64,000 nt of DNA from Prorocentrum cordatum (taxonomy: Eukaryota). Under the pieces are notes generated by a model. The model did not search any database. It was not told where the DNA came from and was given only the letters and a program-made list of their open reading frames with translations. The DNA is taken from NCBI GenBank assembly GCA_963575745.1, contig CAUYUJ010000001.1, positions 2,418,001 through 2,482,000 of the forward strand, read 5' to 3'. Below are positions 1-64,000 of this stretch, piece after piece. A program made the translations under genes and the position numbers. Within the stretch, counting starts at the first letter, position 1. Each line of letters begins with the position of its first letter.

Positions 1-190
1 AATCTCGCACCTCTGCAGTCGGTCCGTGGACTTCCTGCGCGGCCACGATTGCCCCAGGACGGAGCAGGCGTTTTAAATAGCGGAATTTCGCAGTGCGAAC
101 GAGAGTCTGACGGTGCAACAAGGCATTCAAATTCCAAGAGCCGGTCCTCAACGGCGTCTCGGAAGATCCGCTCCAGAGAGCAAAGAACGT
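1..190 (-). CDS. LINE ORF2 N-terminus, APE-type endonuclease (partial, runs off window)
   Basis: Manual translation in the +1 frame relative to ORF1: ...TPLRTGSWNLNALLHRQTLVRTAKFRYLKRLLRPGAIVAAQEVHGPTAEVRD. SWNxN and xQE are the first two APE/EEP motifs. Confidence 0.8.
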
Positions 191-191
191 G

Positions 192-1334
192 CTAAAGAGA
201 CCACTGGGTCTGACTGTCTCCCTGGATGGCGACAGCCAGCGGCTCCTCGATTGCTTCGCGGGAGATCTTCTCGAGAGCCAGATTCGCTTCCGCCCAGCGG
301 ATCCGCGGCGCGTCGTCCGCCCGTGGAGTGATCTCCACGAGCTGGCGCCAGTTAGTGGAGATGGTGCCGCGCAGCTTGTCAACAAAAAACTTTTTGTCCT
401 GAAAGCGGTTCTCAAAGAACCTCTTGGCAGCCTTGAGCGCAACTTCACGCTTGACCTGGCACTGGTTTTTGTCCGATCCGACAAAGATCTCCGAGCGGGC
501 GCCCGAGATCGCGGGGGCAAAAAAGCGCATCCACTCTTCACCAGGACGCTGCGGGCGCAGCAGGCTGAGTGCATGCTGTGCACGGCGGGCGGCGAACTGA
601 GAACTACCCTTGAACTTGATCGTGAACCTCTTGTCCGACGGCTCCCCCTGGAGCTCCCATTCGGACGACTCGATGTTGAGACGCTCCAGCCACGGAAGAA
701 GGGCTCCTTGAACTTGATGTTTCGCAGTCTGCTCCTTGCAGCGGACCACGATGATGGACGCGTCGATGGCACGGTTGAACGCCGAGTCCAGCGACAACTT
801 CGGGAAGACCGTGGGCATCTCACTGGGGGTCTCCTTGACCACGTTGAGTTCGCGCTTGAGTTGTTTGACCTCTTCATGAAGAACCTGGAGCTGCTTGGTG
901 TGGCCGCGTTGGATAGTTTCCACTCCATTGAGACGTTGTTCGACCTGCGATGCCATCGCCGAGCATGTAGTTTGCACTCTGGTGGCCAATCCTTGAAGAC
1001 TGGAGTTGAGCGCGGACGTCGTGTTCGTGACCTGCTCGAGCAGCTCCGCACGCAAGGCCTCGATGGAGCCCTGGAGGTTGGCTGCATGGACGATCTCGAA
1101 GTCAGCGTCACCAGCGGGTGGAGGGCCAGCGCGACGCTTGTTGATACCACTTTGCTCTCCTTGGACACCACCACCCAACTCAGCACCAGGAGGGGCAGCG
1201 CCACGGACAGGAGTAGCCACTTGTGAAGACCCACCAGCGCCCACTTGCGACGGCGGGAAGGTCGGGATGTCGTCGAGGTCGATGTCTGTGGCCATCTGCA
1301 TCTGGCTCGGGATGGTGTGAACGCCATCGCCCAT
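192..1334 (-). CDS. LINE ORF1 protein (coiled coil plus probable RRM/CTD-like region)
   Basis: Open frame; first ATG at 1334 in GCCATGG context (the track uses an upstream GTG at 1361). Heptad-rich segment (SIEALRAELLEQV...EEVKQLKRELNVV) then an alpha/beta region. Lies immediately 5' of the endonuclease frame. Confidence 0.75.
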   Translation of the reverse strand: MGDGVHTIPSQMQMATDIDLDDIPTFPPSQVGAGGSSQVATPVRGAAPPGAELGGGVQGEQSGINKRRAGPPPAGDADFEIVHAANLQGSIEALRAELLEQVTNTTSALNSSLQGLATRVQTTCSAMASQVEQRLNGVETIQRGHTKQLQVLHEEVKQLKRELNVVKETPSEMPTVFPKLSLDSAFNRAIDASIIVVRCKEQTAKHQVQGALLPWLERLNIESSEWELQGEPSDKRFTIKFKGSSQFAARRAQHALSLLRPQRPGEEWMRFFAPAISGARSEIFVGSDKNQCQVKREVALKAAKRFFENRFQDKKFFVDKLRGTISTNWRQLVEITPRADDAPRIRWAEANLALEKISREAIEEPLAVAIQGDSQTQWSL

Positions 1335-1480
1335 GGCTCGGAGAGAGCACTGGTGGTGCACAGGATGAGAGATCTGGAAGGTGTGCCGCGGGCAAGCCCC
1401 AAGCGATTCGAGAAATCGCTACGGAAGGGTCCAAAGCTAATCGCAACACCTCGGTTCCCCGAACCTTCGTTACGTTTAGC

Positions 1481-1502
1481 CTTGAGCCAAAATGGCTACG
1501 GA
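1481..1502 (-). other. Complete dinoflagellate spliced leader (DinoSL), genomic copy
   Basis: Reverse complement of cttgagccaaaatggctacgga is TCCGTAGCCATTTTGGCTCAAG, a 22/22 match to DCCGTAGCCATTTTGGCTCAAG. Confidence 0.97.
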
Positions 1503-2247
1503 CCCTCCCCTTCCTCCTCCTCCTCCTCCTCCTCCTCCTCCTCCTCCTCCTCCTCCTCCTCCTCCTCCTCCCCCTCCTCCTCCCCCTCCCCCTCCTCCTC
1601 CTCCTCCCCCTCCCCCTCCCTTCCAAAAGGAGCTTCGCCTCGGCAGAGCAACGCCCCGGGGGGGGGAGCGGCCCAGGGGCCCGCGACCGGCGGGCGCAGG
1701 CCTGGCGAGCACTGCGGCTGCAGCGCCCGTTCGAGATCTGGCGACGAGGGCGACTCGCGAGAGGACCTGGCGGGGCGGAGGGCGCATCGACCTGAGCGAA
1801 CTTCGTGTCTTTCAGAGCGTGAATTACCTTTTTTTTGTTAAGCTGGATCCGGCTTCAAAGGCACGAGGGTGTTTTTAAGCTGGATCTGGCTTCAAAAACA
1901 CGACGTCCTCCCATTGGAAGGCGGCGGGGCTTCTTGAGAAGCCCCCTGCCCTCTAAGAGAAGGTCCCCCCCGCCCCGCCGCGCCACCCCGCCGAAGTCCA
2001 TCGGCGAGCGCGCGTCGTCGATCGGCGCCCTGCCGTGGAGCCAAGCGGGCCGCGATCTGAACAGGGACCGACCGTGCCAGCATTCCTGTAGGCCTACTAC
2101 GACATGTTCTTGGAAACCCACTGTGTTATCATAACAAAAGCAGTGCTCTCAGAACATTCGGCCGAGGTGCTAGAACAAGACAGCCTGAGCCAGACATGTT
2201 CTGAGCACAGTCCGTGCAGACCACCGAAGCTTCTCTTAGAACATTCT

Positions 2248-2406
2248 CAAGGGCTCCTAAGTTCGCGCTTCGCGCTGCGCGAAGCGCGAATAACTTCGCG
2301 CTCTCGCGCCGCCCCCCAAGGGGGAGAAGAGGAGGACGAGGAGAAGGGGGAGGAGGAAGGAGGACGGCGAAGCGCGAATAACTTCGCGCCCTCCTGGGAG
2401 CCCTTG
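2248..2406. mobile_element. Small MITE with CAAGGGCTCC...GGAGCCCTTG terminal inverted repeats
   Basis: 10-bp TIRs, ATTCT on both flanks (5-6 bp TSD), internal GAAGCGCGAATAACTTCGCGC motifs; sister copies at 31079-31244 and about 31490-31577. Confidence 0.75.
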
Positions 2407-2879
2407 ATTCTCTGGCGGGCCACTCGGCCAGCCAGGACGCCTCGCCACTGCCTGAGCGAGCGCACGTCGTCGCTCGGCGCCCTGCCGTGGAGCCACGCGG
2501 GCCGCGATCGGCCCTCCGCGAGCGCGCGCCGTCGCGGCGGCCGCCGTCGGCAGCGCGGCTAGGGCGGCGACCTCGCGCCTGTGCCGGTGAGGGGGCGGGC
2601 CCTCCCTCGCAGCGTCGGGGGGGGGGCCAGCTCAGGGGGGGAGAAGTCGCTGTGGAATCGGCGATGCATCGCCGATGTAGGGAGCCGAACTCTCTACACC
2701 GACGCTCTTTCCGGCCCCGCGCTGGGATTCGCACAAGAAGCCGGGTCCTGGCGTACAGGGGATCCTGGTGGAAAAACGTTTTTCGGTGCTTCCCCGGGAA
2801 AGCATACACCACACCACCCCGAAGCCGTCCCCAACCGCCAAAGAGTCCAGGGATTGAAAATAGAAGCAAACAAACGCCA

Positions 2880-3000
2880 GAAACAAAAAGTTTTGGCGCT
2901 CCGCGCGGGTCGGCGCCAGGGTCGGCGCCGGAGGTGCCGCCAGGGGGGCCCAGCGCGGATCCAAGAAATCCGCGCGCAACACCAAAATTTTATGATTACG
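2880..3000. repeat. Dispersed palindromic repeat (GGATCCAAGAAATCCGCGCG family)
   Basis: Related copies at about 9670-9830, 16750-16825 (hairpin GATTTCTTGGATCC-GCACC-GGATCCAAGAAATC) and 21190-21305. Confidence 0.6.
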
Positions 3001-5046
3001 GCGTTTTTTTCTTCCTTGAGAAAGGCAGCCCGCCACTGGTGATGCAGATGCTCCAGTTTCCGACGGCGGGCCCCCGATGGCAAATCCGCACGCTCCTGGG
3101 CGGGGGGTGGGGCGATGGGGCCCCCGTCGGCCAGACATGGGCGATGGGGGTCGATGTGTCCCCCTTGAGCCTATCGCCCCCCCCAGCGTTGCCTCTGGCT
3201 CCTCCGCAGAGCTGCGGCAATCGCAGCCAGGAATCCCAGAACGACGGGCTCCTTCAGCGGGCGGCCTTCGGCCCTGGCGGGTCTTCCGGCAACGGCCCTC
3301 GACGAGACACACACAACAAAGATCCGTGGATAATGCCGGGAGCTCCGGGGGCCCACGCGGGGGCAAAACTTCCGCGTCGGAGGTCTGGGCAGTCATCCTC
3401 GTCCTTCTCCTCTTGTTTCTGCCATGGCTCATGCGACACAGAACCAGCTCTCCGAGGTGCCTTGCAGGGAGTCCTAGTACTCCTGCCTTCCTGCGCAGCA
3501 CAAGCACCTCCAGACGGCGCAACTTGGCAAAGCGAGCGTGAACTCACAGCGCCAACCTCGTGCACCGTCCGCTCGCAGTGAGACGGACCGCGTGGTAGCT
3601 TCAGTCCAGGACACTAAGAGCCCACACCACAGGGGGCCGTAGTGCGAAATCGACAGAACCTGATAAGCTCTGTCCAGAGGCTGCCACCGAAGCTGATATG
3701 AAACCACAGGGGAGAGAAGCCGGAAGGCCACCAACCCAGACTCCGAGGATACCTTCAAAGCTCCTGGTGGTGTACACGACGGACGCCTGGGTTGAGATTC
3801 GACGTCGCGAAACGCGCACACGAGGAATGGCGTTATAAACAACGAGGGGTCAATGGGCGAGGAAAGAGACGGCGGAAGACGAGAAACCGGAGGAGGATGA
3901 AGAGGAGGAGGAGGAGGAGGAGGACGAATAATAATATAACATAGAACGTTTGTTTCGGCGGGCGGCCCAGAAAAGGAGCAGTCGGAGTTCTCGGCGTGAT
4001 GCAGCCAAGGTTGATTGGGCAGGGCACAGCAGAAGACACGAGGCCTTCCCGAGGGCCACATTGCCCCAGGAATGCAGAGGACATGTGCCGCGAACGCACA
4101 GGACACTTTCGTCGGCGGCAGGGCACGGGCAGTCCGCTCCAGCGTGTGGCTATTCGGGGCAACCGGACTGCGAATTATCCGGCGTGCGAGAAGAGGGAAA
4201 CAAGACGGCGGCGGCCGCGCTGGACATGAAGAGTTCCGCGTACAGTAGGCCGGCCGAAACACAGGATACAAGGACACCCTTGATCTGGAAGGGCCGATCT
4301 ACTAATAGAAATCGTGAAGCGTAGGTGGCTCGTGGCTTCCTCGTTCATCCATTCCCTCGCCCGATCTTTTTGCGGAACACGGGTCTGCGCAGAAGGGTAC
4401 TCATGCGCAGGGACTGTCTCGGGAGAGACTGCGGCTGGATGCCTGCCAGTCGCATGCGGTGCCGTCGTCTTTCTCTTCCTCGACCTCCTCCTGCCTGTCC
4501 TCGTCCTGTCTTCCTCTTTGGAGGGGAAAGCAGAAGTGGGAAGGAGGGGGAGGAAATGCTCCTCCTCCTTCTCCTTTACCTCCACCTCGCCCTCTTCCTC
4601 CTCCTCCTCCTCGCCTTCCTCCTCTTCGTCTTCTCCTCCTCCTCTTCTGGTTTCAATTCCTTCTCATCCTTCAAAATCGTTCCCGTGACCTACCCTGAAG
4701 CGCGTCCTGGCCGAGATTTGGAAACATATCCAGCTGCGTGGGGCCATGTCCTACTGGTGGCAAGAAGAAGACAAACAACATGTATCCGTATTCCTTACTG
4801 CCTCCTCCACTTCCGCTGGCGACCCCCCAGTCTCCTCCTCCTCGTCTGGGGTTCCCAAAGGGTAGCGATACCGCAACTCCCCGGGCCTCTGCTGGGGTTT
4901 GTTCTGACCGGAGTCTCTATGCCAGTCCTGCCGTGGCGGCGACGGAGATCGAACACGAGAAGCGGTAACAGTATCTTTCTTTTCCTGATCCTTCTCTTCC
5001 TCCTCCTCTTCCAACTCCTGCTGCCATTCCTTCCCTCACAGCGGGC

Positions 5047-5146
5047 CTCGTCGAAACCGAAGATGCGGCCCCTGAGGCCGTTGAGCTCGGGCCTGCTCTC
5101 CAGGGCGGTCATCTCCACCGCGCAGAGCTGCACGACGCTGCCTGGC
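5047..5146 (-). CDS. DnaJ-domain protein, exon 6 (second C-terminal repeat)
   Basis: GAG|G acceptor, GAG|GC donor; encodes (R)PGSVVQLCAVEMTALESRPELNGLRGRIFGFDE; phase matches exon 5. Later exon(s) not located. Confidence 0.75.
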
Positions 5147-5449
5147 CTCGAGGGGGAGAGACAGCAAGGACGCGGGGGCCGGGAGGAGGGGGAGAGGAAA
5201 AAACACAGGCCACGAACGAACGAACGATCCGCCTCCATCGCGCTAGGGCGCGTGCGTCCCCAGGAGGAAGGGCGGGAAGGTCCGCGGCCTTCGGACAAGG
5301 ATGTCGCCGCAAAACTCGTCGCCGGGAGAAGCCCACTCGCCAGTCGGGGAAAAACGAGATCACGTTAAACAGACTGTCGCTCGCCATGTAAATGCCATTG
5401 CTTTTGAGAAAACGAACTACAGCTCTGGTGCATGAGGGGCTCGCCGCGC

Positions 5450-8400
5450 AGATTTGTGCTTTTGTTTATCTGTCTCACTCTCTGTCTCTTTGGCCTCCAA
5501 TGTGCAGTTTTCTCTGCCCATTTTCTGCTGTCTGTGGCCTCGCGGTAAGCAGATGTCCACGCCCTGCGCTTCCAGAGTGCACGCCAGTCGTTGCTTCCGT
5601 CGTAAAACTTTTTCAGCTGTGCGCGTAGCGCGCGTCGCCCAAGCCACCAATGACTCTTTCGGCGGGCAAAGGCTGCTCTCATACGGCGGCTCGCTCACAC
5701 TCGAGCTGTTTATTTCGAAAGCGACACTAATCTCGACCAGCCGCCTCCAGAGCCCAAGATCATCCAACCTGTTTCTCTGAGTTCTTTGGATCCGATGCTG
5801 CAGAACCAACAGCAAAATCCAATTTGAAGCCCCATACAGTAAACTTGGCGTCGCCGGGCTGTCAAAGGAAGCGCAATCGAGGTCTGAAGCTGCTCCGTTT
5901 GCTCATCAATTCTGACTTGTGCATCATGAGCAACTTCCACGCCTGCCGGATTTTGTGACCGATCTCTGTCCCTAAATGTTCAACCGTCTTTCCTGTTGGT
6001 AAGAGCTCGATGTGTTCATTGACAATTGACTCCTGCTTCTTGCTTCTGCCATGCTGCTTTATTGCATGTGTCAGTATCTTCGGCTTTTCGGGGCGCAGGC
6101 ACAAATCACCTGCCCCAACGAGCTCGTGTGCGCCAAAGAACATGTGTTGAAAATGATCCGATGTCTTTCCCGTTAATGGGGCATCATCTGCAAAGCGGAG
6201 ATTCGTCAACGTGGATACATCTGTCACTCCCAACATAATGCCGAAACGCTTCGCCTTCCAACTTGCTTTCGCTTGACTCATTACGTCCTCCAAAGAAAGT
6301 AATGAAACAAACAATCGAGAGTCAAAAATGTTGCCTTGTTTGGTCCCGCGGTAAATGTCAAATGTCCGGCTGTCTGTGTCTGTGTGAACCTGCACTGTCT
6401 GGTCGCGGTATAGCTTCCGTGACAAAGCGAGATGCGATACGCGCGCCTTGCTAGAATAATGCGCTCCATAACGATGGATGTTCGACACAATCAACGCCGA
6501 CTGGAACTCCATCGTTGCATGCCACCAAGGCAATTTGTACGTCCGTTTCCAGGAGGAGGAGGAGGAGGAGGAGGAGGAGGAGGAGGAGGAGGAGGAGGAG
6601 GAGGAGGAAGCCCGGCCTGGCCCGGGCTTTGTTCGGGCTCCGGAGTCTGCGGCATCTCTCACTGCAGTGGTATGGTCGCTTTCGATCTCCTCCCTCCTCC
6701 CTCCTCCTCCCCCGCCTCCTCACCCCCCTCCTCCTCCTCCTCCTCCTCCTCCTCCTCCTCCTCCTCCTCATCCTTCTCCTGCTCCTCCTCCCGTTCGCCC
6801 CCTGACCTATGTATGACCTTGATGACGGAATGCCGCCATGACTGAGGCGGCTCAAAAATGGGATCACTAATATTATTGCACAGCGTCTTCATATTATCGA
6901 TAAGAACGTCTCCTGGCCCCAAAAGCATCTCTGCTAGAATGCCACCGGCGCGCTTGTTGCGCTTCAGTTGCTGGATGGTTGTCTTCGCCTCCTCGCGAGT
7001 GCACTCAGCCGAGCTTCCTTCACCGCGGTGTTCTTGTAGCCGAGGCTCTTCGTCGACCCGGCGGTGCGAGGCATGCAACTCCTTGTAGGAATCAGCGCGC
7101 ACGTTGGCCATATCAACATGGTTGGCCACCTCCGTGTTGTTCTCAAGAATGCACGACGTCATTGGCTTGCGGACTCACGATGCGGGGATGTGCTTTCTGC
7201 CCTTGGTATCATCCATCAATCTGCTGATTCGATTAAAAGGCCTGCTCCATTGGCAATCTCGAGAAAACATCCGCATGGTCTTGCTCACTCTTGTGCGCTG
7301 CGGGTCGTTCCTCAGGAGCTGGTTCCTCTGTTGCGCGCGATGGGAAGTGGCGCCCCGAAAATCGCGCAACATCTGCGTTTCTTTACTCTCGGCCGCGTTG
7401 GCGCTGGCACTGGCCGACTCCAGCAATGCAGATTCTAGTTGGTATGCCCCGGCTGTTGCATCGCCCTCCCACTCCTGCTTGGCCAGCGCGTCCTCCAGAC
7501 TATCTGCGAAACCTTCTGGGCCAACGCATGTCCAGGATGCATGTCGGCGTTTCTTCTTTCTTCTGTTATATTTGCTTCGGGTTGCTGGGCCACCGCATTG
7601 TTATATGCGTCGCTGTGTGATCAGACCCCATGTCCAGCTCTGCAGTCAAAGTGTAATCTTTCACTGTGCCCCGCGCGCCCCTATTGCCGAGAAAATAATC
7701 GATGCGGATTCTGGCTGGGGCCCCTGCGTTCTCAGAACTCAAGCCGTGCTTGCCGATCACCTTGATGTTATTTAGGTCCAAGCGGCTGACCACTTCTGCG
7801 TTGAAATGTCCCCCCCATACGAATCGATATTTTCGTTGCCGCCCTCCCAAGCGGATTTTGAAAGATTGCGGTAAAGATCCTGCGCGAGCTCATCTCCGTA
7901 TCCACCGTGCAGGAAACACGCAACGATGCAGCGTAACGTACCACCGCCCATGCACAAATCAACGTCCGCAAGCCTTCCAGATCACGCAACAGAGTTCGTC
8001 GCGCCATTCGTCCACCGCTTGTTTGCGAGAGCTCCCACACCACGTCTTGGCTGGTCGAAACCTGCTCCGGCAATCACGTGTCCAGATTCCGTCTCGGAAA
8101 GCTCTCTCCCCTTGGTCCTCAACGTTTCGCTCGACAGAAAGAAGTCCATCCCAACCGATGCCTTCAAACTCGTGGAATAACTTGTGGACTCTAATGTCAC
8201 CAGATAACCTTCGAGAGTTCTTATGGAACACCCTGATGTGGTTTTTAAGCTTCTGGTGCGCAATCGTGTCCAGAAATGTCGGCTGGGGGGTCGAAACCCC
8301 AGAGCGTATAGATGAAGCGGGTGGCGCAGGCATCCAGGAGGTAGGAGTTGGAATCGTACCTGGAGCACTCGATCTGTTCCTGAGCGGGCGAAGAGATCCT

Positions 8401-9560
8401 GAAGGAAAGTCGCCGTCCACGCTTGAATACTTCCCAATCCCTCCCCCACCGCACTTGCCCTGTGCATTAGGACATGGTGAGCAAATCGACATTGTAGTGG
8501 ATCAGTTTGCATGGGTACGCTGGGCAGCCCAGCGCTGGTCAAGAACGACGCCTTGGCGTCAGTCGCTCTCTTCAGAGGGTTTGGACCTCCCCTTTTCCCG
8601 CCACTTCCGCATAGACTCTTCCACCGCCGCCCTGACTGTAGTCGTTCGCCACACCTCATGATCATCGTACCATGCAATTTTTCTCTGCTTCCCCACCCCG
8701 TCCTTGGCCACAACCATCCCCTTCGGTCATACTATTGTTATGTCTTTTGTTTTGTGGTAGGGGTGTTTGGACACGTGGTGCTTGGTGTCGCCCATCCTCT
8801 TTTCTCGGTTCCTCTCCTCTTTGGTAAGGCTGTTCCGAAAGAACACGTCCCAGAACGCATCCTCTTCATGCAGCTTGTCGCGGACGTTCCTCCAGAACTA
8901 GATCTTCGACTACATGGATGGGGAACTCGATGACACCAAACTTCGTTGACTCGGTCGTCGTCAGAAAAGAACGACTGCTTCTGACCAATTGCCCATCACT
9001 TGCCTGACGATCTGTTCCAATTTCTGCACAAACTGCTCTGTGGTCGCACTGCCATCGAAGCCAGAGACAACCACCTGCTCAGCTCCACCCGCCACTGTTC
9101 CATGAAGCTGCCATGTACCATTCTCGGGACGGTCCTTTGTGCGCTTACTCATCGCCTCCTTCACCCTCTCCTCCACAACTTAGTCGAACATGTTGCGTGC
9201 CGTATTTTCCTTGAGCTTGTTTTCGCTCATATCTTCGATTATCGTTCGGTGATGTACAATTATTTCCTCAAGGTCGTTTCGGATTCTCTCCACATCCATC
9301 TCAACCTCCTCTATTTTATCCTGGACCTCTTCTGCTGCCCTCCTTACGTCCTGCGCCTCGATCCTTGCTTTGTCGATCAAGTCTTTGACCCCATCGACAT
9401 TGGCTTTCAGTGTGTCGAATTGTTTTTCTGGTTGTGGGCGAGTTCTTGAAACCATCCTGGGGCTTTAGTCAGCTGCTCGTTTTTCTATCCGCATCCTGTG
9501 GCATGTTCATCGCGCCCCTGCCTTTACGACTTTCCTTCTTGTCTGGAATCGATCCTGTTT
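5450..9560 (-). mobile_element. Degenerate two-ORF LINE (RTE-like APE+RT) in DnaJ intron 5
   Basis: Collinear broken motifs: coiled-coil ORF1 (about 8900-9450); APE IRVFHKNSR..WDG, GGHFNA, RIDYFLG, GSDH; RT QQLKRNK..GILAEML, PPQSWRHS, RGTKQG, LTNLRFADD, EHLG. Many frameshifts. Confidence 0.85.
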
Positions 9561-10287
9561 TTATGCTTCGCATTTAAACAAATTCTCAACTATCCCGTGC
9601 ACACTCTGAGCGAACACAAGCAATTGAGTTATATACCAGAGATGCACGCACCGGCCACGAATACTAAATAACAAAACGGCATAGACATAAACTTTCCGAG
9701 CTTCGCGCAGATGTCTCGGATCGACGTTAGGTCCCCCGGGCGGCGCCTCCGGCGCCGCCCCTGGTGCGCTCCGCGCGCCAGGGTTGGGGGGGCAGCGCTG
9801 TCCAAGGAATCCGCGCGGAACTCCGAAAGCTCTTGCGTTATCAAAGAGGCCCTGGGACACACACAAATAAATATAGACAAACCAAAGAATCCTGATATTT
9901 TCATATATTTTCCTGGCTTTTTGTCTTCCCCCCACTTCCCATATTTTCCCATATTTTGGGGGGGATCGAGGATTCATTGTGTCTGTATGGTTCTTTCCCT
10001 CCTGAGTTATGCCGTTTCGAGGGCCGCCCCCGCGCAAATTCCTACCCCGCCACTCAGGGGTGGCCACGACCCCCGGCCCAGGCCCAGCTCTCGCTCGGCG
10101 CCCCACCCCAAAGGGGCAGAACCCGCCTGAAGGGGCAATAGCGCCATCAGTGACGGAGGAGCACAGAAAAGCTGCCCGGTCGAGAGACAGACAATGCACC
10201 TCGAGGTCAGGAGCTCTCGTCTCTCTCTCTCTCTATTTCTTTCTCACATTTGTTTTCCTCTCTCTCTCTCTCTATCTCTCTTTTCTT

Positions 10288-11640
<1,353 letters not shown>

Positions 11641-11702
11641 TCCTATATATACACGTATATCTATACACATAGATCACTAATCTTCTATGTGTTATATTGT
11701 TT

Positions 11703-12420
11703 CCCAGCCGGTTTTAAGAGACAACGCCCCGCGTTCCTTTCCTCTCCTCCTCCTTCTCTTCCTCCTCTTCTTCTTCCTCCTCCTCCTCCTCCTCCTCCTC
11801 CTCCTCCTCCTCCTCCTCCTCTCCCTCCTCCCGTCACCCCTCTCACTTTGCACATCCTTCACAGGTTTCGCGGCCCCCATATGAGCTCAACCGAGGGTGC
11901 CCGTAGCGCAGCCCACATGCGTACCCGCCACCCATTTCGGCACACCCCTCACGCGTTTCGTGGCCCCCCAAGGAGCTCCACCAAGGGCACCAGTGGCGCA
12001 CCCCGCATGCGACCCCTCCACCCATGTCGGCACGCCCCTCACACGCTTCGTGGCCCCATAAGAGTTCCACCGAGGTCCCAATGGCGCAGCCCGCATGCGT
12101 CCCCGCCACCTGTTTCGGCACACCCCTCGAACATTTCGCGGTCCCGTAAGGAGCTCCGCCTAGTTCCTGTTGCGCAGCCCGCATGCGTCCCGGCCACCTA
12201 TTTCGGCACACCCCTCACACGTTTCGGTGGACCCATGGGAGCTCCACCGAATGCCCCAATGGCGCAGCCCGCATGCGCCCCCGCCACCCATTATGATACA
12301 CTCCTCACACGTTTCGTGGCCCCAGACGAGCTCCACCGGAGGTCCCAGTGGCGCGGCCTGCATGCGCCCCCGCCGCCCATGTCAGCACGCCCCTCACACG
12401 TTTCGTGGCCCCCATAGGCG
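11703..12420 (+). mobile_element. HINE-like element, copy B (deleted head, no tail; about 89-bp units)
   Basis: TT|CCCAGCCGGTTTTAAGAGACAACGCCCCGCG head remnant, (CCT)n, then GTTTCGTGGCCCC..GAGCTCCACC units. Confidence 0.65.
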
Positions 12421-12479
12421 CTGTACCAAGACTGGTGTCCCATCGGCTTCTTCGAGCGGCCCGCCTGGGGCCGGGCGGG

Positions 12480-15400
12480 GAAAGGCTTCCAGGTGACTCG
12501 GACCGTCGCAGTCCGCGGACAGCGATCTGGACTGGCGTGCGCGGCCCACGCGGCGCCGTGCGCATCTGTCGACGACGCCGTCGGCCACGCCACGCGAGAC
12601 CACGCAGAAGTCGAGGCGCCTGCTTGTGCCCGCAGCGGAGGCAAAGGTGCACGGGAGGGGGCTGCACTGCTGGCACCTAGCATCTGACTCCAGTTGCGAA
12701 TCTTTGGGCTTGCGGGCGCCATGCTGACATCTCCCCCGAGAATCCGCGGCCCGCGGCATCCTTGCAGGTAGCTTGCAAGGTCCTCCAGGAGTTCCAGGGC
12801 GTCTCCAGACCACTCCTTCCCGACGTAAGCATCGACCGTGGCCCGCAGGACCCCCGAATGAACAATCGCATCCACCAGCGCGGCAGAGACCCGCCCCAAA
12901 GTTGACGTCCTCAACCCCGTGCGCTTGCGCGTCATTTCCTTGCTGCTGACGTGGGTTATCGCCGTCGACGCTGGTCTCCAAATCGTGCTCCCCCGTGGGA
13001 TCTGCCTCGCAGAAGCTGGCGCGGAACCTGCACTGAATGGGCCCATTTTGAAGACTTCTCGATCGAGATTCTTCCCAAGCGACTTCCATGGCCCCCCCCC
13101 CCGAGCTCTGGCCTTGCAGAGGTCCCCGTGGCAGCTGCCGCTCACGCGCGCCCTGGGAACTGCTTCGAGCGTTCGGGTTGATCGCGATGAAACGCTAGTT
13201 AGTCGGTGAAGGCCAGCGTGGGATCTGTTCTTCTGAGCTAGAAAGATTGCCATCCACAGCGTTGCCTTGAGACCCCTGCCGGCTGCCGGTTGCAGCAGCG
13301 GGCCTCGATCTGGGCGCGGGCCTCGGCGAAGGCGACGCAGAAGTACTGGCGCGTGAACGGGGTGCGCGCGAGACTTACGTCGTCCAGCGCTGCGTCTCGC
13401 TGGGCTCTTCGCCGTGCCTGCGCGCCTCCTCTTCGCAATCGTCTGGGCCGGCTCGCTGCCCGAGCTGGCGGAACCCGGCGAGGGCTCGGTCGGGGTCAGT
13501 GGCTAACTGTCGCCTGGCCCCGATGAGACTTTTGCTCGCTCTCGGTTTGTGTCACTTCGAGACGCTGGTGGCCCGCGAGCTTCCTGGGCGCGACCGGCCG
13601 GCGAGCAGGGTCTCGCCGCGTCCGCGCGGCTATCGTGGACCTGGGCATGCTGGCGAGCCTTTGCAACTGATGCCGAGCCGACGCTGACGCGTGGATTGCC
13701 TGGATCTCGCGTCTGGCCATCTCGTCATTCTTCTGCCTCGGCCCGACAAATCCGCGACGCGGGGCGCGGCGGCCACTGCTGCTTCGCCTCCATGCGCCAT
13801 CTTAGATTTCATCGCCAACGACCGTCTCGTTTACTCCACCGACCACCCTCCCTCCGCTGACTCTCGCTAGGCTGTGCAGGCGAAGCTGGGGTGTTTCATG
13901 TAGCTGTAGACGTGGTTAACGCGCCACTTCATCTGGCCCCGTCTGGCTGCCGACTCATGGTGGTTGAGCGCGTCTGGGATGCGCCATGCTGCTCCGAGCG
14001 ATCCGAGGCTTACCCTGAGCCTGGCGTGGCTTCTGCGACCATGTGACCTGACTCGCCGCTCAAATTTTCCGCTGATCAGGTGCACTCGTGCGGCACTGCC
14101 ACTCCCGGGCGGTCGGCGCCCTCTGCTGAGGTTCGGCAAGCAGTGCGTGCCAGCCAGGCGGGTCCAACGAAACATTGTGACGTGACCGCTCTGTCCTGCC
14201 ACTCGTCCCCAATGACGTCTGGCTCCCTCGTGGCGCGCGACGGGTAACTGGTCCCGTTGACATCCCATCTTTCAGCGCAGTCGAACCCGGGACAGGCACT
14301 CCACGGAGTAAAGAACAACAGCGGACCCGACACGTTGCCGTCGAAGGCCCAGCATCTCCCACTACCGTGGCCCACTCGGTAGCGGCGCAGCCGCGTCCCC
14401 ACGCCCGCTCCCGTTGCTCTTGGCCAGCCTGGCCACGGCATCCGCCGCGATCGACTTCTTCCTGGGCCTGGGCGGGGTCGGCGGCCCGCGTGCTCCCACT
14501 GCGCCCTCTGCAGGGACCCGGGGGAGGCTGCTGCCGGCTCTCTGCGCTGGCGGGCTCCGGCGGCGCTGCTGGTGCGCTGGCGCCGGAGGCCGCAGCAGCC
14601 GCGGAGCTGTGTGGCTCGGCGATGCGGGGGCGGCTCGACTTGAGCCGCTCTCGCAGCTTGGCCTGCTCGTCCTTGGTGGCTGACGGCTTTCCCTTAAACT
14701 TTCCGAAGCATGCCTTGGCGGCCTCCGCTGGTGTTGGAAAACTTCGTTCCTCCATTGAGACTCAAACTTGTCCGCTTCCGTAACGACATCGACAAACTCA
14801 TCCAGTCCGAGACGTCCACCATCATCAAGGATGAACTCTTGCCCGCCCTGTAATGCCACGAGGTCGACCGTAGGCCTCCATCATGGCTAGCCGAAGATCC
14901 GTCGCCTTCGACGGTTTGTGTCAATTTCTTGACTGCTGACTGGTATGTGGCCCTCGCCACTTCCACTTCAACCGAACATGATTCCACATCTTCCCGTCCT
15001 TCCGCATGCTGCTGCTCGAACCGCTCGCACCTCTCGACCGCTTGGCGGAGGGTCGCCTCAGCTCGTTGTACCTTCTGATGGGCGTGCCCGGCTGACAGGT
15101 TGGCCTCCTGCTGCTGCCTTTTGACCTTCTCGAGCTGCTGCTTGCACTTACTGGCCGCACCCATGTCTCCTACTCCTGCCAACAGGGCTGTGAGCCGCTG
15201 CTCCTCCGTTGGGGCTTCTGGCTCACCACCCTCAGGCCGCTCATTATCTGGCGCTGTGCCGTCCTCGAAAGTGACGCTGGGGGACCTTCTCCTGACGCTG
15301 CCCACGCTGGGTCTCCCGGGGGAACTCAGCCGCCATGGCCACCACTGCGCATCAAGAGCAGGCGACGTGCCACGGCTAGCAACGCCACGATCCCTGCCCG

Positions 15401-15600
15401 TAAAAATCTTCCGAAGCGGCCCGAAGTAATTAGTGTTTGCTTGCACCATCTTCACCACGACAGGCTCTTTGAACAGTCACAGGCTGCGCACTTGAAGTAT
15501 TCTTTCGTGCTTGCGACATTGCTTGTCATTGACTGTCCCTGCTGAACACTGTGGTGGTCACGAAGGAGGTCTGCTGCCGATCCTAACCGAACGAGTGCTC
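12480..15600 (-). mobile_element. Degenerate LINE remnants (ORF1-like coiled coil 14700-15550; APE fragment 12480-13000)
   Basis: APE-like RILGGDVSM and TSRRLDFCVVS; upstream CxxC (FKCAACDC) and coiled coil KQQLEKVKRQQQE..AEATLRQAVERCERFE. May be more than one element. Confidence 0.5.
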
Positions 15601-16583
15601 CGGCCGACGCTCTGTCGCGACGGGAGTGGGCTGGCGTACGGAACCAGCCACATATGAGGTTAGGTGCTGCTGCGGGCCCCCAGGCCCACTCAAGCCCAAA
15701 CCTTGTTTCAAACTCAACCTTCTTCTCCTTCTCCTCCTCCTCCTCTTCCGCTGCCTCCCCCTGTCGCCAATCATAGATGACCTCCTTCTCCTCCTCGTCT
15801 GCCTTGTTACGTTTCCTCGCGGATGGCGAGGCAGCCGGTCTGAGGAGGAAGAGGAGAAGGTGGAGTTTGAAATCGGTGCCCGTTCAGAAGTTGGCATGGG
15901 GATGGGGAAAGCGTAGAGGAGAAGGAACAGGAGGAGTATGAGGAGGAGGAGGAGGAAGAAGACGAGGAGGAAGGAGGAACACATACAAGAACAAGGCTGC
16001 GGACAAGGAGGGGGCATGCAAGATCCGCGCCAGTTCGGACTGAGCGCTAAATTGGAGCGGGTCTTTAACTCCATCTCGTTCATGCTGCGCTGCCACGCTG
16101 GCCCCGTGGCGGATAAAAACAAGCCCGCGCCCTGCCGAGCACGTGCCGCGGCGAGCGCAAGGCGAGGGGGGAAACAAGCGGGCTGCCCGATGTGCATTAC
16201 GTGTTGAAACGGCGTGGTTGGGGAAACAGGAGCCAGCGAGTCAGTGAGGCAGACTTGCGCCCTGCAAAGCGTGCCGCGGAGGGCGAGGGGGGGAGTCCCC
16301 ACGGTTCCGCCTCCCTTCCCCGAGGCGAGGCACTCGAGCGGCGGGTGACCGACTCCCGCTCACGCGCATGTGGGGGGGGCTCCTGCCGCCCCCCGCCCCC
16401 TTGCGCCGTTGGGGGGTCTCCTCGCTGGACACCCCGCTCCCGATTCGGCCCTTCCCCTCCTCCTCCTCCTCCTCCTCCTCCTCCTCCTCCTCCTCGTCCT
16501 CCTCCTCCCGCTCCTTCTCCTCCTCCTCCTCCTCCTCCTCCTCCTCCTCCTCCCTTCCTCTCTCCCGTGGGGCGAAGACGGGC

Positions 16584-16646
16584 CTGAGGGAGAGCATGTC
16601 GCCCGCATCTAGCCGGACGTCGTACCTCTCGCGGGCCTCGTCCCAC
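16584..16646 (-). CDS. DnaJ-domain protein, exon 5
   Basis: GAG|G acceptor, CAG|GC donor; encodes (R)WDEARERYDVRLDAGDMLSL(R); phase 2 at both ends fits exons 4 and 6. Confidence 0.75.
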
Positions 16647-16851
16647 CTCGCGCTCGCGCCCGCGCATCGGGCGGGGTTGGGTCGAGATCCGGCGGATCAA
16701 CGCCGTTGAGACCGAGCAGGAGGAGCACGACGGATGCAGTAGAAGAAAACCAAAACACGTAAACATAAACTTTTGGCGCTCCGCGCGGATTTCTTGGATC
16801 CGCACCGGATCCAAGAAATCTGCTTTGTTTTTCGCAGCGCTGCCACTTTTT

Positions 16852-17965
16852 CCCAACCATCCTGTGGTGTTGGGTCCTCGTTTTGAAGAGACAGCGCCCC
16901 GCGTCCCACCTCCTCTCCTCCTCCTCCCCCTCCTCGCCCTCCTCCCTCCTCCCCCTCCTTGCCTCTGCTCTCGGCACACCTCTCACACGTTTCGTAGCCC
17001 CATAGGGAGCTCCACCGAAGGTCCCAGTGGCACAGATGCGGTTCCCCACCCAGGGCAGCGTAGGTCGCTCTATTTCCGGGAGCTCCACCGAAGGCCCAGT
17101 GGGGCCCGCATGCGGTTCCCCCACCCAGGGCAGCGTTTCGTGCCCCATAGGGAGCTCCACCGAAGGTCCCCAGTGGCACAGCCCGCATGCGGTTCCCCCA
17201 CCCAGGGCAGCGTTTCGTAGCCCCATAGGGAGCTCCACCGAAGGTCCCAGTGGCACAGCCCGCATGCGGTTCCCCCACCCAGGGCAGCGTTTCGTAGCCC
17301 CATAGGGAGCTCCACCGAAGGTCCCAGTGGCACAGCCCGCATGCGGTTCCCCCACCCAGAGCAGCGTTTCGTAGCCTATAGGGAGCTCCACCGAAGGTCC
17401 CAGTGGCACAGCCCGCATGCGGTTCCCCCACCCAGGGCACCGCTTCGTGGCCCCATAGGGAGCTCCAGTGCAGGTCCCAGTGGCGCAGCCCGCATGCGGT
17501 TCCCCCACCCAGGGCAGCGTTTCGTAGCCCCATAGTCCGCTCCACCGAAGGTCCCAGTGGCGCAGCCCGCATGTGGTTTTCCCCTGCCCAGGGCTGCGCT
17601 TCGTGGCCCCATAGGGAGCTCCACCGAAGGTCCCCGTGGCGCAGTTCGCATGCGTCCCCCCCCCAGGGCAGCGTTTCGTGGCCCCATAGGTAGCTCACCC
17701 GAAGGTCCCAGTGGCGCAGTTCGCATGCGGCTCCCCACACCCAGGGCAGCGTTTCGTGGCCCCATAGGGATCCCACCGAAGGTCCCAGTGGCGCAGTTCG
17801 CACGCGTCCCCCCCATCGTGGCCCCATAGGGAGCTCCACCGAAGGTCCCAGTGGCGCAGTTCGCATGCGTCCCTCCCACACAGTACAGCGTTTCGTGGCC
17901 CCATACGGGGCTCCCGCGAATGCGATACCGAAAGCTGCATATGGTTGGGTCCTTCGCCTGTGTAA
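16852..17965 (+). mobile_element. HINE-like element, copy C (77-bp internal array)
   Basis: TT|CCCAACCATCCTGTGGTGTTGGGTCCTCGTTTTGAAGAGAC head, (CCT)n, about 12 units, tail GCTGCATATGGTTGGGTCCTTCGCC..AA|TT. Confidence 0.8.
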
Positions 17966-18999
17966 TTCTTGTGTGGAACGGTTGGAAGGGGCGCGCTGAC
18001 CCGTTCGGGCTGGCTTTGCTCCTCCTTCTGCTCCAGATTTGCTCCTGAGCCCCACCATCATCACTGGTGGCCCGCCCTCATCCTACTCGCCACTCGTCCT
18101 TCTCTGCCTGCTACTGCTGCTGCTCTCCTGCTGCTGCTCCTACTCCTCTTCTGCTGCTGCTGATGATGCACCTCCTCCTTTGCCTCTCTCCTCTTGCTCC
18201 TCGCCGCCGCCGCCGCCGCGGAGGGTGGAGGACCAGGGCACCAGCGCCCAGATCTCCGGCAATGTGGTTCTTGCGTCGGTCCTGGCAGCTTCCCCCCCCC
18301 CTCTACTCCTCCTCCTCCTCCTCCTCCTCCTCCTCATCCTCCTCCTCCTCCTCCTGCTGCTCCTGCTGCTGCTCCTGCTGCTCCTCCCTCCTCCTGCTCC
18401 TTTCTCCTCCTCCTCCTCCTCCTCCTCCTCCTCCTCCTCCTCCTCCTCCTCCTCCTCCTCTTTCTTCCCCCCGTCCACCACATGCCCGTCGGCCAGAATC
18501 TCCAGGCGGACCTGGCCGTGGCGACGAGGGGGCTCCAGGAGGCACGGCAGACGCCCAGAGCGCGCAGAGATCTCGGACATGCCCAGAATCTGTTCGAGCC
18601 TCGGGACCCTGGACCTCCCAACCGCTTCTCTGTGAACGGTTTCTGCAATCTTTTGATGACGGCCCCGGGAACCGAAGACGGCCTCCGCCAGAGGTCGACG
18701 GGCCAGAAAAAGCATCAGCATCGGATTCGATATTTTTCGCTTCTGCAGACCCTGACATCCGACGATTTCTTTTTTAAGTCCACGGCCGCAGAGGTCCCGA
18801 CCCCTTCCCTGGTGCCAATTCTGAAGTCCTGGATCTGTTTCTGACCGTCCCGAGACCTGAAAACCGGCCCCAGAGGCCAGAATCGAGGAACACCGCCAGT
18901 TGGAAAAAACACATGTCGTCGGAGATCTGGGGAGGTCTAGGTTGATCCTCGAACCTCGAGGTCGCCTTCCGCCGCCGCCCAAGAAACCACCCGAAGCGC

Positions 19000-19076
19000 C
19001 TGCAGATCTGTGCCGACCTGCCGTTGTGCTCGGGGGCCTTGGTGAGCCCGCGGACGACCACGCTCACGCCCGGCGG
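19000..19076 (-). CDS. DnaJ-domain protein, exon 4 (first C-terminal repeat)
   Basis: Pyrimidine tract plus CAG acceptor, CAG|GC donor; encodes PPGVSVVVRGLTKAPEHNGRSAQIC(R), paralogous to exon 6. The 5' boundary could lie slightly upstream. Confidence 0.7.
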
Positions 19077-21359
19077 CTGAAGGGAGGGCGGGAAGGAAAC
19101 CACAGGAGGTCCTCCACCACTTGTCCCCAGGGGCGTCGAATAAGGGGGTTGGCGCGTCATGGCCCGGAGGATCAAGGGACGCATTGAAATAAATAGAATG
19201 GGCCACGAACTCCAGGGAGATACCATGGCCCCGGCAGGGGATACGCCCCCCCCCCCCCCCCGTAGTCGTCACGCCCCTCTTGGCCGCCCCCGACTTCCTT
19301 CGTGGATAATCCCTCCCTGTCGAACCCCAGGGCGCGTCGGTCGGGCGGGCTGGGCGTCTCGCCCGAGACACCCTCACCAGCTGTGGTGCTGAAGCTCTGA
19401 AGTCTGCCACGGCGTCAAGGATGGAAGGGTGGCGGTTCTCAGAATGGGGCCCTCGCCTTCGCGCCATGCACATCCATCTTGAGCGTGCGCAGCTGCTTGA
19501 AGGATGACCCCACGCCGCCGTCAAAGCGGAGCCCTCGCCATCACGCCGCGCACGGCCACCTCGCCACCCGAAAAAGTCTCGACGGAGGGCGGCTCTGTTT
19601 CAGACTGGGGCCCTCGGCGATGAGACCCACGCGGCCCCCTGCAAATGGGTTGACATTAGCTGCACGCGCCGCATCCGAAGGGGGTCTCGCCCCGCGACTA
19701 GTTGGCAAGGGGCCCCGCCCCTGGGGTGGCGCCTCGTCGCATCGCTGCGCGACCGGGGATTGGGCGTCGGCGGGAACCTCGCGCCGCGGTTGGCTGGTGG
19801 GTCTCGCTCCGCGGGCGATGGTGGGGCCTCGCTGCGCCACCGGGCACCACACGCACGGGCGGGGGCCACGAACGGGGAAGCTGCGTCGCATCGGCGGGGG
19901 CATCGCTGCGCGATGCGCGGCACCTCGGGGCGCTGGAGGACGGATTCCGCCGCGGTGACATCCTACACGATGCCTCGGGAAATCCTTTTGGATCCGCGGG
20001 AGATCTTCAGAACTCTGCGAGAAAATGCGGAAGACCCACGATGCCTTCACCAGGATCCCGTACGAATCCCCGAGAATTCCGGAGGGAGTCCTTGCGTGCG
20101 ACTGCTGAAGGTATCCGCCTGTGCAGGGCTATCAAATAATTCCGAAGGGGGTCCTTGCGATTACAGAAGATTCTATGGGACGCACAAGGATATACTAGTA
20201 CTATTTATCCTCCCCAGAGGGGTGCATCCGACCCAAACATCTAGTGTCACCGTATTGTAGTACATCGTTTCCCGAGTGCTACGGCCAGAAGGCGCCCACC
20301 ACGACGCATCTACTATAAGAGTTCTCGGCGCGCGCGTCGCCCCTGGGGGGGCGACGCACACATAGTAATATTATGTCGGGGTGACGCCGATTCAAAACCC
20401 CCCATGAAGGCTCTAGGGTTCCTGAGGAAGTCCTGTGGAGATCGTGAGACAACTCGGAACCTTGCAAAAAGAACTCGTTGCGATTTGTTCGAAGGAAGTT
20501 CATTTAGATTGCTTCGGATATCGTCTTGACATCTTCAGGATGAATGAGGACATTGTCCAGATCGTTTTGCGAGTCCCGATGATTCCTGAGGCAGTCTCCA
20601 GGATCAAGAATCACAATTTTTGCGCCATGTCCGCGGCGCGGGGGGGCGCTGGACAGCTTCGGCAAGGATTCGCAAAAGCCTGTTGTCTAGGTTGTACTCA
20701 TGGAGCATCCTTCCAGTGCCGCACGGGCCCGTTCGGGCAAAGGAAGGAGGGGAGATCGTCTAATCTGTGCTGCGCACAAGACGAAGGAACAGCCCGCCTA
20801 CTTGCGTCGCTTGGACGCGAACGAGTGTAGCGTCGCCCGCCCCGTCCTTCGTCCAGCGCCCCTGCTGAACGCTCCGACCAACGGTAGACGGCCACTCGTG
20901 CCTGACGTGAGTCGGACCCTGCGCCCGCTCCAGGGGAGGAGGGATATGAGATGGGAGGGGGAGGACGATGGAGGGAGGGGAAGGCGGGAGGAGGATGATG
21001 AGCAATTGGATCGGGGATGGATCGGACCCTGCTTCAGCAAAACATCTTAGTGAAACCGACCTGGGACCAGACTCGGTGGGCGCAGGCTCGCAAACAAGTG
21101 CGGTAGCACCACCCTCTCCAGAACCGAAAAAGGGCGATTCGCTAATGGCCTTGGCAAGGTGAGGGTTCGATCCCAGAGGAACCAAACCACACAAGCGTAA
21201 ACTTTGGGAGGCCCGCGTGGATGTCTTGGATCTGCGCTCAGGGGCGGCCCTGGAGGCGTCGCCAGGAGGGCCCAGTGCCGATCCAAGAAACCCGCCCGGA
21301 ACTCCATCTGTTTATGCTTATATGCATAACTTCCTCTTCGATTCGATCAGCCTCCGAGA

Positions 21360-22250
21360 GGGGGAGGCGGAGGATGAGGGGGAGGAGGAGTAGGAGGAGG
21401 AGGAGGAGAAGGAGAAGGAGGAGGACGGAGTACGGAGGAGGGGGAGGAGAAGGAGGAGGAGGACGGAGGAGGAGGAGGAGGAGGAAGGAGGAGGAGGAGG
21501 AGGAGGAGGAGGAGGAGGAGGAGGAGGAGGAGAGGAGGAGGTGGAGCAAGAGGAGGAGAAGGAGGAGGAGGAATAGCAGCAGGAGGAGGAGGAGGCACGA
21601 CCAGATCGAAACGGGTGCGCAGAGCGAGCGAAAAGGGGGGAAGCGAGATGTAGGAGGAGGAGGAGGAGGAGGCGGAGGAGGAGGAGGAGGAGGAGGAGGA
21701 GGAGGTGGAGAAAGAGGAAGAAGGAGGAGGAGCAGGACGAGGAGGGCGAGGAGGCAGGCCTTCGCGTGCGCGGCGTGGGCCGCCCGTCTTGGGCGGCCAG
21801 GCGCGCCCGCGCCCGTGTCGAACGAGAACCGCGACGGCTCCCCGCCGAGCAGCCCCCCGCCGAGACCAAAAGGGTCCTTTGCCGAAACGAGGGGAAGGAG
21901 GAGGAGGAGGAGGAGGAGGAGGAGAAGGACGGAGTACGGAGGAGGAGGAGGAGGCGGACGGAGTACGGAGTTCGGAGGAGGAGGAGGAGGAGGAGGAGGA
22001 GGAGGAGGAGGAGGAGGAGGAGGAGGAGGAGGAGGAGCAAGAAGAGGCGGAGAAAGTGGAGCAAGAGAAGGAGGAGGAGGAGGAATCTGAGAAGGAGGAG
22101 GAGGAGAAGGAGGAGGACGGAGTACGGAGGAGGGGGAGGAAGAGGAGGAGGGAGTACGGGGGCGGAGGAGGAGGAGGACGGAGGAGGACGGAGGAGGAAG
22201 AGGAGGAGAAGGAGGAATAGGAGGAGGAGGAGGAAAATGAGGAGGAGGAC
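21360..22250. repeat. (GGA)n arrays with an interspersed GACGGAGTACGG motif
   Basis: Seen directly. Confidence 0.9.
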
Positions 22251-22429
22251 CAGTGCAAACCTAAGGCGCATCCACGATGCTGCCCTCCGCCGACCCCCGA
22301 TCGCCCGGGGTGAGAAGACTTGTGAGACATTTGGCTGTCCTCCCTCCCCCTGTTGCCCCTCCCCCAAGGTCCTAAATCCAGTTCGAAGGGCGGGGGACGA
22401 GCTCGTCAACGCACCCCCGTGGCCCTTCG

Positions 22430-24290
22430 CGGTGTTGAAGTCCCAAGAATGGCGTTCTTGCGCGACAAAAGGTTGCCAAATCGCGACAAAGACGTTGATC
22501 CGTGTTGTGTTGGCGTGGTTGAGGGTTAGCAGAGGGTTTGTGTTCCATTGGTGCACTCCCCGCAGGAAACATAATTTGTAGCAGGGGCCCATGAAAAGGG
22601 AACTTGGATGGACGGTTAATTCAAGAAGCTTGCGCAATCCGCAGGCCCCCAAGGAAATATCGTAAAGACTGGTTGGAACGAACGCAGGATATGAGAAGGA
22701 CGTAGAGTGAGAGGAGAGCGAGGCGAGGAGCAGGACGGGGCCTCTCGGGAGACTCTCGGGGCATCTGGAGGGCTTTGGGCGGTTGATTGGGAGCTTTTTG
22801 GGCGTTTCTTGAGGGCCTATGCGAGGGCTCTTGGGGGCGTCTGGGGGCCTCTTGCGGACGTCTCGGGGGCTTCGGGGGGGCTCTTGGGGCCATCTTTGGG
22901 TGAAAGGCTCGAGTCTTGGTTCGTGTTCCCAGTGTTGGGCCCCGGGATCTCTTTGGTGCTTCTTGGGGCGATCTTGAGCGGCTTTTGGGCCGCCTTAGGG
23001 CACGTGACTGTTGCGTCTTCACTACCATCAAGCGCGCCAGGACATAATTCTTGGGACTTTAGCCATACGAACCTCTACCGCAGAAAACTTGTAAAACGAA
23101 TGTGCGCGGCGTTGCAGACAAAACCATATTTTGAAAAAGGAGCCGCCCTCCATCCATGAAGCTGCTTCAGAATTTTAAAGCGAACATGCGCGGCGCTAGC
23201 GCGAGACTCACATTTTGAACTCGACCCGCCCGTCACCGTGAATATGTTGCAAATGTCAAATTTCAAGATCATAAGCGGTGGGGAAGTCTCAGGCGAAACG
23301 CCTGGCCGGCCCAACCGACACGTTTGGTGGGCCATAAGGAGTAGGAGAGGTGTGAAGACGAGGCGAAGAGGTGGAGGAGGAGGGGGAGGAGGCCTCTTGA
23401 GGGCTTCGTGGGGCTTCCAATGGCCTCTTGTGGCAGTGGGCGGAGGATGAGGAGAAGCAGGAGGAAAACGAGGAAGAGGCGTATGTTGTTGGGATTACGA
23501 GGAGGAATGGTAGGAGGCTGTGGCTGTGGCTACTTGGCGGCCAATCGGCCCCCCTCGCGCTCGGCGAAAACCGGCGGTCCCGCTAGGACTGGTAGGAAGA
23601 TGAGGATGAGGAGGAGGACGAGGAAGGGTGTGCAAATATATTGAAGCGACCTCGTCCGTCTTACCTCGGCCGCGCACTGCCGCTGCAGACTCAGCGTGAT
23701 TGCAGCGCTGGAAGACAGGCGGTTCACCGCCAGAGGAGTTGACGGGCAGCGCTGAGCGCGGACGCGATTGCGTCTGGTGTCGGCGCTGCATTCAAGTTCG
23801 TGTTGCTGCTAATCTGGAGTGCAAGCGCCACCCTCTGTATCGCCCGCCGCAACGACAAGTCGCTGGCAGGGTCAGAAGGGTAGGCGGCTGCAGGGCCATG
23901 GCCGACGTAGTTAGCGTGCTGAGGAGCGGAGGCAAGTCGGGGGACCAGAGGAGGCTCACGAGGACGGGGCAAGAAAAGTAGTGGTGGAATGAATCTGGCG
24001 CGCCCGTGCAACCAAAGACGCAGGGCCTGGGCACGAGCACGTGCATGCGGTGTGTTGTGGTCCACTCGGCAGCGAGTCTTGTTTGGTGTACAGTGTACAG
24101 CGCCAGCTAGGACGGACTTCGCAGAGATCTGAGCTGAGAGCAGACCAGCGACAGGAGAGCTCTGCGGGCGGCGGCGGTTCGCGAATGTGGACCAAGACCA
24201 AGAAACGCTGGGGACTACAACTCGGACAGAGGAAAACAAAACTGGAGGCCTCGATCGAAGCAAATAAATAAAGTCCCTGCGTGGTTTCAA
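22430..24290 (-). mobile_element. 3'-terminal LINE ORF2 remnants (two pieces)
   Basis: RPCVFGCTGAPDSFHHYFSCP (C-terminal Cys/His motif) at about 23960-24030; AHVRFKILKQLHGW at about 23150-23195; interrupted by a CCAAGA-type repeat at 22700-23000. Confidence 0.5.
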
Positions 24291-25029
24291 ACCCGCGGAA
24301 TCCGATGGGGGGCCCTCAGCTGGAAAAAACGGCCCCCGCCGGCCCCGAAAGCGGGCCCCAAAGCAGGGAGGGCCCTGCGGGGTGCCTGCGGGCACCAACC
24401 AAAAACACCACCTCATCGACGTCTCGTGCTACGCTGCCACCGCGCGGGCTGAGATCGGGGGCGGGTGCGATCCTCCTTGGGCCGCTCCATCCTCCCTTTC
24501 TCCTGCTCCTCGGCGGCGGCAGCGATCCTTCCCCCCTCCCCGTCGCCCAGCCCAGTCCCCCCCGTCCCCACCACAAACCTATCCGCTCCAACTCCCGCGC
24601 GGATGTCCTGAACTACGCCTCTTCGGACGAGCTCTCGAAGCCGCGCGCTGTTCTGCAATGCAGCTGGGAGGGAAAAGGGATCGAGCGTACGGGCCCTGGG
24701 GGGAGGCGGAGCGTCGAGGGAGTGAGGACGAGGACGAGAAAGAGAAGACCCAGGGGAGGGTTCAGGAGCCTCAGAGGCCTCAGAAGTCCTGGAGCATGAA
24801 GCGGGAGGAGCAGGACCTGTGAATATGTTGAGTCTCCCGCGCTCATCATTCACGTTCGCTGCCTTCCGCTGCCCAGAGACATTGGTTGAGAGACTTCCAA
24901 AATCGCATAGTTGAGGTATTTCAAGAATGATTCATCCCGAGACTTCGGCGGCCAATCTCTCGCAGTTCCCATAGACTGAAACGGTAGCATATCAGGCCCA
25001 GAAGACTGAGGTCTAGAGTCATGAAGGTG

Positions 25030-25710
25030 TGGATGCAGATCATGGGGCTTCCCCCGCCCAGAATACGGAAATCTAGATTCACGAAGTTGCTGATCAGGAC
25101 AATCACGCGCAGCGGCAGAAACCAGATCTGAAATGACATGATCCTGTGTTTTTGACTGTTGCTGCCAATGTTCTGACTGTAGCATATCCGTGGGCTTCCC
25201 ATGCCCAGAAGACTGAAGACTAGATTCACGAAGTTGCTGGTCAGGACAATCACGCGCAGCAGCAGAAACCATATCAGAAATGACAAGGTCCTGTGTTTTT
25301 AACTGTTGATGCATGTGTACTAACTGTAGCATATCCTGGGACTTCCCCCGCCCAGAAGACTGATGTCTAGATTCGCGAACCTGCTGATCAGGACAATCAC
25401 GCGCAGCAGCAGCAACAAGACCTGAAATGACAGGATCCTGTGTTTTTGATTGTTGATGCCTATGTTCTGACTGTAGCATACCCGTGGGCTTCCCATGCCC
25501 AGAAGACTGAATAGAAGATTCACGACGTTGCTGATCAGGACAATCGCGCGCAGCAGCAGTAACCAGATCTGAAATGACAGGATCCTGTGTTTTTGCCTGT
25601 TGATGCCTATGTACTGACGGTAGCATATCCTGGGACTTCCCCCGCCCAGAAGACTGAGGTCTAGATTCACGAAGTGGCTGAACGGGTCGATCACGCGCAG
25701 CAGCAGAGTC
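25030..25710 (-). repeat. 147-bp tandem repeat (about 4.7 units) inside a 368-aa open frame
   Basis: CAGGACAATC at 25095, 25242, 25389 and 25536; the 49-aa units alternate GRGKSQD and GHGKPT types. Confidence 0.9.
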
Positions 25711-27394
25711 CGTCGCCTCACCCACGGGTTCAGACGAGGAATGAATTATCGAGGGCCCGTCGAATGGTTGGCAACCCGTCGCAAGGAGGAGGAGGAGGGG
25801 ATGTGGAGGAGGAGGAGGAGGAGGGGGAAGAGGAGGAAGAAACGAGGAGGAACAGGAGCAGGGGGGAGGAGGAGGTAGGAGGTGGGCACCGACACCTAGG
25901 CCTCGCAAAACCACACGACAAACATTTCGAACACTTACGAACTCTGAGACTGTCACAAATGGATCCGGCTCGAGAGGTCGCGCGTTGCGATGAACTCGGG
26001 GGCTCTGGTCGTGTCACGGCGTCGGATCCCGCTGGCCATATCCTGCGCCCTCACAGACCACCCTACAGTCATAAGGAGGCGGGGGGTGAGGATGGGCGCA
26101 GCTTTTGGCTTGCGATTGGTGTCCGATCGGAGTCTGACCTCGTTTTCCTCCGATCTCACGCACCCCCCACGGATTTCAATATCATTATGTCGGCCTGAGG
26201 GTCTAATTTTCGATTGCACGATCTATCGGTCTTACTTCTCCTTGCTAAAGAATGGACTCTACCCCACCTCGAGGTCGGCGTTATCGTGCGCCCTGCGCGT
26301 ACTGCGTTTTCCACATCAAAGCGTGAGTCCTTTCATTTCGAATGTTCTTGGTACATCATGCGGCGGGACAGTCGACCCCAACTGGCATCTCTGTCTTTTC
26401 ATACAATGAGCGCGGTTACGTGGATCACAAGCTATCATGTTCCAAGAACCCACTGCAACACATACCGCACAGTCCACCAGCGCGCGCACATGTTGCAACC
26501 ATCTTAAATACAGGACCTCATAGGACATCAGAGGAACACCACGTGATATGGCAGTCATTGGAACTCCATGTGATCTGTACGCACTTGCACCACACGATGT
26601 TGGCAGTGCATCCACTTTGATCCAGCATGCGCAACGCGCACGCAATCGTATCCAATAATACCATGCGGGCCGCATGCGAAGGCCGCCACGCGCGCGTCGA
26701 AACCAGTTAAAAACCATATGTCCCCGATGCGAGTCAAGATCGATCTAGCTAGACACATGCGAGAACCACTAATCTTATACAACATACCCTGGCAAGTGTA
26801 CAACATTTCCGCGCGCGCACTTCCTCGCCGCCCTCATCCGCTGTCAGCTGCATAACAGTACCGCCGTTCCAGGCATCGTCGCGCCCCGTCATTGCCGCCG
26901 TCGTCATCACCAGCATCAGCACAATCACCTTCGTCACCGACATCTGGACATCATCGTCGTCATCGTCGTCACCAGCCTCAGCACCGTCATTGGCCTTGCC
27001 GTCGTCGTCGTCACCATCGCCACCACCATCGATAATATCATCATCACTGCAGTCGTGGTTCACGTCGTCATGGTATCGCGCCCGTCCAAGTCACCGACCC
27101 GAGCTGAAGTGCACACGCATCAGCTCGGGCCTTGAGACGTGCTGGGAAATTCACATCGGTAATCGCCATCGCGTTCGCATCAGTTTTGCCAAACCAGCTG
27201 GTCCACCTACGAGAAAGCGTGCGCGCGCCAGTGCGGCCGCAGAACTAACACATCCAATCGGGAAACGCAATCGTGACCGAATGAGCTTTGCTAGACCACT
27301 TGCGGGTCAGCGGGTGGGATGTTTGCACGAGCAGTGGAATTGACGACTTCAACTTGTGCAAAAACCATTGTGCACCCATAGCCCCCACTACCAA

Positions 27395-27450
27395 TACATA
27401 TGCATATATATATATGTATATGTGTATGTATATGTTTATATGTTTATGTT

Positions 27451-27482
<32 letters not shown>

Positions 27483-27521
27483 CGTATACGTATATGTATA
27501 TGTATATGTATATGTATGTAT
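27395..27521. repeat. (TATATG)n microsatellite
   Basis: Seen directly. Confidence 0.95.
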
Positions 27522-28243
27522 ACGTAGCACCCCGCAATCGCGGATAAGAGTGAGGGGCCGCCGGAAGGTCTGCAGTCTGCGAGGCTCTGAAGAAGTCCGC
27601 CGCAGGCGCTTCATGTTTACAAATGATACCACGGGCCCGCCGCAGGCGCCGATTTTTCGTTAAAGCAATGTGGGTGGGTCGCCGTGTGGGTCGCGGGTGG
27701 ATCGCGGGTGGGTCGCGGGTGGGCCGCGGGTGGGTCGCGGGTGGGTCGCGGGTGGGTCGCGGGCTGGGTCGCGGGTGGCTCGCGGGTGGGTCGCCGGTGG
27801 GTTGCGGGTGGGTCGTGGGTGGGTCGCGGGCTGGGTCACGGGCGGGTCGCGGGATGGGTCGTGGATGAGTCGAGGGTGGGTCGCGGGGTGGGTCGCGGGT
27901 TTGTCGCGGTTGGGTCGCGGGGGGGACAACGCCAAGCAACAACAAACAAACACCAGCAACAACAACAACAACAATATAAACAACAACATCATCATCAACA
28001 ACAACAACAACCACGGTAACAACAACAACCGCAACATGGACAACCACAACAACACCAACCCGACCAACAACCACAACAACAATCACAACAACAACAGCAC
28101 CACCGCCAACAACAACAACAACAGCAACATAAAGAACATCAACCACCACCACCACACCAACAACAACCACAACAACAACCACAACCACAACAACACCACC
28201 AACAACAACAGCAACAGCAACAGCCTCAGCAACAGCAACAACG

Positions 28244-28280
<37 letters not shown>

Positions 28281-28869
28281 CGACGAGACTCTGCATCGCG
28301 GAATCCCACTTCAACTACGCACCCAGGGACAATGAATGACCGTCCAGAGTGAGAGGGCCGAACGGTCATTCACTGTCCCTGGGTGCGTGGCTGAAAAAGG
28401 ATCCCGCGATGCGGATTCTCGTTGCTGTTGTTGTTGTTCTTATATTATTATTGTTGTTGTTTGTTTGTTTGTTTGTGTTGCTTGGCGTCGTTTCCCCCGC
28501 GACCCGGCCCGCGAACTCGCCCGCGAACCGGCTCGCGACCCGCCCGCGACCCACCCGCGACCTCCTGCGAACCACCCCGCAACCCACCCACGACCCGCCC
28601 CACGACCCGCCCCACCTGCAACCCACTAGCGACACACCCTCGTCCCACCCGCGACCCAACCGCGACCCGGCCCGCGACCCACCCGCGACCCACCCGCGAC
28701 CCACCCCGCGACCCACCCACATCGGTTTGATGAACAAAATCGGCGCCTGCGGCGGGCACGTGGTAGAATTTGCAAGAATTAGGCGCCTGCGGCGGCCTTT
28801 CAGAGCCTGGCAGATTGCAAACGTCCCCGCCGCCCCCTCACTCTTATCCGCGACTGCGGGGTGCTACGT
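27522..28869. mobile_element. Foldback element (1.35-kb imperfect palindrome)
   Basis: Ends ACGTAGCACCCCGCAATCGCGGATAAGAGTGAGGGG and CCCCTCACTCTTATCCGCGACTGCGGGGTGCTACGT; mirrored (GGGTCGC)n and (CAA)n blocks; arms meet at an 18-nt loop at 28344-28361. Confidence 0.85.
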
Positions 28870-30079
28870 GCATCGACCTCTCCATGTACCGTTATCACAA
28901 TCTACCTGTCTTGCCGCCCGATGCACGTCTAACCCTGCCCGCGGACCTACGCCGCGGGGCAGCCCACGGGTCAACCCGCGGGACAGGCCACGGGATGACC
29001 ACGAGACAACCCACGGGACGACACATGGGACAACCACAAGGCAACCCGCGCGGCTACCACAGCACAGCCCACGGGACAACCGCTGGACATCCATGGACAA
29101 CCGCGGGATAACCGTGGGACAGCACAGGAGAGGCACTGCATGACCAGAGCAAACATTTGTTAGACCATTCGACCCTAGCCTTATGTTGCGCCCATCATAC
29201 CTCAGGAGCAAATCCCAGAACTAAGTTTGAGCACCCAGGAAATTATCGAAGCAATGTCTGCCCGATCCGCTCGCGAAGTGTCGAACTAGTATCGCCTCCC
29301 AGGGCCCGACACGTGAAAAACCTTCAGTTTCGGTACCTTCTTGGGGCTAGAGATTCTTTCTGGTGCTCCAGGCTACTAGACAATAGGCTGGAACATCATA
29401 ATCCTAGCCTTGGCCGACACATGAGCGTCATGGCGCAGCTTCGCCTCGCTGGCACGCACGACACACGTGTGCGTGTTATGGTGAAGGGTGTGGGGTGACC
29501 TCTTCTTCTCTCTCTTCTCCGCCCCTCCTGCAACCTCCTTGTGCATACCTGCAAGCAAACGGATCCTCAAACAATGTTCTGGTATCCGCTTTCACCTCGC
29601 ACTTTGCTAGCCGTTCAATGAGCACCTTGAGGTCGGTCCCATGCATCCTTCAGAGCCTCATTCACGTATTAAGCCGCAAGCTGGGATGCACCCTTCCACG
29701 GTGACCTGTAGGCCTTGCGCGGCATTGCAAGAGTTGCATCACCTTGCGGCTAGGCGGGCTTCCAGTGCTTTGCTCATAATCACCTCGGCTTTGTCAGTCA
29801 CGCGCAGATCTATGCTGTTAACTAGCCCGCCACGCTGAAACCAATGTAAACCAGGGGCACCATCCTCTCTGATCATTCCTAGCAGTCTGTCCACTCTGGC
29901 CATCAGTGCCGTGGGGCCCTGCGTGCCTCCAGGCACGGAGCCAGCGCATGCTGTGTATCACTTCTACTTCTCCTCCTCCTCCTCCTCCTTCTCCTCCTCC
30001 CCCTCCGCCTCCTCCTTTTTCACCAACTGGTCCCCGTAGTCACAGGGCGTCGAAAATAAGTAGTCGCTCTTCGGGCCCC

Positions 30080-30161
30080 AGTCCGGGCCCCCGAAGAAGG
30101 CGTTGAAGATGTTGTCGGCGTGATTTCGCGAGAAACCTCCGTGCACGCCAGGACCAGCTCC
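30080..30161 (-). CDS. DnaJ-domain protein, exon 3 (G/F region; 3' boundary approximate)
   Basis: GAG|G acceptor in phase 0 with exon 2; encodes [25 protein letters not shown] (DIF-like motif). Confidence 0.7.
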
Positions 30162-30649
30162 CTCTCCAGAGCCGCGAAAAACAGCAGGGATACCGTTTGA
30201 GACTCGCCGTCGTCGCCGCCGCCGTCGTCGTCACCGTCCTCTGGTGAGGCCCGGGGTGGAGGGGTTGACCACAGGCAGTCCCCAGAGAGGTAGTCCTGGC
30301 TAGCCTTCGCAAGCCTGCGGGGACGCCCAGAGCGGACTCCACACCGCAGCGCCGCCTCCCGCGGCGCCCCCTCCATGCGCGGAGCCTGGGGCGCCGAGCC
30401 CGCCTGGGGCTGCCCCGCTTGGGGGGCCTGCAGAGGGCAGCCAGGACGCCAGGACGCACCTCTCTGGGGGGCCTGCCTGCGCGCGCGCAGGGCCCGAGCC
30501 CTGCCAGCCAGTGGGACTCCTTGCCCCCCGGGGGAGGGCGGGGGGAGCCTGCGCGCCGCATCTCCCTCCTCCACTCCTCCTCCTGAAGAGCAGGAGGAGG
30601 AGTGGAGGAGCCTGCATCTCCCTGCCCCCGTGGCTTTGGCTGCCTCGAC

Positions 30650-30781
30650 CTCCAAGCCCGCTGGGCCGAAGGTGTCGTACCGCCTGCGCTTCTCCGGGTC
30701 TCGCAGGACCTCGTAGGCCTCGGCGACTTTCCTGAACGACGCCTCCGCAGTCTCCTTGTTCTCGGGGTTCTTGTCTGGATG
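30650..30781 (-). CDS. DnaJ-domain protein, exon 2 (HPD motif and helices III-IV)
   Basis: [49 protein letters not shown] donor. The 5' end may extend to 30798 (CAG|G). Confidence 0.9.
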
Positions 30782-31078
30782 GTCCACCTCCGCGCCTCCT
30801 GCGCGCTGCGGCGTGCTCGAGTGCCTGCTGACTTGCCTCTTGGGGCTTCTTCGACCCTCTGCGGGCGGCTCTTGCCCTCGTCGCGCCCCAGTCGTGACCC
30901 ACCCCCTTACCTCTGCCGTCCTGGCGAGCTGCCACCAAGACGACCCCACAAAGCCCCGAGACAACGCCGAGACCCTTTTCAGACGACCCGGAGGCCCGGT
31001 TCGGGGCTCAAAACATGTTCAATCTAAGGGCCATGAGAACTTATTCGGCGGTTTTGAACCAATAGCTGGAGGCTTATA

Positions 31079-31577
31079 CTAGGGCTCCCAACTTCGCGCT
31101 TCGCGCTCCGCGAAGCGCGAATAACTTCGCGCTCTCGCGCCGCCCTCCCAGAGGGAGAATAGGAGGACGAGGAGGAGGGGGAGGAGGAACGAGGACCGCG
31201 AAGCGCGAAGCGCGAATAACTTCGCGCCCTCGAGGGAGCCCTTGCTAAGGGCCATGAGAACTTATTCGGCGGTTTTGAACCAATAGCTGGAGGCTTATGC
31301 TGCAGGTCCGTGCCGTGTCGACCCTGGCGTTGGTTCCTGAAACCGCGCTGGATCGTTCAACCTTGAACGATCGGCCGTCTCCGCAATGTCCGATCGTTCA
31401 ACATCGAACGATTCTGGGCCGCCGTCGGCGTTCAACCTTGAACGTCCGCGCTGGGGTCGCCGCCGGTCGACACGACACGAACCTACCGTACAATGGAGGA
31501 CGAGGAGGAGGGGGAGGAGGAACGAGGACCGCGAAGCGCGAAGCGCGAATAACTTCGCGCCCTCGTGGGAGCCCTTG
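31079..31577. mobile_element. MITE of the 2248-2406 family: full copy 31079-31244 plus an extra 3' half ending at 31577
   Basis: CTAGGGCTCCC...GGGAGCCCTTG; CTTATA at 31073-31078 and 31578-31583. Confidence 0.7.
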
Positions 31578-31879
31578 CTTATACAATCATTATCCCCCAT
31601 CTCCTGAACTGGTGTTTCTCTTATCACTCGGACGTCCCGCCTCACCCAACACCCGCCTCCCTCGTGCACTCGCACCCACGCATGTTCAGATCCGGATCCA
31701 CCCACACACTCAGACCCACTCACTGACTCACCCGTAGCCCGACTCGCTCAAACCCACACTCGTATTCGGTCGTACTCATGATTCGCTCATACTCCAACCC
31801 ACGCAGAGTCAAACTCACTCAAACTCAGACTCACTCGTCACTCATACTTAGTCTCACTTGGACCACTGCTCACCGCGAC

Positions 31880-32660
31880 AAAGAATGCGTGGCATTTGGG
31901 CACCCCAAAGGGGAGCCGCCAAAGCAGGTGGGAACACTCCTGGATTCGCGCCCAGATCGTGGGCATGTCTCAGGCGGTTTGCCTTCTTGGGTGCCCGCCA
32001 TTCTGTGTTTTCGGAGCAGCTTGTGAGGATGTCTCAAGCAAGGCGCTGGCTTCATCACTCCCAAATGGGAACCGCCAGGGTGGGACAGTCCAGGATTCGC
32101 GGTCTCAGGCGGTTTGCTGGTTTGGGTGCCCAACATCCTCTGCCGTCGGAACAGATTGTGAGGATGTCTCAAACAAAACGCTGGTTTCAGCACTCCCAAA
32201 GGGGAGCCGCTGGGGGTGGGAGCACTCCAGGATTCGCGTCCAGTTTGTGGGGATGTTTCAAGCGGTTTGCTTGTTTGGGAACCCCTCTGCTATCGAAGCA
32301 GTTTGCGAGGATGTGTCAGGCGAGGGCGCTTGATCCAACACTCCCAGCGGGGCACAGTCCAGGATTTGCGCCCAGATTGTGGCTTCAAGCGGTTTGCTTG
32401 TTTGGGAACCCACCGTCCCTCGTGTTCGGAGCGGTCCGCGAGGATGTCTCAGGCGACGGCGTTGGTTTCAGCACTCTCAGAGGGGAGCCGCCTGGGGCGG
32501 GGACGTCCCAGGATTCGCGCCAAGATTGTGGGGATGTCCCACGCAGATTGCTTTCTGGGAACTCGTCGTCCTCCGGGCTCGGAGAAGTTCGTGAGGATGT
32601 CTCGGGCGAGGGCGCTGATTCAAGCTTTCCAAGGGGGAGCCACCATCGGTGGAAATGTCT
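31880..32660. repeat. Diverged tandem repeat (about 120-140 bp units)
   Basis: Recurring CAGGATTCGCG..GCGGTTTGC..GAGGATGTCTC blocks. Confidence 0.75.
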
Positions 32661-34079
32661 CAAATGGTTTCCGTGCTTGTGCCCCCCCAGCTATCACCGG
32701 ACGTATGCTATTCACTCACTCACACATATCCTCCGTATGCTTTTCTTCCTCCTCCTCCTCCTCTTCCTCCCCCTTCTTCCTCTTTCTAAATTCGACGCAC
32801 GCGTTTACATTCCCACTTACCTGTGGGCAGCTCTTCACCACCCAAACCCACCCAGCACATTCAGACGCACCCATATTCAGACGCATTCATACATATATTC
32901 ACTCATACACTTCGACTCACTCATACTCAGACGCACTGAAACTGATGTCCACCGCCGAGCTAATTCACACTCGGACTCACCCGAACTCGGACTCATCCAC
33001 CACCGTACCCATTCATACTCAGACCCGATCGTATTCAGGCTAACTCTTCTTCATACCCATATTCATCATACTCGTACCCATACCCGCTCGCACCCATATC
33101 CACTCACACGCGTACCCACTCGCACTCAGGCTCACTCGCACTCACAGAATCACCAATAACCAGACCCAATCACACTGAGACTCGCTCATACTCAGACACG
33201 CCGGTACTCCGACTCATCATACTTAGAATCACTCACACGCGGGTTCAACAGTCGGACTCAGTCACAATCAGACTCTCACGCTCAGAACACTAACGCTCAT
33301 ATTCTGCCCGCGCACAAGTGGCTATCGTGATATTGGCATGCGCGGCGCTTGGGTATCCCATGTGCCAATGGGCGCCACGAGTAGCACGCCAGAGAGCGGG
33401 CGTAGCAACGCCATGCGCTCTTGTCCGAATTGTCGCAATGAGAACCGCAAAAAGAATCCCTCTCGCTTTTCAACTTGTGTTTCATCCACCTTTCCTGAAA
33501 CGTTGACAAAGGAGGAAGACGTCACTGAATTCGTCGCGGTCGTCGTCGTCGTCGTCGTCGTCACTGTCGCGCTCTACGCGGACTCGCTCTCACACCCACA
33601 TGCTCACAGACATACTTCCCCAACGAGACGGGACGAGAATATGAGATCATAGATGGGGACTTTCGCGTCGAATAATTCTGGGGGCTCGAGAAATTCTCCC
33701 AGCCTCCCCCGTTCCGATCCGTGTGAGACCTGCGCCAGGATGTGCTCGTGGACGCCGACTCTCAGCCCACGCCCTGGACGCAAGACGACAACCGGTGGGC
33801 GCGGCCATTCCGTCTTCTGGAGCATGCCCGCCAATCGCTAGCCCCAGTTGTCATACGCCCACGCCTGCGATCCCATGTGGAAAACCATGTGGGATCGGAA
33901 GTTGGGGGGTGAGATCGCAGTGGAACGGAGACCCCCAACCGGGAAATCATTTCGTTTCGTTCGTGTCGTGCGTGCGGGCGAGGCGAAGCTGAGTGGGCGC
34001 GCGAGAGAAATGAACCCGCCGTTGCTAGGGCGAAATCAAGACAAATGTTTCTCCTCCGTCCGTCCGTCCGGCGGTGGCT

Positions 34080-34695
34080 TCAGCGGTGTCCCGCGGTGTC
34101 CCGTGGTGTCCCGTGGTGCCCGCCGTTGCTAGGGCGAAGTCAAGACAAATGATTCTCCCCAACCAGCCCGTCTGGCGGTGGCTCGCGGTGTCCTGCGGTG
34201 TCCCGTGGTGTCCCGTTGAGTGAAATCGATAGTGAGATCGATAGTGAGATCGATACTGAGATCGATGTGGTGCCCCGAGGTGTCCCAAAACATGAGATCG
34301 ATAATGAGATCGACAGGTGTCCCGTGGTGTCCTGTTGAGTGAGATCGATAGTGAGATCGATAGTGAGATCGATGTGGTGCCCCGAGGTGTCCCGAAAAAT
34401 GAGGTCGATAAAGAGATCGACAGGTGTCCCGTGGTGTCTCGTTGAGTGAGGTCGATAACTAGTGAGATCGATGTGGTGTCCCGAGGTGTCCTGTGGTGTC
34501 TTATGGTGTCCCGTTGAGTGAGATCGATAGTGAGATCGATAGTGAGACCGATAGTGAGATCGAGAGGTGTCCCTCGGTGTCCCGTGGTGCCCCGTCGAGA
34601 GAGATCGATAGTGAGATCGATCGTGAGATCGACACGTGTCCCGTGGTGTCCCGTGGTGTCCCGTTGAGTGAGATCGATAGTGAGATCGATTGAGT
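34080..34695. repeat. Composite minisatellite of GGTGTCCCGT (10 bp) and GAGATCGATAGT (12 bp) units
   Basis: Seen directly; repeated at 57820-58435. Confidence 0.9.
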
Positions 34696-34899
34696 CAGAT
34701 GTTGGTTCCACCCCCTCTCCTGCCCCCACAACCTCCTTATCACCCGAAGGGTGGTCGTATAGGTAGTATGGGTTTGTCACTCCTGGGTTACCCCCCCGGT
34801 GCGACGCCACGTGACGGGGACAGTTGGATGAGGGGTTTACCCCTCCCCCTCCCCTGGACCTGGAGGGGTAGTTTCGCGAGGTGTCAGAAGGCTCTTTTG

Positions 34900-35520
34900 G
34901 CCCAAGATGGCTCAAAGAGCGTTCCAGAGAGCCCAAGATGACCTCCAAGATGGCTCAAGATAGCCCAAACTGGCTCAAAATGGTTTCCAAGATGCTCCAA
35001 GAGACGGAGCCTTCCACGGAGGCCCCCGAGAGGCCCAAATCATACAAACGCACAAGAAATCAATGAGGTTTGCCTGCTCGCCTTTTTTGCTTTCGATTGC
35101 ATTCCGAGGCCCCAAGATGGCTCCATGAGAGTCCGAGAGGGCCCCAAGATAGGCCTAAGAGAGCCCCAAGACGGCCCCAAGAACGCCCAAGAGCGCCCCA
35201 CGAGCGCTCGAAGAGGGGCCCAAGAGGCGATCGTGGGGGCTTCCGAGGGGGGAGGCTAATTAAGGACCCCCCCCGTCTTTGCTCGAGCTCTTCCAAGATG
35301 GCTCCGAGAGGGCTTCTGAGGCCCCCAAGAAGCCTCCAAGAGACTCCAGAGAGGCCCCCAAGAAGCCTATACGCGCCCTCCACGAGCACCCCAAGAGGCT
35401 CCCAGCGGCATACAAGACGCCCCAAGAGGCTCGCAAGACCACCAAGAGGCCACCAAGACGCCCCAAGAAACCTCCAAACAAATTCCCAATCAACATCCCA
35501 AGAGATTCCGAAACACGTCC
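34900..35520 (+). repeat. CCAAGA-rich dispersed repeat
   Basis: GGCCCCAAGA-type subunits; relatives at 41240-42050, 42450-43000, 47600-47640 and inverted at 22700-23000. Confidence 0.75.
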
Positions 35521-35660
35521 AAAAAACGTCTGGTCTTCTGGTTGGCCTCCGCCTCTCCTCCCTCCTTCCCCTTCCGTGTCCTCCGCCTCCCTCACTTCCA
35601 TTTCCTCTTCCTCCCCCTCCTCCTCCTCCTGCTCCTCCTCCTCCACCTCCTCCCTTTATT

Positions 35661-36608
35661 CCCAATCATCCTGTGGTGTTGGGTCCTCGTTTTGAAGAGA
35701 CTGTCCCCGCGTCCCTCCTCCTCCTCCTCCTCTCCTCCTCCTCCTCCCCCTCCTCCCTCCTCCCTGCGTTTCACCCACCCAGCACACCGTTTCGTGGCCC
35801 CATCAGGGGGCTCCACTGAAGATCCCAGTGGCACCGCCCGCATGCGTCCGCCACCACCCAGCACAGCCCTTGCTCCCTGCGCTTCACCCACCCAGCACAG
35901 CGTTTCGCCACCACCCAGCACAGCCCTTGCTCCCTGCGTTCCGCCCACCCAATACACCGTTTCGTGGCCCCATAGGGGGCCCCACCGAAGGTCCCAGTGG
36001 AGCCGCCAGCATGCGTCCGCCACCACCCAGCACAGCCCTTGTTCCCTGCGTTTCGCCCACACAATACAGCGTTCGTGGCCCCATGTGGAGCTCCACAGAA
36101 AGTCCCGGTGGCACCGCCCGCATGCGTCCGCCACCATCCAGCACAACCCTTGCTCCCTGCGTTTCGCCCACCCAGTACCTCGTTTCGTGGCCCCATATGG
36201 AACTCCACCGGAGGTCCCAGTGGCACCGCCCGCATGCGTCCGCCACCATCCAGCACAACCCTTGCTCCCTGCGTTTCGCCCACACAGTACACCGTTTCGT
36301 GGCCCCATAGGGAGCTGCACCGAAAGTCCCAGTGGCACCGCCCGCATGCGTCCGCCACCACCCAGCACAGCCCTTGCTCCCTGCGTTTCGCCCACCCAAT
36401 ACACCGTTTCGTGGCCCCATATGGAACTCCACCAGAGGTCCCAGTGGCACCGCCCGCATGCGTCCGCCACCACCCAGCACAGCCCTTGCCCCCTGCGTTT
36501 CACCCAGCTAGTACAGCGCTTCGTGGCCCCATAGGGTGCGCCACCGAAGAAGATGCTCACAATTGCGGCACTCACAACTGCATTTGGTTGGGTCCTTCGC
36601 CAGGCAAA
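35661..36608 (+). mobile_element. HINE-like element, copy D (112-bp internal array)
   Basis: Same head and tail; TTCGTGGCCCC at 36072, 36184, 36296, 36408 and 36520; tail TGGTTGGGT-CCT-TCGCC-AGG-CAAA|TTTTT. Confidence 0.8.
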
Positions 36609-36929
36609 TTTTTCTTCCATCCTCCGCCTTGTTGGAGTAGGACGGCTTCCCAAACCTTAGGTTTCTCTGTATGCTCCCTCATTTATCTGATCAGGGCAAC
36701 TCGTGTGGGCATCGTCTCTACACTGACTTTTCGCCTTTTCATGTCTGATGGCCTTCCGAAGCCTCTGTCCGTCGCCGCGCTAGTGCAAGGTCCTGAATGG
36801 GCCCTCTACTGGGTGTCATGAGGCTGTTTCGAACCCTTGACATCACTGCGTGCTCATCCACATCCCTGATCAACAAGGCAATTCGCCTGGGCATCGTTTT
36901 TGGATGGGCTGCTGGGGTTACGCGAAGCG

Positions 36930-39900
36930 TCTAGAATACGCCGCCTCCCGGCATTGCCACGTGACGAATGAGAGTAGAATCGTACGGTATCGCCCCCTTT
37001 GCGTTGCCACGTGACGAACAGCACGGGCCTGTGTTTGTTTCGTTGCTCTGCGCTCCCACGTGGTAGGCAAAATGGAATCGCATTCCGCCCTGCACTCAAA
37101 TCGTCTGTTCCCTCCCCAATGCGCATGTGACGGTTCAAGCAAATTTCAATTGTTTAGCCCCTCTGGGTTGCAACGTGGCGAACAAAACGGGATCGTTTCT
37201 TTCTGCCCCCCTCCGACGAATGGAATATACCCGTATTGTCTCAGCCCCTTCGCGCTACCACGCGACGAAGAAGTGGGGTAATGCGTGTTCGTCCTCCTGG
37301 GCCGCTACGCGGCGATCGAATCATAATTGTATGTGTGGCCACCCCGTTCCTCAGACCCCCCGCGCTGCCACACGGCGGATTTTGCGCGCCAGGGTGGGAT
37401 CGCATGTTCCTGCTCCCATGCATTGACATGTGGCAAATTCCGAAACGTTTTTTTGATGAGCCCATTGGCGATGCCACGTGACGTGTGGCGTATAATATAA
37501 TTTCTTTCGTCGCTCTACACTGCCATGTGGCGACTCGAATGTAAGGTATAATTTCGCCCCCACCCCCCGAGATTCGGTCTCTTTACAACCCGAACGACAC
37601 GTTACAACCGAGATAGGTCTTTCAAACCCGCAAACAATAGAGTTGCCTGGCTGTTCTTTTGGTACCGACCATTTCACAACCAAAACAACCGATTTTACAA
37701 CCAACGCGATCACTTTACAACCCGGATGGGGCCCTTTGAAACCAAACCGACCACTTCACAACCAGCCTTCAGAAGCGCATGCGCGCTCTGCAGAGGCATA
37801 TGATCGCCTGCGCGCTTTGCAGAGGCTTCTGAGCGCCTGAGCACTTCGCAGAAGCATATGAGCGCCTGAACGCTCAGCAAAATCTTCTGGGCGCCTGATC
37901 GTTCTGCGGAGGCTTCTGAACGCCTGAGCGCTCCGCAGAGGCTTCTGAGCGCCTGAGCTACGCAAAAGCTTCTGAACGCCTGAGAGCTTTGCACAGGCTT
38001 CTGAGCGACTGAGCGCTCTGCAGAGGCATCTGAACGGCTGAGCGCTCGGCAAAGGTTTCTGAGCGCCTGGCCACTTTGCAAAGGTTTCTGAGCGCCTAGG
38101 CGCCTGGCAGAGGCCCCCGAGCGCCTTAGAGCTGAAGCCTCTGCAAAGCGAGAGCGAAAACTGTTTGCGGCGGAAAAAAAACAAACAACACATGGGAATC
38201 TGCATGCGTTGGCTAGAATTCCACCAACGATTTCGTGCGCACTTTCCGCCCCCCTGGGTACGCATGCTTCCGCAATTGAGCAACCATGCGGTTTTGCGAT
38301 TGCCAGGCAATGGGGAGCGAGGGCAAGCATGGCGTATGATGCAACAAGAACAATGTGACATCCACACGCGTTGGGTATCATGTTTCAAACGATGTCTTGG
38401 CGACATGTGTGCCCTCCTGGGTACGCATGCTACCACGGATTCGCAACCATACGGTGTTGCTATTGCCAGACGGGGGAACGCGAGAGCAAAACTTGTCTGT
38501 GAGGCCAACAACAACATATGGGCATCAACACGTAGTGGCTCGAATGTTACAATCAGCTTGCTGACAACATGCCCGCTTTCCTCGGCACGCGTGCTCTCAA
38601 TTGCGAACTCATGCGGTTTTCGTGATTGTCAGACGACGAGGCGCGAGGACGAATATGGTCGATGATTCAAAAACACCGCAATTTGAAAGCCACATGGATT
38701 GGCTAGAATGTTACAATCGATTTCGTTTCCGCAAATCCGCCCTCTTGGGTGCACGTGCGACCGCGAATGCGAAACCATATGGTTCTGCGATTGCCGAAAG
38801 ATGAGGCGCGAGAACTAAAGTTGTCTGTGAGACAAAACCAACACATTGAAATCCATGTGTATCGGTTAGAACTTTACCATCGATTTCTTGACAACATTTC
38901 CGCGCATTCCACAATTCTGAAAACATGATGATTTTCCAATGTCAGACGATGAGGCGGGATGACAAACATGGTTTCTGATGCAAGAAATCAACCATGGGAC
39001 ATCCACAAAGGTTGGCTAGAAATGTACCCATGATTTCTTGGCCACATTCCCGCTATCCTGGGTGCGCATGCTTCCGCACACGCGGACACATACGGTTGCG
39101 TCGTTGCCAGAGGATGAGGTAAGATGACAACATATGTATACAATGCAACATATATGAACACCACACGTGTTGGTTATGATTTTACCAAAAGCTTCTTGGC
39201 CACATTTCCGCTCTCTGAAAGCGCGCGTGTGCCTCTGCGCCTTTCGCGGCAAACGCTTGTAGTTCTCTATTTCCAAACGAAGCAGGCTTTTCAGGCAGAT
39301 GTTGTGCGGTTCGAAAAAAACGATGTAGATTTACGGCATGGGTGTAAAGAAACTAAAAACGCCTAGTCCTGCCACCAAATTGTAGCGTGAGGATCTTTAT
39401 TGGATCTCAATTTGGTTCAAATAGCTCCGTGTGAATACCACAAGGATAGCAATAGGACGCCAATCGTGGCACAATCTGACTCAGAAGGGACACATTTTTC
39501 TTGAGTTTCAGTTGGTTCCCGGTGGGATGCCAGTAGTCTGCCCGTATGGATCGACAAAGAAAGATTCCGATTGGATTACAATGCGATCTCCTTCGTATTC
39601 GCACATGTGGTTCTGATGGGATTCCAAGAAAGATGATCCCTACCATTTTCGAATGTACCCAGAAGAATACCCACCGTGTTTCCATTTATTGCCTCCCAGT
39701 GCGTTTCCGGCAGTATTCCACAGGAAAGCTTCTCGATTGTAACCCAATGGGGTTTCCAATCGGTTTCCATTAGAAAGGGCCCGAACGTGTTTCAATAGAA
39801 CGCATCCCTATCGGATCCCAACAGGACGCCCGCAGGCCCCATATCGAGGAATCTTGTTGGATACCAGTGGGATTAATCTGGTGCCAACCGCACCAGGATT

Positions 39901-40830
39901 CCAATCGGATTCCTGCTGGATCCCATTCGGAAGCCACTTCACATATTCTCGCTTCAGGCGGGTCACTTTACAACCAACACGCTTCAGAGAGCGAAGTGTC
40001 TCCCTTACGTGGACCCACGGAGATTTCGGACAATGAAGAACATGTGTCGCTTAGCGTTTACTCGCCTGGTTGTAAAGTGGTCTTCGTGGTTGTAAAGTGC
40101 CCTTCTGGCCGCTCTGGTTGCAATGTGACCCCCCCGCCCCACCCCCGCCGCGTTGCCACGTGATGAGTAAAAAGCGAACAATGTTTTGTTCACCCCCGCC
40201 CTGAGTTGTCACAAAACTCCTGAGTTGTCACGTGGCAAGTAAACTCGAATTGTATGTTGTCCGCATCCCCCTGCATTGCCACGTGAGAAACCAAGTATGA
40301 TAGTATGCTCTCAGCCCCTTTGCTTTGTCACGTGATGTATGGCGTCTGCTTGTCCTCTACGCTGCCATGTGGAGACTGGCGTGGAATGTTTGTTCGCCCC
40401 CCCCTGCGTAACCATGTGACAAATAAACCACAGACAAACGTTGCCATGTTGCGAGCAATGTACAATCCTATTTTGTCAGGCCCCCCCCCCTGCATTGCCG
40501 CGTGACAAACCAAATCGACCAATATGTTCTCAATCCATTTGCGTTGTCACGTGACGTGTAGCGTAGATTTGCATTTGCTTTGCCACTCCACGCTGCCACG
40601 CGGCGACTAGAATGGAATATGTATTTCGCCCCCTGGCGTTGCCGCGTGACGAAAAACTTGTACCGGTATTTGCTTAGCCCCTCTGCGTTGCCGCGCGGCG
40701 GGCACGGTGGAGTAGAATGTGTGCTGCCCGCTGGCTTTGCCGCGTGACGGACAAACAAATATGAAACAGTATGCTTTCCGCTCCTGCGTTGCCACGTGAC
40801 GTGTAGCATAGATTTGCACTCGTTTTTCTC
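36930..40830. repeat. Nested diverged satellites: GTTGCCACGTGAC units (36930-37540, 40130-40830), CTTCTGAGCGCCTGAG units (37770-38150), longer diverged units (38200-39220)
   Basis: Recurrent motifs seen directly; no coding signal. Confidence 0.7.
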
Positions 40831-40879
40831 CGTTGCGCTGCATCGGAAAAATCGCAAACGGGCCACATTGACCGACAAA

Positions 40880-41130
40880 GCAACCAACCGACCGCCCAAC
40901 CAACCAACAAATCAACACACCGACAAACCAACCGACCAACTAACCAACCGACCAACCAATCCGCCGGCGGATCAACCAACCAACCAACCAACCGATCAAC
41001 CGACCAACAACACAACCAACAAACCAACAACCCAACGGGCCAACCAGACAACCGGCCAACTATCCAACCTATCAACCAACCAATCGGGCAAGCAGCCAAC
41101 CAACCCGCCAACCGAACAACCAGGCAGCCA
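40880..41130. repeat. (CCAA)n-like microsatellite
   Basis: Seen directly. Confidence 0.85.
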
Positions 41131-43685
41131 ACATTTTCTGAGGATGTCTCACACGACGGGCAAGCCAGAATAAATATGTTCAGCCCTGTAAGAAAATAAG
41201 CCCTGACAAACAAATTGGTGTAACCATTCTCCCCTGAAGGACCACTCGAGGCCTGAAGAGCGCCCAAGAGATCCCCAATGCCCCCCAAGCTAGCCGCCAG
41301 AAGCCGCCGAGATGCGCGCGGAGGCCCAAACGATCCGCCGACCCCTAGGGGTTCATCGCCATGTGAAATGCTTCCCCCTCCCAAAACCACTCCCCCAGGA
41401 GCACAGTCTGGTCTATTTGGAGGGGGGTCCCCAGGGGAGGGGTGGAACGCGTCACGGGGGGACAGAGGGCCCCAAAACAGACCAAGAGGGCACAAAGAGG
41501 CCCTCTGGAAGGTCTAAGAGGGCCACGAGCCGCCGAAAGATCGATCTAAAACGCCCACGCTGGCCTCCAGACGGCCAAAGAGGCCCATCTGACTCCCCAA
41601 GAAGCTCTCAAGAGGCGTCCCAGAACGGTGCCAAATATCCAACATCGTCACATTCCCATGGGAAAACATGCATTTTTAGCACAATCGCTTCTTGTGTTCA
41701 CAACGCCCAAGACAGACCAAGACGCCTCCTGGATCGCCCAACGACGGCCCAAGAGGCCAAGAGGGCTGTCAGACGACCAAAGAGGGCCCCAACACCGCTC
41801 AAAAAGCCCCCAAGACGGCCCTAGGGGGCTCCAGGACAGCCCCAACATGGAGTCCAGGGGGGGAATCCAGACGGACATTTCGAGTCTTCGACCCAAAACC
41901 GCCGCCCGGTTGCCCCAAGAAGCCCCCAACAGGCTCCAAGGGAGCTCCGAGAGGCCCCCAAGAGGCTCCCAAGAGACCCCCAGGAGGCCCCCAAGAGGTG
42001 GTTCAAGAATTGCTTCCCAAACGCCCCTGAGACGCCTCCCACGAGGCCCCGTCTGCCATGGGCGTGGCCTCACACTCGCAGCCCAGGCACGGTGGCGGGA
42101 TGTCCTGAAAGCCAACATATGCCCGCCGTTAGTACACGAGGGTTCTCGTCTCGCCCGTTCCCCTATGGGTGTGCGGCGAACCCTGGAAATGTCAGCCGCA
42201 GAAAACACTACTGCTGGTGCGGGCTGTGCCGCGATTGCCGTGTGCCCCGGAGGAATCTTTGGCGAGCACGCGGTAGATTGTCCAAGAGGGCCCCGACGCA
42301 AAATCCCCTGACCCCTTGGGGTGCCATCAGCGTGTGAGATGCTTACCCCTCCCCCGACCCCTCCCCCCGGACCCTGGTCCAGTCGATTTGGAGGGAGGGG
42401 GGTCCGCCCGGATCCCCCCGGCCCGACCCGAACGCATCATGGGAGGATAGAGGGCCCCACAACGAGCCCAGAGGGCCCCAAGAGGCCCCCAAGACGGTCC
42501 AAGAGGGCCCCCATTCGCCGAAGGATCCTCCAGGACGGCCAGGATGGCCTCCAGACGGCCCAAGACGCCTCCAAGAGCCCTCCCAACAAGGCGCCAAGAA
42601 GCAAGATTCATTGATTTGCAATACGATTTTTACAGGTCTTATAGCGTTCTCGCCTTTTCGGCTTCCCTGCGCTAAACGACTGCCCAAAGGCTCCCAAGAT
42701 TCCCCCAGACGGACCCAGAGGCCTCCAAGAGGGCCCCTAAACAGGCAAAGAGGGCCCCCACACGGCCCCAAAGACGGCCTCAGAGGCCTCCAACATGGCC
42801 CAAAAGAGCCCCTAGAACACCGCAAGAAAGACCCCGAAGAGGAACTCGAGCCCGCACCGAGCCCGCATTTCGAGCCCTCGGCAACCCAAGGCTCCTAAGA
42901 AGCCTCCACGAAGCTCCAAGAGGCCCCCCATCGGCCCCCCTAAAGCGTCCAAAAAGGCACCAAGAGGCCCCGACAAGGCGCCCAAGATGCCCTCAGGAGC
43001 AACACGCCACAACCGCCAGTTCCCCAAGGGGTCGCCGTTGCGGCGTAAACCCAAGACTTTAACCTTCAAGAAGCAACGTTTCAATATTTGCTGCCTGCCA
43101 AGCTCTTCGGTCTTAAGCTACTTCAGTAGAAAACAGAAATCCATTTCTCATAGTAATCACCCAGACACGCGAAGCCGCTTAGTAAACGCACCCGAAGGAA
43201 GAACCAGTCAAACAGGGCAAGGTTTTTTCAGTAAACGCTCAGGGCCGGTAAGTAAACGCCAATAATCGGGTCTGGGTGGTTTTCCCTCCCTTGATTCAGA
43301 AAACTTCGGGGGGGCCAAAACGGCCCCGAATGGCCCCAAGCAGAGAACCCGCGACGGCACCGAGGCGGCGCAAGACTGCAACCCCCTCAAGGCAGACACT
43401 CGGGGATCTGCACGTCTTCGTTTTTCACCTGCGCCAGTGCGTGGACTTCAACTTGCCAGATGCGGTGCGTTTGATGTAGTCTGCACGTCGGCCCAATCAT
43501 ATAAACGGTCTGTTGGACCACAAAGCGTGCACGCACAATGCCTATTCCTGCTAGCCTCGCTCTTGCTCCTCTTGCTCCTCCACACCCCTCCCTTCTGGGA
43601 CATACCACGGGCCAGGTGTCGAGCGATCATGGAGCCTCCTCGATGCAGCGCCGGCACGGTGGCGGCGCTTGCCGCAGGCTGCTGG

Positions 43686-43802
43686 ATATTTCAGCGCGAG
43701 CCTCTTGTAGGCCCTGGCCAGCTCTGCGTCGGTCGTGCCCTTATCCACGCCGAGAACACGGTAGTGGTCCTTCGCCCGTAGGTCGGCAGGGCATGGTGCC
43801 AT
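43686..43802 (-). CDS. DnaJ-domain protein, exon 1 (J-domain helices I-II)
   Basis: MAPCPADLRAKDHYRVLGVDKGTTDAELARAYKRLALKY; completes the J domain with exon 2. CCAAG just 5' of the ATG may be the trans-splice acceptor. Confidence 0.88.
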
Positions 43803-43928
43803 TGCTTGGGAGGTCACGAAGGCAGTGCCCCTTCTCTGCCCTGCCAGTCCTGGTGCTGCTGCTGGTCCTTCTCCTCGTCCCCCTTCCATCTCCTCCTCCT
43901 ACCTCTCCTCTTCCTTGCGAGCTGTGCT

Positions 43929-43942
43929 GTAGCCATTTTGGC
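43929..43942 (+). other. Relict DinoSL
   Basis: GTAGCCATTTTGGC is 14 contiguous nt of DinoSL; followed by about 1 kb of unique, ORF-broken sequence. Confidence 0.7.
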
Positions 43943-46900
43943 CCTCGGCCTTGCCTCCGTCAAGCACCGTCCTCGAGGTAATCTTATCTCGAATTCCATT
44001 GCTGCCGCTCGGGGCCAGTGAGGGCGCGATGGTGACGCACGTCGCTATTCTCGACGTGGGCGGAGCGGTGTTGGAGGTGCACTCCCTGGAGCTGGGGAAA
44101 GAAGCCATTGGAAACCTGTTCTCATGGAAGAAGGAGCGGCAGGAACCATTGCAATTTCACAAGTGACTTTGAACCCGTCGACACGGTGGACGCGAAGTAC
44201 ACTGGGCGGAAGAAGAGCGTGGTGTCAAAGTTTTTGTTGGCAAGGGATGCCCGGGCGCCTTTGAGCACCCTGTCGAATATCCCGCACCGCCCGCCTGAAG
44301 AAACCGTAGTCCACGAACACTGGGAAGTGGGTGAGTGTGTTCACCGTGGTAGCCAGCTAGCCACGCCGAGAGGTTGGAGGACTCAATAAGCATGTCAGGC
44401 AACGAGACGAACGACCAGAGAGGACAATTAGCAGGACGATGTTGGCGTTGCGAAGCTCGATAATTGCGCAAAATCGGAGAGCCACCTGGAGAAGGCCAGT
44501 CCAGGACGTGAGCTAGCAGCAGGCAGTGCAGGTAGGCGATGATGCCCTGTTCATGGATGGGGCGCCAGAAATACCATCGACGACGGGAGCCATCGAGTTA
44601 GTGCAAGCCCACAGAACAGCACGACGACGCCGACGGGACAGCCACCGACAGCTTGAACGGTGAGGCCAAAGCTCACGCGGCGCCGCGGGCCTACGAGGCC
44701 TTGAACGGGGTCGCCAACGTATGCCGCGGCGGCCTTCTCCACAACATGACCAGACACGGCTGGAGTGTGGGCGTGGACCAGCACGGGGCCAAGTTTGATT
44801 AAAACGTTGGCACCCAACAGCGGCAGCAAGTGATCCGCGAGATGGAGGAACACCTGGCTGCATGCTGTCAGGCGCCAAATGACGTCCCCTAAAGAAGGCG
44901 GACACAATTTCAGGGGACACCTCAGCCAGACGAAGGCCCCGCTCTAAGGGATGTTTCAGGAGTTCACGGTCCTTCGCCCTGATATCCGACCCAAGACTCA
45001 TTTTTCATCGTTTGCCAACCCCCAAATCAGTGTACTCCTTCACCTCCTGAGGTCTTTCTCACGTCCAGCGAACGCATATCCCCCGGGATCTGTCCTGGGA
45101 CTAGTGTTTACCAAAACTTCAAAGAACATCCAACCGTGACGGCTACAGGCCTCCGAGATTCGGCGGCGAGCGACGGGCGGAAGTGAGAAGGGGCGGGCCT
45201 TCTCAGAAAGCTCGGAAATTCCCCGGCCTTCTGAAACGTGTTCTAAGACCCCCCTGAAAGCGCAGAAAACTTCTCAGAGGGCGCGAGGGCTCCTGAAAAG
45301 TCCCGACGCCTTCTGAACAGGCCTTCTCCTTCTCATTCGCCCCCCCGTCGCTCGCCGCCGAGAGATGCCCTCCCGAAACGGCCCGAAATGCTTCAAACCT
45401 TGTGGGAGGTGCACCTCTCGGCAGCGCTGGACGATCCGAGCAGTGCCCTGCTGCGTCTCGAGTCCGATTCGCTCGCCGTGCCTTCCAGCGCGCGCGCAGG
45501 GGCGTCCGAATGATGTCGCTGTGCGGCGCGGAAGGCCCGTTTGGCCGAATCGCCCGCCCTCTGGGCGCAGGTGGTCCAGAACGGTTTCTCTTCCAGCCCC
45601 TCCCTGTTCGATCTCGGGGAAGTCTCGGCTCAGATTCGCTCGCCGTGCCATTTCCTGGGAGCTCGCGGTGGACTCCCGAAGAGGGAAAGCAACAGACATA
45701 AAGATAACAAGACTCCGAGCCACAAATAATATAATGTTGGCCAGCGTGGACCCCAAACAATGTGTTTCAAGCAACATGCGTGGTACCATCAAGGTGGGAC
45801 AATTTATGTGATGGAATGTATGTGGTGCAATATGTGCGGGGTTCAATCTACGTGGAGCCACTTGGGTTGTGCAGTAAATACTGTGCAGCCGACGATGTTC
45901 GAAGTTTGTTGTACATTCTACGTGGTGCAAAACATGCGGAGCAATCTGTGTGATGCCAACACGTGGAGCAATTATGTGAAGTGGAATACGTGCGGTACAA
46001 CCTACGTGTGCAAGTCACCCTGCCGAACTTGAAGCTGCGAGCTCCAATTCTCGCACAAACATCCCAGCCACCCACCCACAACTCGGTTTGCAATACCCAC
46101 GCGGCGGCGATTGCGATGAGTGCATGGCGTTGGCTGGTGCATCTCTGCGGCCGCGCTAGCTCGCGCATGCTCGCGCGCACGGCGACCATCGAGTGCGGCG
46201 CGACCGACCTGGCCGCGGTGGCGCTGACCGCTGGGCACTCCCAGCGGGCACTTCAGTGCGAGCCGGTGACGTGGGCGGGCGGGGTATCATGGCGACGCCG
46301 ACAACGGTAGACACGATGATGAGAGCAGCGATGATGATGGCGACAGTGGCGATGACGACGGCAAGGCCAATGTCGGCGCCGACGTGGATCACGGCCGCCG
46401 GTAGAGATGACGATGCCCTCGCGTCGGCGATGAAGGTCTTGGAAGGAATTCGACATGCGCGCGTGCGGTCGACGCGCGCGAGTGGCCCGCGTGGCATTAT
46501 TTGACACAGATTGTGCCCCCCGGCACACGCGTTCGAATGAGTTCGACATGCGGCGCGGGAGGCCTGTTTGGCAGAACTCGATGAGCATGTTGAAAACCAT
46601 ATGGTTTTCTGAAGAATCCGCGAGAACGCGAGCGCATGTTTTGCTTTGAAAACTGATGTTGCAAAATCATGTGGCTTGATATGTGTTCGGGACACTCGCT
46701 TTTGACATCCTTGGGGGGCCTAGGGTTTTTGAAAGATTCCCGCATGCCCGCGCGACGACGCGCGCGCATGCACTCCGTCCTGTTTTTGTATACCGGATTT
46801 TTGTGGCAACGCGCGCACAAAGGCGATCGAACGATTTTGACATGCGCACGCCAAAGGCCCGTTTGATACCATAGTATGATCATGGTGAAGAAAAGAAGCT

Positions 46901-47984
46901 TTCCATAATAATTCGCAAGAGAGCGCGGGCGCAAGTTTGTTGTCGAAAAACATTGTTGCGAAAAAGTGTGTGTTTCAAAATTTTCAGAGCACTCGATGTT
47001 GAAACCATTTCGAAACCCGGGGTTCTTGAAAGATTTCGGCATGCGCGCGCGACGACGCGCCCGTGTGCATTTCGTCACGCAAGGGATGATTGAAAACTGG
47101 TTATGTCTGATAAGCGTATGCGCGCGCATGGTATCTATTGCAAATGATGCTGGGGGGGGGGGGGGGGGCGAACTCCGGCCTGGCTGGGAAGGTATGAGTT
47201 CACACGTAGAACGGACGATAGGGCAGAATCGTGCATAAATTGCTATAAGAAAAATATACTGTTGACCCTCGAGGGGGGGAAATCGATCCTCATACTCTAT
47301 AAGGAAGGAGAATCCAACGGCGGCGACGGGCGGCGACGAGCCAGCGACGGGGTGGCGACGGCGACAACATAGCCGCCAGACCGCCAAACCAGCCCAGACG
47401 ACGGGCGGCGACGAGGCCGCGACGTTGCGGCGACGGCGATTGCATAGCCGCCAGACCGCCACACCGGCCCGAACGACTGGTGGCAACGAGGCGGTGACGG
47501 GGCAATGACGGTGACAACATGGCCGCCAGACCGCCACGCCGGACCAGCTCCTCAGAACTTAAGTAAGAAAACCTAAATGCAAGCTCTTCTTTAGGAGCGT
47601 GACCAAGAGGCCCTCAGGAGGCCCCAAGAAGGCCCCAAGGGGCCTTCTCGTCCTCTTCTCCTCCTCTTCCTTCTCGTCCCTTTTCTCCTCCCTTTCCTCT
47701 ACGTCCTCTTCCTCCACATCCTCCTTCTCCTCCTCCTCCTCCTTCTGCTCCTCCTCCTCCTCCTCCTCCTCTTCCTACCAAAAGTTCCCCCTCACGGGTT
47801 TCCACGCAAGCTGGGTGAACACATCATCCAAGTCACCCGTGAGCCTTTTGATTTAACACTCTTGTTTCTCTCGCCGGTGAATAGAAAATACCCCCTCCTG
47901 TTCCTCATGATCCTCCCCTTCCCCCTCTTCTTCCTCCTCGCCCTTCTCCTCCCCCTTCTCTTCCTCCTGCTCTTCCTAATCGTG

Positions 47985-48056
47985 TTATGATGAATAGTAG
48001 CAGTAGTAGTAGTAGTAGTCGTCGTCGTCGTCGTAGTAGTAGTGGTAATAGTAGTG

Positions 48057-48098
<42 letters not shown>

Positions 48099-48137
48099 GT
48101 AGTAATCGTAGATGTAGTAGTAGTCGTAGTAGTAGTC

Positions 48138-48170
<33 letters not shown>

Positions 48171-48286
48171 TTCGTAGTAGTAGTAGTAGTAGTAGTAGTA
48201 ATAGTAATAGTAGTAGAAGTAGTAGTAGTAGTAGTAGTAATAGTGGTAGTAGTCGAAGTAATGTAGTAGTAGTCGTAGTCGTAGTC

Positions 48287-48338
<52 letters not shown>

Positions 48339-49085
48339 TAGTAGTAGTTGTAGTAGTAGTAGTAGTAGTAGTAGTAATAGTAGTAGCAATAGTAGTAGTA
48401 GTAGTAGTAGTAGTAGTCGTAATCGTAGTCGTAGTCGCCGTAGTAAAAGTAAGAGTCGCAGTAGGAGTAGTAGTGGTAGTAGTAATCGTAGTAGTAGTAG
48501 TAGTAGTAGTAGTAGCCGTAGTAGTAATAGTAGTAGTAAAAGTCGTAGTAGTAGTAATGATAGTAGTACTAGTCGTAGTCGTAGTCGTAGTCATGGTAAT
48601 CGTGGTAATAGCGGTCGTAGTAGGACTAGTAGTAGTAGGAGTAGTAGTCTTAGTAGTAGTAGTAGTAGTAGTAGTAGTTGTAGTAGTAGTCGTAGTAGCA
48701 GTAGTAGTCGTAGTAGTTGTAGTCGCAGTAGTAACGGTCGTAGTTTTAGTAGAGTTAGCACTATTAGCAGTAGTAGTAGTAGTAGTAGTAGTAGTAGTCG
48801 TAGTAGTCGTAGTAGTCGTAGTAGTAGTAGTAGTCGTAGTAGTAGTAGTAGTCGTAGTAGTAGTAATAGCCGTCGTAGTAGTAGTAGTAGTAGTAATATA
48901 GTAGAAGTAAGTAATAGTAGTAGTATAGTAGTAGTAGTAGTACGTAGCACGTATGAGTAGTAGTAGTAGTAGTGGTATTAAGAATAGTAGTGTAGTAGTA
49001 CAAGTAGTAGTAATTAAATTTATTCAAAATATTTTTATTGTTTAAAAATTTGTTAATTTTTTTTATTAAAAATTTTTTTTTTTTA

Positions 49086-49117
<32 letters not shown>

Positions 49118-49141
49118 ATAGTAATAGTAATCGTAGTAGTA

Positions 49142-49196
<55 letters not shown>

Positions 49197-49451
49197 AGGT
49201 AGTAGTAGTAGTGCTAGTAATAAAAAATGATGGTAGCAGTAGTAGTAGTAGAAGTAGTAGTGCTAGTACTGGTGGTGGTCGTGGTCATAGCAGTCGTAAT
49301 AGAACTACTGCTAGTAGTCGTAGCCGTAGTAGTCAAAATCGTGGTCGTAGTTAGTAATAGAAATAAGAGCAGCAGTAGTAATGAACGTGGTAGTGGTAGT
49401 GGCCTTAGGTGGTAAAAATCGCAGTAGCAGCAGTAGTAGTCGTAGTACTTT

Positions 49452-49527
<76 letters not shown>

Positions 49528-49528
49528 C

Positions 49529-49583
<55 letters not shown>

Positions 49584-49655
49584 CAGTAGCAATAGTAGTC
49601 GTCGTCGTCGTCGTCGTCGTAGTAGGTAGTAGTAGTAGTAGTAGTAGTCGTCGTA
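47985..49655. repeat. (GTA)n array, left block
   Basis: Seen directly; noisy AT-rich patch at about 49000-49090. Confidence 0.95.
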
Positions 49656-49665
49656 TGGAAAAAAA

Positions 49666-52422
49666 TATCCTGGCGAAGGACCCAACCATATGCAGTTGTG
49701 AGTATCGCAATTGGGAGTATCTTCTTCGGTGGCGCTCCCTATGGGGCCACGAACCGCATGAGGGGTGTGCCGAAATGTGGCGGGGTACACAACGCAAAGG
49801 ATTACGATTGATCTGATTACGAGAGAAAAAACGCGGGTGAGTCAGAGCGCGAGGGAATATGAGTATGAATGGGTCTGCGCGCGAGTGTATATATTTGCAT
49901 GAATGCGATCATGGAACCGCCTAGTGTAAGTGTCAAGCATGCCTGTCCGAACACACGTGACACTCGGCGTGGCCGCCGCAGGCAGCTTCCGCGGGAACCC
50001 CGACGGCAGCGTCCGCACGTCGCGACGCCCATGTCGGCACGCCTCTTGCGAGGATCGCGCCCGCTTTCGGCTCTTCTTTTCCTTCCTCTTTGCCCGCGCA
50101 CTCCAAAATCCAAGGCTGCGGGCGCAGCGCAGCGCGGAGTCCCCGCGACGCGCGCTGGTCGCCCCGGGCGGGGTCCCAGCGACGCGCGCGGGTCGTCCGC
50201 TGCGCGAAGCAGAGAGAGCTGACTAGCTAACTGGCTGGCTGATAGCGGGCCAGTCTCTGACCGCTGGGCAGAGCGACGACGGGCGAACGAGGCGCCGGGC
50301 CCCCCGCAGCACGGAGTTCCCGCGACGCGCGCTGGTCGCCCCGAGAGGGTCCCAGCGACGCGCGCGGGTTGTCCGCGGCGCGAGGCCAAACAATTAGTCG
50401 GGCAGTCGAGAGAAGGCGCGGCTCGGGGGAGACGCTCCTCAGGTCAGGCCTCGCGGATGAACTCGGTGAAGCCGAGCTCCCTGGCGAGGGCCGTCGCTTC
50501 CCTCCTGCACCGCTTCGTGCGCGCCGCAAACTGCTCCAGCTGCTTCCGCAAGCCCTGCGGCGGCCCTGCCAGGAAGAACTCGATGCGCGGCGCCCGCATG
50601 AGCAGGAGGTCCTCGTGGCGCGTGGCGCGCGAGAGCAGCACGTAGAGCTCCAGCCACCAGTCGTCGTCCTCCTTCTTGCCGTTCCCTACCTCGTGGCGGC
50701 CGCAATCCAGGATCACGCCTGGGCGACGTCGACCGAGGGAGCAGCGCGCCGGGCAGCCGACGGCCCAGGGCGAGAGTCCACAGGACCGAGAGATGGTCTG
50801 GCCGCGGACTGCTCGCGCCCCGGAGGTCTGGCCGCCCCCGGAGCGCCGTTCCCCCGCCCCGTCGCCTTCGCGCATGGTGCGCCCCTGGCACGCCACCGTG
50901 GTGATGACCCTGCCGTGCGAGAAATGCGGGGTGTGTGCCGAAATGGGTGGGGGTGACGCATGCGGGCGGCGGCACTGAGGCCTTCGGTGGAGCTCCCTAT
51001 GGAGCCACGAAACGTGTGAGGGGTGTGCCGAAATGGGTGTGGGGGACGCATGCGGCCGCGGGCACTGGGGCCTTCGGTGGAGCTCCCTATGGAGCCACGA
51101 AACGTGTGAGGGGTGTGCCGAAATGGGTGTGGGGGATGCATGCGGCCGCGGGCACTGGGGCCTTCGGTGGAGCTCCCTATGGAGCCACGAAACGTGTGAG
51201 GGGTGTGCCGAAATGGGTGTGGGTGACGCATGCGGCCGCGGCCACTGGGGCCTTCGGTGGAGCTCCCTATGGAGCCACGAAACGTGTGAGGGGTGTGCCG
51301 AAATTGGTGTGGGTGACGCATGCGGCCGCGGGCACTGGGGCCTTCGGTGGAGCTCCCTATGGAGCCACGAAGCGTGTGAGGGGTGTGCCGAAATGACACC
51401 CCCAGTGGGACCTTCGGTGGAGCTCCCCATGGGGCCACGAAGCGTTGTCCTGGGTGGGGGAGACGCATGCGAACACCCCTACTGGGACCTTAGGTGGAGC
51501 TCCCTATGGGGCCCCGAAACGCTGTCCTGGGTGGGGGAGACGCATGCGAACACCTCCACTTGGGCCTTCGGTGGAGCTCCCTATGGGGCCACGAAACGCT
51601 GTCCTGGGTGGGGGAGACGCATGCGAACACCCTTATTGGGACCTTCGGTGGAGCTCCCGATGGGGCCACGAAACGCTGTCCTGGGTGGGGGAGACGCAAG
51701 CGAACACCCCTACTGGGACCTTCGGTGGAGCTCCCTATGGGGCCACGAAACGCTGTCCTGCGTGGGGGAGACGCATGCGAACACCCCTATTGGGACCTTC
51801 AGTGGAGCTCCCTATGGGGCCACGAAACAGTTCCTGGTGGGGGAGACGCATGCGAACGACCCCCAGCTTTGGGCCTTCGGTGAGCTCCCTATGGGGCCCG
51901 AAACGCTGTCCTGGGGGTGTGGGCATGCGAACACCCCCATTTTGGCCTTCGGTGGAGCTCCCTATGGGGCCACGAATCGCTGTCCTGGGTGGGGGAGACG
52001 CATGCGAACACCCCTACTGGGACCTTCGGTGGAGCTCCCTATGTATGGGGCCACGAAACGCTGTCCTGCGTGGGGGAGACGCATGCGAACACCCCTGTTG
52101 GGACCTTCAGTGGAGCTCCCTATGGGGCCACGAAACGCTGTCCTGGGCGGGGGAGACGCATGCGAACGCCCCCAGTGGGACCTTCGGTGGAGCTCCCTAT
52201 GGGGCCACGAAACGTGTGAGGGGTGTGACGACATGGGCGGTGGGGACGGTGATGAAGACGATGATGAGGATGAGGATGTGGATGAGGATGATGCTGCAGA
52301 TGATCATTCTGACGGAAGAGAGAAGAGGAGGGGGAGGAGGGAGGAGGGGGAGGAGGAAGGAAGAGAGGAACGCGGGGCACCGTCTCTTCAAAACGAGGAC
52401 CCAACACCACAGGATGGTTGGG
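49666..52422 (-). mobile_element. HINE-like element, copy E, carrying a helicase fragment; 77-bp and 90-bp arrays
   Basis: Head at 52422; tail ATGGTTGGG-TCCT-TCGCC-AGGA-TA|TTTTTTT at 49666; GGAGCCACGA every 90 bp at 51001-51361. Confidence 0.8.
50444..50925 (-). pseudogene. C-terminal fragment of a PIF1/Helitron-type SF1 helicase (exons 50866 to about 50925 and 50444-50718)
   Basis: Spliced: FSHGRVITTVACQGRTMREGVILDCGR...WWLELYVLLSRATRHEDLLL, matching SF1 motifs V (T.h..QG.T) and VI (YV.LSR). 147-nt intron AG|GC...CAG|G at 50719-50865. Confidence 0.78.
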
Positions 52423-52424
52423 AA

Positions 52425-52474
52425 TAATAGAAGTCGTAGAAATAGTGGTAATGGTAGTCGTGGTAGTAGTAGTG

Positions 52475-52513
<39 letters not shown>

Positions 52514-52522
52514 ATAGTAGTC

Positions 52523-52573
<51 letters not shown>

Positions 52574-52603
52574 ATAGTATAAGTAGTAGTAGTAGTAGTA
52601 GTC

Positions 52604-52639
<36 letters not shown>

Positions 52640-52687
52640 ATAGTAGTAGTAGTGGTAGTAGTAGTAGTAACAGTAGTAGTAATAGTG

Positions 52688-52733
<46 letters not shown>

Positions 52734-52874
52734 TAGTGGTAGTAGTAGTAGTAGTACTAGTCGTCCTAATCATAGTAGAAGTTCTAGTAGTCGTCGTAGT
52801 GGTAATAGTATATGATCGTGTAGTAATATTAATCGCAGTCGTAGTTGTGGTAGTAGTGCTGGTTTGTAGTAGTT

Positions 52875-52908
<34 letters not shown>

Positions 52909-52978
52909 AAAAATACATGTAATAATAGAAGTAGTCGTAATATTTCCGGTGGTAGTAGGAGTACTGGTCGTAGCCGTG

Positions 52979-53021
<43 letters not shown>

Positions 53022-53090
53022 CGTTCGTAATACCAAGATTCGTCGTCGTCGTCGTCGTAGTAGTGATAGTAGTAGTAGTAGTAGTAGTAC

Positions 53091-53125
<35 letters not shown>

Positions 53126-53144
53126 ATCGTAGTAGTAGTAATAA

Positions 53145-53188
<44 letters not shown>

Positions 53189-53383
53189 CTAGTAGTAGTA
53201 GTAGTAGTCGTAAGTAAGTATTAGTACTACATAACTACTATGTAGTAGCAGTAAGTAGTAGTAGTAGTAATAGTAGTAGTAGTAGTAGTAGTAGTATCCG
53301 TAGTAGTAGTAGTCGTCGAGTCGTAGTAGTAGATAGTAGTAGTAGTAGTAGTAGTCGTGGTAGTGGTAGTAGTAGTGGTAGTG

Positions 53384-53422
<39 letters not shown>

Positions 53423-53524
53423 ATAGTAGTAGTAGTAGTAGTAGTGATAGTAGTAGTAGTAGTAGTAGTAGTAGTAAAAGTGGTAGTAGTAGTAGTAGTA
53501 GTAGTAGTAGCCGAAGTCGTAGTC

Positions 53525-53560
<36 letters not shown>

Positions 53561-53801
53561 ATAGTAGTAGTAGTAGTAGTACTAGTCGTCCTAATCATAG
53601 TAGAAGTTCTAGTAGTAGTCGTAGTGGTAATAGTATATGATCGTGTAGTAATATTAATCGCAGTCGTAGTTGTGGTAGTAGTGCTGGTTAGTAGTAGTTG
53701 TAGTAGTAGTATTAGTAGTAGTAGTAGTAGTAATAATACATGTAATAGTAGAAGTAGTCGTAATAGTTCCGGTGGTAGTAGGAGTAATGGTCGTAGTCGT
53801 G

Positions 53802-53845
<44 letters not shown>

Positions 53846-53868
53846 TTTAGTAGTAGTAGTAGTAATTT

Positions 53869-53919
<51 letters not shown>

Positions 53920-54018
53920 TCGTAGTAGTGGTAGTGTTCGTAATACCAAGACTCGTCGTCGTCGTCGTCGTAGTAGTAGTAGTAGTGGTAGTAGTAGTAG
54001 TAGTAGTAGTAGTAGTAA

Positions 54019-54051
<33 letters not shown>

Positions 54052-54072
54052 GTGGTAATGGTAGTGGTAGTG

Positions 54073-54107
<35 letters not shown>

Positions 54108-54250
54108 CGTAGTAGTAGTCGTAGTCGTAGTAAGTATTAGTAGAGTTGTAGTAGTAGAGTCAGTATTAGTAGTAGTAGTAGTAAAAAAAAAACAAACAAA
54201 ACAAAAAAGGGGGTAAGGTAGTGGTATAGTCGTATTATAGTAGTATTAAG
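52425..54250. repeat. (GTA)n array, right block, with an internal duplication
   Basis: The degenerate block CTAGTCGTCCTAATCATAGTAGAAGTTC... occurs at about 52757 and about 53582. Confidence 0.95.
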
Positions 54251-55389
54251 TAGTCGTAGTAATTAAAAACTAAATAAAAAGTAGTCCCCCCCCCCCATTA
54301 GACCCTCGTGGTAATCATCGTCGTCGTCGTCGGTGTCGTGATTGGAGAGAACACTTTCTACCGTTCCTTGGCTGGCAAGAATTGCCAAACTCTTACCTCA
54401 ACGAACCGGGGGGCCCCCCACCCCCCCCCCGTCAGAATCCCCCCCCCCCCCCCCCCCCCTTTTCGTACAAACGAAGCCACGAAGAACCCTAGAACTAACT
54501 ACTTGGACTCCCCCACCCACCTCGCCAGGTACCCCCCGCTCCCCCCAAACACGCCCTCCTATTCCTAAACCCAGAGGGGGGGTTCACCCCCCCCCCCCTC
54601 CCCCCTCTCCTCGGATTTGACAAATTAAGGGGGGGAAGGAGTTTCAAAACCATTTCTGCCCCCCACCCGCCCACGCGCCGCCGGCACCTGACAACGGCGA
54701 GCGTCGAAGCCAAACGACGGCGACGACGACGAGCGCTGGCGCCGAACGACAGGGTCGAACCAGCCCGCGCCACCCCCCCTTCCGCGGAAACCACATGCAC
54801 TGCAACCGCAACGCAAATTCAACGCAGTGCAAAGCAATGCGACGCAACAGGATGCAAGGCAACGCAAGGCAACGCAACGCAATGCGCAATTATGCAATGC
54901 AATACGATGCATTGCGACGCAGTGCAACCCCCTGCAATTCAATCCGCTGCAATGCAATGTGTGCGTCGTCACGTGGTAGCATCGCGAGGCCGGGGAAAAA
55001 ACATACTTCCCGCTCAACTCGCCACGTGGCAACGCCTTGCAGAGCAGAGCAGATCCCGCGCGGCCACCAGGCGGGTCCTGCACAGGACACGGGAGGAAAA
55101 TAGCATGCACAGATTTCCTGCAACACACAAGCACACCCACAACACACGCACCACATCACAACACATAACAGCACAACACGAATAACAACATAATACAACA
55201 CACAACACAACACAACCGGACACGACACCACAATGCACCCACACACACGCGCGCGCGCGAATGCCGTCGCTCAGATGCCGTCCGCCCACCGGCACGTCTG
55301 GCGGCCCAGCCTCCTGGAGGCCTCTTGACCAGGCACTGTTGGCCGAATCGACCAATGATACACGCGACAGACGATGCCTGCCGGCTGCT

Positions 55390-57349
55390 TTGCGACCGTC
55401 TCGATCATTGCCTCGCGCCTGGCTCCAGACCGCCGCGCGAGTGCCGTCCCACGCAGATTTCTATCTTTCTGTCATGCGATGCCCTGAATTATGCCATTCC
55501 CCTTATCGCGTCCAAACCTAGCCCGCGATGCATCACCTTCCGTTGTGCTCCATCGAATTTCTCCAACCGCGCTACTGTGAGCGGGGTTGTTGAAAGACTG
55601 CATGAGACTGTCGGGCTGACGACGTCGTCGAACAATCTCAGGCGCAATGTGGCCGGGATCTCGCGGTCGAGCAAGGCATGGCGCAGCTCATGGAAACGAA
55701 CCCCTGCGCGCGACAGACGATGATCAATATTTCTCTGCCACCGCGGTGCCAGATCTCCCGGCGAAGACTTTCCAAGGTACTTGCGGGGGGAACCTGCCTT
55801 GATGACTTCCACGAACGTGCCCGGGATGTCTACCAGCGGGCGTTGACCCAGAGGATGCCGCGGCATCCGTCGTCAGAAGCATCCTTGTCGATGGGAGTGC
55901 GCGGGCGTCTGATGCCGCGGCATCCGTCGCCCGTCCGCGCAAAAACTTCGCAGAGAGTATGGGGCCATCCGCGAAGCGGGCGTTCGTCGGCCTGTCAGGG
56001 GCGTCGCCAGAAAGCTGGACACCACGCTCGGCACTCAAGCGCGCCATCCACCGGCGCACGGCGACTCCGGTGGCTGCGTTGAACAGAAGCGGGCTTAATA
56101 TGTCCCCTATTCTAACTCCACGGCAGATCGAAAACGAAGGCAGTCGACAATGCCCACCTGATCAGAATATATTCATTACGACTGGACCAAGTACTTGTCT
56201 GGCAACCCAAGCCCTGTCAACGAGTTCAGAAGGGCGTCGTGCTCGAGTGAGTCGAAGGCTTTGCGAAGGTCCACGCTTAACGCCCACAAAAGAATAATCC
56301 ACTCCAGGGGTGCCCCGACCATGCGCTCGAGGGTCGTCAGAGCCTCGTCGACTCCGCGGGCTGTCCGGGGACCCATCAGCTCATCTGAGATTTGCGGGTC
56401 CAGATGTGGAAAAAGTCGCTCGTGAATCGTCTCGGCGAAAACTTCATCAACGACGTCGAAGATGGCTGCCGGCCACCTTGCGCCGGCATCTCCAGAAATA
56501 CCCCGTGCTTGTCAGCGCGCTTGCCCTTTGAGAGAGCTTGCAATGCGTCGACTAACTCGTCCATCGTACAAAGATGAATGTCTCTCAACTGCATCGCGCC
56601 ACCCTCTTGTCTGCTTGCTGGCGCCTGGTCTGAAGCGCGCAACTCCCCGAGCATCCTTGCGAAATCTATCGGCTTCGACGGGTTCAGCAGCCATTGTGTG
56701 AAGCCGGTGGAGGTCGCGAAATTCTGTGAGCTGCTCTTCCAGCCGCCGCGTCTGCCAACGACGCAATGCTTTCCTCGTCTTCTTGGCCATTTCCTGTGGC
56801 GCAGAAGCGCGCGCCCCTCGCGATCTGTGCGATGTCTCCATCGTTTCCTCAAGACTTCGAGCTCTGCTGCGCCCCGCTGTCGGTCTTGCAGCTGGGCCCC
56901 AGTCGCGCCAGAGTCGCGCGCGGCTGCTCTCGCGGCGCCTTGTAGTTCGCGCCAAGATAAGTCCCCGACGTCGCCCGAGAGAACTTCCGATTCCTTCTCG
57001 CAGGTCGGAGAGCCCGCCCATTTCATCGACGATTTCTTTTTCCTCTTGCTGGCGCCTGCAGGAGGCGCGAGGAAAGACGCGCAAACGGCGCGACGATCAG
57101 ATCCACGATCGAGTACGTTCGCGGCTGCCGAACCAGACAAAATTAGCGAAGAGGAACAAAATATGTAATCAATCTCGCGCATATGCCCCAAGGTGACTTT
57201 GAGTGCCCACTGCAGCCCCCGATCCAACTCGACGCCGTGTGCTGCGCGCGTGCCGTTTTCTGATGCGAGACCAGAAAGGAGATCCCCACGAGCGCCGCAT
57301 TTCAGAATGGCATTGAAATCGCCAATCCAAAGGGCGCGCCGCTTCTGCC
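55390..57349 (-). mobile_element. Degenerate RTE-like LINE ORF2 (APE+RT), cut by the gap
   Basis: WIGDFNA, EIDYIF, GSDRRAV, LSVDLRKAFDSLEH, GDILSPLLFNA, RFAD, KYLGK, LRLRLFDDVVSPT; frameshifted. Confidence 0.88.
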
Positions 57350-57449
57350 NNNNNNNNNNNNNNNNNNNNNNNNNNNNNNNNNNNNNNNNNNNNNNNNNNN
57401 NNNNNNNNNNNNNNNNNNNNNNNNNNNNNNNNNNNNNNNNNNNNNNNNN
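57350..57449. other. Assembly gap (100 N)
   Basis: Seen directly. Confidence 1.
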
Positions 57450-60400
57450 CGTTCCGATCCGTGTGAGACCTGCGCCAGGATGTGCTCGTGGACGCCGACT
57501 CTCAGCCCACGCCCTGGACGCAAGACGACAACCGGTGGGCGCGGCCATTCCGTCTTCTGGAGCATGCCCGCCAATCGCTAGCCCCAGTTGTCATACGCCC
57601 ACGCCTGCGATCCCATGTGGAAAACCATGTGGGATCGGAAGTTGGGGGGTGAGATCGCAGTGGAACGGAGACCCCCAACCGGGAAATCATTTCGTTTCGT
57701 TCGTGTCGTGCGTGCGGGCGAGGCGAAGCTGAGTGGGCGCGCGAGAGAAATGAACCCGCCGTTGCTAGGGCGAAATCAAGACAAATGTTTCTCCTCCGTC
57801 CGTCCGTCCGGCGGTGGCTTCAGCGGTGTCCCGCGGTGTCCCGTGGTGTCCCGTGGTGCCCGCCGTTGCTAGGGCGAAGTCAAGACAAATGATTCTCCCC
57901 AACCAGCCCGTCTGGCGGTGGCTCGCGGTGTCCTGCGGTGTCCCGTGGTGTCCCGTTGAGTGAAATCGATAGTGAGATCGATAGTGAGATCGATACTGAG
58001 ATCGATGTGGTGCCCCGAGGTGTCCCAAAACATGAGATCGATAATGAGATCGACAGGTGTCCCGTGGTGTCCTGTTGAGTGAGATCGATAGTGAGATCGA
58101 TAGTGAGATCGATGTGGTGCCCCGAGGTGTCCCGAAAAATGAGGTCGATAAAGAGATCGACAGGTGTCCCGTGGTGTCTCGTTGAGTGAGGTCGATAACT
58201 AGTGAGATCGATGTGGTGTCCCGAGGTGTCCTGTGGTGTCTTATGGTGTCCCGTTGAGTGAGATCGATAGTGAGATCGATAGTGAGACCGATAGTGAGAT
58301 CGAGAGGTGTCCCTCGGTGTCCCGTGGTGCCCCGTCGAGAGAGATCGATAGTGAGATCGATCGTGAGATCGACACGTGTCCCGTGGTGTCCCGTGGTGTC
58401 CCGTTGAGTGAGATCGATAGTGAGATCGATTGAGTCAGATGTTGGTTCCACCCCCTCTCCTGCCCCCACAACCTCCTTATCACCCGAAGGGTGGTCGTAT
58501 AGGTAGTATGGGTTTGTCACTCCTGGGTTACCCCCCCGGTGCGACGCCACGTGACGGGGACAGTTGGATGAGGGGTTTACCCCTCCCCCTCCCCTGGACC
58601 TGGAGGGGTAGTTTCGCGAGGTGTCAGAAGGCTCTTTTGGCCCAAGATGGCTCAAAGAGCGTTCCAGAGAGCCCAAGATGACCTCCAAGATGGCTCAAGA
58701 TAGCCCAAACTGGCTCAAAATGGTTTCCAAGATGCTCCAAGAGACGGAGCCTTCCACGGAGGCCCCCGAGAGGCCCAAATCATACAAACGCACAAGAAAT
58801 CAATGAGGTTTGCCTGCTCGCCTTTTTTGCTTTCGATTGCATTCCGAGGCCCCAAGATGGCTCCATGAGAGTCCGAGAGGGCCCCAAGATAGGCCTAAGA
58901 GAGCCCCAAGACGGCCCCAAGAACGCCCAAGAGCGCCCCACGAGCGCTCGAAGAGGGGCCCAAGAGGCGATCGTGGGGGCTTCCGAGGGGGGAGGCTAAT
59001 TAAGGACCCCCCCCGTCTTTGCTCGAGCTCTTCCAAGATGGCTCCGAGAGGGCTTCTGAGGCCCCCAAGAAGCCTCCAAGAGACTCCAGAGAGGCCCCCA
59101 AGAAGCCTATACGCGCCCTCCACGAGCACCCCAAGAGGCTCCCAGCGGCATACAAGACGCCCCAAGAGGCTCGCAAGACCACCAAGAGGCCACCAAGACG
59201 CCCCAAGAAACCTCCAAACAAATTCCCAATCAACATCCCAAGAGATTCCGAAACACGTCCAAAAAACGTCTGGTCTTCTGGTTGGCCTCCGCCTCTCCTC
59301 CCTCCTTCCCCTTCCGTGTCCTCCGCCTCCCTCACTTCCATTTCCTCTTCCTCCCCCTCCTCCTCCTCCTGCTCCTCCTCCTCCACCTCCTCCCTTTATT
59401 CCCAATCATCCTGTGGTGTTGGGTCCTCGTTTTGAAGAGACTGTCCCCGCGTCCCTCCTCCTCCTCCTCCTCTCCTCCTCCTCCTCCCCCTCCTCCCTCC
59501 TCCCTGCGTTTCACCCACCCAGCACACCGTTTCGTGGCCCCATCAGGGGGCTCCACTGAAGATCCCAGTGGCACCGCCCGCATGCGTCCGCCACCACCCA
59601 GCACAGCCCTTGCTCCCTGCGCTTCACCCACCCAGCACAGCGTTTCGCCACCACCCAGCACAGCCCTTGCTCCCTGCGTTCCGCCCACCCAATACACCGT
59701 TTCGTGGCCCCATAGGGGGCCCCACCGAAGGTCCCAGTGGAGCCGCCAGCATGCGTCCGCCACCACCCAGCACAGCCCTTGTTCCCTGCGTTTCGCCCAC
59801 ACAATACAGCGTTCGTGGCCCCATGTGGAGCTCCACAGAAAGTCCCGGTGGCACCGCCCGCATGCGTCCGCCACCATCCAGCACAACCCTTGCTCCCTGC
59901 GTTTCGCCCACCCAGTACCTCGTTTCGTGGCCCCATATGGAACTCCACCGGAGGTCCCAGTGGCACCGCCCGCATGCGTCCGCCACCATCCAGCACAACC
60001 CTTGCTCCCTGCGTTTCGCCCACACAGTACACCGTTTCGTGGCCCCATAGGGAGCTGCACCGAAAGTCCCAGTGGCACCGCCCGCATGCGTCCGCCACCA
60101 CCCAGCACAGCCCTTGCTCCCTGCGTTTCGCCCACCCAATACACCGTTTCGTGGCCCCATATGGAACTCCACCAGAGGTCCCAGTGGCACCGCCCGCATG
60201 CGTCCGCCACCACCCAGCACAGCCCTTGCCCCCTGCGTTTCACCCAGCTAGTACAGCGCTTCGTGGCCCCATAGGGTGCGCCACCGAAGAAGATGCTCAC
60301 AATTGCGGCACTCACAACTGCATTTGGTTGGGTCCTTCGCCAGGCAAATTTTTCTTCCATCCTCCGCCTTGTTGGAGTAGGACGGCTTCCCAAACCTTAG

Positions 60401-63400
60401 GTTTCTCTGTATGCTCCCTCATTTATCTGATCAGGGCAACTCGTGTGGGCATCGTCTCTACACTGACTTTTCGCCTTTTCATGTCTGATGGCCTTCCGAA
60501 GCCTCTGTCCGTCGCCGCGCTAGTGCAAGGTCCTGAATGGGCCCTCTACTGGGTGTCATGAGGCTGTTTCGAACCCTTGACATCACTGCGTGCTCATCCA
60601 CATCCCTGATCAACAAGGCAATTCGCCTGGGCATCGTTTTTGGATGGGCTGCTGGGGTTACGCGAAGCGTCTAGAATACGCCGCCTCCCGGCATTGCCAC
60701 GTGACGAATGAGAGTAGAATCGTACGGTATCGCCCCCTTTGCGTTGCCACGTGACGAACAGCACGGGCCTGTGTTTGTTTCGTTGCTCTGCGCTCCCACG
60801 TGGTAGGCAAAATGGAATCGCATTCCGCCCTGCACTCAAATCGTCTGTTCCCTCCCCAATGCGCATGTGACGGTTCAAGCAAATTTCAATTGTTTAGCCC
60901 CTCTGGGTTGCAACGTGGCGAACAAAACGGGATCGTTTCTTTCTGCCCCCCTCCGACGAATGGAATATACCCGTATTGTCTCAGCCCCTTCGCGCTACCA
61001 CGCGACGAAGAAGTGGGGTAATGCGTGTTCGTCCTCCTGGGCCGCTACGCGGCGATCGAATCATAATTGTATGTGTGGCCACCCCGTTCCTCAGACCCCC
61101 CGCGCTGCCACACGGCGGATTTTGCGCGCCAGGGTGGGATCGCATGTTCCTGCTCCCATGCATTGACATGTGGCAAATTCCGAAACGTTTTTTTGATGAG
61201 CCCATTGGCGATGCCACGTGACGTGTGGCGTATAATATAATTTCTTTCGTCGCTCTACACTGCCATGTGGCGACTCGAATGTAAGGTATAATTTCGCCCC
61301 CACCCCCCGAGATTCGGTCTCTTTACAACCCGAACGACACGTTACAACCGAGATAGGTCTTTCAAACCCGCAAACAATAGAGTTGCCTGGCTGTTCTTTT
61401 GGTACCGACCATTTCACAACCAAAACAACCGATTTTACAACCAACGCGATCACTTTACAACCCGGATGGGGCCCTTTGAAACCAAACCGACCACTTCACA
61501 ACCAGCCTTCAGAAGCGCATGCGCGCTCTGCAGAGGCATATGATCGCCTGCGCGCTTTGCAGAGGCTTCTGAGCGCCTGAGCACTTCGCAGAAGCATATG
61601 AGCGCCTGAACGCTCAGCAAAATCTTCTGGGCGCCTGATCGTTCTGCGGAGGCTTCTGAACGCCTGAGCGCTCCGCAGAGGCTTCTGAGCGCCTGAGCTA
61701 CGCAAAAGCTTCTGAACGCCTGAGAGCTTTGCACAGGCTTCTGAGCGACTGAGCGCTCTGCAGAGGCATCTGAACGGCTGAGCGCTCGGCAAAGGTTTCT
61801 GAGCGCCTGGCCACTTTGCAAAGGTTTCTGAGCGCCTAGGCGCCTGGCAGAGGCCCCCGAGCGCCTTAGAGCTGAAGCCTCTGCAAAGCGAGAGCGAAAA
61901 CTGTTTGCGGCGGAAAAAAAACAAACAACACATGGGAATCTGCATGCGTTGGCTAGAATTCCACCAACGATTTCGTGCGCACTTTCCGCCCCCCTGGGTA
62001 CGCATGCTTCCGCAATTGAGCAACCATGCGGTTTTGCGATTGCCAGGCAATGGGGAGCGAGGGCAAGCATGGCGTATGATGCAACAAGAACAATGTGACA
62101 TCCACACGCGTTGGGTATCATGTTTCAAACGATGTCTTGGCGACATGTGTGCCCTCCTGGGTACGCATGCTACCACGGATTCGCAACCATACGGTGTTGC
62201 TATTGCCAGACGGGGGAACGCGAGAGCAAAACTTGTCTGTGAGGCCAACAACAACATATGGGCATCAACACGTAGTGGCTCGAATGTTACAATCAGCTTG
62301 CTGACAACATGCCCGCTTTCCTCGGCACGCGTGCTCTCAATTGCGAACTCATGCGGTTTTCGTGATTGTCAGACGACGAGGCGCGAGGACGAATATGGTC
62401 GATGATTCAAAAACACCGCAATTTGAAAGCCACATGGATTGGCTAGAATGTTACAATCGATTTCGTTTCCGCAAATCCGCCCTCTTGGGTGCACGTGCGA
62501 CCGCGAATGCGAAACCATATGGTTCTGCGATTGCCGAAAGATGAGGCGCGAGAACTAAAGTTGTCTGTGAGACAAAACCAACACATTGAAATCCATGTGT
62601 ATCGGTTAGAACTTTACCATCGATTTCTTGACAACATTTCCGCGCATTCCACAATTCTGAAAACATGATGATTTTCCAATGTCAGACGATGAGGCGGGAT
62701 GACAAACATGGTTTCTGATGCAAGAAATCAACCATGGGACATCCACAAAGGTTGGCTAGAAATGTACCCATGATTTCTTGGCCACATTCCCGCTATCCTG
62801 GGTGCGCATGCTTCCGCACACGCGGACACATACGGTTGCGTCGTTGCCAGAGGATGAGGTAAGATGACAACATATGTATACAATGCAACATATATGAACA
62901 CCACACGTGTTGGTTATGATTTTACCAAAAGCTTCTTGGCCACATTTCCGCTCTCTGAAAGCGCGCGTGTGCCTCTGCGCCTTTCGCGGCAAACGCTTGT
63001 AGTTCTCTATTTCCAAACGAAGCAGGCTTTTCAGGCAGATGTTGTGCGGTTCGAAAAAAACGATGTAGATTTACGGCATGGGTGTAAAGAAACTAAAAAC
63101 GCCTAGTCCTGCCACCAAATTGTAGCGTGAGGATCTTTATTGGATCTCAATTTGGTTCAAATAGCTCCGTGTGAATACCACAAGGATAGCAATAGGACGC
63201 CAATCGTGGCACAATCTGACTCAGAAGGGACACATTTTTCTTGAGTTTCAGTTGGTTCCCGGTGGGATGCCAGTAGTCTGCCCGTATGGATCGACAAAGA
63301 AAGATTCCGATTGGATTACAATGCGATCTCCTTCGTATTCGCACATGTGGTTCTGATGGGATTCCAAGAAAGATGATCCCTACCATTTTCGAATGTACCC

Positions 63401-64000
63401 AGAAGAATACCCACCGTGTTTCCATTTATTGCCTCCCAGTGCGTTTCCGGCAGTATTCCACAGGAAAGCTTCTCGATTGTAACCCAATGGGGTTTCCAAT
63501 CGGTTTCCATTAGAAAGGGCCCGAACGTGTTTCAATAGAACGCATCCCTATCGGATCCCAACAGGACGCCCGCAGGCCCCATATCGAGGAATCTTGTTGG
63601 ATACCAGTGGGATTAATCTGGTGCCAACCGCACCAGGATTCCAATCGGATTCCTGCTGGATCCCATTCGGAAGCCACTTCACATATTCTCGCTTCAGGCG
63701 GGTCACTTTACAACCAACACGCTTCAGAGAGCGAAGTGTCTCCCTTACGTGGACCCACGGAGATTTCGGACAATGAAGAACATGTGTCGCTTAGCGTTTA
63801 CTCGCCTGGTTGTAAAGTGGTCTTCGTGGTTGTAAAGTGCCCTTCTGGCCGCTCTGGTTGCAATGTGACCCCCCCGCCCCACCCCCGCCGCGTTGCCACG
63901 TGATGAGTAAAAAGCGAACAATGTTTTGTTCACCCCCGCCCTGAGTTGTCACAAAACTCCTGAGTTGTCACGTGGCAAGTAAACTCGAATTGTATGTTGT
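57450..64000 (+). repeat. Copy of 33710-40260 (offset 23740), including a duplicate of HINE copy D at 59401-60348
   Basis: Both ends and the ORF-track translations match at a constant offset. Confidence 0.97.

What the first reader, a model, noticed from the sequence alone, without database searches (positions are those of the whole stretch)
1..1502. Intact-looking LINE whose 5' end is a complete spliced leader
Seen: a 22/22 DinoSL lies about 145 nt upstream of the ORF1 ATG and abuts an unrelated (GAG)n tract; ORF1 and the visible ORF2 start are unbroken. Established: DinoSL is added to mRNAs by trans-splicing, and relict SLs mark retroposed mRNAs. Inference: the LINE RNA was SL-trans-spliced, fully reverse-transcribed and inserted recently. 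Such an element could use read-through transcription plus trans-splicing at the SL's terminal AG instead of an internal promoter, and could be the machinery behind SL-bearing retrogenes.
Basis: partly seen in the sequence, partly recalled or inferred. Interest (0 to 1): 0.82.

Follow-up and report, generated by a model that had tools for sequence, protein, structure and literature searches.

The report
Spliced-leader-capped LINE, 5' part
The 5' part of a jumping gene (LINE) in a Prorocentrum-like dinoflagellate starts exactly with the short leader that the cell splices onto its messenger RNAs, so it was copied back into DNA from a processed message, probably at least twice.

Summary
On the minus strand, a 22/22 DinoSL (1502-1481) abuts an (AGG)n tract. 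It lies 146 nt upstream of an unbroken 380-aa ORF1 (1334-192). The next frame stays open to the window edge.

ORF1 is an L1-ORF1p-like protein (coiled coil, RRM, C-terminal domain). It belongs to a large Prorocentrum-centred family and is under purifying selection (dN/dS 0.17). Relatives sit directly upstream of endonuclease and reverse-transcriptase domains. This copy's own reverse transcriptase lies outside the window and was not seen.

- **An inner leader relict.** A decayed second leader (12/13) lies 55 nt inside the UTR. Other DNA contigs share the leader plus 50 nt and then diverge 5 nt before this relict. That points to at least two rounds of copying from leader-capped RNA, with capture of a foreign 5' segment.
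- **An open ORF2 frame.** The ORF2 frame has no stop across the whole of ORF1, both here and in a 72%-identical relative. Synonymous shuffles expect 4-5.6 stops.

The claim that the element re-splices at the leader's terminal AG is not shown.

This scan has already noted spliced-leader-capped LINEs on other DNA of the same genome. My literature searches found no published description.

The parts
1504..1619 (.). (CCT)n on + strand, (AGG)n on the element's strand: the 5' flank, directly abutting the leader
   Evidence: TRF period 6, 19.3 copies, 92% matches; sequence
1481..1502 (-). [quoted passage not shown]
   Evidence: One exact match of the 21-mer in the window, 0 expected. The first base T fits D = T/A/G as given in passages of PMC7245778
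1426..1480 (-). 55-nt segment between the outer leader and the inner relict: a captured foreign 5' segment (inferred)
   Evidence: Contigs in X1 (2) and X2 (1) match from about 1498 down to 1431, then carry unrelated sequence (loose ends 'before 1431'). Depth in bin 1441-1500 is 138 against about 10-45 over ORF1 in X1
1413..1425 (-). Inner, decayed leader relict TCCGTAGCGATTT (12 of 13 to leader positions 1-13); part of a local hairpin
   Evidence: Only 2 matches at up to 1 mismatch in the window (this one and the outer leader), 0.05 expected. Hairpin seen in the fold
1335..1412 (-). Rest of the 5' UTR; no ATG
   Evidence: Read from the sequence
192..1334 (-). ORF1, 380 aa: disordered N-terminus, long helix 87-168, RRM-like domain about 190-290, C-terminal domain to 371
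   Evidence: AF2 model pLDDT 81, above 95 in 190-370. Top 9 Foldseek PDB hits are human L1 ORF1p. VIA Z 7.5 and 6.9. dN/dS 0.17 against L001
2..1327 (-). ORF2 reading frame (+1), open without a stop from the TAG inside the leader (1498-1496) to the window edge. Its first ATG is at 1327-1325, 7 nt after the ORF1 ATG. The product over ORF1 is Ser/Arg-rich (S 21%, R 17.5%)
2..151 (-). Start of the ORF2 endonuclease region (TTG 151-149, then ...RTGSWNLNALL...AAQEVHG...); runs off the window
   Evidence: translation. L001 has ATG at the homologous codon. Local alignment to P0021 residues 368-387, at the start of its Exo_endo_phos match, scores 41, reached by 13 of 500 shuffles

Best explanation
Window 1-1502 (minus strand) is the 5' part of a multi-copy non-LTR retrotransposon (LINE). 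It has an L1-type ORF1 protein and an ORF2 of the apurinic-endonuclease plus reverse-transcriptase kind, in a Prorocentrum-like dinoflagellate.

Its RNA was trans-spliced to the host spliced leader like an ordinary mRNA. It was then reverse-transcribed to its very 5' end and inserted next to an (AGG)n tract, so the DNA copy starts with the complete leader.

This happened at least twice in the lineage. An older copy that already began with a leader (now the decayed relict at 1425-1413) gave rise to an RNA carrying 55 extra nucleotides and a new leader in front of the old one.

Most likely that older copy sat in, or just downstream of, a host 5' region. It would have been transcribed from outside and trans-spliced at that region's own acceptor.

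Shown: the leader at the exact 5' end; ORF1's fold and family; purifying selection; multi-copy status; the nested relict and the breakpoints in other contigs.

Inferred: the reverse transcriptase of this copy, dependence on outside transcription, and recency.
For: - **Leader.** 22/22 at 1502-1481, unique in 64 kb, followed by GCTAAACG... In contrast, SL RNA genes found in MAG contigs read leader then GTAC... (L126, L127, L132, L138).
- **ORF1 structure.** The top 9 of 350,542 PDB chains are human LINE-1 ORF1p (E 1.1e-3 to 1.7e-2). VIA gives Z 7.5 and 6.9 with 182 and 181 residues aligned, and RRM matches of Z 5-6.8 on residues 190-290.
- **ORF1 family.** 652 representatives at E<=1e-3 and 212 at E<=1e-10. 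Of 19 looked up, 11 are named Prorocentrum cordatum.
- **Link to endonuclease and reverse transcriptase.** P0021 has an ORF1-like part (66-326), then Exo_endo_phos (371-601) and RVT_1 (872-1083). P0008 has an ORF1-like part, then Exo_endo_phos.
- **Selection.** dN/dS 0.17 at dS 1.22 against the JGI contig L001. Of the 29 listed variants in ORF1 from other copies, 17 are synonymous, 12 are not, and none makes a stop.
- **Copy number.** 81 contigs of run X1 lie on the stretch, with 9/25/27/20 in the identity classes 99+/95-99/90-95/<90.
- **Inner relict.** 12/13, with 0.05 matches expected in the whole window.
- **Breakpoints.** Three contigs from two runs diverge at 1431, 5 nt before the relict. 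An 87-nt X2 contig covers 1415-1498 with 1 difference and, by its 3 unaligned letters, would end at leader position 2 (record 15).
- **Independent case.** L133, a contaminant contig in a bacterial MAG, reads (GA)n, leader, a 401-aa ORF1 (Zn_ribbon_RanBP), then an ORF2 of at least 2260 aa with Exo_endo_phos and RVT_1.
Against: - The reverse transcriptase, 3' end and target-site duplication of this copy are outside the window, and no genome is held.
- The 64-aa ORF2 piece gets no hit in Pfam, PDB sequences, the protein database or the Atlas above 0.83. Its endonuclease identity rests on motifs read by eye, position, and a weak alignment (13 of 500 shuffles reach it).
- TTG stands where L001 has ATG.
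- The 5' junctions of other copies could not be seen directly, because the tool cut alignments at the repeat 1499-1627.
- No RNA run held the element, so trans-splicing of its transcripts is inferred from DNA only.
- The VIA Z scores are under 8, which the tool warns can reflect a common arrangement.
- Only 1 of the 6 GC-rich leader-bearing loci that I scanned with Pfam was a LINE. None of the 156 leader sites had this ORF1 family downstream.
Confidence: 0.8

Rival explanations
1. The outer leader plus 55 nt was added by template switching. After copying the LINE RNA through its own (now inner) leader, the reverse transcriptase jumped onto another leader-capped mRNA about 55 nt from its 5' end and copied that to the cap. 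This would be analogous to U6/L1 chimeric retrocopies (recalled). No read-through transcription is needed.
For: Other contigs carry the leader plus the same 50 nt joined to different downstream sequence (loose ends at 1431 in X1 and X2). The bin 1441-1500 is several-fold deeper than the LINE body (138 against about 10-45 in X1; 25 against about 0-5.5 in X2). Both fit the 5' end of another abundant gene.
Against: The same data fit a LINE copy that sat in that gene's 5' region and was transcribed with it. Five nucleotides (ACCCT, 1430-1426) lie between the breakpoint and the relict and are unexplained by either model. Nothing here tells the two apart.
Confidence: 0.25
2. The element is a site-specific LINE that inserts into spliced-leader RNA genes, like SLACS/CZAR of trypanosomes or NeSL-1 of nematodes (recalled). 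On this reading the leader is the remnant of the target gene and not of a trans-spliced RNA.
For: Those elements are also found joined to leader sequence (recalled).
Against: The leader exon is complete, and it ends exactly at the exon boundary where trans-splicing joins it. Upstream is an (AGG)n tract, not an SL-gene array. The window has no other leader gene. Real SL genes read leader then GTAC.... A second, nested relict is not expected from target-site insertion.
Confidence: 0.03
3. This is not an active element but a dead or domesticated retrocopy: a host gene derived from a LINE ORF1, with the rest decayed or missing beyond the window.
For: Only ORF1 is seen whole. TTG stands at the codon where L001 has ATG. 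Gene models such as P0135 (TSP1 plus an ORF1-like part) and P0041 (MORN plus an ORF1-like part) show ORF1-like parts fused to host domains.
Against: The ORF2 frame stays open for 442 codons to the window edge and carries endonuclease-like motifs. The family is multi-copy with a spread of divergence. Synonymous changes dominate among copies.
Confidence: 0.1
4. The stop-free ORF2 frame over ORF1 is a by-product of composition or codon-pair bias in this genome and is not a translated frame.
For: GC3 is 0.66-0.71, which by itself removes most xTA codons. Only two related sequences could be tested. The product is low-complexity, has no Pfam match, and is only 49% identical between the two.
Against: Shuffles that keep the protein and the codon usage expect 4.0 and 5.6 stops and give zero in 10 of 2000 and 0 of 2000. 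Leu/Val codons use xTG 0 of 22 times before an A-starting codon against 39 of 91 elsewhere (Fisher 3e-5). Another leader-capped LINE, L133, shows no such avoidance (3 of 6; 23 of 39). The +2 frame has 11 and 14 stops.
Confidence: 0.4
5. Assembly artefact: a cDNA or transcript-derived sequence was joined to a microsatellite during assembly.
For: The junction lies at a simple repeat, where assemblies often break. The window has an N gap and a duplicated block elsewhere.
Against: Contigs of two runs listed as 'DNA?' hold the leader-UTR junction. Many leader-headed LINEs were noted elsewhere in this genome (unchecked notes). L133 shows the same layout in an unrelated assembly.
Confidence: 0.03

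Closest known systems
DinoSL-relict retrogenes ('recycled processed cDNAs'; Slamovits and Keeling 2008 as described in passages of PMC6050394 and PMC7245778; Song et al. 2017, PMC5585692)
   Same: A DNA-encoded spliced leader sits at the 5' end of a transcribed unit, with nested or repeated relicts recording repeated rounds. The same logic applies: a mature trans-spliced mRNA copied back into the genome.
   Different: Here the retroposed RNA is that of a retrotransposon, which encodes its own ORF1 protein and (in relatives) endonuclease and reverse transcriptase. The outer leader is complete (22/22), not the usual 15-nt relict. The two leaders are separated by 55 nt of other sequence and are not in tandem.
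L1-type LINEs (human LINE-1; ORF1p structures 2ykp/2ykq/2yko)
   Same: ORF1 has a coiled coil, an RRM and a C-terminal domain. A second ORF follows, and relatives carry an apurinic-type endonuclease and a reverse transcriptase. The family is multi-copy.
   Different: About 7-12% sequence identity to human ORF1p. No internal promoter is evident; the 5' end is the host spliced leader. The ORF2 frame overlaps all of ORF1 without a stop, whereas in L1 the two ORFs are separated (recalled). The clade cannot be assigned without the reverse transcriptase.
Trypanosomatid LINEs L1Tc/ingi with the Pr77 internal promoter (PMC1874656 and PMC8190864, search listing and abstracts only)
   Same: LINEs living in a genome where mRNAs are made by polycistronic-like transcription and spliced-leader trans-splicing.
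   Different: According to those abstracts, Pr77 drives abundant unspliced transcripts, so those elements bypass the leader. This element carries the leader as its first 22 bases.
SL-gene-specific LINEs SLACS, CZAR, NeSL-1 (recalled, no call)
   Same: LINE sequence physically joined to spliced-leader sequence.
   Different: Those insert inside the leader exon of SL RNA genes. Here the exon is whole, ends at the splice junction, is not in an SL gene, and a second relict lies inside the UTR.

Membership tests
Non-LTR retrotransposon (LINE), L1-like architecture | ORF1 protein with coiled coil, RRM and C-terminal domain | tested here: met
   AF2 model: helix 87-168 and an alpha/beta domain 194-371 with pLDDT above 95. 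Foldseek ranks 1-9 are all human L1 ORF1p. VIA Z 7.5 and 6.9 over 182 and 181 residues, and 2ldy RRM-CTD Z 5.2. Z is under 8, so support is moderate.
Non-LTR retrotransposon (LINE), L1-like architecture | ORF2 with an apurinic-type (Exo_endo_phos) endonuclease | tested here: inconclusive
   Only 50-64 residues are in the window. No hit in Pfam, PDB or the database. The SWN...QEVH motifs are read by eye. Alignment to the start of P0021's Exo_endo_phos region is reached by 13 of 500 shuffles. Relatives P0021 and P0008 do carry the domain after an ORF1-like part.
Non-LTR retrotransposon (LINE), L1-like architecture | Reverse transcriptase domain in ORF2 | not testable with these tools
   It lies beyond window position 1 and no genome is held. 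The relative P0021 has RVT_1 at 872-1083.
Non-LTR retrotransposon (LINE), L1-like architecture | 3' tail and target-site duplication | not testable with these tools
   The 3' end is outside the window.
Non-LTR retrotransposon (LINE), L1-like architecture | Many dispersed copies of graded divergence | tested here: met
   81 contigs in X1 (9/25/27/20 by identity class) and 10 in X2. There is no second copy inside the window.
DinoSL-tagged retrocopy | Genomic DinoSL at the 5' end of the unit, in its orientation, not part of an SL RNA gene | tested here: met
   22/22. It is followed by UTR sequence, whereas SL genes continue GTAC.... The upstream flank is a microsatellite.
DinoSL-tagged retrocopy | Further relict leaders downstream of the first (repeated rounds) | tested here: met
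   A 12/13 match to leader positions 1-13 at 1425-1413, with 0.05 expected per window. It is not the canonical tandem 15-nt relict: no other match to CCATTTTGGCTCAAG near it at up to 3 mismatches.
SL-gene-specific LINEs (SLACS/CZAR/NeSL-1; features recalled) | Insertion inside the leader exon of tandem SL RNA genes | tested here: not met
   The leader exon is complete and ends at the splice junction. No SL gene array or second leader gene is in the window. The 3' junction is unseen.
Trypanosomatid Pr77-type promoter LINEs | Shared 77-nt internal promoter at the 5' end giving unspliced transcripts | not tested
   No Pr77 sequence was at hand. Known only from the abstracts listed.

The most novel reading that the evidence does not exclude
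A promoter-less L1-like LINE lineage that lives entirely on the host's mRNA pathway. Copies would be transcribed from outside, capped by spliced-leader trans-splicing at whatever acceptor lies upstream (which is how it picked up 55 nt of a host 5' region between two leaders), and copied to the cap.

Its ORF2 would not be a separate downstream cistron. It would be read from an AUG 7 nt after the ORF1 AUG, in the +1 frame, through the whole of ORF1, giving a Ser/Arg-rich extension fused to the endonuclease and reverse transcriptase. Leaky scanning at two closely spaced AUGs would then set the ORF1:ORF2 ratio.

Such elements would be the source of the reverse transcriptase that makes the leader-tagged retrogenes of dinoflagellates.
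Probability: 0.25. Interest if true: 0.85.

Novelty: new variant of a known kind. Interest (0 to 1): 0.7.

Why it matters
Roughly a quarter of dinoflagellate genes carry leader relicts, which marks them as retrocopies. Yet the papers I read say the reverse-transcribing machinery is unknown. They lean towards Ty1/copia elements or leave it open (passages of PMC5585692, PMC6050394 and PMC12014239).

A LINE that itself begins with the leader is an autonomous-type element whose RNA went through the same path as those genes. That makes it a concrete candidate for the machinery. It also makes the question testable: family-wide alignment of 5' ends, leader-primed cDNA, and proteomics.

The nested leaders with a captured segment give a direct record of how an element without a visible promoter can be re-expressed in a genome that relies on trans-splicing. 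This contrasts with trypanosome LINEs, which according to the abstracts use an internal promoter and give unspliced RNA.

The stop-free ORF2 frame over ORF1, if translated, would be an unusual way for a LINE to express ORF2.

Tried and rejected
- **Own genome.** Not held, so the contig could not be extended.
- **Self-comparison of the window.** No second copy of the element or of ORF1.
- **Longer relatives of ORF1.** None.
- **The 64-aa ORF2 piece.** No Pfam hit at E up to 10. No PDB sequence hit at E up to 10. No longer protein at E up to 0.01. Atlas best score 0.83; only a rank-6 cluster has Exo_endo_phos, on 13% of members, which is a lead at most. BLASTP to P0021 and P0008 gave nothing useful.
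- **Related loci.**
  - The metagenome scan gave one short contig, L001, without a 5' end.
  - The viral and prokaryote-genome scans with the ORF1 alignment found nothing.
  - The wide alignment A2 was too diverse for that tool.
  - The ORF1 profile over all 139 loci (1.55 Mb, six frames) found only L001.
- **The 20-mer GCTAAACGTAACGAAGGTTC in viral contigs.** 0 matches.
- **Sequencing runs.**
  - No RNA run held the element.
  - X24 laid 0 contigs. X21 laid 2 contigs, in the flank only, at under 90%.
  - Expression and trans-splicing of this family therefore stay untested.
- **Leader sites elsewhere.** Of 156 distinct leader sites in loci, none had this ORF1 family or a P0021-like endonuclease/reverse transcriptase downstream by HMMER. 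Pfam on 9 ORFs from 6 GC-rich loci found a LINE in 1 (L133).
- **RNA families and structure.** Rfam on 1-3000 gave nothing relevant. The whole 5' UTR folds no better than shuffles (z -0.76).
- **Pfam on the +1-frame product.** Nothing.
- **Microsatellite as a target.**
  - TCC/GGA-type arrays cover about 3.7% of the window and all short-period arrays about 10% (my sums).
  - Abutting one is therefore only mildly unusual.
- **Earlier-finding look-ups.** Look-ups by place 'near' and by sequence found nothing.
- **Literature.**
  - Searches, plus passages read, gave no description of a LINE beginning with DinoSL.
  - Supplements were not opened.
  - Song et al. report 'RNA-dependent DNA replication' enriched among leader-relict genes. 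Their lists, which I did not see, may therefore include such elements.
Full report
**Observation.** The feature lies on the minus strand.
- TCCGTAGCCATTTTGGCTCAAG occupies 1502-1481.
- Its 21-nt core occurs once in the 64-kb window with no mismatch. None of 100 shuffles gives a match, even at up to 3 mismatches.
- On the element's strand the leader is preceded by an (AGG)n tract, which TRF reports as 1504-1619.
- It is followed by 146 nt that contain no ATG (my reading of the sequence).
- ORF1 then runs from ATG 1334 to TAG 194-192, 380 aa.
- The frame one base further on is open to window position 2.
No ATG lies between the ORF1 stop and the window edge.

**What the coding parts are.**
- Pfam sees only coiled-coil noise in ORF1.
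- An AlphaFold model built on 72 relatives has mean pLDDT 81. It shows a disordered N-terminus, one long helix (87-168) and an alpha/beta region (194-371) with pLDDT above 95.
- Against 350,542 PDB chains, the nine best Foldseek matches are all chains of the human LINE-1 ORF1p trimer (E 1.1e-3 to 1.7e-2).
- VIA-align gives Z 7.5 and 6.9 over 182 and 181 residues. The rmsd is high because the helix is hinged differently. RRM domains match at Z 5-6.8 on residues 190-290.
- These Z values are moderate, so I call the fold L1-ORF1p-like and do not claim it proves homology.
- An exhaustive HMMER search finds a large family: 652 representatives at E<=1e-3 and 212 at E<=1e-10.
- Of 19 members looked up, 11 are named Prorocentrum cordatum, 2 come from a EukProt set labelled Pyramimonas sp. 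CCMP1952, and 6 carry no name.
- Two longer gene models tie the family to a LINE ORF2:
  - P0021: an ORF1-like part at 66-326, then Exo_endo_phos at 371-601 and RVT_1 at 872-1083.
  - P0008: an ORF1-like part, then Exo_endo_phos.
- In the window, the ORF2 frame after the ORF1 stop reads ...RTGSWNLNALL...AAQEVHG.... By eye, these are the asparagine and glutamate motifs at the start of apurinic-type endonucleases (recalled).
- The best local alignment to P0021 falls at its residues 368-387, right at the start of its endonuclease match. However, 13 of 500 shuffles score as well.
- Every database search with this short piece failed.
- The reverse transcriptase of this copy is therefore inferred from relatives, not seen.

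**Copy number and selection.**
- Run X1 (listed as 'DNA?') lays 81 contigs on the stretch, spread over all identity classes (9/25/27/20).
- A metagenome run, X2, lays 10.
- A JGI contig, L001, encodes a 72%-identical ORF1.
- Between it and the window copy, dN/dS is 0.17 at dS 1.22.
- Of the 29 ORF1 variants that one search lists (40 of 179 variants were shown), 17 are synonymous, 12 are not, and none creates a stop.
- ORF1 is thus a protein kept by selection across diverged copies.

**The 5' end.**
- The leader is not part of an SL RNA gene. Real SL genes picked up in MAG contigs continue GTAC... after the leader (L126, L127, L132, L138). Here GCTAAACG... follows, and the upstream side is a microsatellite.
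- Inside the UTR, 55 nt after the leader, lies TCCGTAGCGATTT (1425-1413). It matches leader positions 1-13 at 12 of 13.
- The window holds only this match and the true leader at that stringency, against 0.05 expected.
- The rest of that relict is no longer recognisable, and part of it forms a small hairpin.
- Independently, three contigs (two in X1, one in X2) match the window from the leader down to 1431 and then carry unrelated sequence. That is 5 nt before the relict (table 7).
- The bin 1441-1500 is several-fold deeper than the body of the element (138 against about 10-45 in X1; 25 against about 0-5.5 in X2).
- An 87-nt X2 contig covers 1415-1498 with one difference. By its three unaligned letters it would end at leader position 2, where copies with different flanks or a different first base would branch. 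This is my reading, since the tool cut alignments at 1499.
- Together this says three things:
  - An older form of the element began at the inner leader.
  - The 55 nt in front of it come from somewhere else.
  - The present form was copied from an RNA that carried a fresh leader in front of both.

**The ORF2 frame.**
- The +1 frame has no stop from the TAG inside the leader (1498-1496) to the window edge, 498 codons.
- Over ORF1 alone it has 0 stops in the window copy and 0 in L001.
- Shuffles that keep the protein and the codon usage expect 4.0 and 5.6 stops. They give zero in 10 of 2000 and 0 of 2000.
- The cause is visible. Leu and Val codons never end in TG when the next codon starts with A (0 of 11 and 0 of 11). 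Elsewhere they end in TG 19 of 43 and 20 of 48 times (pooled Fisher 3e-5). Met is never followed by an A-starting codon (0 of 6 and 0 of 6).
- The unrelated leader-capped LINE L133 shows no such avoidance (3 of 6; 23 of 39).
- The +2 frame has 11 and 14 stops.
- The first ATG of the +1 frame lies 7 nt after the ORF1 ATG in the window and 16 nt after it in L001.
- The product over ORF1 is Ser/Arg-rich, has no Pfam match, and is only 49% identical between the two copies.
- The frame is therefore kept open, but its sequence is not kept.
- I read this as a hint that ribosomes traverse ORF1 in the ORF2 frame, for example after leaky scanning to the second AUG. It rests on two related sequences and has a real rival in unmodelled codon-pair bias.
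- It would also explain why TTG in place of L001's ATG at 151-149 need not matter.

**Independent cases and the microsatellite.**
- Scanning public collections for the leader 21-mer gave 119 stretches in IMG/VR and 20 in prokaryote genome bins. These hold 156 distinct sites.
- None has this ORF1 family downstream.
- Of 6 GC-rich loci whose ORFs I scanned with Pfam, one is a LINE. L133 reads (GA)n, leader, a 401-aa ORF1 with a RanBP zinc ribbon, then an ORF2 of at least 2260 aa with Exo_endo_phos and RVT_1.
- So a second, unrelated LINE in an unrelated assembly also starts with the leader next to a microsatellite.
- Three more leader sites abut (GT)n, (TCA)n and (ACAG)n.
- Short-period repeats cover about a tenth of this window, so I leave target preference open.

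**Mechanism and rivals.**
- Best supported (0.8): a LINE whose RNA is trans-spliced like a host mRNA and copied to the cap, repeatedly.
- For the outer leader plus 55 nt, two routes fit equally:
  - transcription from outside, with trans-splicing at an upstream acceptor (I favour this);
  - template switching onto another capped mRNA (0.25).
- Published relicts are mostly the 15-nt CCATTTTGGCTCAAG, which I read as use of the internal AG.
- SL-gene targeting, domestication and assembly error are unlikely, for the reasons given under rivals.

**Literature.**
- Four full-text searches and passages of eleven papers gave no description of a LINE that begins with DinoSL.
- Song et al. 2017 state that the reverse-transcribing machinery is unknown, and that 'RNA-dependent DNA replication' genes are enriched among leader-relict genes.
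- The 2018 review favours Ty1/copia.
- Supplements were not read.
- This scan's own notes list at least eight leader-headed LINEs elsewhere in the same genome. They are unchecked by me, and none is a look-alike of this ORF1 or UTR.

**Limits.**
- There is no RNA evidence, no 3' end and no reverse transcriptase for this copy.
- The 5' junctions of other copies are inferred from contig ends.
- The run kinds are marked 'DNA?' by the tool.

Noticed in passing
Loci L010, L012, L021, L040, L052, L054, L067, L072, L107 and others (IMG/VR 'GVMAG' contigs), e.g. L010:8001-8021: AT-rich contigs binned as giant-virus MAGs carry many exact DinoSL 21-mers. Each sits directly after one of a few conserved AT-rich motifs (such as ...TTTTACTAAACCA or ...AAATATAAATTTTA) and is followed by a different sequence each time. 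It looks as if these genomes encode the host leader at the start of many genes. A search for 'giant virus' + 'spliced leader' + 'dinoflagellate' (titles and abstract starts only) showed nothing that plainly describes this.
   Followed up: partly
L133:1-8137: A contig in a bacterial MAG that is really dinoflagellate-like (72% GC). It reads (GA)n, DinoSL, ORF1 with a RanBP zinc ribbon, then an ORF2 of at least 2260 aa with endonuclease and reverse transcriptase. This is a second family of leader-capped LINE.
   Followed up: partly
L121:1-60, L124:1-52, L135:1-55: Three more leader sites in MAG contaminant contigs directly abut microsatellites: (GT)n, (TCA)n and (ACAG)n. Their downstream ORFs have no Pfam family apart from a weak WW hit in L121. 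Leader-microsatellite junctions may be a recurrent feature.
   Followed up: partly
L025:8001-8121 and L065:4200-4269: Tandem units of about 50 nt, each consisting of DinoSL plus about 29 nt (ACAAAAAGCTAGGTGC...), in GVMAG contigs.
   Followed up: no
window 34083-38133 and 57823-61873: Two blocks give identical TRF rows at an offset of 23,740 nt. The second starts just after the 100-N gap at 57350-57449. This is a segmental duplication or an assembly duplication.
   Followed up: no
window 47995-49648 and 52428-54183: Two very long (TAG)n arrays of about 550 and 583 copies.
   Followed up: no
window 10399-12422, 16988-17914, 35906-36549, 50933-52214: Satellite arrays with periods of 77, 90, 112 and 154 nt share a core (...CGTTTCGTGGCCCCATAGGGAGCTCCACCGAAGG...), on both strands.
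   Followed up: no
window 30023-31018 (-): The only Pfam hit among 78 long ORFs of the window is a DnaJ domain exon. It is on the same strand as the LINE and upstream of it in the sense of transcription.
   Followed up: no
proteins P0003, P0004, P0152: Fragments 94-98% identical to this ORF1 sit in a EukProt set labelled Pyramimonas sp. CCMP1952. This suggests Prorocentrum-like sequence in that data set.
   Followed up: no
proteins P0135, P0041: Prorocentrum cordatum gene models fuse an ORF1-like part to host-type domains (thrombospondin type 1; MORN repeats). These are either mis-joined models or exaptation.
   Followed up: no

What the first reader, a model, noticed from the sequence alone, without database searches (positions are those of the whole stretch)
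30782..43687. DnaJ intron 1 has Helitron2-like ends exactly inside the KY|HPD motif: a candidate rolling-circle element acting as an intron
Seen: removing 30783-43686 restores CTG AAA TAC CAT CCA GAC (LKYHPD) with no TSD, yet none of the four exact registers has canonical ends (AT..GG, TC..GA, CC..AC, CA..CC). On the + strand the interval starts TCCACC.. with a small hairpin (GCGC-CTCCT-GCGC). It ends GGCACGGTGGCGG-CGCTT-GCC-GCA-GGC-TGCTGGA|T, a subterminal inverted match to the 5' end plus a hairpin. GGCACGGTGGCGG recurs at 42086-42098, so it is a repeat-family motif. Established: Helitron2/Helentron elements have asymmetric TIRs, a 3' hairpin and no TSD. Inference: an antisense element inserted in the J domain. 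All six exons are still open and the interval has gathered many nested repeats, so it is probably removed from the mRNA. An in-frame G|GCAAG donor (43672) and GCAG|G acceptor (30799) lie just inside the ends and would leave a 10-aa footprint (PAACGGAEVD) before HPD. The alternative is precise non-canonical excision.
Basis: partly seen in the sequence, partly recalled or inferred. Interest (0 to 1): 0.88.

Follow-up and report, generated by a model that had tools for sequence, protein, structure and literature searches.

The report
Odd-ended giant intron in dinoflagellate DnaJ
A 12.9-kb stretch splits the essential HPD motif of a chaperone-helper (DnaJ) gene of the red-tide alga Prorocentrum cordatum without any normal splice signals, yet messenger RNAs join the two halves perfectly; it does not look like a Helitron transposon, and how it is removed is unknown.

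Summary
The core observation holds. On the minus strand, removing exactly 12,904 nt (30783-43686) joins LKY to HPD. None of the four protein-compatible registers has GT/GC/GA..AG ends. The window is Prorocentrum cordatum.

Five of five transcript-type proteins that span the site (MMETSP, Logan, three JGI) read LKY|HPD exactly. None carries the proposed 10-aa footprint. The other five in-window introns of the gene all have a GT/GC/GA..AG register. No single micro-exon rescues canonical junctions.

The public gene model skips exon 1, and no other protein among 5.8 billion holds the exon-1 peptide. So this locus is probably the source of those mRNAs.

The Helitron2 reading is not supported:
- the 3' end is not CTRR;
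- the target is neither A|T nor T|T;
- the "asymmetric TIR" is a 5-nt match;
- the 13-mer recurs once, with unrelated flanks;
- none of 54 ORFs matches a Rep/helicase.

A strong hairpin 16 nt from one end and a 4-bp terminal inverted repeat are real but weak signals.

Best reading (about 0.45): a genuine intron removed at non-standard boundaries, resembling the non-canonical introns of Amoebophrya. Main rival (about 0.3): the mRNAs come from another gene copy. No RNA reads could be examined.

The parts
43687..43802 (-). Exon 1, coding part: the ATG to the first two bases of the Tyr codon. It encodes helices I-II of the J domain up to LKY.
   Evidence: Pfam DnaJ profile positions 1-30. Identical to residues 1-39 of P0002/P0122. 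86% nt identity to the mRNA of a related species, L001, with the alignment ending exactly at 43687.
30783..43686 (-). Intron 1, 12,904 nt, given in the TC..GA register. The equivalent registers shift by -1, +1 or +2 nt. No GT/GC/GA donor and no AG acceptor in any register.
   Evidence: 4 registers. (0 micro-exon solutions). (0 of 54 ORFs of at least 100 aa match a transposase, Rep/helicase or RT; 2 match only a low-complexity PT repeat). (no Rfam family of interest at E up to 1). (many tandem arrays inside).
30650..30782 (-). Exon 2: the last base of the Tyr codon, then HPDKNPENK through helices III-IV of the J domain.
   Evidence: Pfam DnaJ positions 29-63. 100% identical to P0002 residues 40-83. 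92% nt identity to L001, starting at 30783.
43643..43670 (.). GC-rich hairpin 16 nt inside the exon-1 side of the interval.
   Evidence: Arms 43647-43657 and 43659-43669 are 91% complementary. The terminal 45-mer folds at -15.1 kcal/mol, top 0.5% of window 45-mers.
30791..30805 (.). Small hairpin (5-bp GC stem, 5-nt loop) 8 nt inside the exon-2 side of the interval.
   Evidence: Read. The terminal 45-mer folds at -8.6 kcal/mol, reached by 9.4% of random 45-mers, so it is not unusual.
33710..40260 (.). Middle of intron 1, repeated at 100% identity at 57450-64000, directly after the N gap.
   Evidence: 6,551 nt, 100%; N run at 57350-57449.
30162..30649 (-). Intron 2, GT..AG, 488 nt, with a repeated boundary.
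30033..30161 (-). Exon 3.
21877..30032 (-). Intron 3, GA..AG, 8,156 nt.
21760..21876 (-). Exon 4.
19077..21759 (-). Intron 4, GC..AG, 2,683 nt.
19000..19076 (-). Exon 5.
16647..18999 (-). Intron 5, GC..AG, 2,353 nt.
16584..16646 (-). Exon 6.
5147..16583 (-). Intron 6, GC..AG, 11,437 nt.
5042..5146 (-). Exon 7. Its donor side also looks odd (see Noticed in passing). The gene continues beyond the window start.

Best explanation
The interval is intron 1 of an intact, expressed J-domain (DnaJ-like) gene of Prorocentrum cordatum. The gene spans more than 44 kb and has very long, repeat-filled introns. The pre-mRNA is transcribed through the 12.9 kb, and the whole 12,904 nt are removed so that LKY and HPD are joined exactly.

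No register offers a G at the first intron base together with AG at the end, so removal cannot follow the usual dinoflagellate GT/GC/GA..AG rule. I infer a non-standard route. It could be an unusually tolerant spliceosome, or a structure-guided process of the kind proposed for the non-canonical introns of the parasitic dinoflagellate Amoebophrya. Weak pairing of the two ends (TCCA/TGGA plus an imperfect duplex) and the strong hairpin next to the 5' junction are candidate guides.

Shown: the geometry, the intact exons and the exact join in mRNAs. Inferred: that those mRNAs come from this locus, and any mechanism. How the DNA got there is unknown, and it is not a recognisable Helitron.
For: 1. 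Exact join. All 5 transcript-type proteins spanning the site (P0002, P0123, P0124 from JGI on 1.1-1.7-kb contigs; P0122 from MMETSP; P0125 from Logan) read LKY|HPD. The sixth cluster member is C-terminal only.
2. Same allele. P0122 and P0123 share the window's exon-7 variant (Met), and every exon segment that tblastn aligns without intron read-through is 100% identical. All 246 codons of exons 1-7 are open, and the exact-match joins (run with P0002) reproduce the protein across all six junctions. P0002 differs from the window by one residue (Val for Met).
3. The rest of the gene is ordinary. 5 of 5 other in-window introns have a GT, GC or GA..AG register with repeated boundaries. This matches the published P. 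cordatum usage of GT 24.7%, GC 51.4% and GA 23.8% (PMC10666404, passages).
4. No other source is visible. The only NCBI P. cordatum protein matching exon 2 at 100% is P0001, which skips exon 1. The exon-1 peptide occurs only in the P0002 and P0003 clusters among proteins of 203-2000 aa, and in none of 63-202 aa. The published annotation pipeline allowed only GT/GC/GA donors, which explains why the model fails exactly here.
5. No canonical rescue. There are 0 single micro-exon solutions, and the intron ends are not decayed exon copies.
6. Precedent. More than 60% of RNA-supported introns of Amoebophrya A25 and A120 have no fixed terminal dinucleotides (PMC7789003, passages).
7. The interior carries repeats shared with other introns of the gene, as expected for an old intron.
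Against: - Transcript nucleotide sequences of P. cordatum were not obtainable, so origin from this locus rests on protein identity and on the absence of another annotated copy.
- The assembly is incomplete and locally redundant: there is a 6.5-kb 100% duplicate next to a gap.
- Two transcript variants exist (Met/Leu and Val/Val). They could be paralogues rather than strain alleles.
- The 5' UTR carried by P0123, which is conserved in the related mRNA L001, is not found in the 20 kb of the window upstream of exon 1. It would need a long 5'-UTR intron.
- From recalled knowledge, the spliceosome requires matching first and last intron bases (G..G or A..C). None of the four registers offers this.
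- Complementarity between the two ends is not significant: duplex -26 kcal/mol, reached by 9% of controls.
- Non-GN..AG introns have not, in my searches, been reported for core dinoflagellates (listings and passages only).
Confidence: 0.45

Rival explanations
1. The perfect mRNAs come from another gene copy or allele that is missing from, collapsed in, or unannotated in the assembly. This locus would be a copy in which 12.9 kb of repeat-rich DNA was inserted bluntly into the J-domain exon, for example by capture at a double-strand break or by a TSD-less element. It would make no functional J protein. At best it makes the 10-aa-footprint form through the cryptic GC..AG pair, or the exon-1-less form annotated as P0001.
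For:
- P. cordatum is described as rich in gene duplicates (PMC10666404, passages).
- Two transcript variants exist.
- The P0123 5' UTR is absent from the window.
- The assembly is locally redundant.
- An in-frame cryptic GC donor and AG|G acceptor lie just inside the ends.
- A second junction of this locus (intron 7) also disagrees with the transcripts by 1 nt.
Against: - All seven in-window exons are open, and all segments aligned without read-through are identical to P0122. A dead copy carrying two junction lesions should also carry several amino-acid changes.
- No protein with the intact N-terminus is annotated for P. cordatum, although the pipeline was transcript-guided.
- The insertion neither lost nor gained a single base of coding sequence, which is unusual for end-joining capture (inference).
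- No footprint isoform appears among 5 transcripts.
Confidence: 0.3
2. One reading: the interval is a Helitron2/Helentron-type rolling-circle transposon, inserted antisense, that now serves as the intron.
For: - No TSD.
- The interval starts with TC on either strand.
- A strong GC hairpin lies 16 nt from the + strand 3' end.
- There is a 4-bp terminal inverted repeat.
- Helitron-derived introners exist in other eukaryotes, at about 1% of classified introner families (PMC12130899, passages).
Against: - The 3' end is TGGA on both strands, not CTRR. Shifting to CTGG breaks the reading frame.
- The flanking host bases are G and T on the + strand, or A and C on the minus strand, not A|T or T|T.
- The 'asymmetric TIR' is 5 nt, whereas about 12-15 nt are expected (recalled), and it is at chance level.
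- The 13-mer's second copy has unrelated flanks.
- No second copy of either end occurs in 64 kb.
- 0 of 54 ORFs match Rep, helicase or any transposase.
- The interior is a mosaic of tandem arrays and of repeats shared with neighbouring introns.
- Even if true, it would not explain removal from RNA without splice sites.
Confidence: 0.04
3. Assembly artefact: the junction sequences are wrong, for example a missing G at each end, which would give GT..AG, or the 12.9 kb is wrongly placed. In that case the real intron is canonical.
For: - Adding one G at each end of the TC..GA register would give GT..AG (read).
- The intron 7 discrepancy is also cured by one extra G.
- The scaffold carries a gap and a redundant 6.5-kb block.
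Against: - It needs two independent single-base errors at exactly the two junction positions.
- The two 6,551-nt copies are 100% identical, which argues for a low local error rate if they were assembled independently.
- No frameshift occurs in 740 coding nt.
- A misjoin would not fall exactly at both exon ends (inference).
Confidence: 0.08

Closest known systems
Non-canonical introns and introner elements of Amoebophrya sp. A25/A120 (Syndiniales dinoflagellates; Farhat et al. 2021, PMC7789003, passages seen)
   Same: A dinoflagellate nuclear intron with no conserved terminal dinucleotides. The mRNA shows precise removal. There are short direct repeats near the boundaries and some complementarity between the two ends. 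No transposase lies inside.
   Different: - Those introns are short (analysed at 40-1000 nt, mean 120-240 nt); this one is 12.9 kb.
- Their introner subset has 8-20-nt inverted repeats and 3-5-nt direct repeats overlapping the borders. Here the best perfect inverted match is 7 nt, and the 6-nt direct repeat is 3 nt out of register.
- They make up more than 60% of introns in a parasite that apparently lacks U1. Here it is 1 (perhaps 2) of 7-8 introns in a free-living core dinoflagellate whose other introns follow GT/GC/GA..AG.
Standard core-dinoflagellate introns: GT/GC/GA..AG(G) with identically repeated intron boundaries (Mendez et al. 2015, PMC5032977, abstract and two sections seen; Dougan et al. 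2023, PMC10666404, passages seen)
   Same: Same organism, same gene, same large size class and the same repeat-rich content as introns 3 and 6 of this gene.
   Different: No G[T/C/A] donor, no AG acceptor and no AGG. The repeated boundary is only 1 nt.
Helitron-derived introners (Gozashti et al. 2025, PMC12130899, passages seen)
   Same: A mobile element without TSD sitting in a coding exon and absent from the mRNA.
   Different: Those were classified by homology to known Helitrons, family-wide conserved termini and the expected target bases. They are described as generating functional introns. None of these criteria is met or testable here.
Nonconventional introns of euglenids, and AG..AC/AT introns of Fritillaria borealis. 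The euglenids are recalled; Fritillaria is mentioned in a PMC7789003 passage.
   Same: Nuclear introns that lack GT..AG and are nevertheless removed exactly.
   Different: Different lineages. Those classes have their own recurring end motifs or end-pairing rules, which I could not test on a single example.

Membership tests
Helitron (canonical) | 5' terminus TC (feature recalled) | tested here: met
   In the TC..GA register the interval starts with TC on both strands. This has low information value.
Helitron (canonical) | 3' terminus CTRR (recalled) | tested here: not met
   Both strands end in TGGA. CTGG exists 1 nt inside the + strand end, but using it would leave a frameshift relative to the mRNAs.
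Helitron (canonical) | Insertion between host A and T, without TSD (recalled) | tested here: not met
   There is no TSD (met), but the flanks are G|..|T on the + strand and A|..|C on the minus strand.
Helitron (canonical) | GC-rich hairpin about 10-20 nt from the 3' end (recalled) | tested here: met
   The hairpin at 43643-43670 lies 16 nt from the + strand 3' end, folds at -15.1 kcal/mol and is in the top 0.5% of window 45-mers.
Helitron (canonical) | Rep/helicase ORF, or membership of a multi-copy family with the same termini | tested here: inconclusive
   0 of 54 ORFs of at least 100 aa match Rep/Hel. No second copy of either end occurs in the window. A genome-wide search is impossible because no genome is held.
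Helitron2 / Helentron | Asymmetric terminal inverted repeat: the 5' end complementary to a 3' subterminal stretch of about 12-15 nt (recalled) | tested here: not met
   Only CCACC/GGTGG match. The longest perfect inverted match within 60 nt of the ends is 7 nt, reached by 25% of controls.
Helitron2 / Helentron | Insertion between T and T (recalled; PMC12130899 quotes TT and TC targets for one family) | tested here: not met
   The flanking bases are G/T or A/C.
Core-dinoflagellate spliceosomal intron | GT, GC or GA at the 5' end and AG at the 3' end | tested here: not met
   0 of 4 registers fit. 5 of 5 other introns of the gene fit.
Core-dinoflagellate spliceosomal intron | Identically repeated boundary of 2-9 nt containing (A)GG (PMC5032977) | tested here: not met
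   There is only 1 nt of nucleotide-level ambiguity and no GG.
Core-dinoflagellate spliceosomal intron | Absent from the mature mRNA of this locus | tested here: inconclusive
Amoebophrya-type non-canonical intron / introner element | RNA-supported junction without GT..AG | tested here: inconclusive
   Supported at protein level only.
Amoebophrya-type non-canonical intron / introner element | 8-20-nt inverted repeat joining the two ends | tested here: not met
   7 nt perfect. The 30-nt end duplex is -26 kcal/mol against a control mean of -16.5 (sd 7), and 9% of controls are as good.
Amoebophrya-type non-canonical intron / introner element | 3-5-nt direct repeat overlapping the exon/intron borders | tested here: inconclusive
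   ATCCAG is present at both borders but 3 nt out of register with the junction. A repeat of at least 6 nt occurs in 336 of 5000 random pairs.
Introner (multi-copy intron-creating transposon) | Many near-identical copies forming introns in unrelated genes | not testable with these tools
   No genome is held and no copy of the ends occurs in the window.
Group I / group II self-splicing intron | Ribozyme core detectable by covariance model | tested here: not met
   Rfam scan of 30000-44500 at E up to 1 gave only spurious miRNA-type and snoRNA-type hits on a palindrome in intron 2.

The most novel reading that the evidence does not exclude
Free-living core dinoflagellates, not only the parasite Amoebophrya, can remove introns whose ends are not GN..AG. 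They would do so by a route that does not read the terminal dinucleotides, such as pairing of the ends, hairpins, or an altered spliceosome. Intron 1 of this DnaJ gene, and possibly intron 7, would be the first examples. Such introns would be systematically missed, because dinoflagellate annotation pipelines accept only GT/GC/GA donors. The DNA may have arrived as a TSD-less, hairpin-ended element.
Probability: 0.4. Interest if true: 0.8.

Novelty: new variant of a known kind. Interest (0 to 1): 0.55.

Why it matters
If the 12.9 kb is really removed from this locus's RNA, P. cordatum has a splicing capacity outside the GT/GC/GA..AG rule on which all dinoflagellate gene prediction is built. Three things would follow:
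- gene models, like the public one for this gene, are wrong wherever such introns occur;
- the unexplained removal mechanism of the non-canonical introns of Amoebophrya becomes testable in a culturable, sequenced, free-living species;
- one route of intron gain, blunt insertion without splice sites, becomes plausible.

If the rival is right, the finding is an ordinary disrupted gene copy, plus a warning about assembly redundancy.

Tried and rejected
- Whole genome: none is held. The genome-wide search for the terminal motifs was therefore impossible.
- Transcript nucleotides: the one scan of metagenome contigs returned 68 loci but not the P. cordatum transcript itself. The best hit was L001, the mRNA of a relative (83% aa identity). 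It shows TAC CAC at the junction.
- Micro-exon rescue: 13 candidate GT/GC/GA donors in the last 60 nt of exon 1 were combined with 8 AG acceptors in the first 60 nt of exon 2, scanning the whole intron. There were 0 solutions, even with free flanks.
- Nested or recursive splicing and a 'stwintron': rejected by reasoning, because the bases touching the exons stay T/A/C..A/G/C whatever is removed inside.
- U12-type AT..AC: ATATCC sits at the donor, but using it with the AC at the acceptor loses 2 or 4 nt and breaks the frame (read). Farhat et al. state that the minor spliceosome is absent in other Alveolata.
- TSD model with ATCCAG: it would leave KYPDK, without the His, which contradicts 5 of 5 transcripts.
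- Decayed duplicate exons at the intron ends: local alignment scores were no better than shuffles, with 88 of 500 and 112 of 500 shuffles reaching the observed score.
- IRE1-type or tRNA-type (bulge-helix-bulge) cleavage: CNGCNGN-like strings exist near both ends, but cutting there does not give the observed join. Rejected by reading the sequence; the motif is recalled.
- Group I/II ribozyme: no Rfam hit.
- Earlier scan notes: three look-ups gave nothing relevant.

Full report
**What the window is.** The DNA is GC-rich (about 0.58) and full of tandem arrays. The exon-2 ORF is 100% identical to NCBI protein P0001, an "unnamed protein product [Prorocentrum cordatum]" on a 3.56-Mb contig. The organism is therefore a free-living, bloom-forming core dinoflagellate. 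No whole genome is held for the window.

**Check of the observation.** On the minus strand, the ORF 43551-43898 matches Pfam DnaJ profile positions 1-30. The ORF 30020-31018 matches positions 29-63. I mapped the 324-aa transcript-type protein P0002 onto the window and required an exact translation. That gives one solution for the first junction: 12,904 nt are removed. Only four registers fit (AT..GG, TC..GA, CC..AC, CA..CC).

At nucleotide level these are two pairs, giving TAC or TAT for Tyr, each with a single ambiguous base. So there is no target-site duplication and no repeated boundary. The 13-mer recurs at 42086, but 0.2 hits are expected by chance and the flanks of the two copies are unrelated.

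**What the gene looks like.** Seven exons lie in the window, and the gene runs off its start:

| Intron | Coordinates | Ends | Length |
|---|---|---|---|
| 1 | 30783-43686 | none canonical | 12,904 nt |
| 2 | 30162-30649 | GT..AG | 488 nt |
| 3 | 21877-30032 | GA..AG | 8,156 nt |
| 4 | 19077-21759 | GC..AG | 2,683 nt |
| 5 | 16647-18999 | GC..AG | 2,353 nt |
| 6 | 5147-16583 | GC..AG | 11,437 nt |

Each of introns 2-6 has 3-8 equivalent registers, that is, repeated boundaries. This is exactly the published pattern. P. cordatum donors are GT 24.7%, GC 51.4% and GA 23.8%, with a mean intron of 4.7 kb (PMC10666404, passages). Identically repeated intron boundaries are described in PMC5032977 (abstract and sections 11 and 15). 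So a 12.9-kb repeat-laden intron is normal here. Only its ends are abnormal: 5 of 5 sister introns are canonical and this one is not.

**Do mRNAs join the two exons?** The 90% cluster of P0002 has six members. Five span the junction:
- P0002, P0123 and P0124, from JGI contigs of 1.1-1.7 kb;
- P0122, from MMETSP;
- P0125, from Logan.

All five read LKY|HPD with nothing in between. The sixth member is C-terminal only. P0122 and P0123 carry the window's own exon-7 variant (Met). Every exon segment that tblastn aligns without running into an intron is 100% identical to them. P0002, P0124 and P0125 differ by Val at that residue. None shows the proposed 10-aa footprint.

The mRNA of a related species (L001, 83% aa identity) aligns to the window up to exactly 43687 and resumes at exactly 30783. 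It has TAC CAC at the join.

**Is this locus the source of those mRNAs?** I could not test this directly. The indirect evidence favours yes:
- The only NCBI P. cordatum protein that matches exon 2 at 100% is P0001.
- P0001 skips exon 1 and reads into HPDK from inside the intron. It adds an exon from 25627-25716 and reads the last exon in the +1 frame.
- The published pipeline accepted only GT/GC/GA donors. A transcript with this junction could therefore not be modelled.
- The exon-1 peptide occurs nowhere else among 5.8 billion proteins. It appears only in the P0002 and P0003 clusters at 203-2000 aa, and in none at 63-202 aa.
- All in-window exons are intact.

Evidence against:
- Two transcript variants exist.
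- The assembly is locally redundant.
- The 5' UTR seen in P0123 and conserved in L001 is not in the 20 kb upstream of exon 1. Similarity stops at an AG three bases before the ATG, which fits a 5'-UTR intron.

**Canonical rescues that fail.**
- No single micro-exon within the interval restores the protein. I combined 13 donors with 8 acceptors and found 0 solutions, even with free flanks.
- Nested or recursive splicing cannot help, because the bases that touch the exons are fixed.
- An AT..AC reading of the ATATCC at the donor breaks the frame.
- The ATCCAG direct repeat is 3 nt out of register. As a TSD it would leave KYPDK without the His.
- The intron ends are not decayed exon copies.
- No ribozyme is detectable.

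**The Helitron reading.** The defining features below are recalled, except the target and TSD remarks in PMC12130899.

Met:
- a TC start;
- no TSD;
- a strong hairpin 16 nt from the + strand 3' end (-15.1 kcal/mol, top 0.5% of window 45-mers).

Not met:
- CTRR at the 3' end (both strands end in TGGA);
- an A|T or T|T target (the flanks are G/T or A/C);
- an asymmetric TIR (a 5-nt match; the longest inverted match of 7 nt is reached by 25% of controls).

No support:
- 0 of 54 ORFs of at least 100 aa match Rep, helicase, transposase or RT;
- no second copy of either end occurs in the window;
- the interior is a mosaic of tandem arrays and of repeats shared with introns 5 and 7.

A 4-bp terminal inverted repeat TCCA..TGGA is mildly unusual, occurring in 91 of 5000 random pairs. 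I therefore do not file the interval as a Helitron. In any case, a Helitron origin would not explain removal from RNA.

**Best explanation and rivals.**
1. **A genuine intron removed at non-standard boundaries (about 0.45).** The closest precedent is Amoebophrya A25/A120. There, more than 60% of RNA-supported introns lack fixed end dinucleotides, and a subset has paired ends and short border repeats (PMC7789003, passages). This intron differs in size, in lacking an inverted repeat of at least 8 nt, and in sitting among canonical introns in a core dinoflagellate.
2. **Another gene copy supplies the mRNAs, and this locus carries a blunt insertion (about 0.3).** Intact exons and the missing annotated alternative count against it.
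3. **Junction base errors or a misplacement in the assembly (about 0.08).**
4. **Helitron2 (about 0.04).**

**A second odd junction.** Exon 7 ends at 5042 or 5043. All six cluster members read DEA-RGRY. P0001 reads the same downstream exon one base out of frame. Combining these, the true junction would be C|GC..CA or CG|CT..AG, that is, one G away from GC..AG. The acceptor lies outside the window, so this is inferred. It is either a one-base assembly error or a second non-standard junction. The 100% identity of the two 6.5-kb copies argues against a high local error rate, if the copies were assembled independently.

**Novelty.** In three full-text searches (listings, plus passages of seven papers) I found no report of non-GN..AG introns in core dinoflagellates. 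Aranda et al. note some donor sites starting with C in one Symbiodiniaceae annotation (PMC5177918, passage). The searches are not exhaustive, and no supplements were opened. If the main reading is confirmed, this is a new variant of a known kind. If the rival holds, it is an ordinary disrupted copy.

Noticed in passing
window 33710-40260 and 57450-64000; N run 57350-57449: A 6,551-nt block in the middle of intron 1 is repeated at 100% identity, starting on the first base after the 100-N gap and running to the window end (offset 23,740). It is either a redundant contig scaffolded upstream or a very recent tandem duplication. The latter would place a second exon 1 about 3.4 kb beyond the window.
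   Followed up: partly
window 5038-5046 (minus strand), exon 7 / intron 7 donor: Transcripts need the junction CG|CT..AG or C|GC..CA, one G short of a canonical GC..AG. The public model P0001 takes the GC donor and ends up in the +1 frame of the last exon. The acceptor is outside the window, so this is inferred from P0001 and P0122.
   Followed up: partly
window 30783-30862, 25627-25716; protein P0001: The public gene model for this locus appears mis-built. It lacks exon 1 and reads about 26 residues of the intron-1 3' end into HPDK. It inserts a 30-aa exon from a 147-nt tandem repeat in intron 3, and it has a frameshifted C-terminus. Its first 53 residues are not encoded in the window.
   Followed up: partly
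window 30565-30611 (intron 2): A near-perfect palindrome of about 21 bp per arm lies close to the 5' end of the 488-nt intron 2. It drew spurious miRNA-family hits in Rfam. This resembles the inverted repeats used to define introner elements in P. cordatum.
   Followed up: no
window 27436-28730 (intron 3): A large inverted structure: arrays of an 11-12-nt GC-rich unit at 27706-27999 and, inverted, at 28421-28718 (80% identity) flank long (CAA/TTG)-type microsatellites and a short central hairpin.
   Followed up: no
window 47988-49667, 52422-54189, 50929-52217, 16971-17923, 10395-11430: There are G-skewed, AT-richer satellite blocks (GC 0.39-0.42, GC skew +0.55) on both sides of a roughly 90-nt-period array. 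That array is an inverted relative of the array in intron 5 (77-80% identity). Another 90-nt-period array lies in intron 6.
   Followed up: no
L066 2040-2250: An unidentified eukaryote's genomic contig encodes a related J protein with a GT..AG intron exactly 3 nt upstream of this position (AA|G TAT CAT). Introns therefore occur next to the HPD codons in other lineages.
   Followed up: partly
protein P0123, residues 1-22: The read-through N-terminus starts with LAQG. This is what the 3' end of the dinoflagellate spliced leader would encode (leader sequence recalled, not checked), so this contig is probably a full-length trans-spliced mRNA. Its 5' UTR resembles that of L001 but is not found in the window.
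   Followed up: partly
window 31081-31244 ~ 2250-2406; 35654-35834 ~ 16846-17033: Dispersed repeats (83-89% identity) are shared between intron 1 and other introns of the same gene.
   Followed up: no
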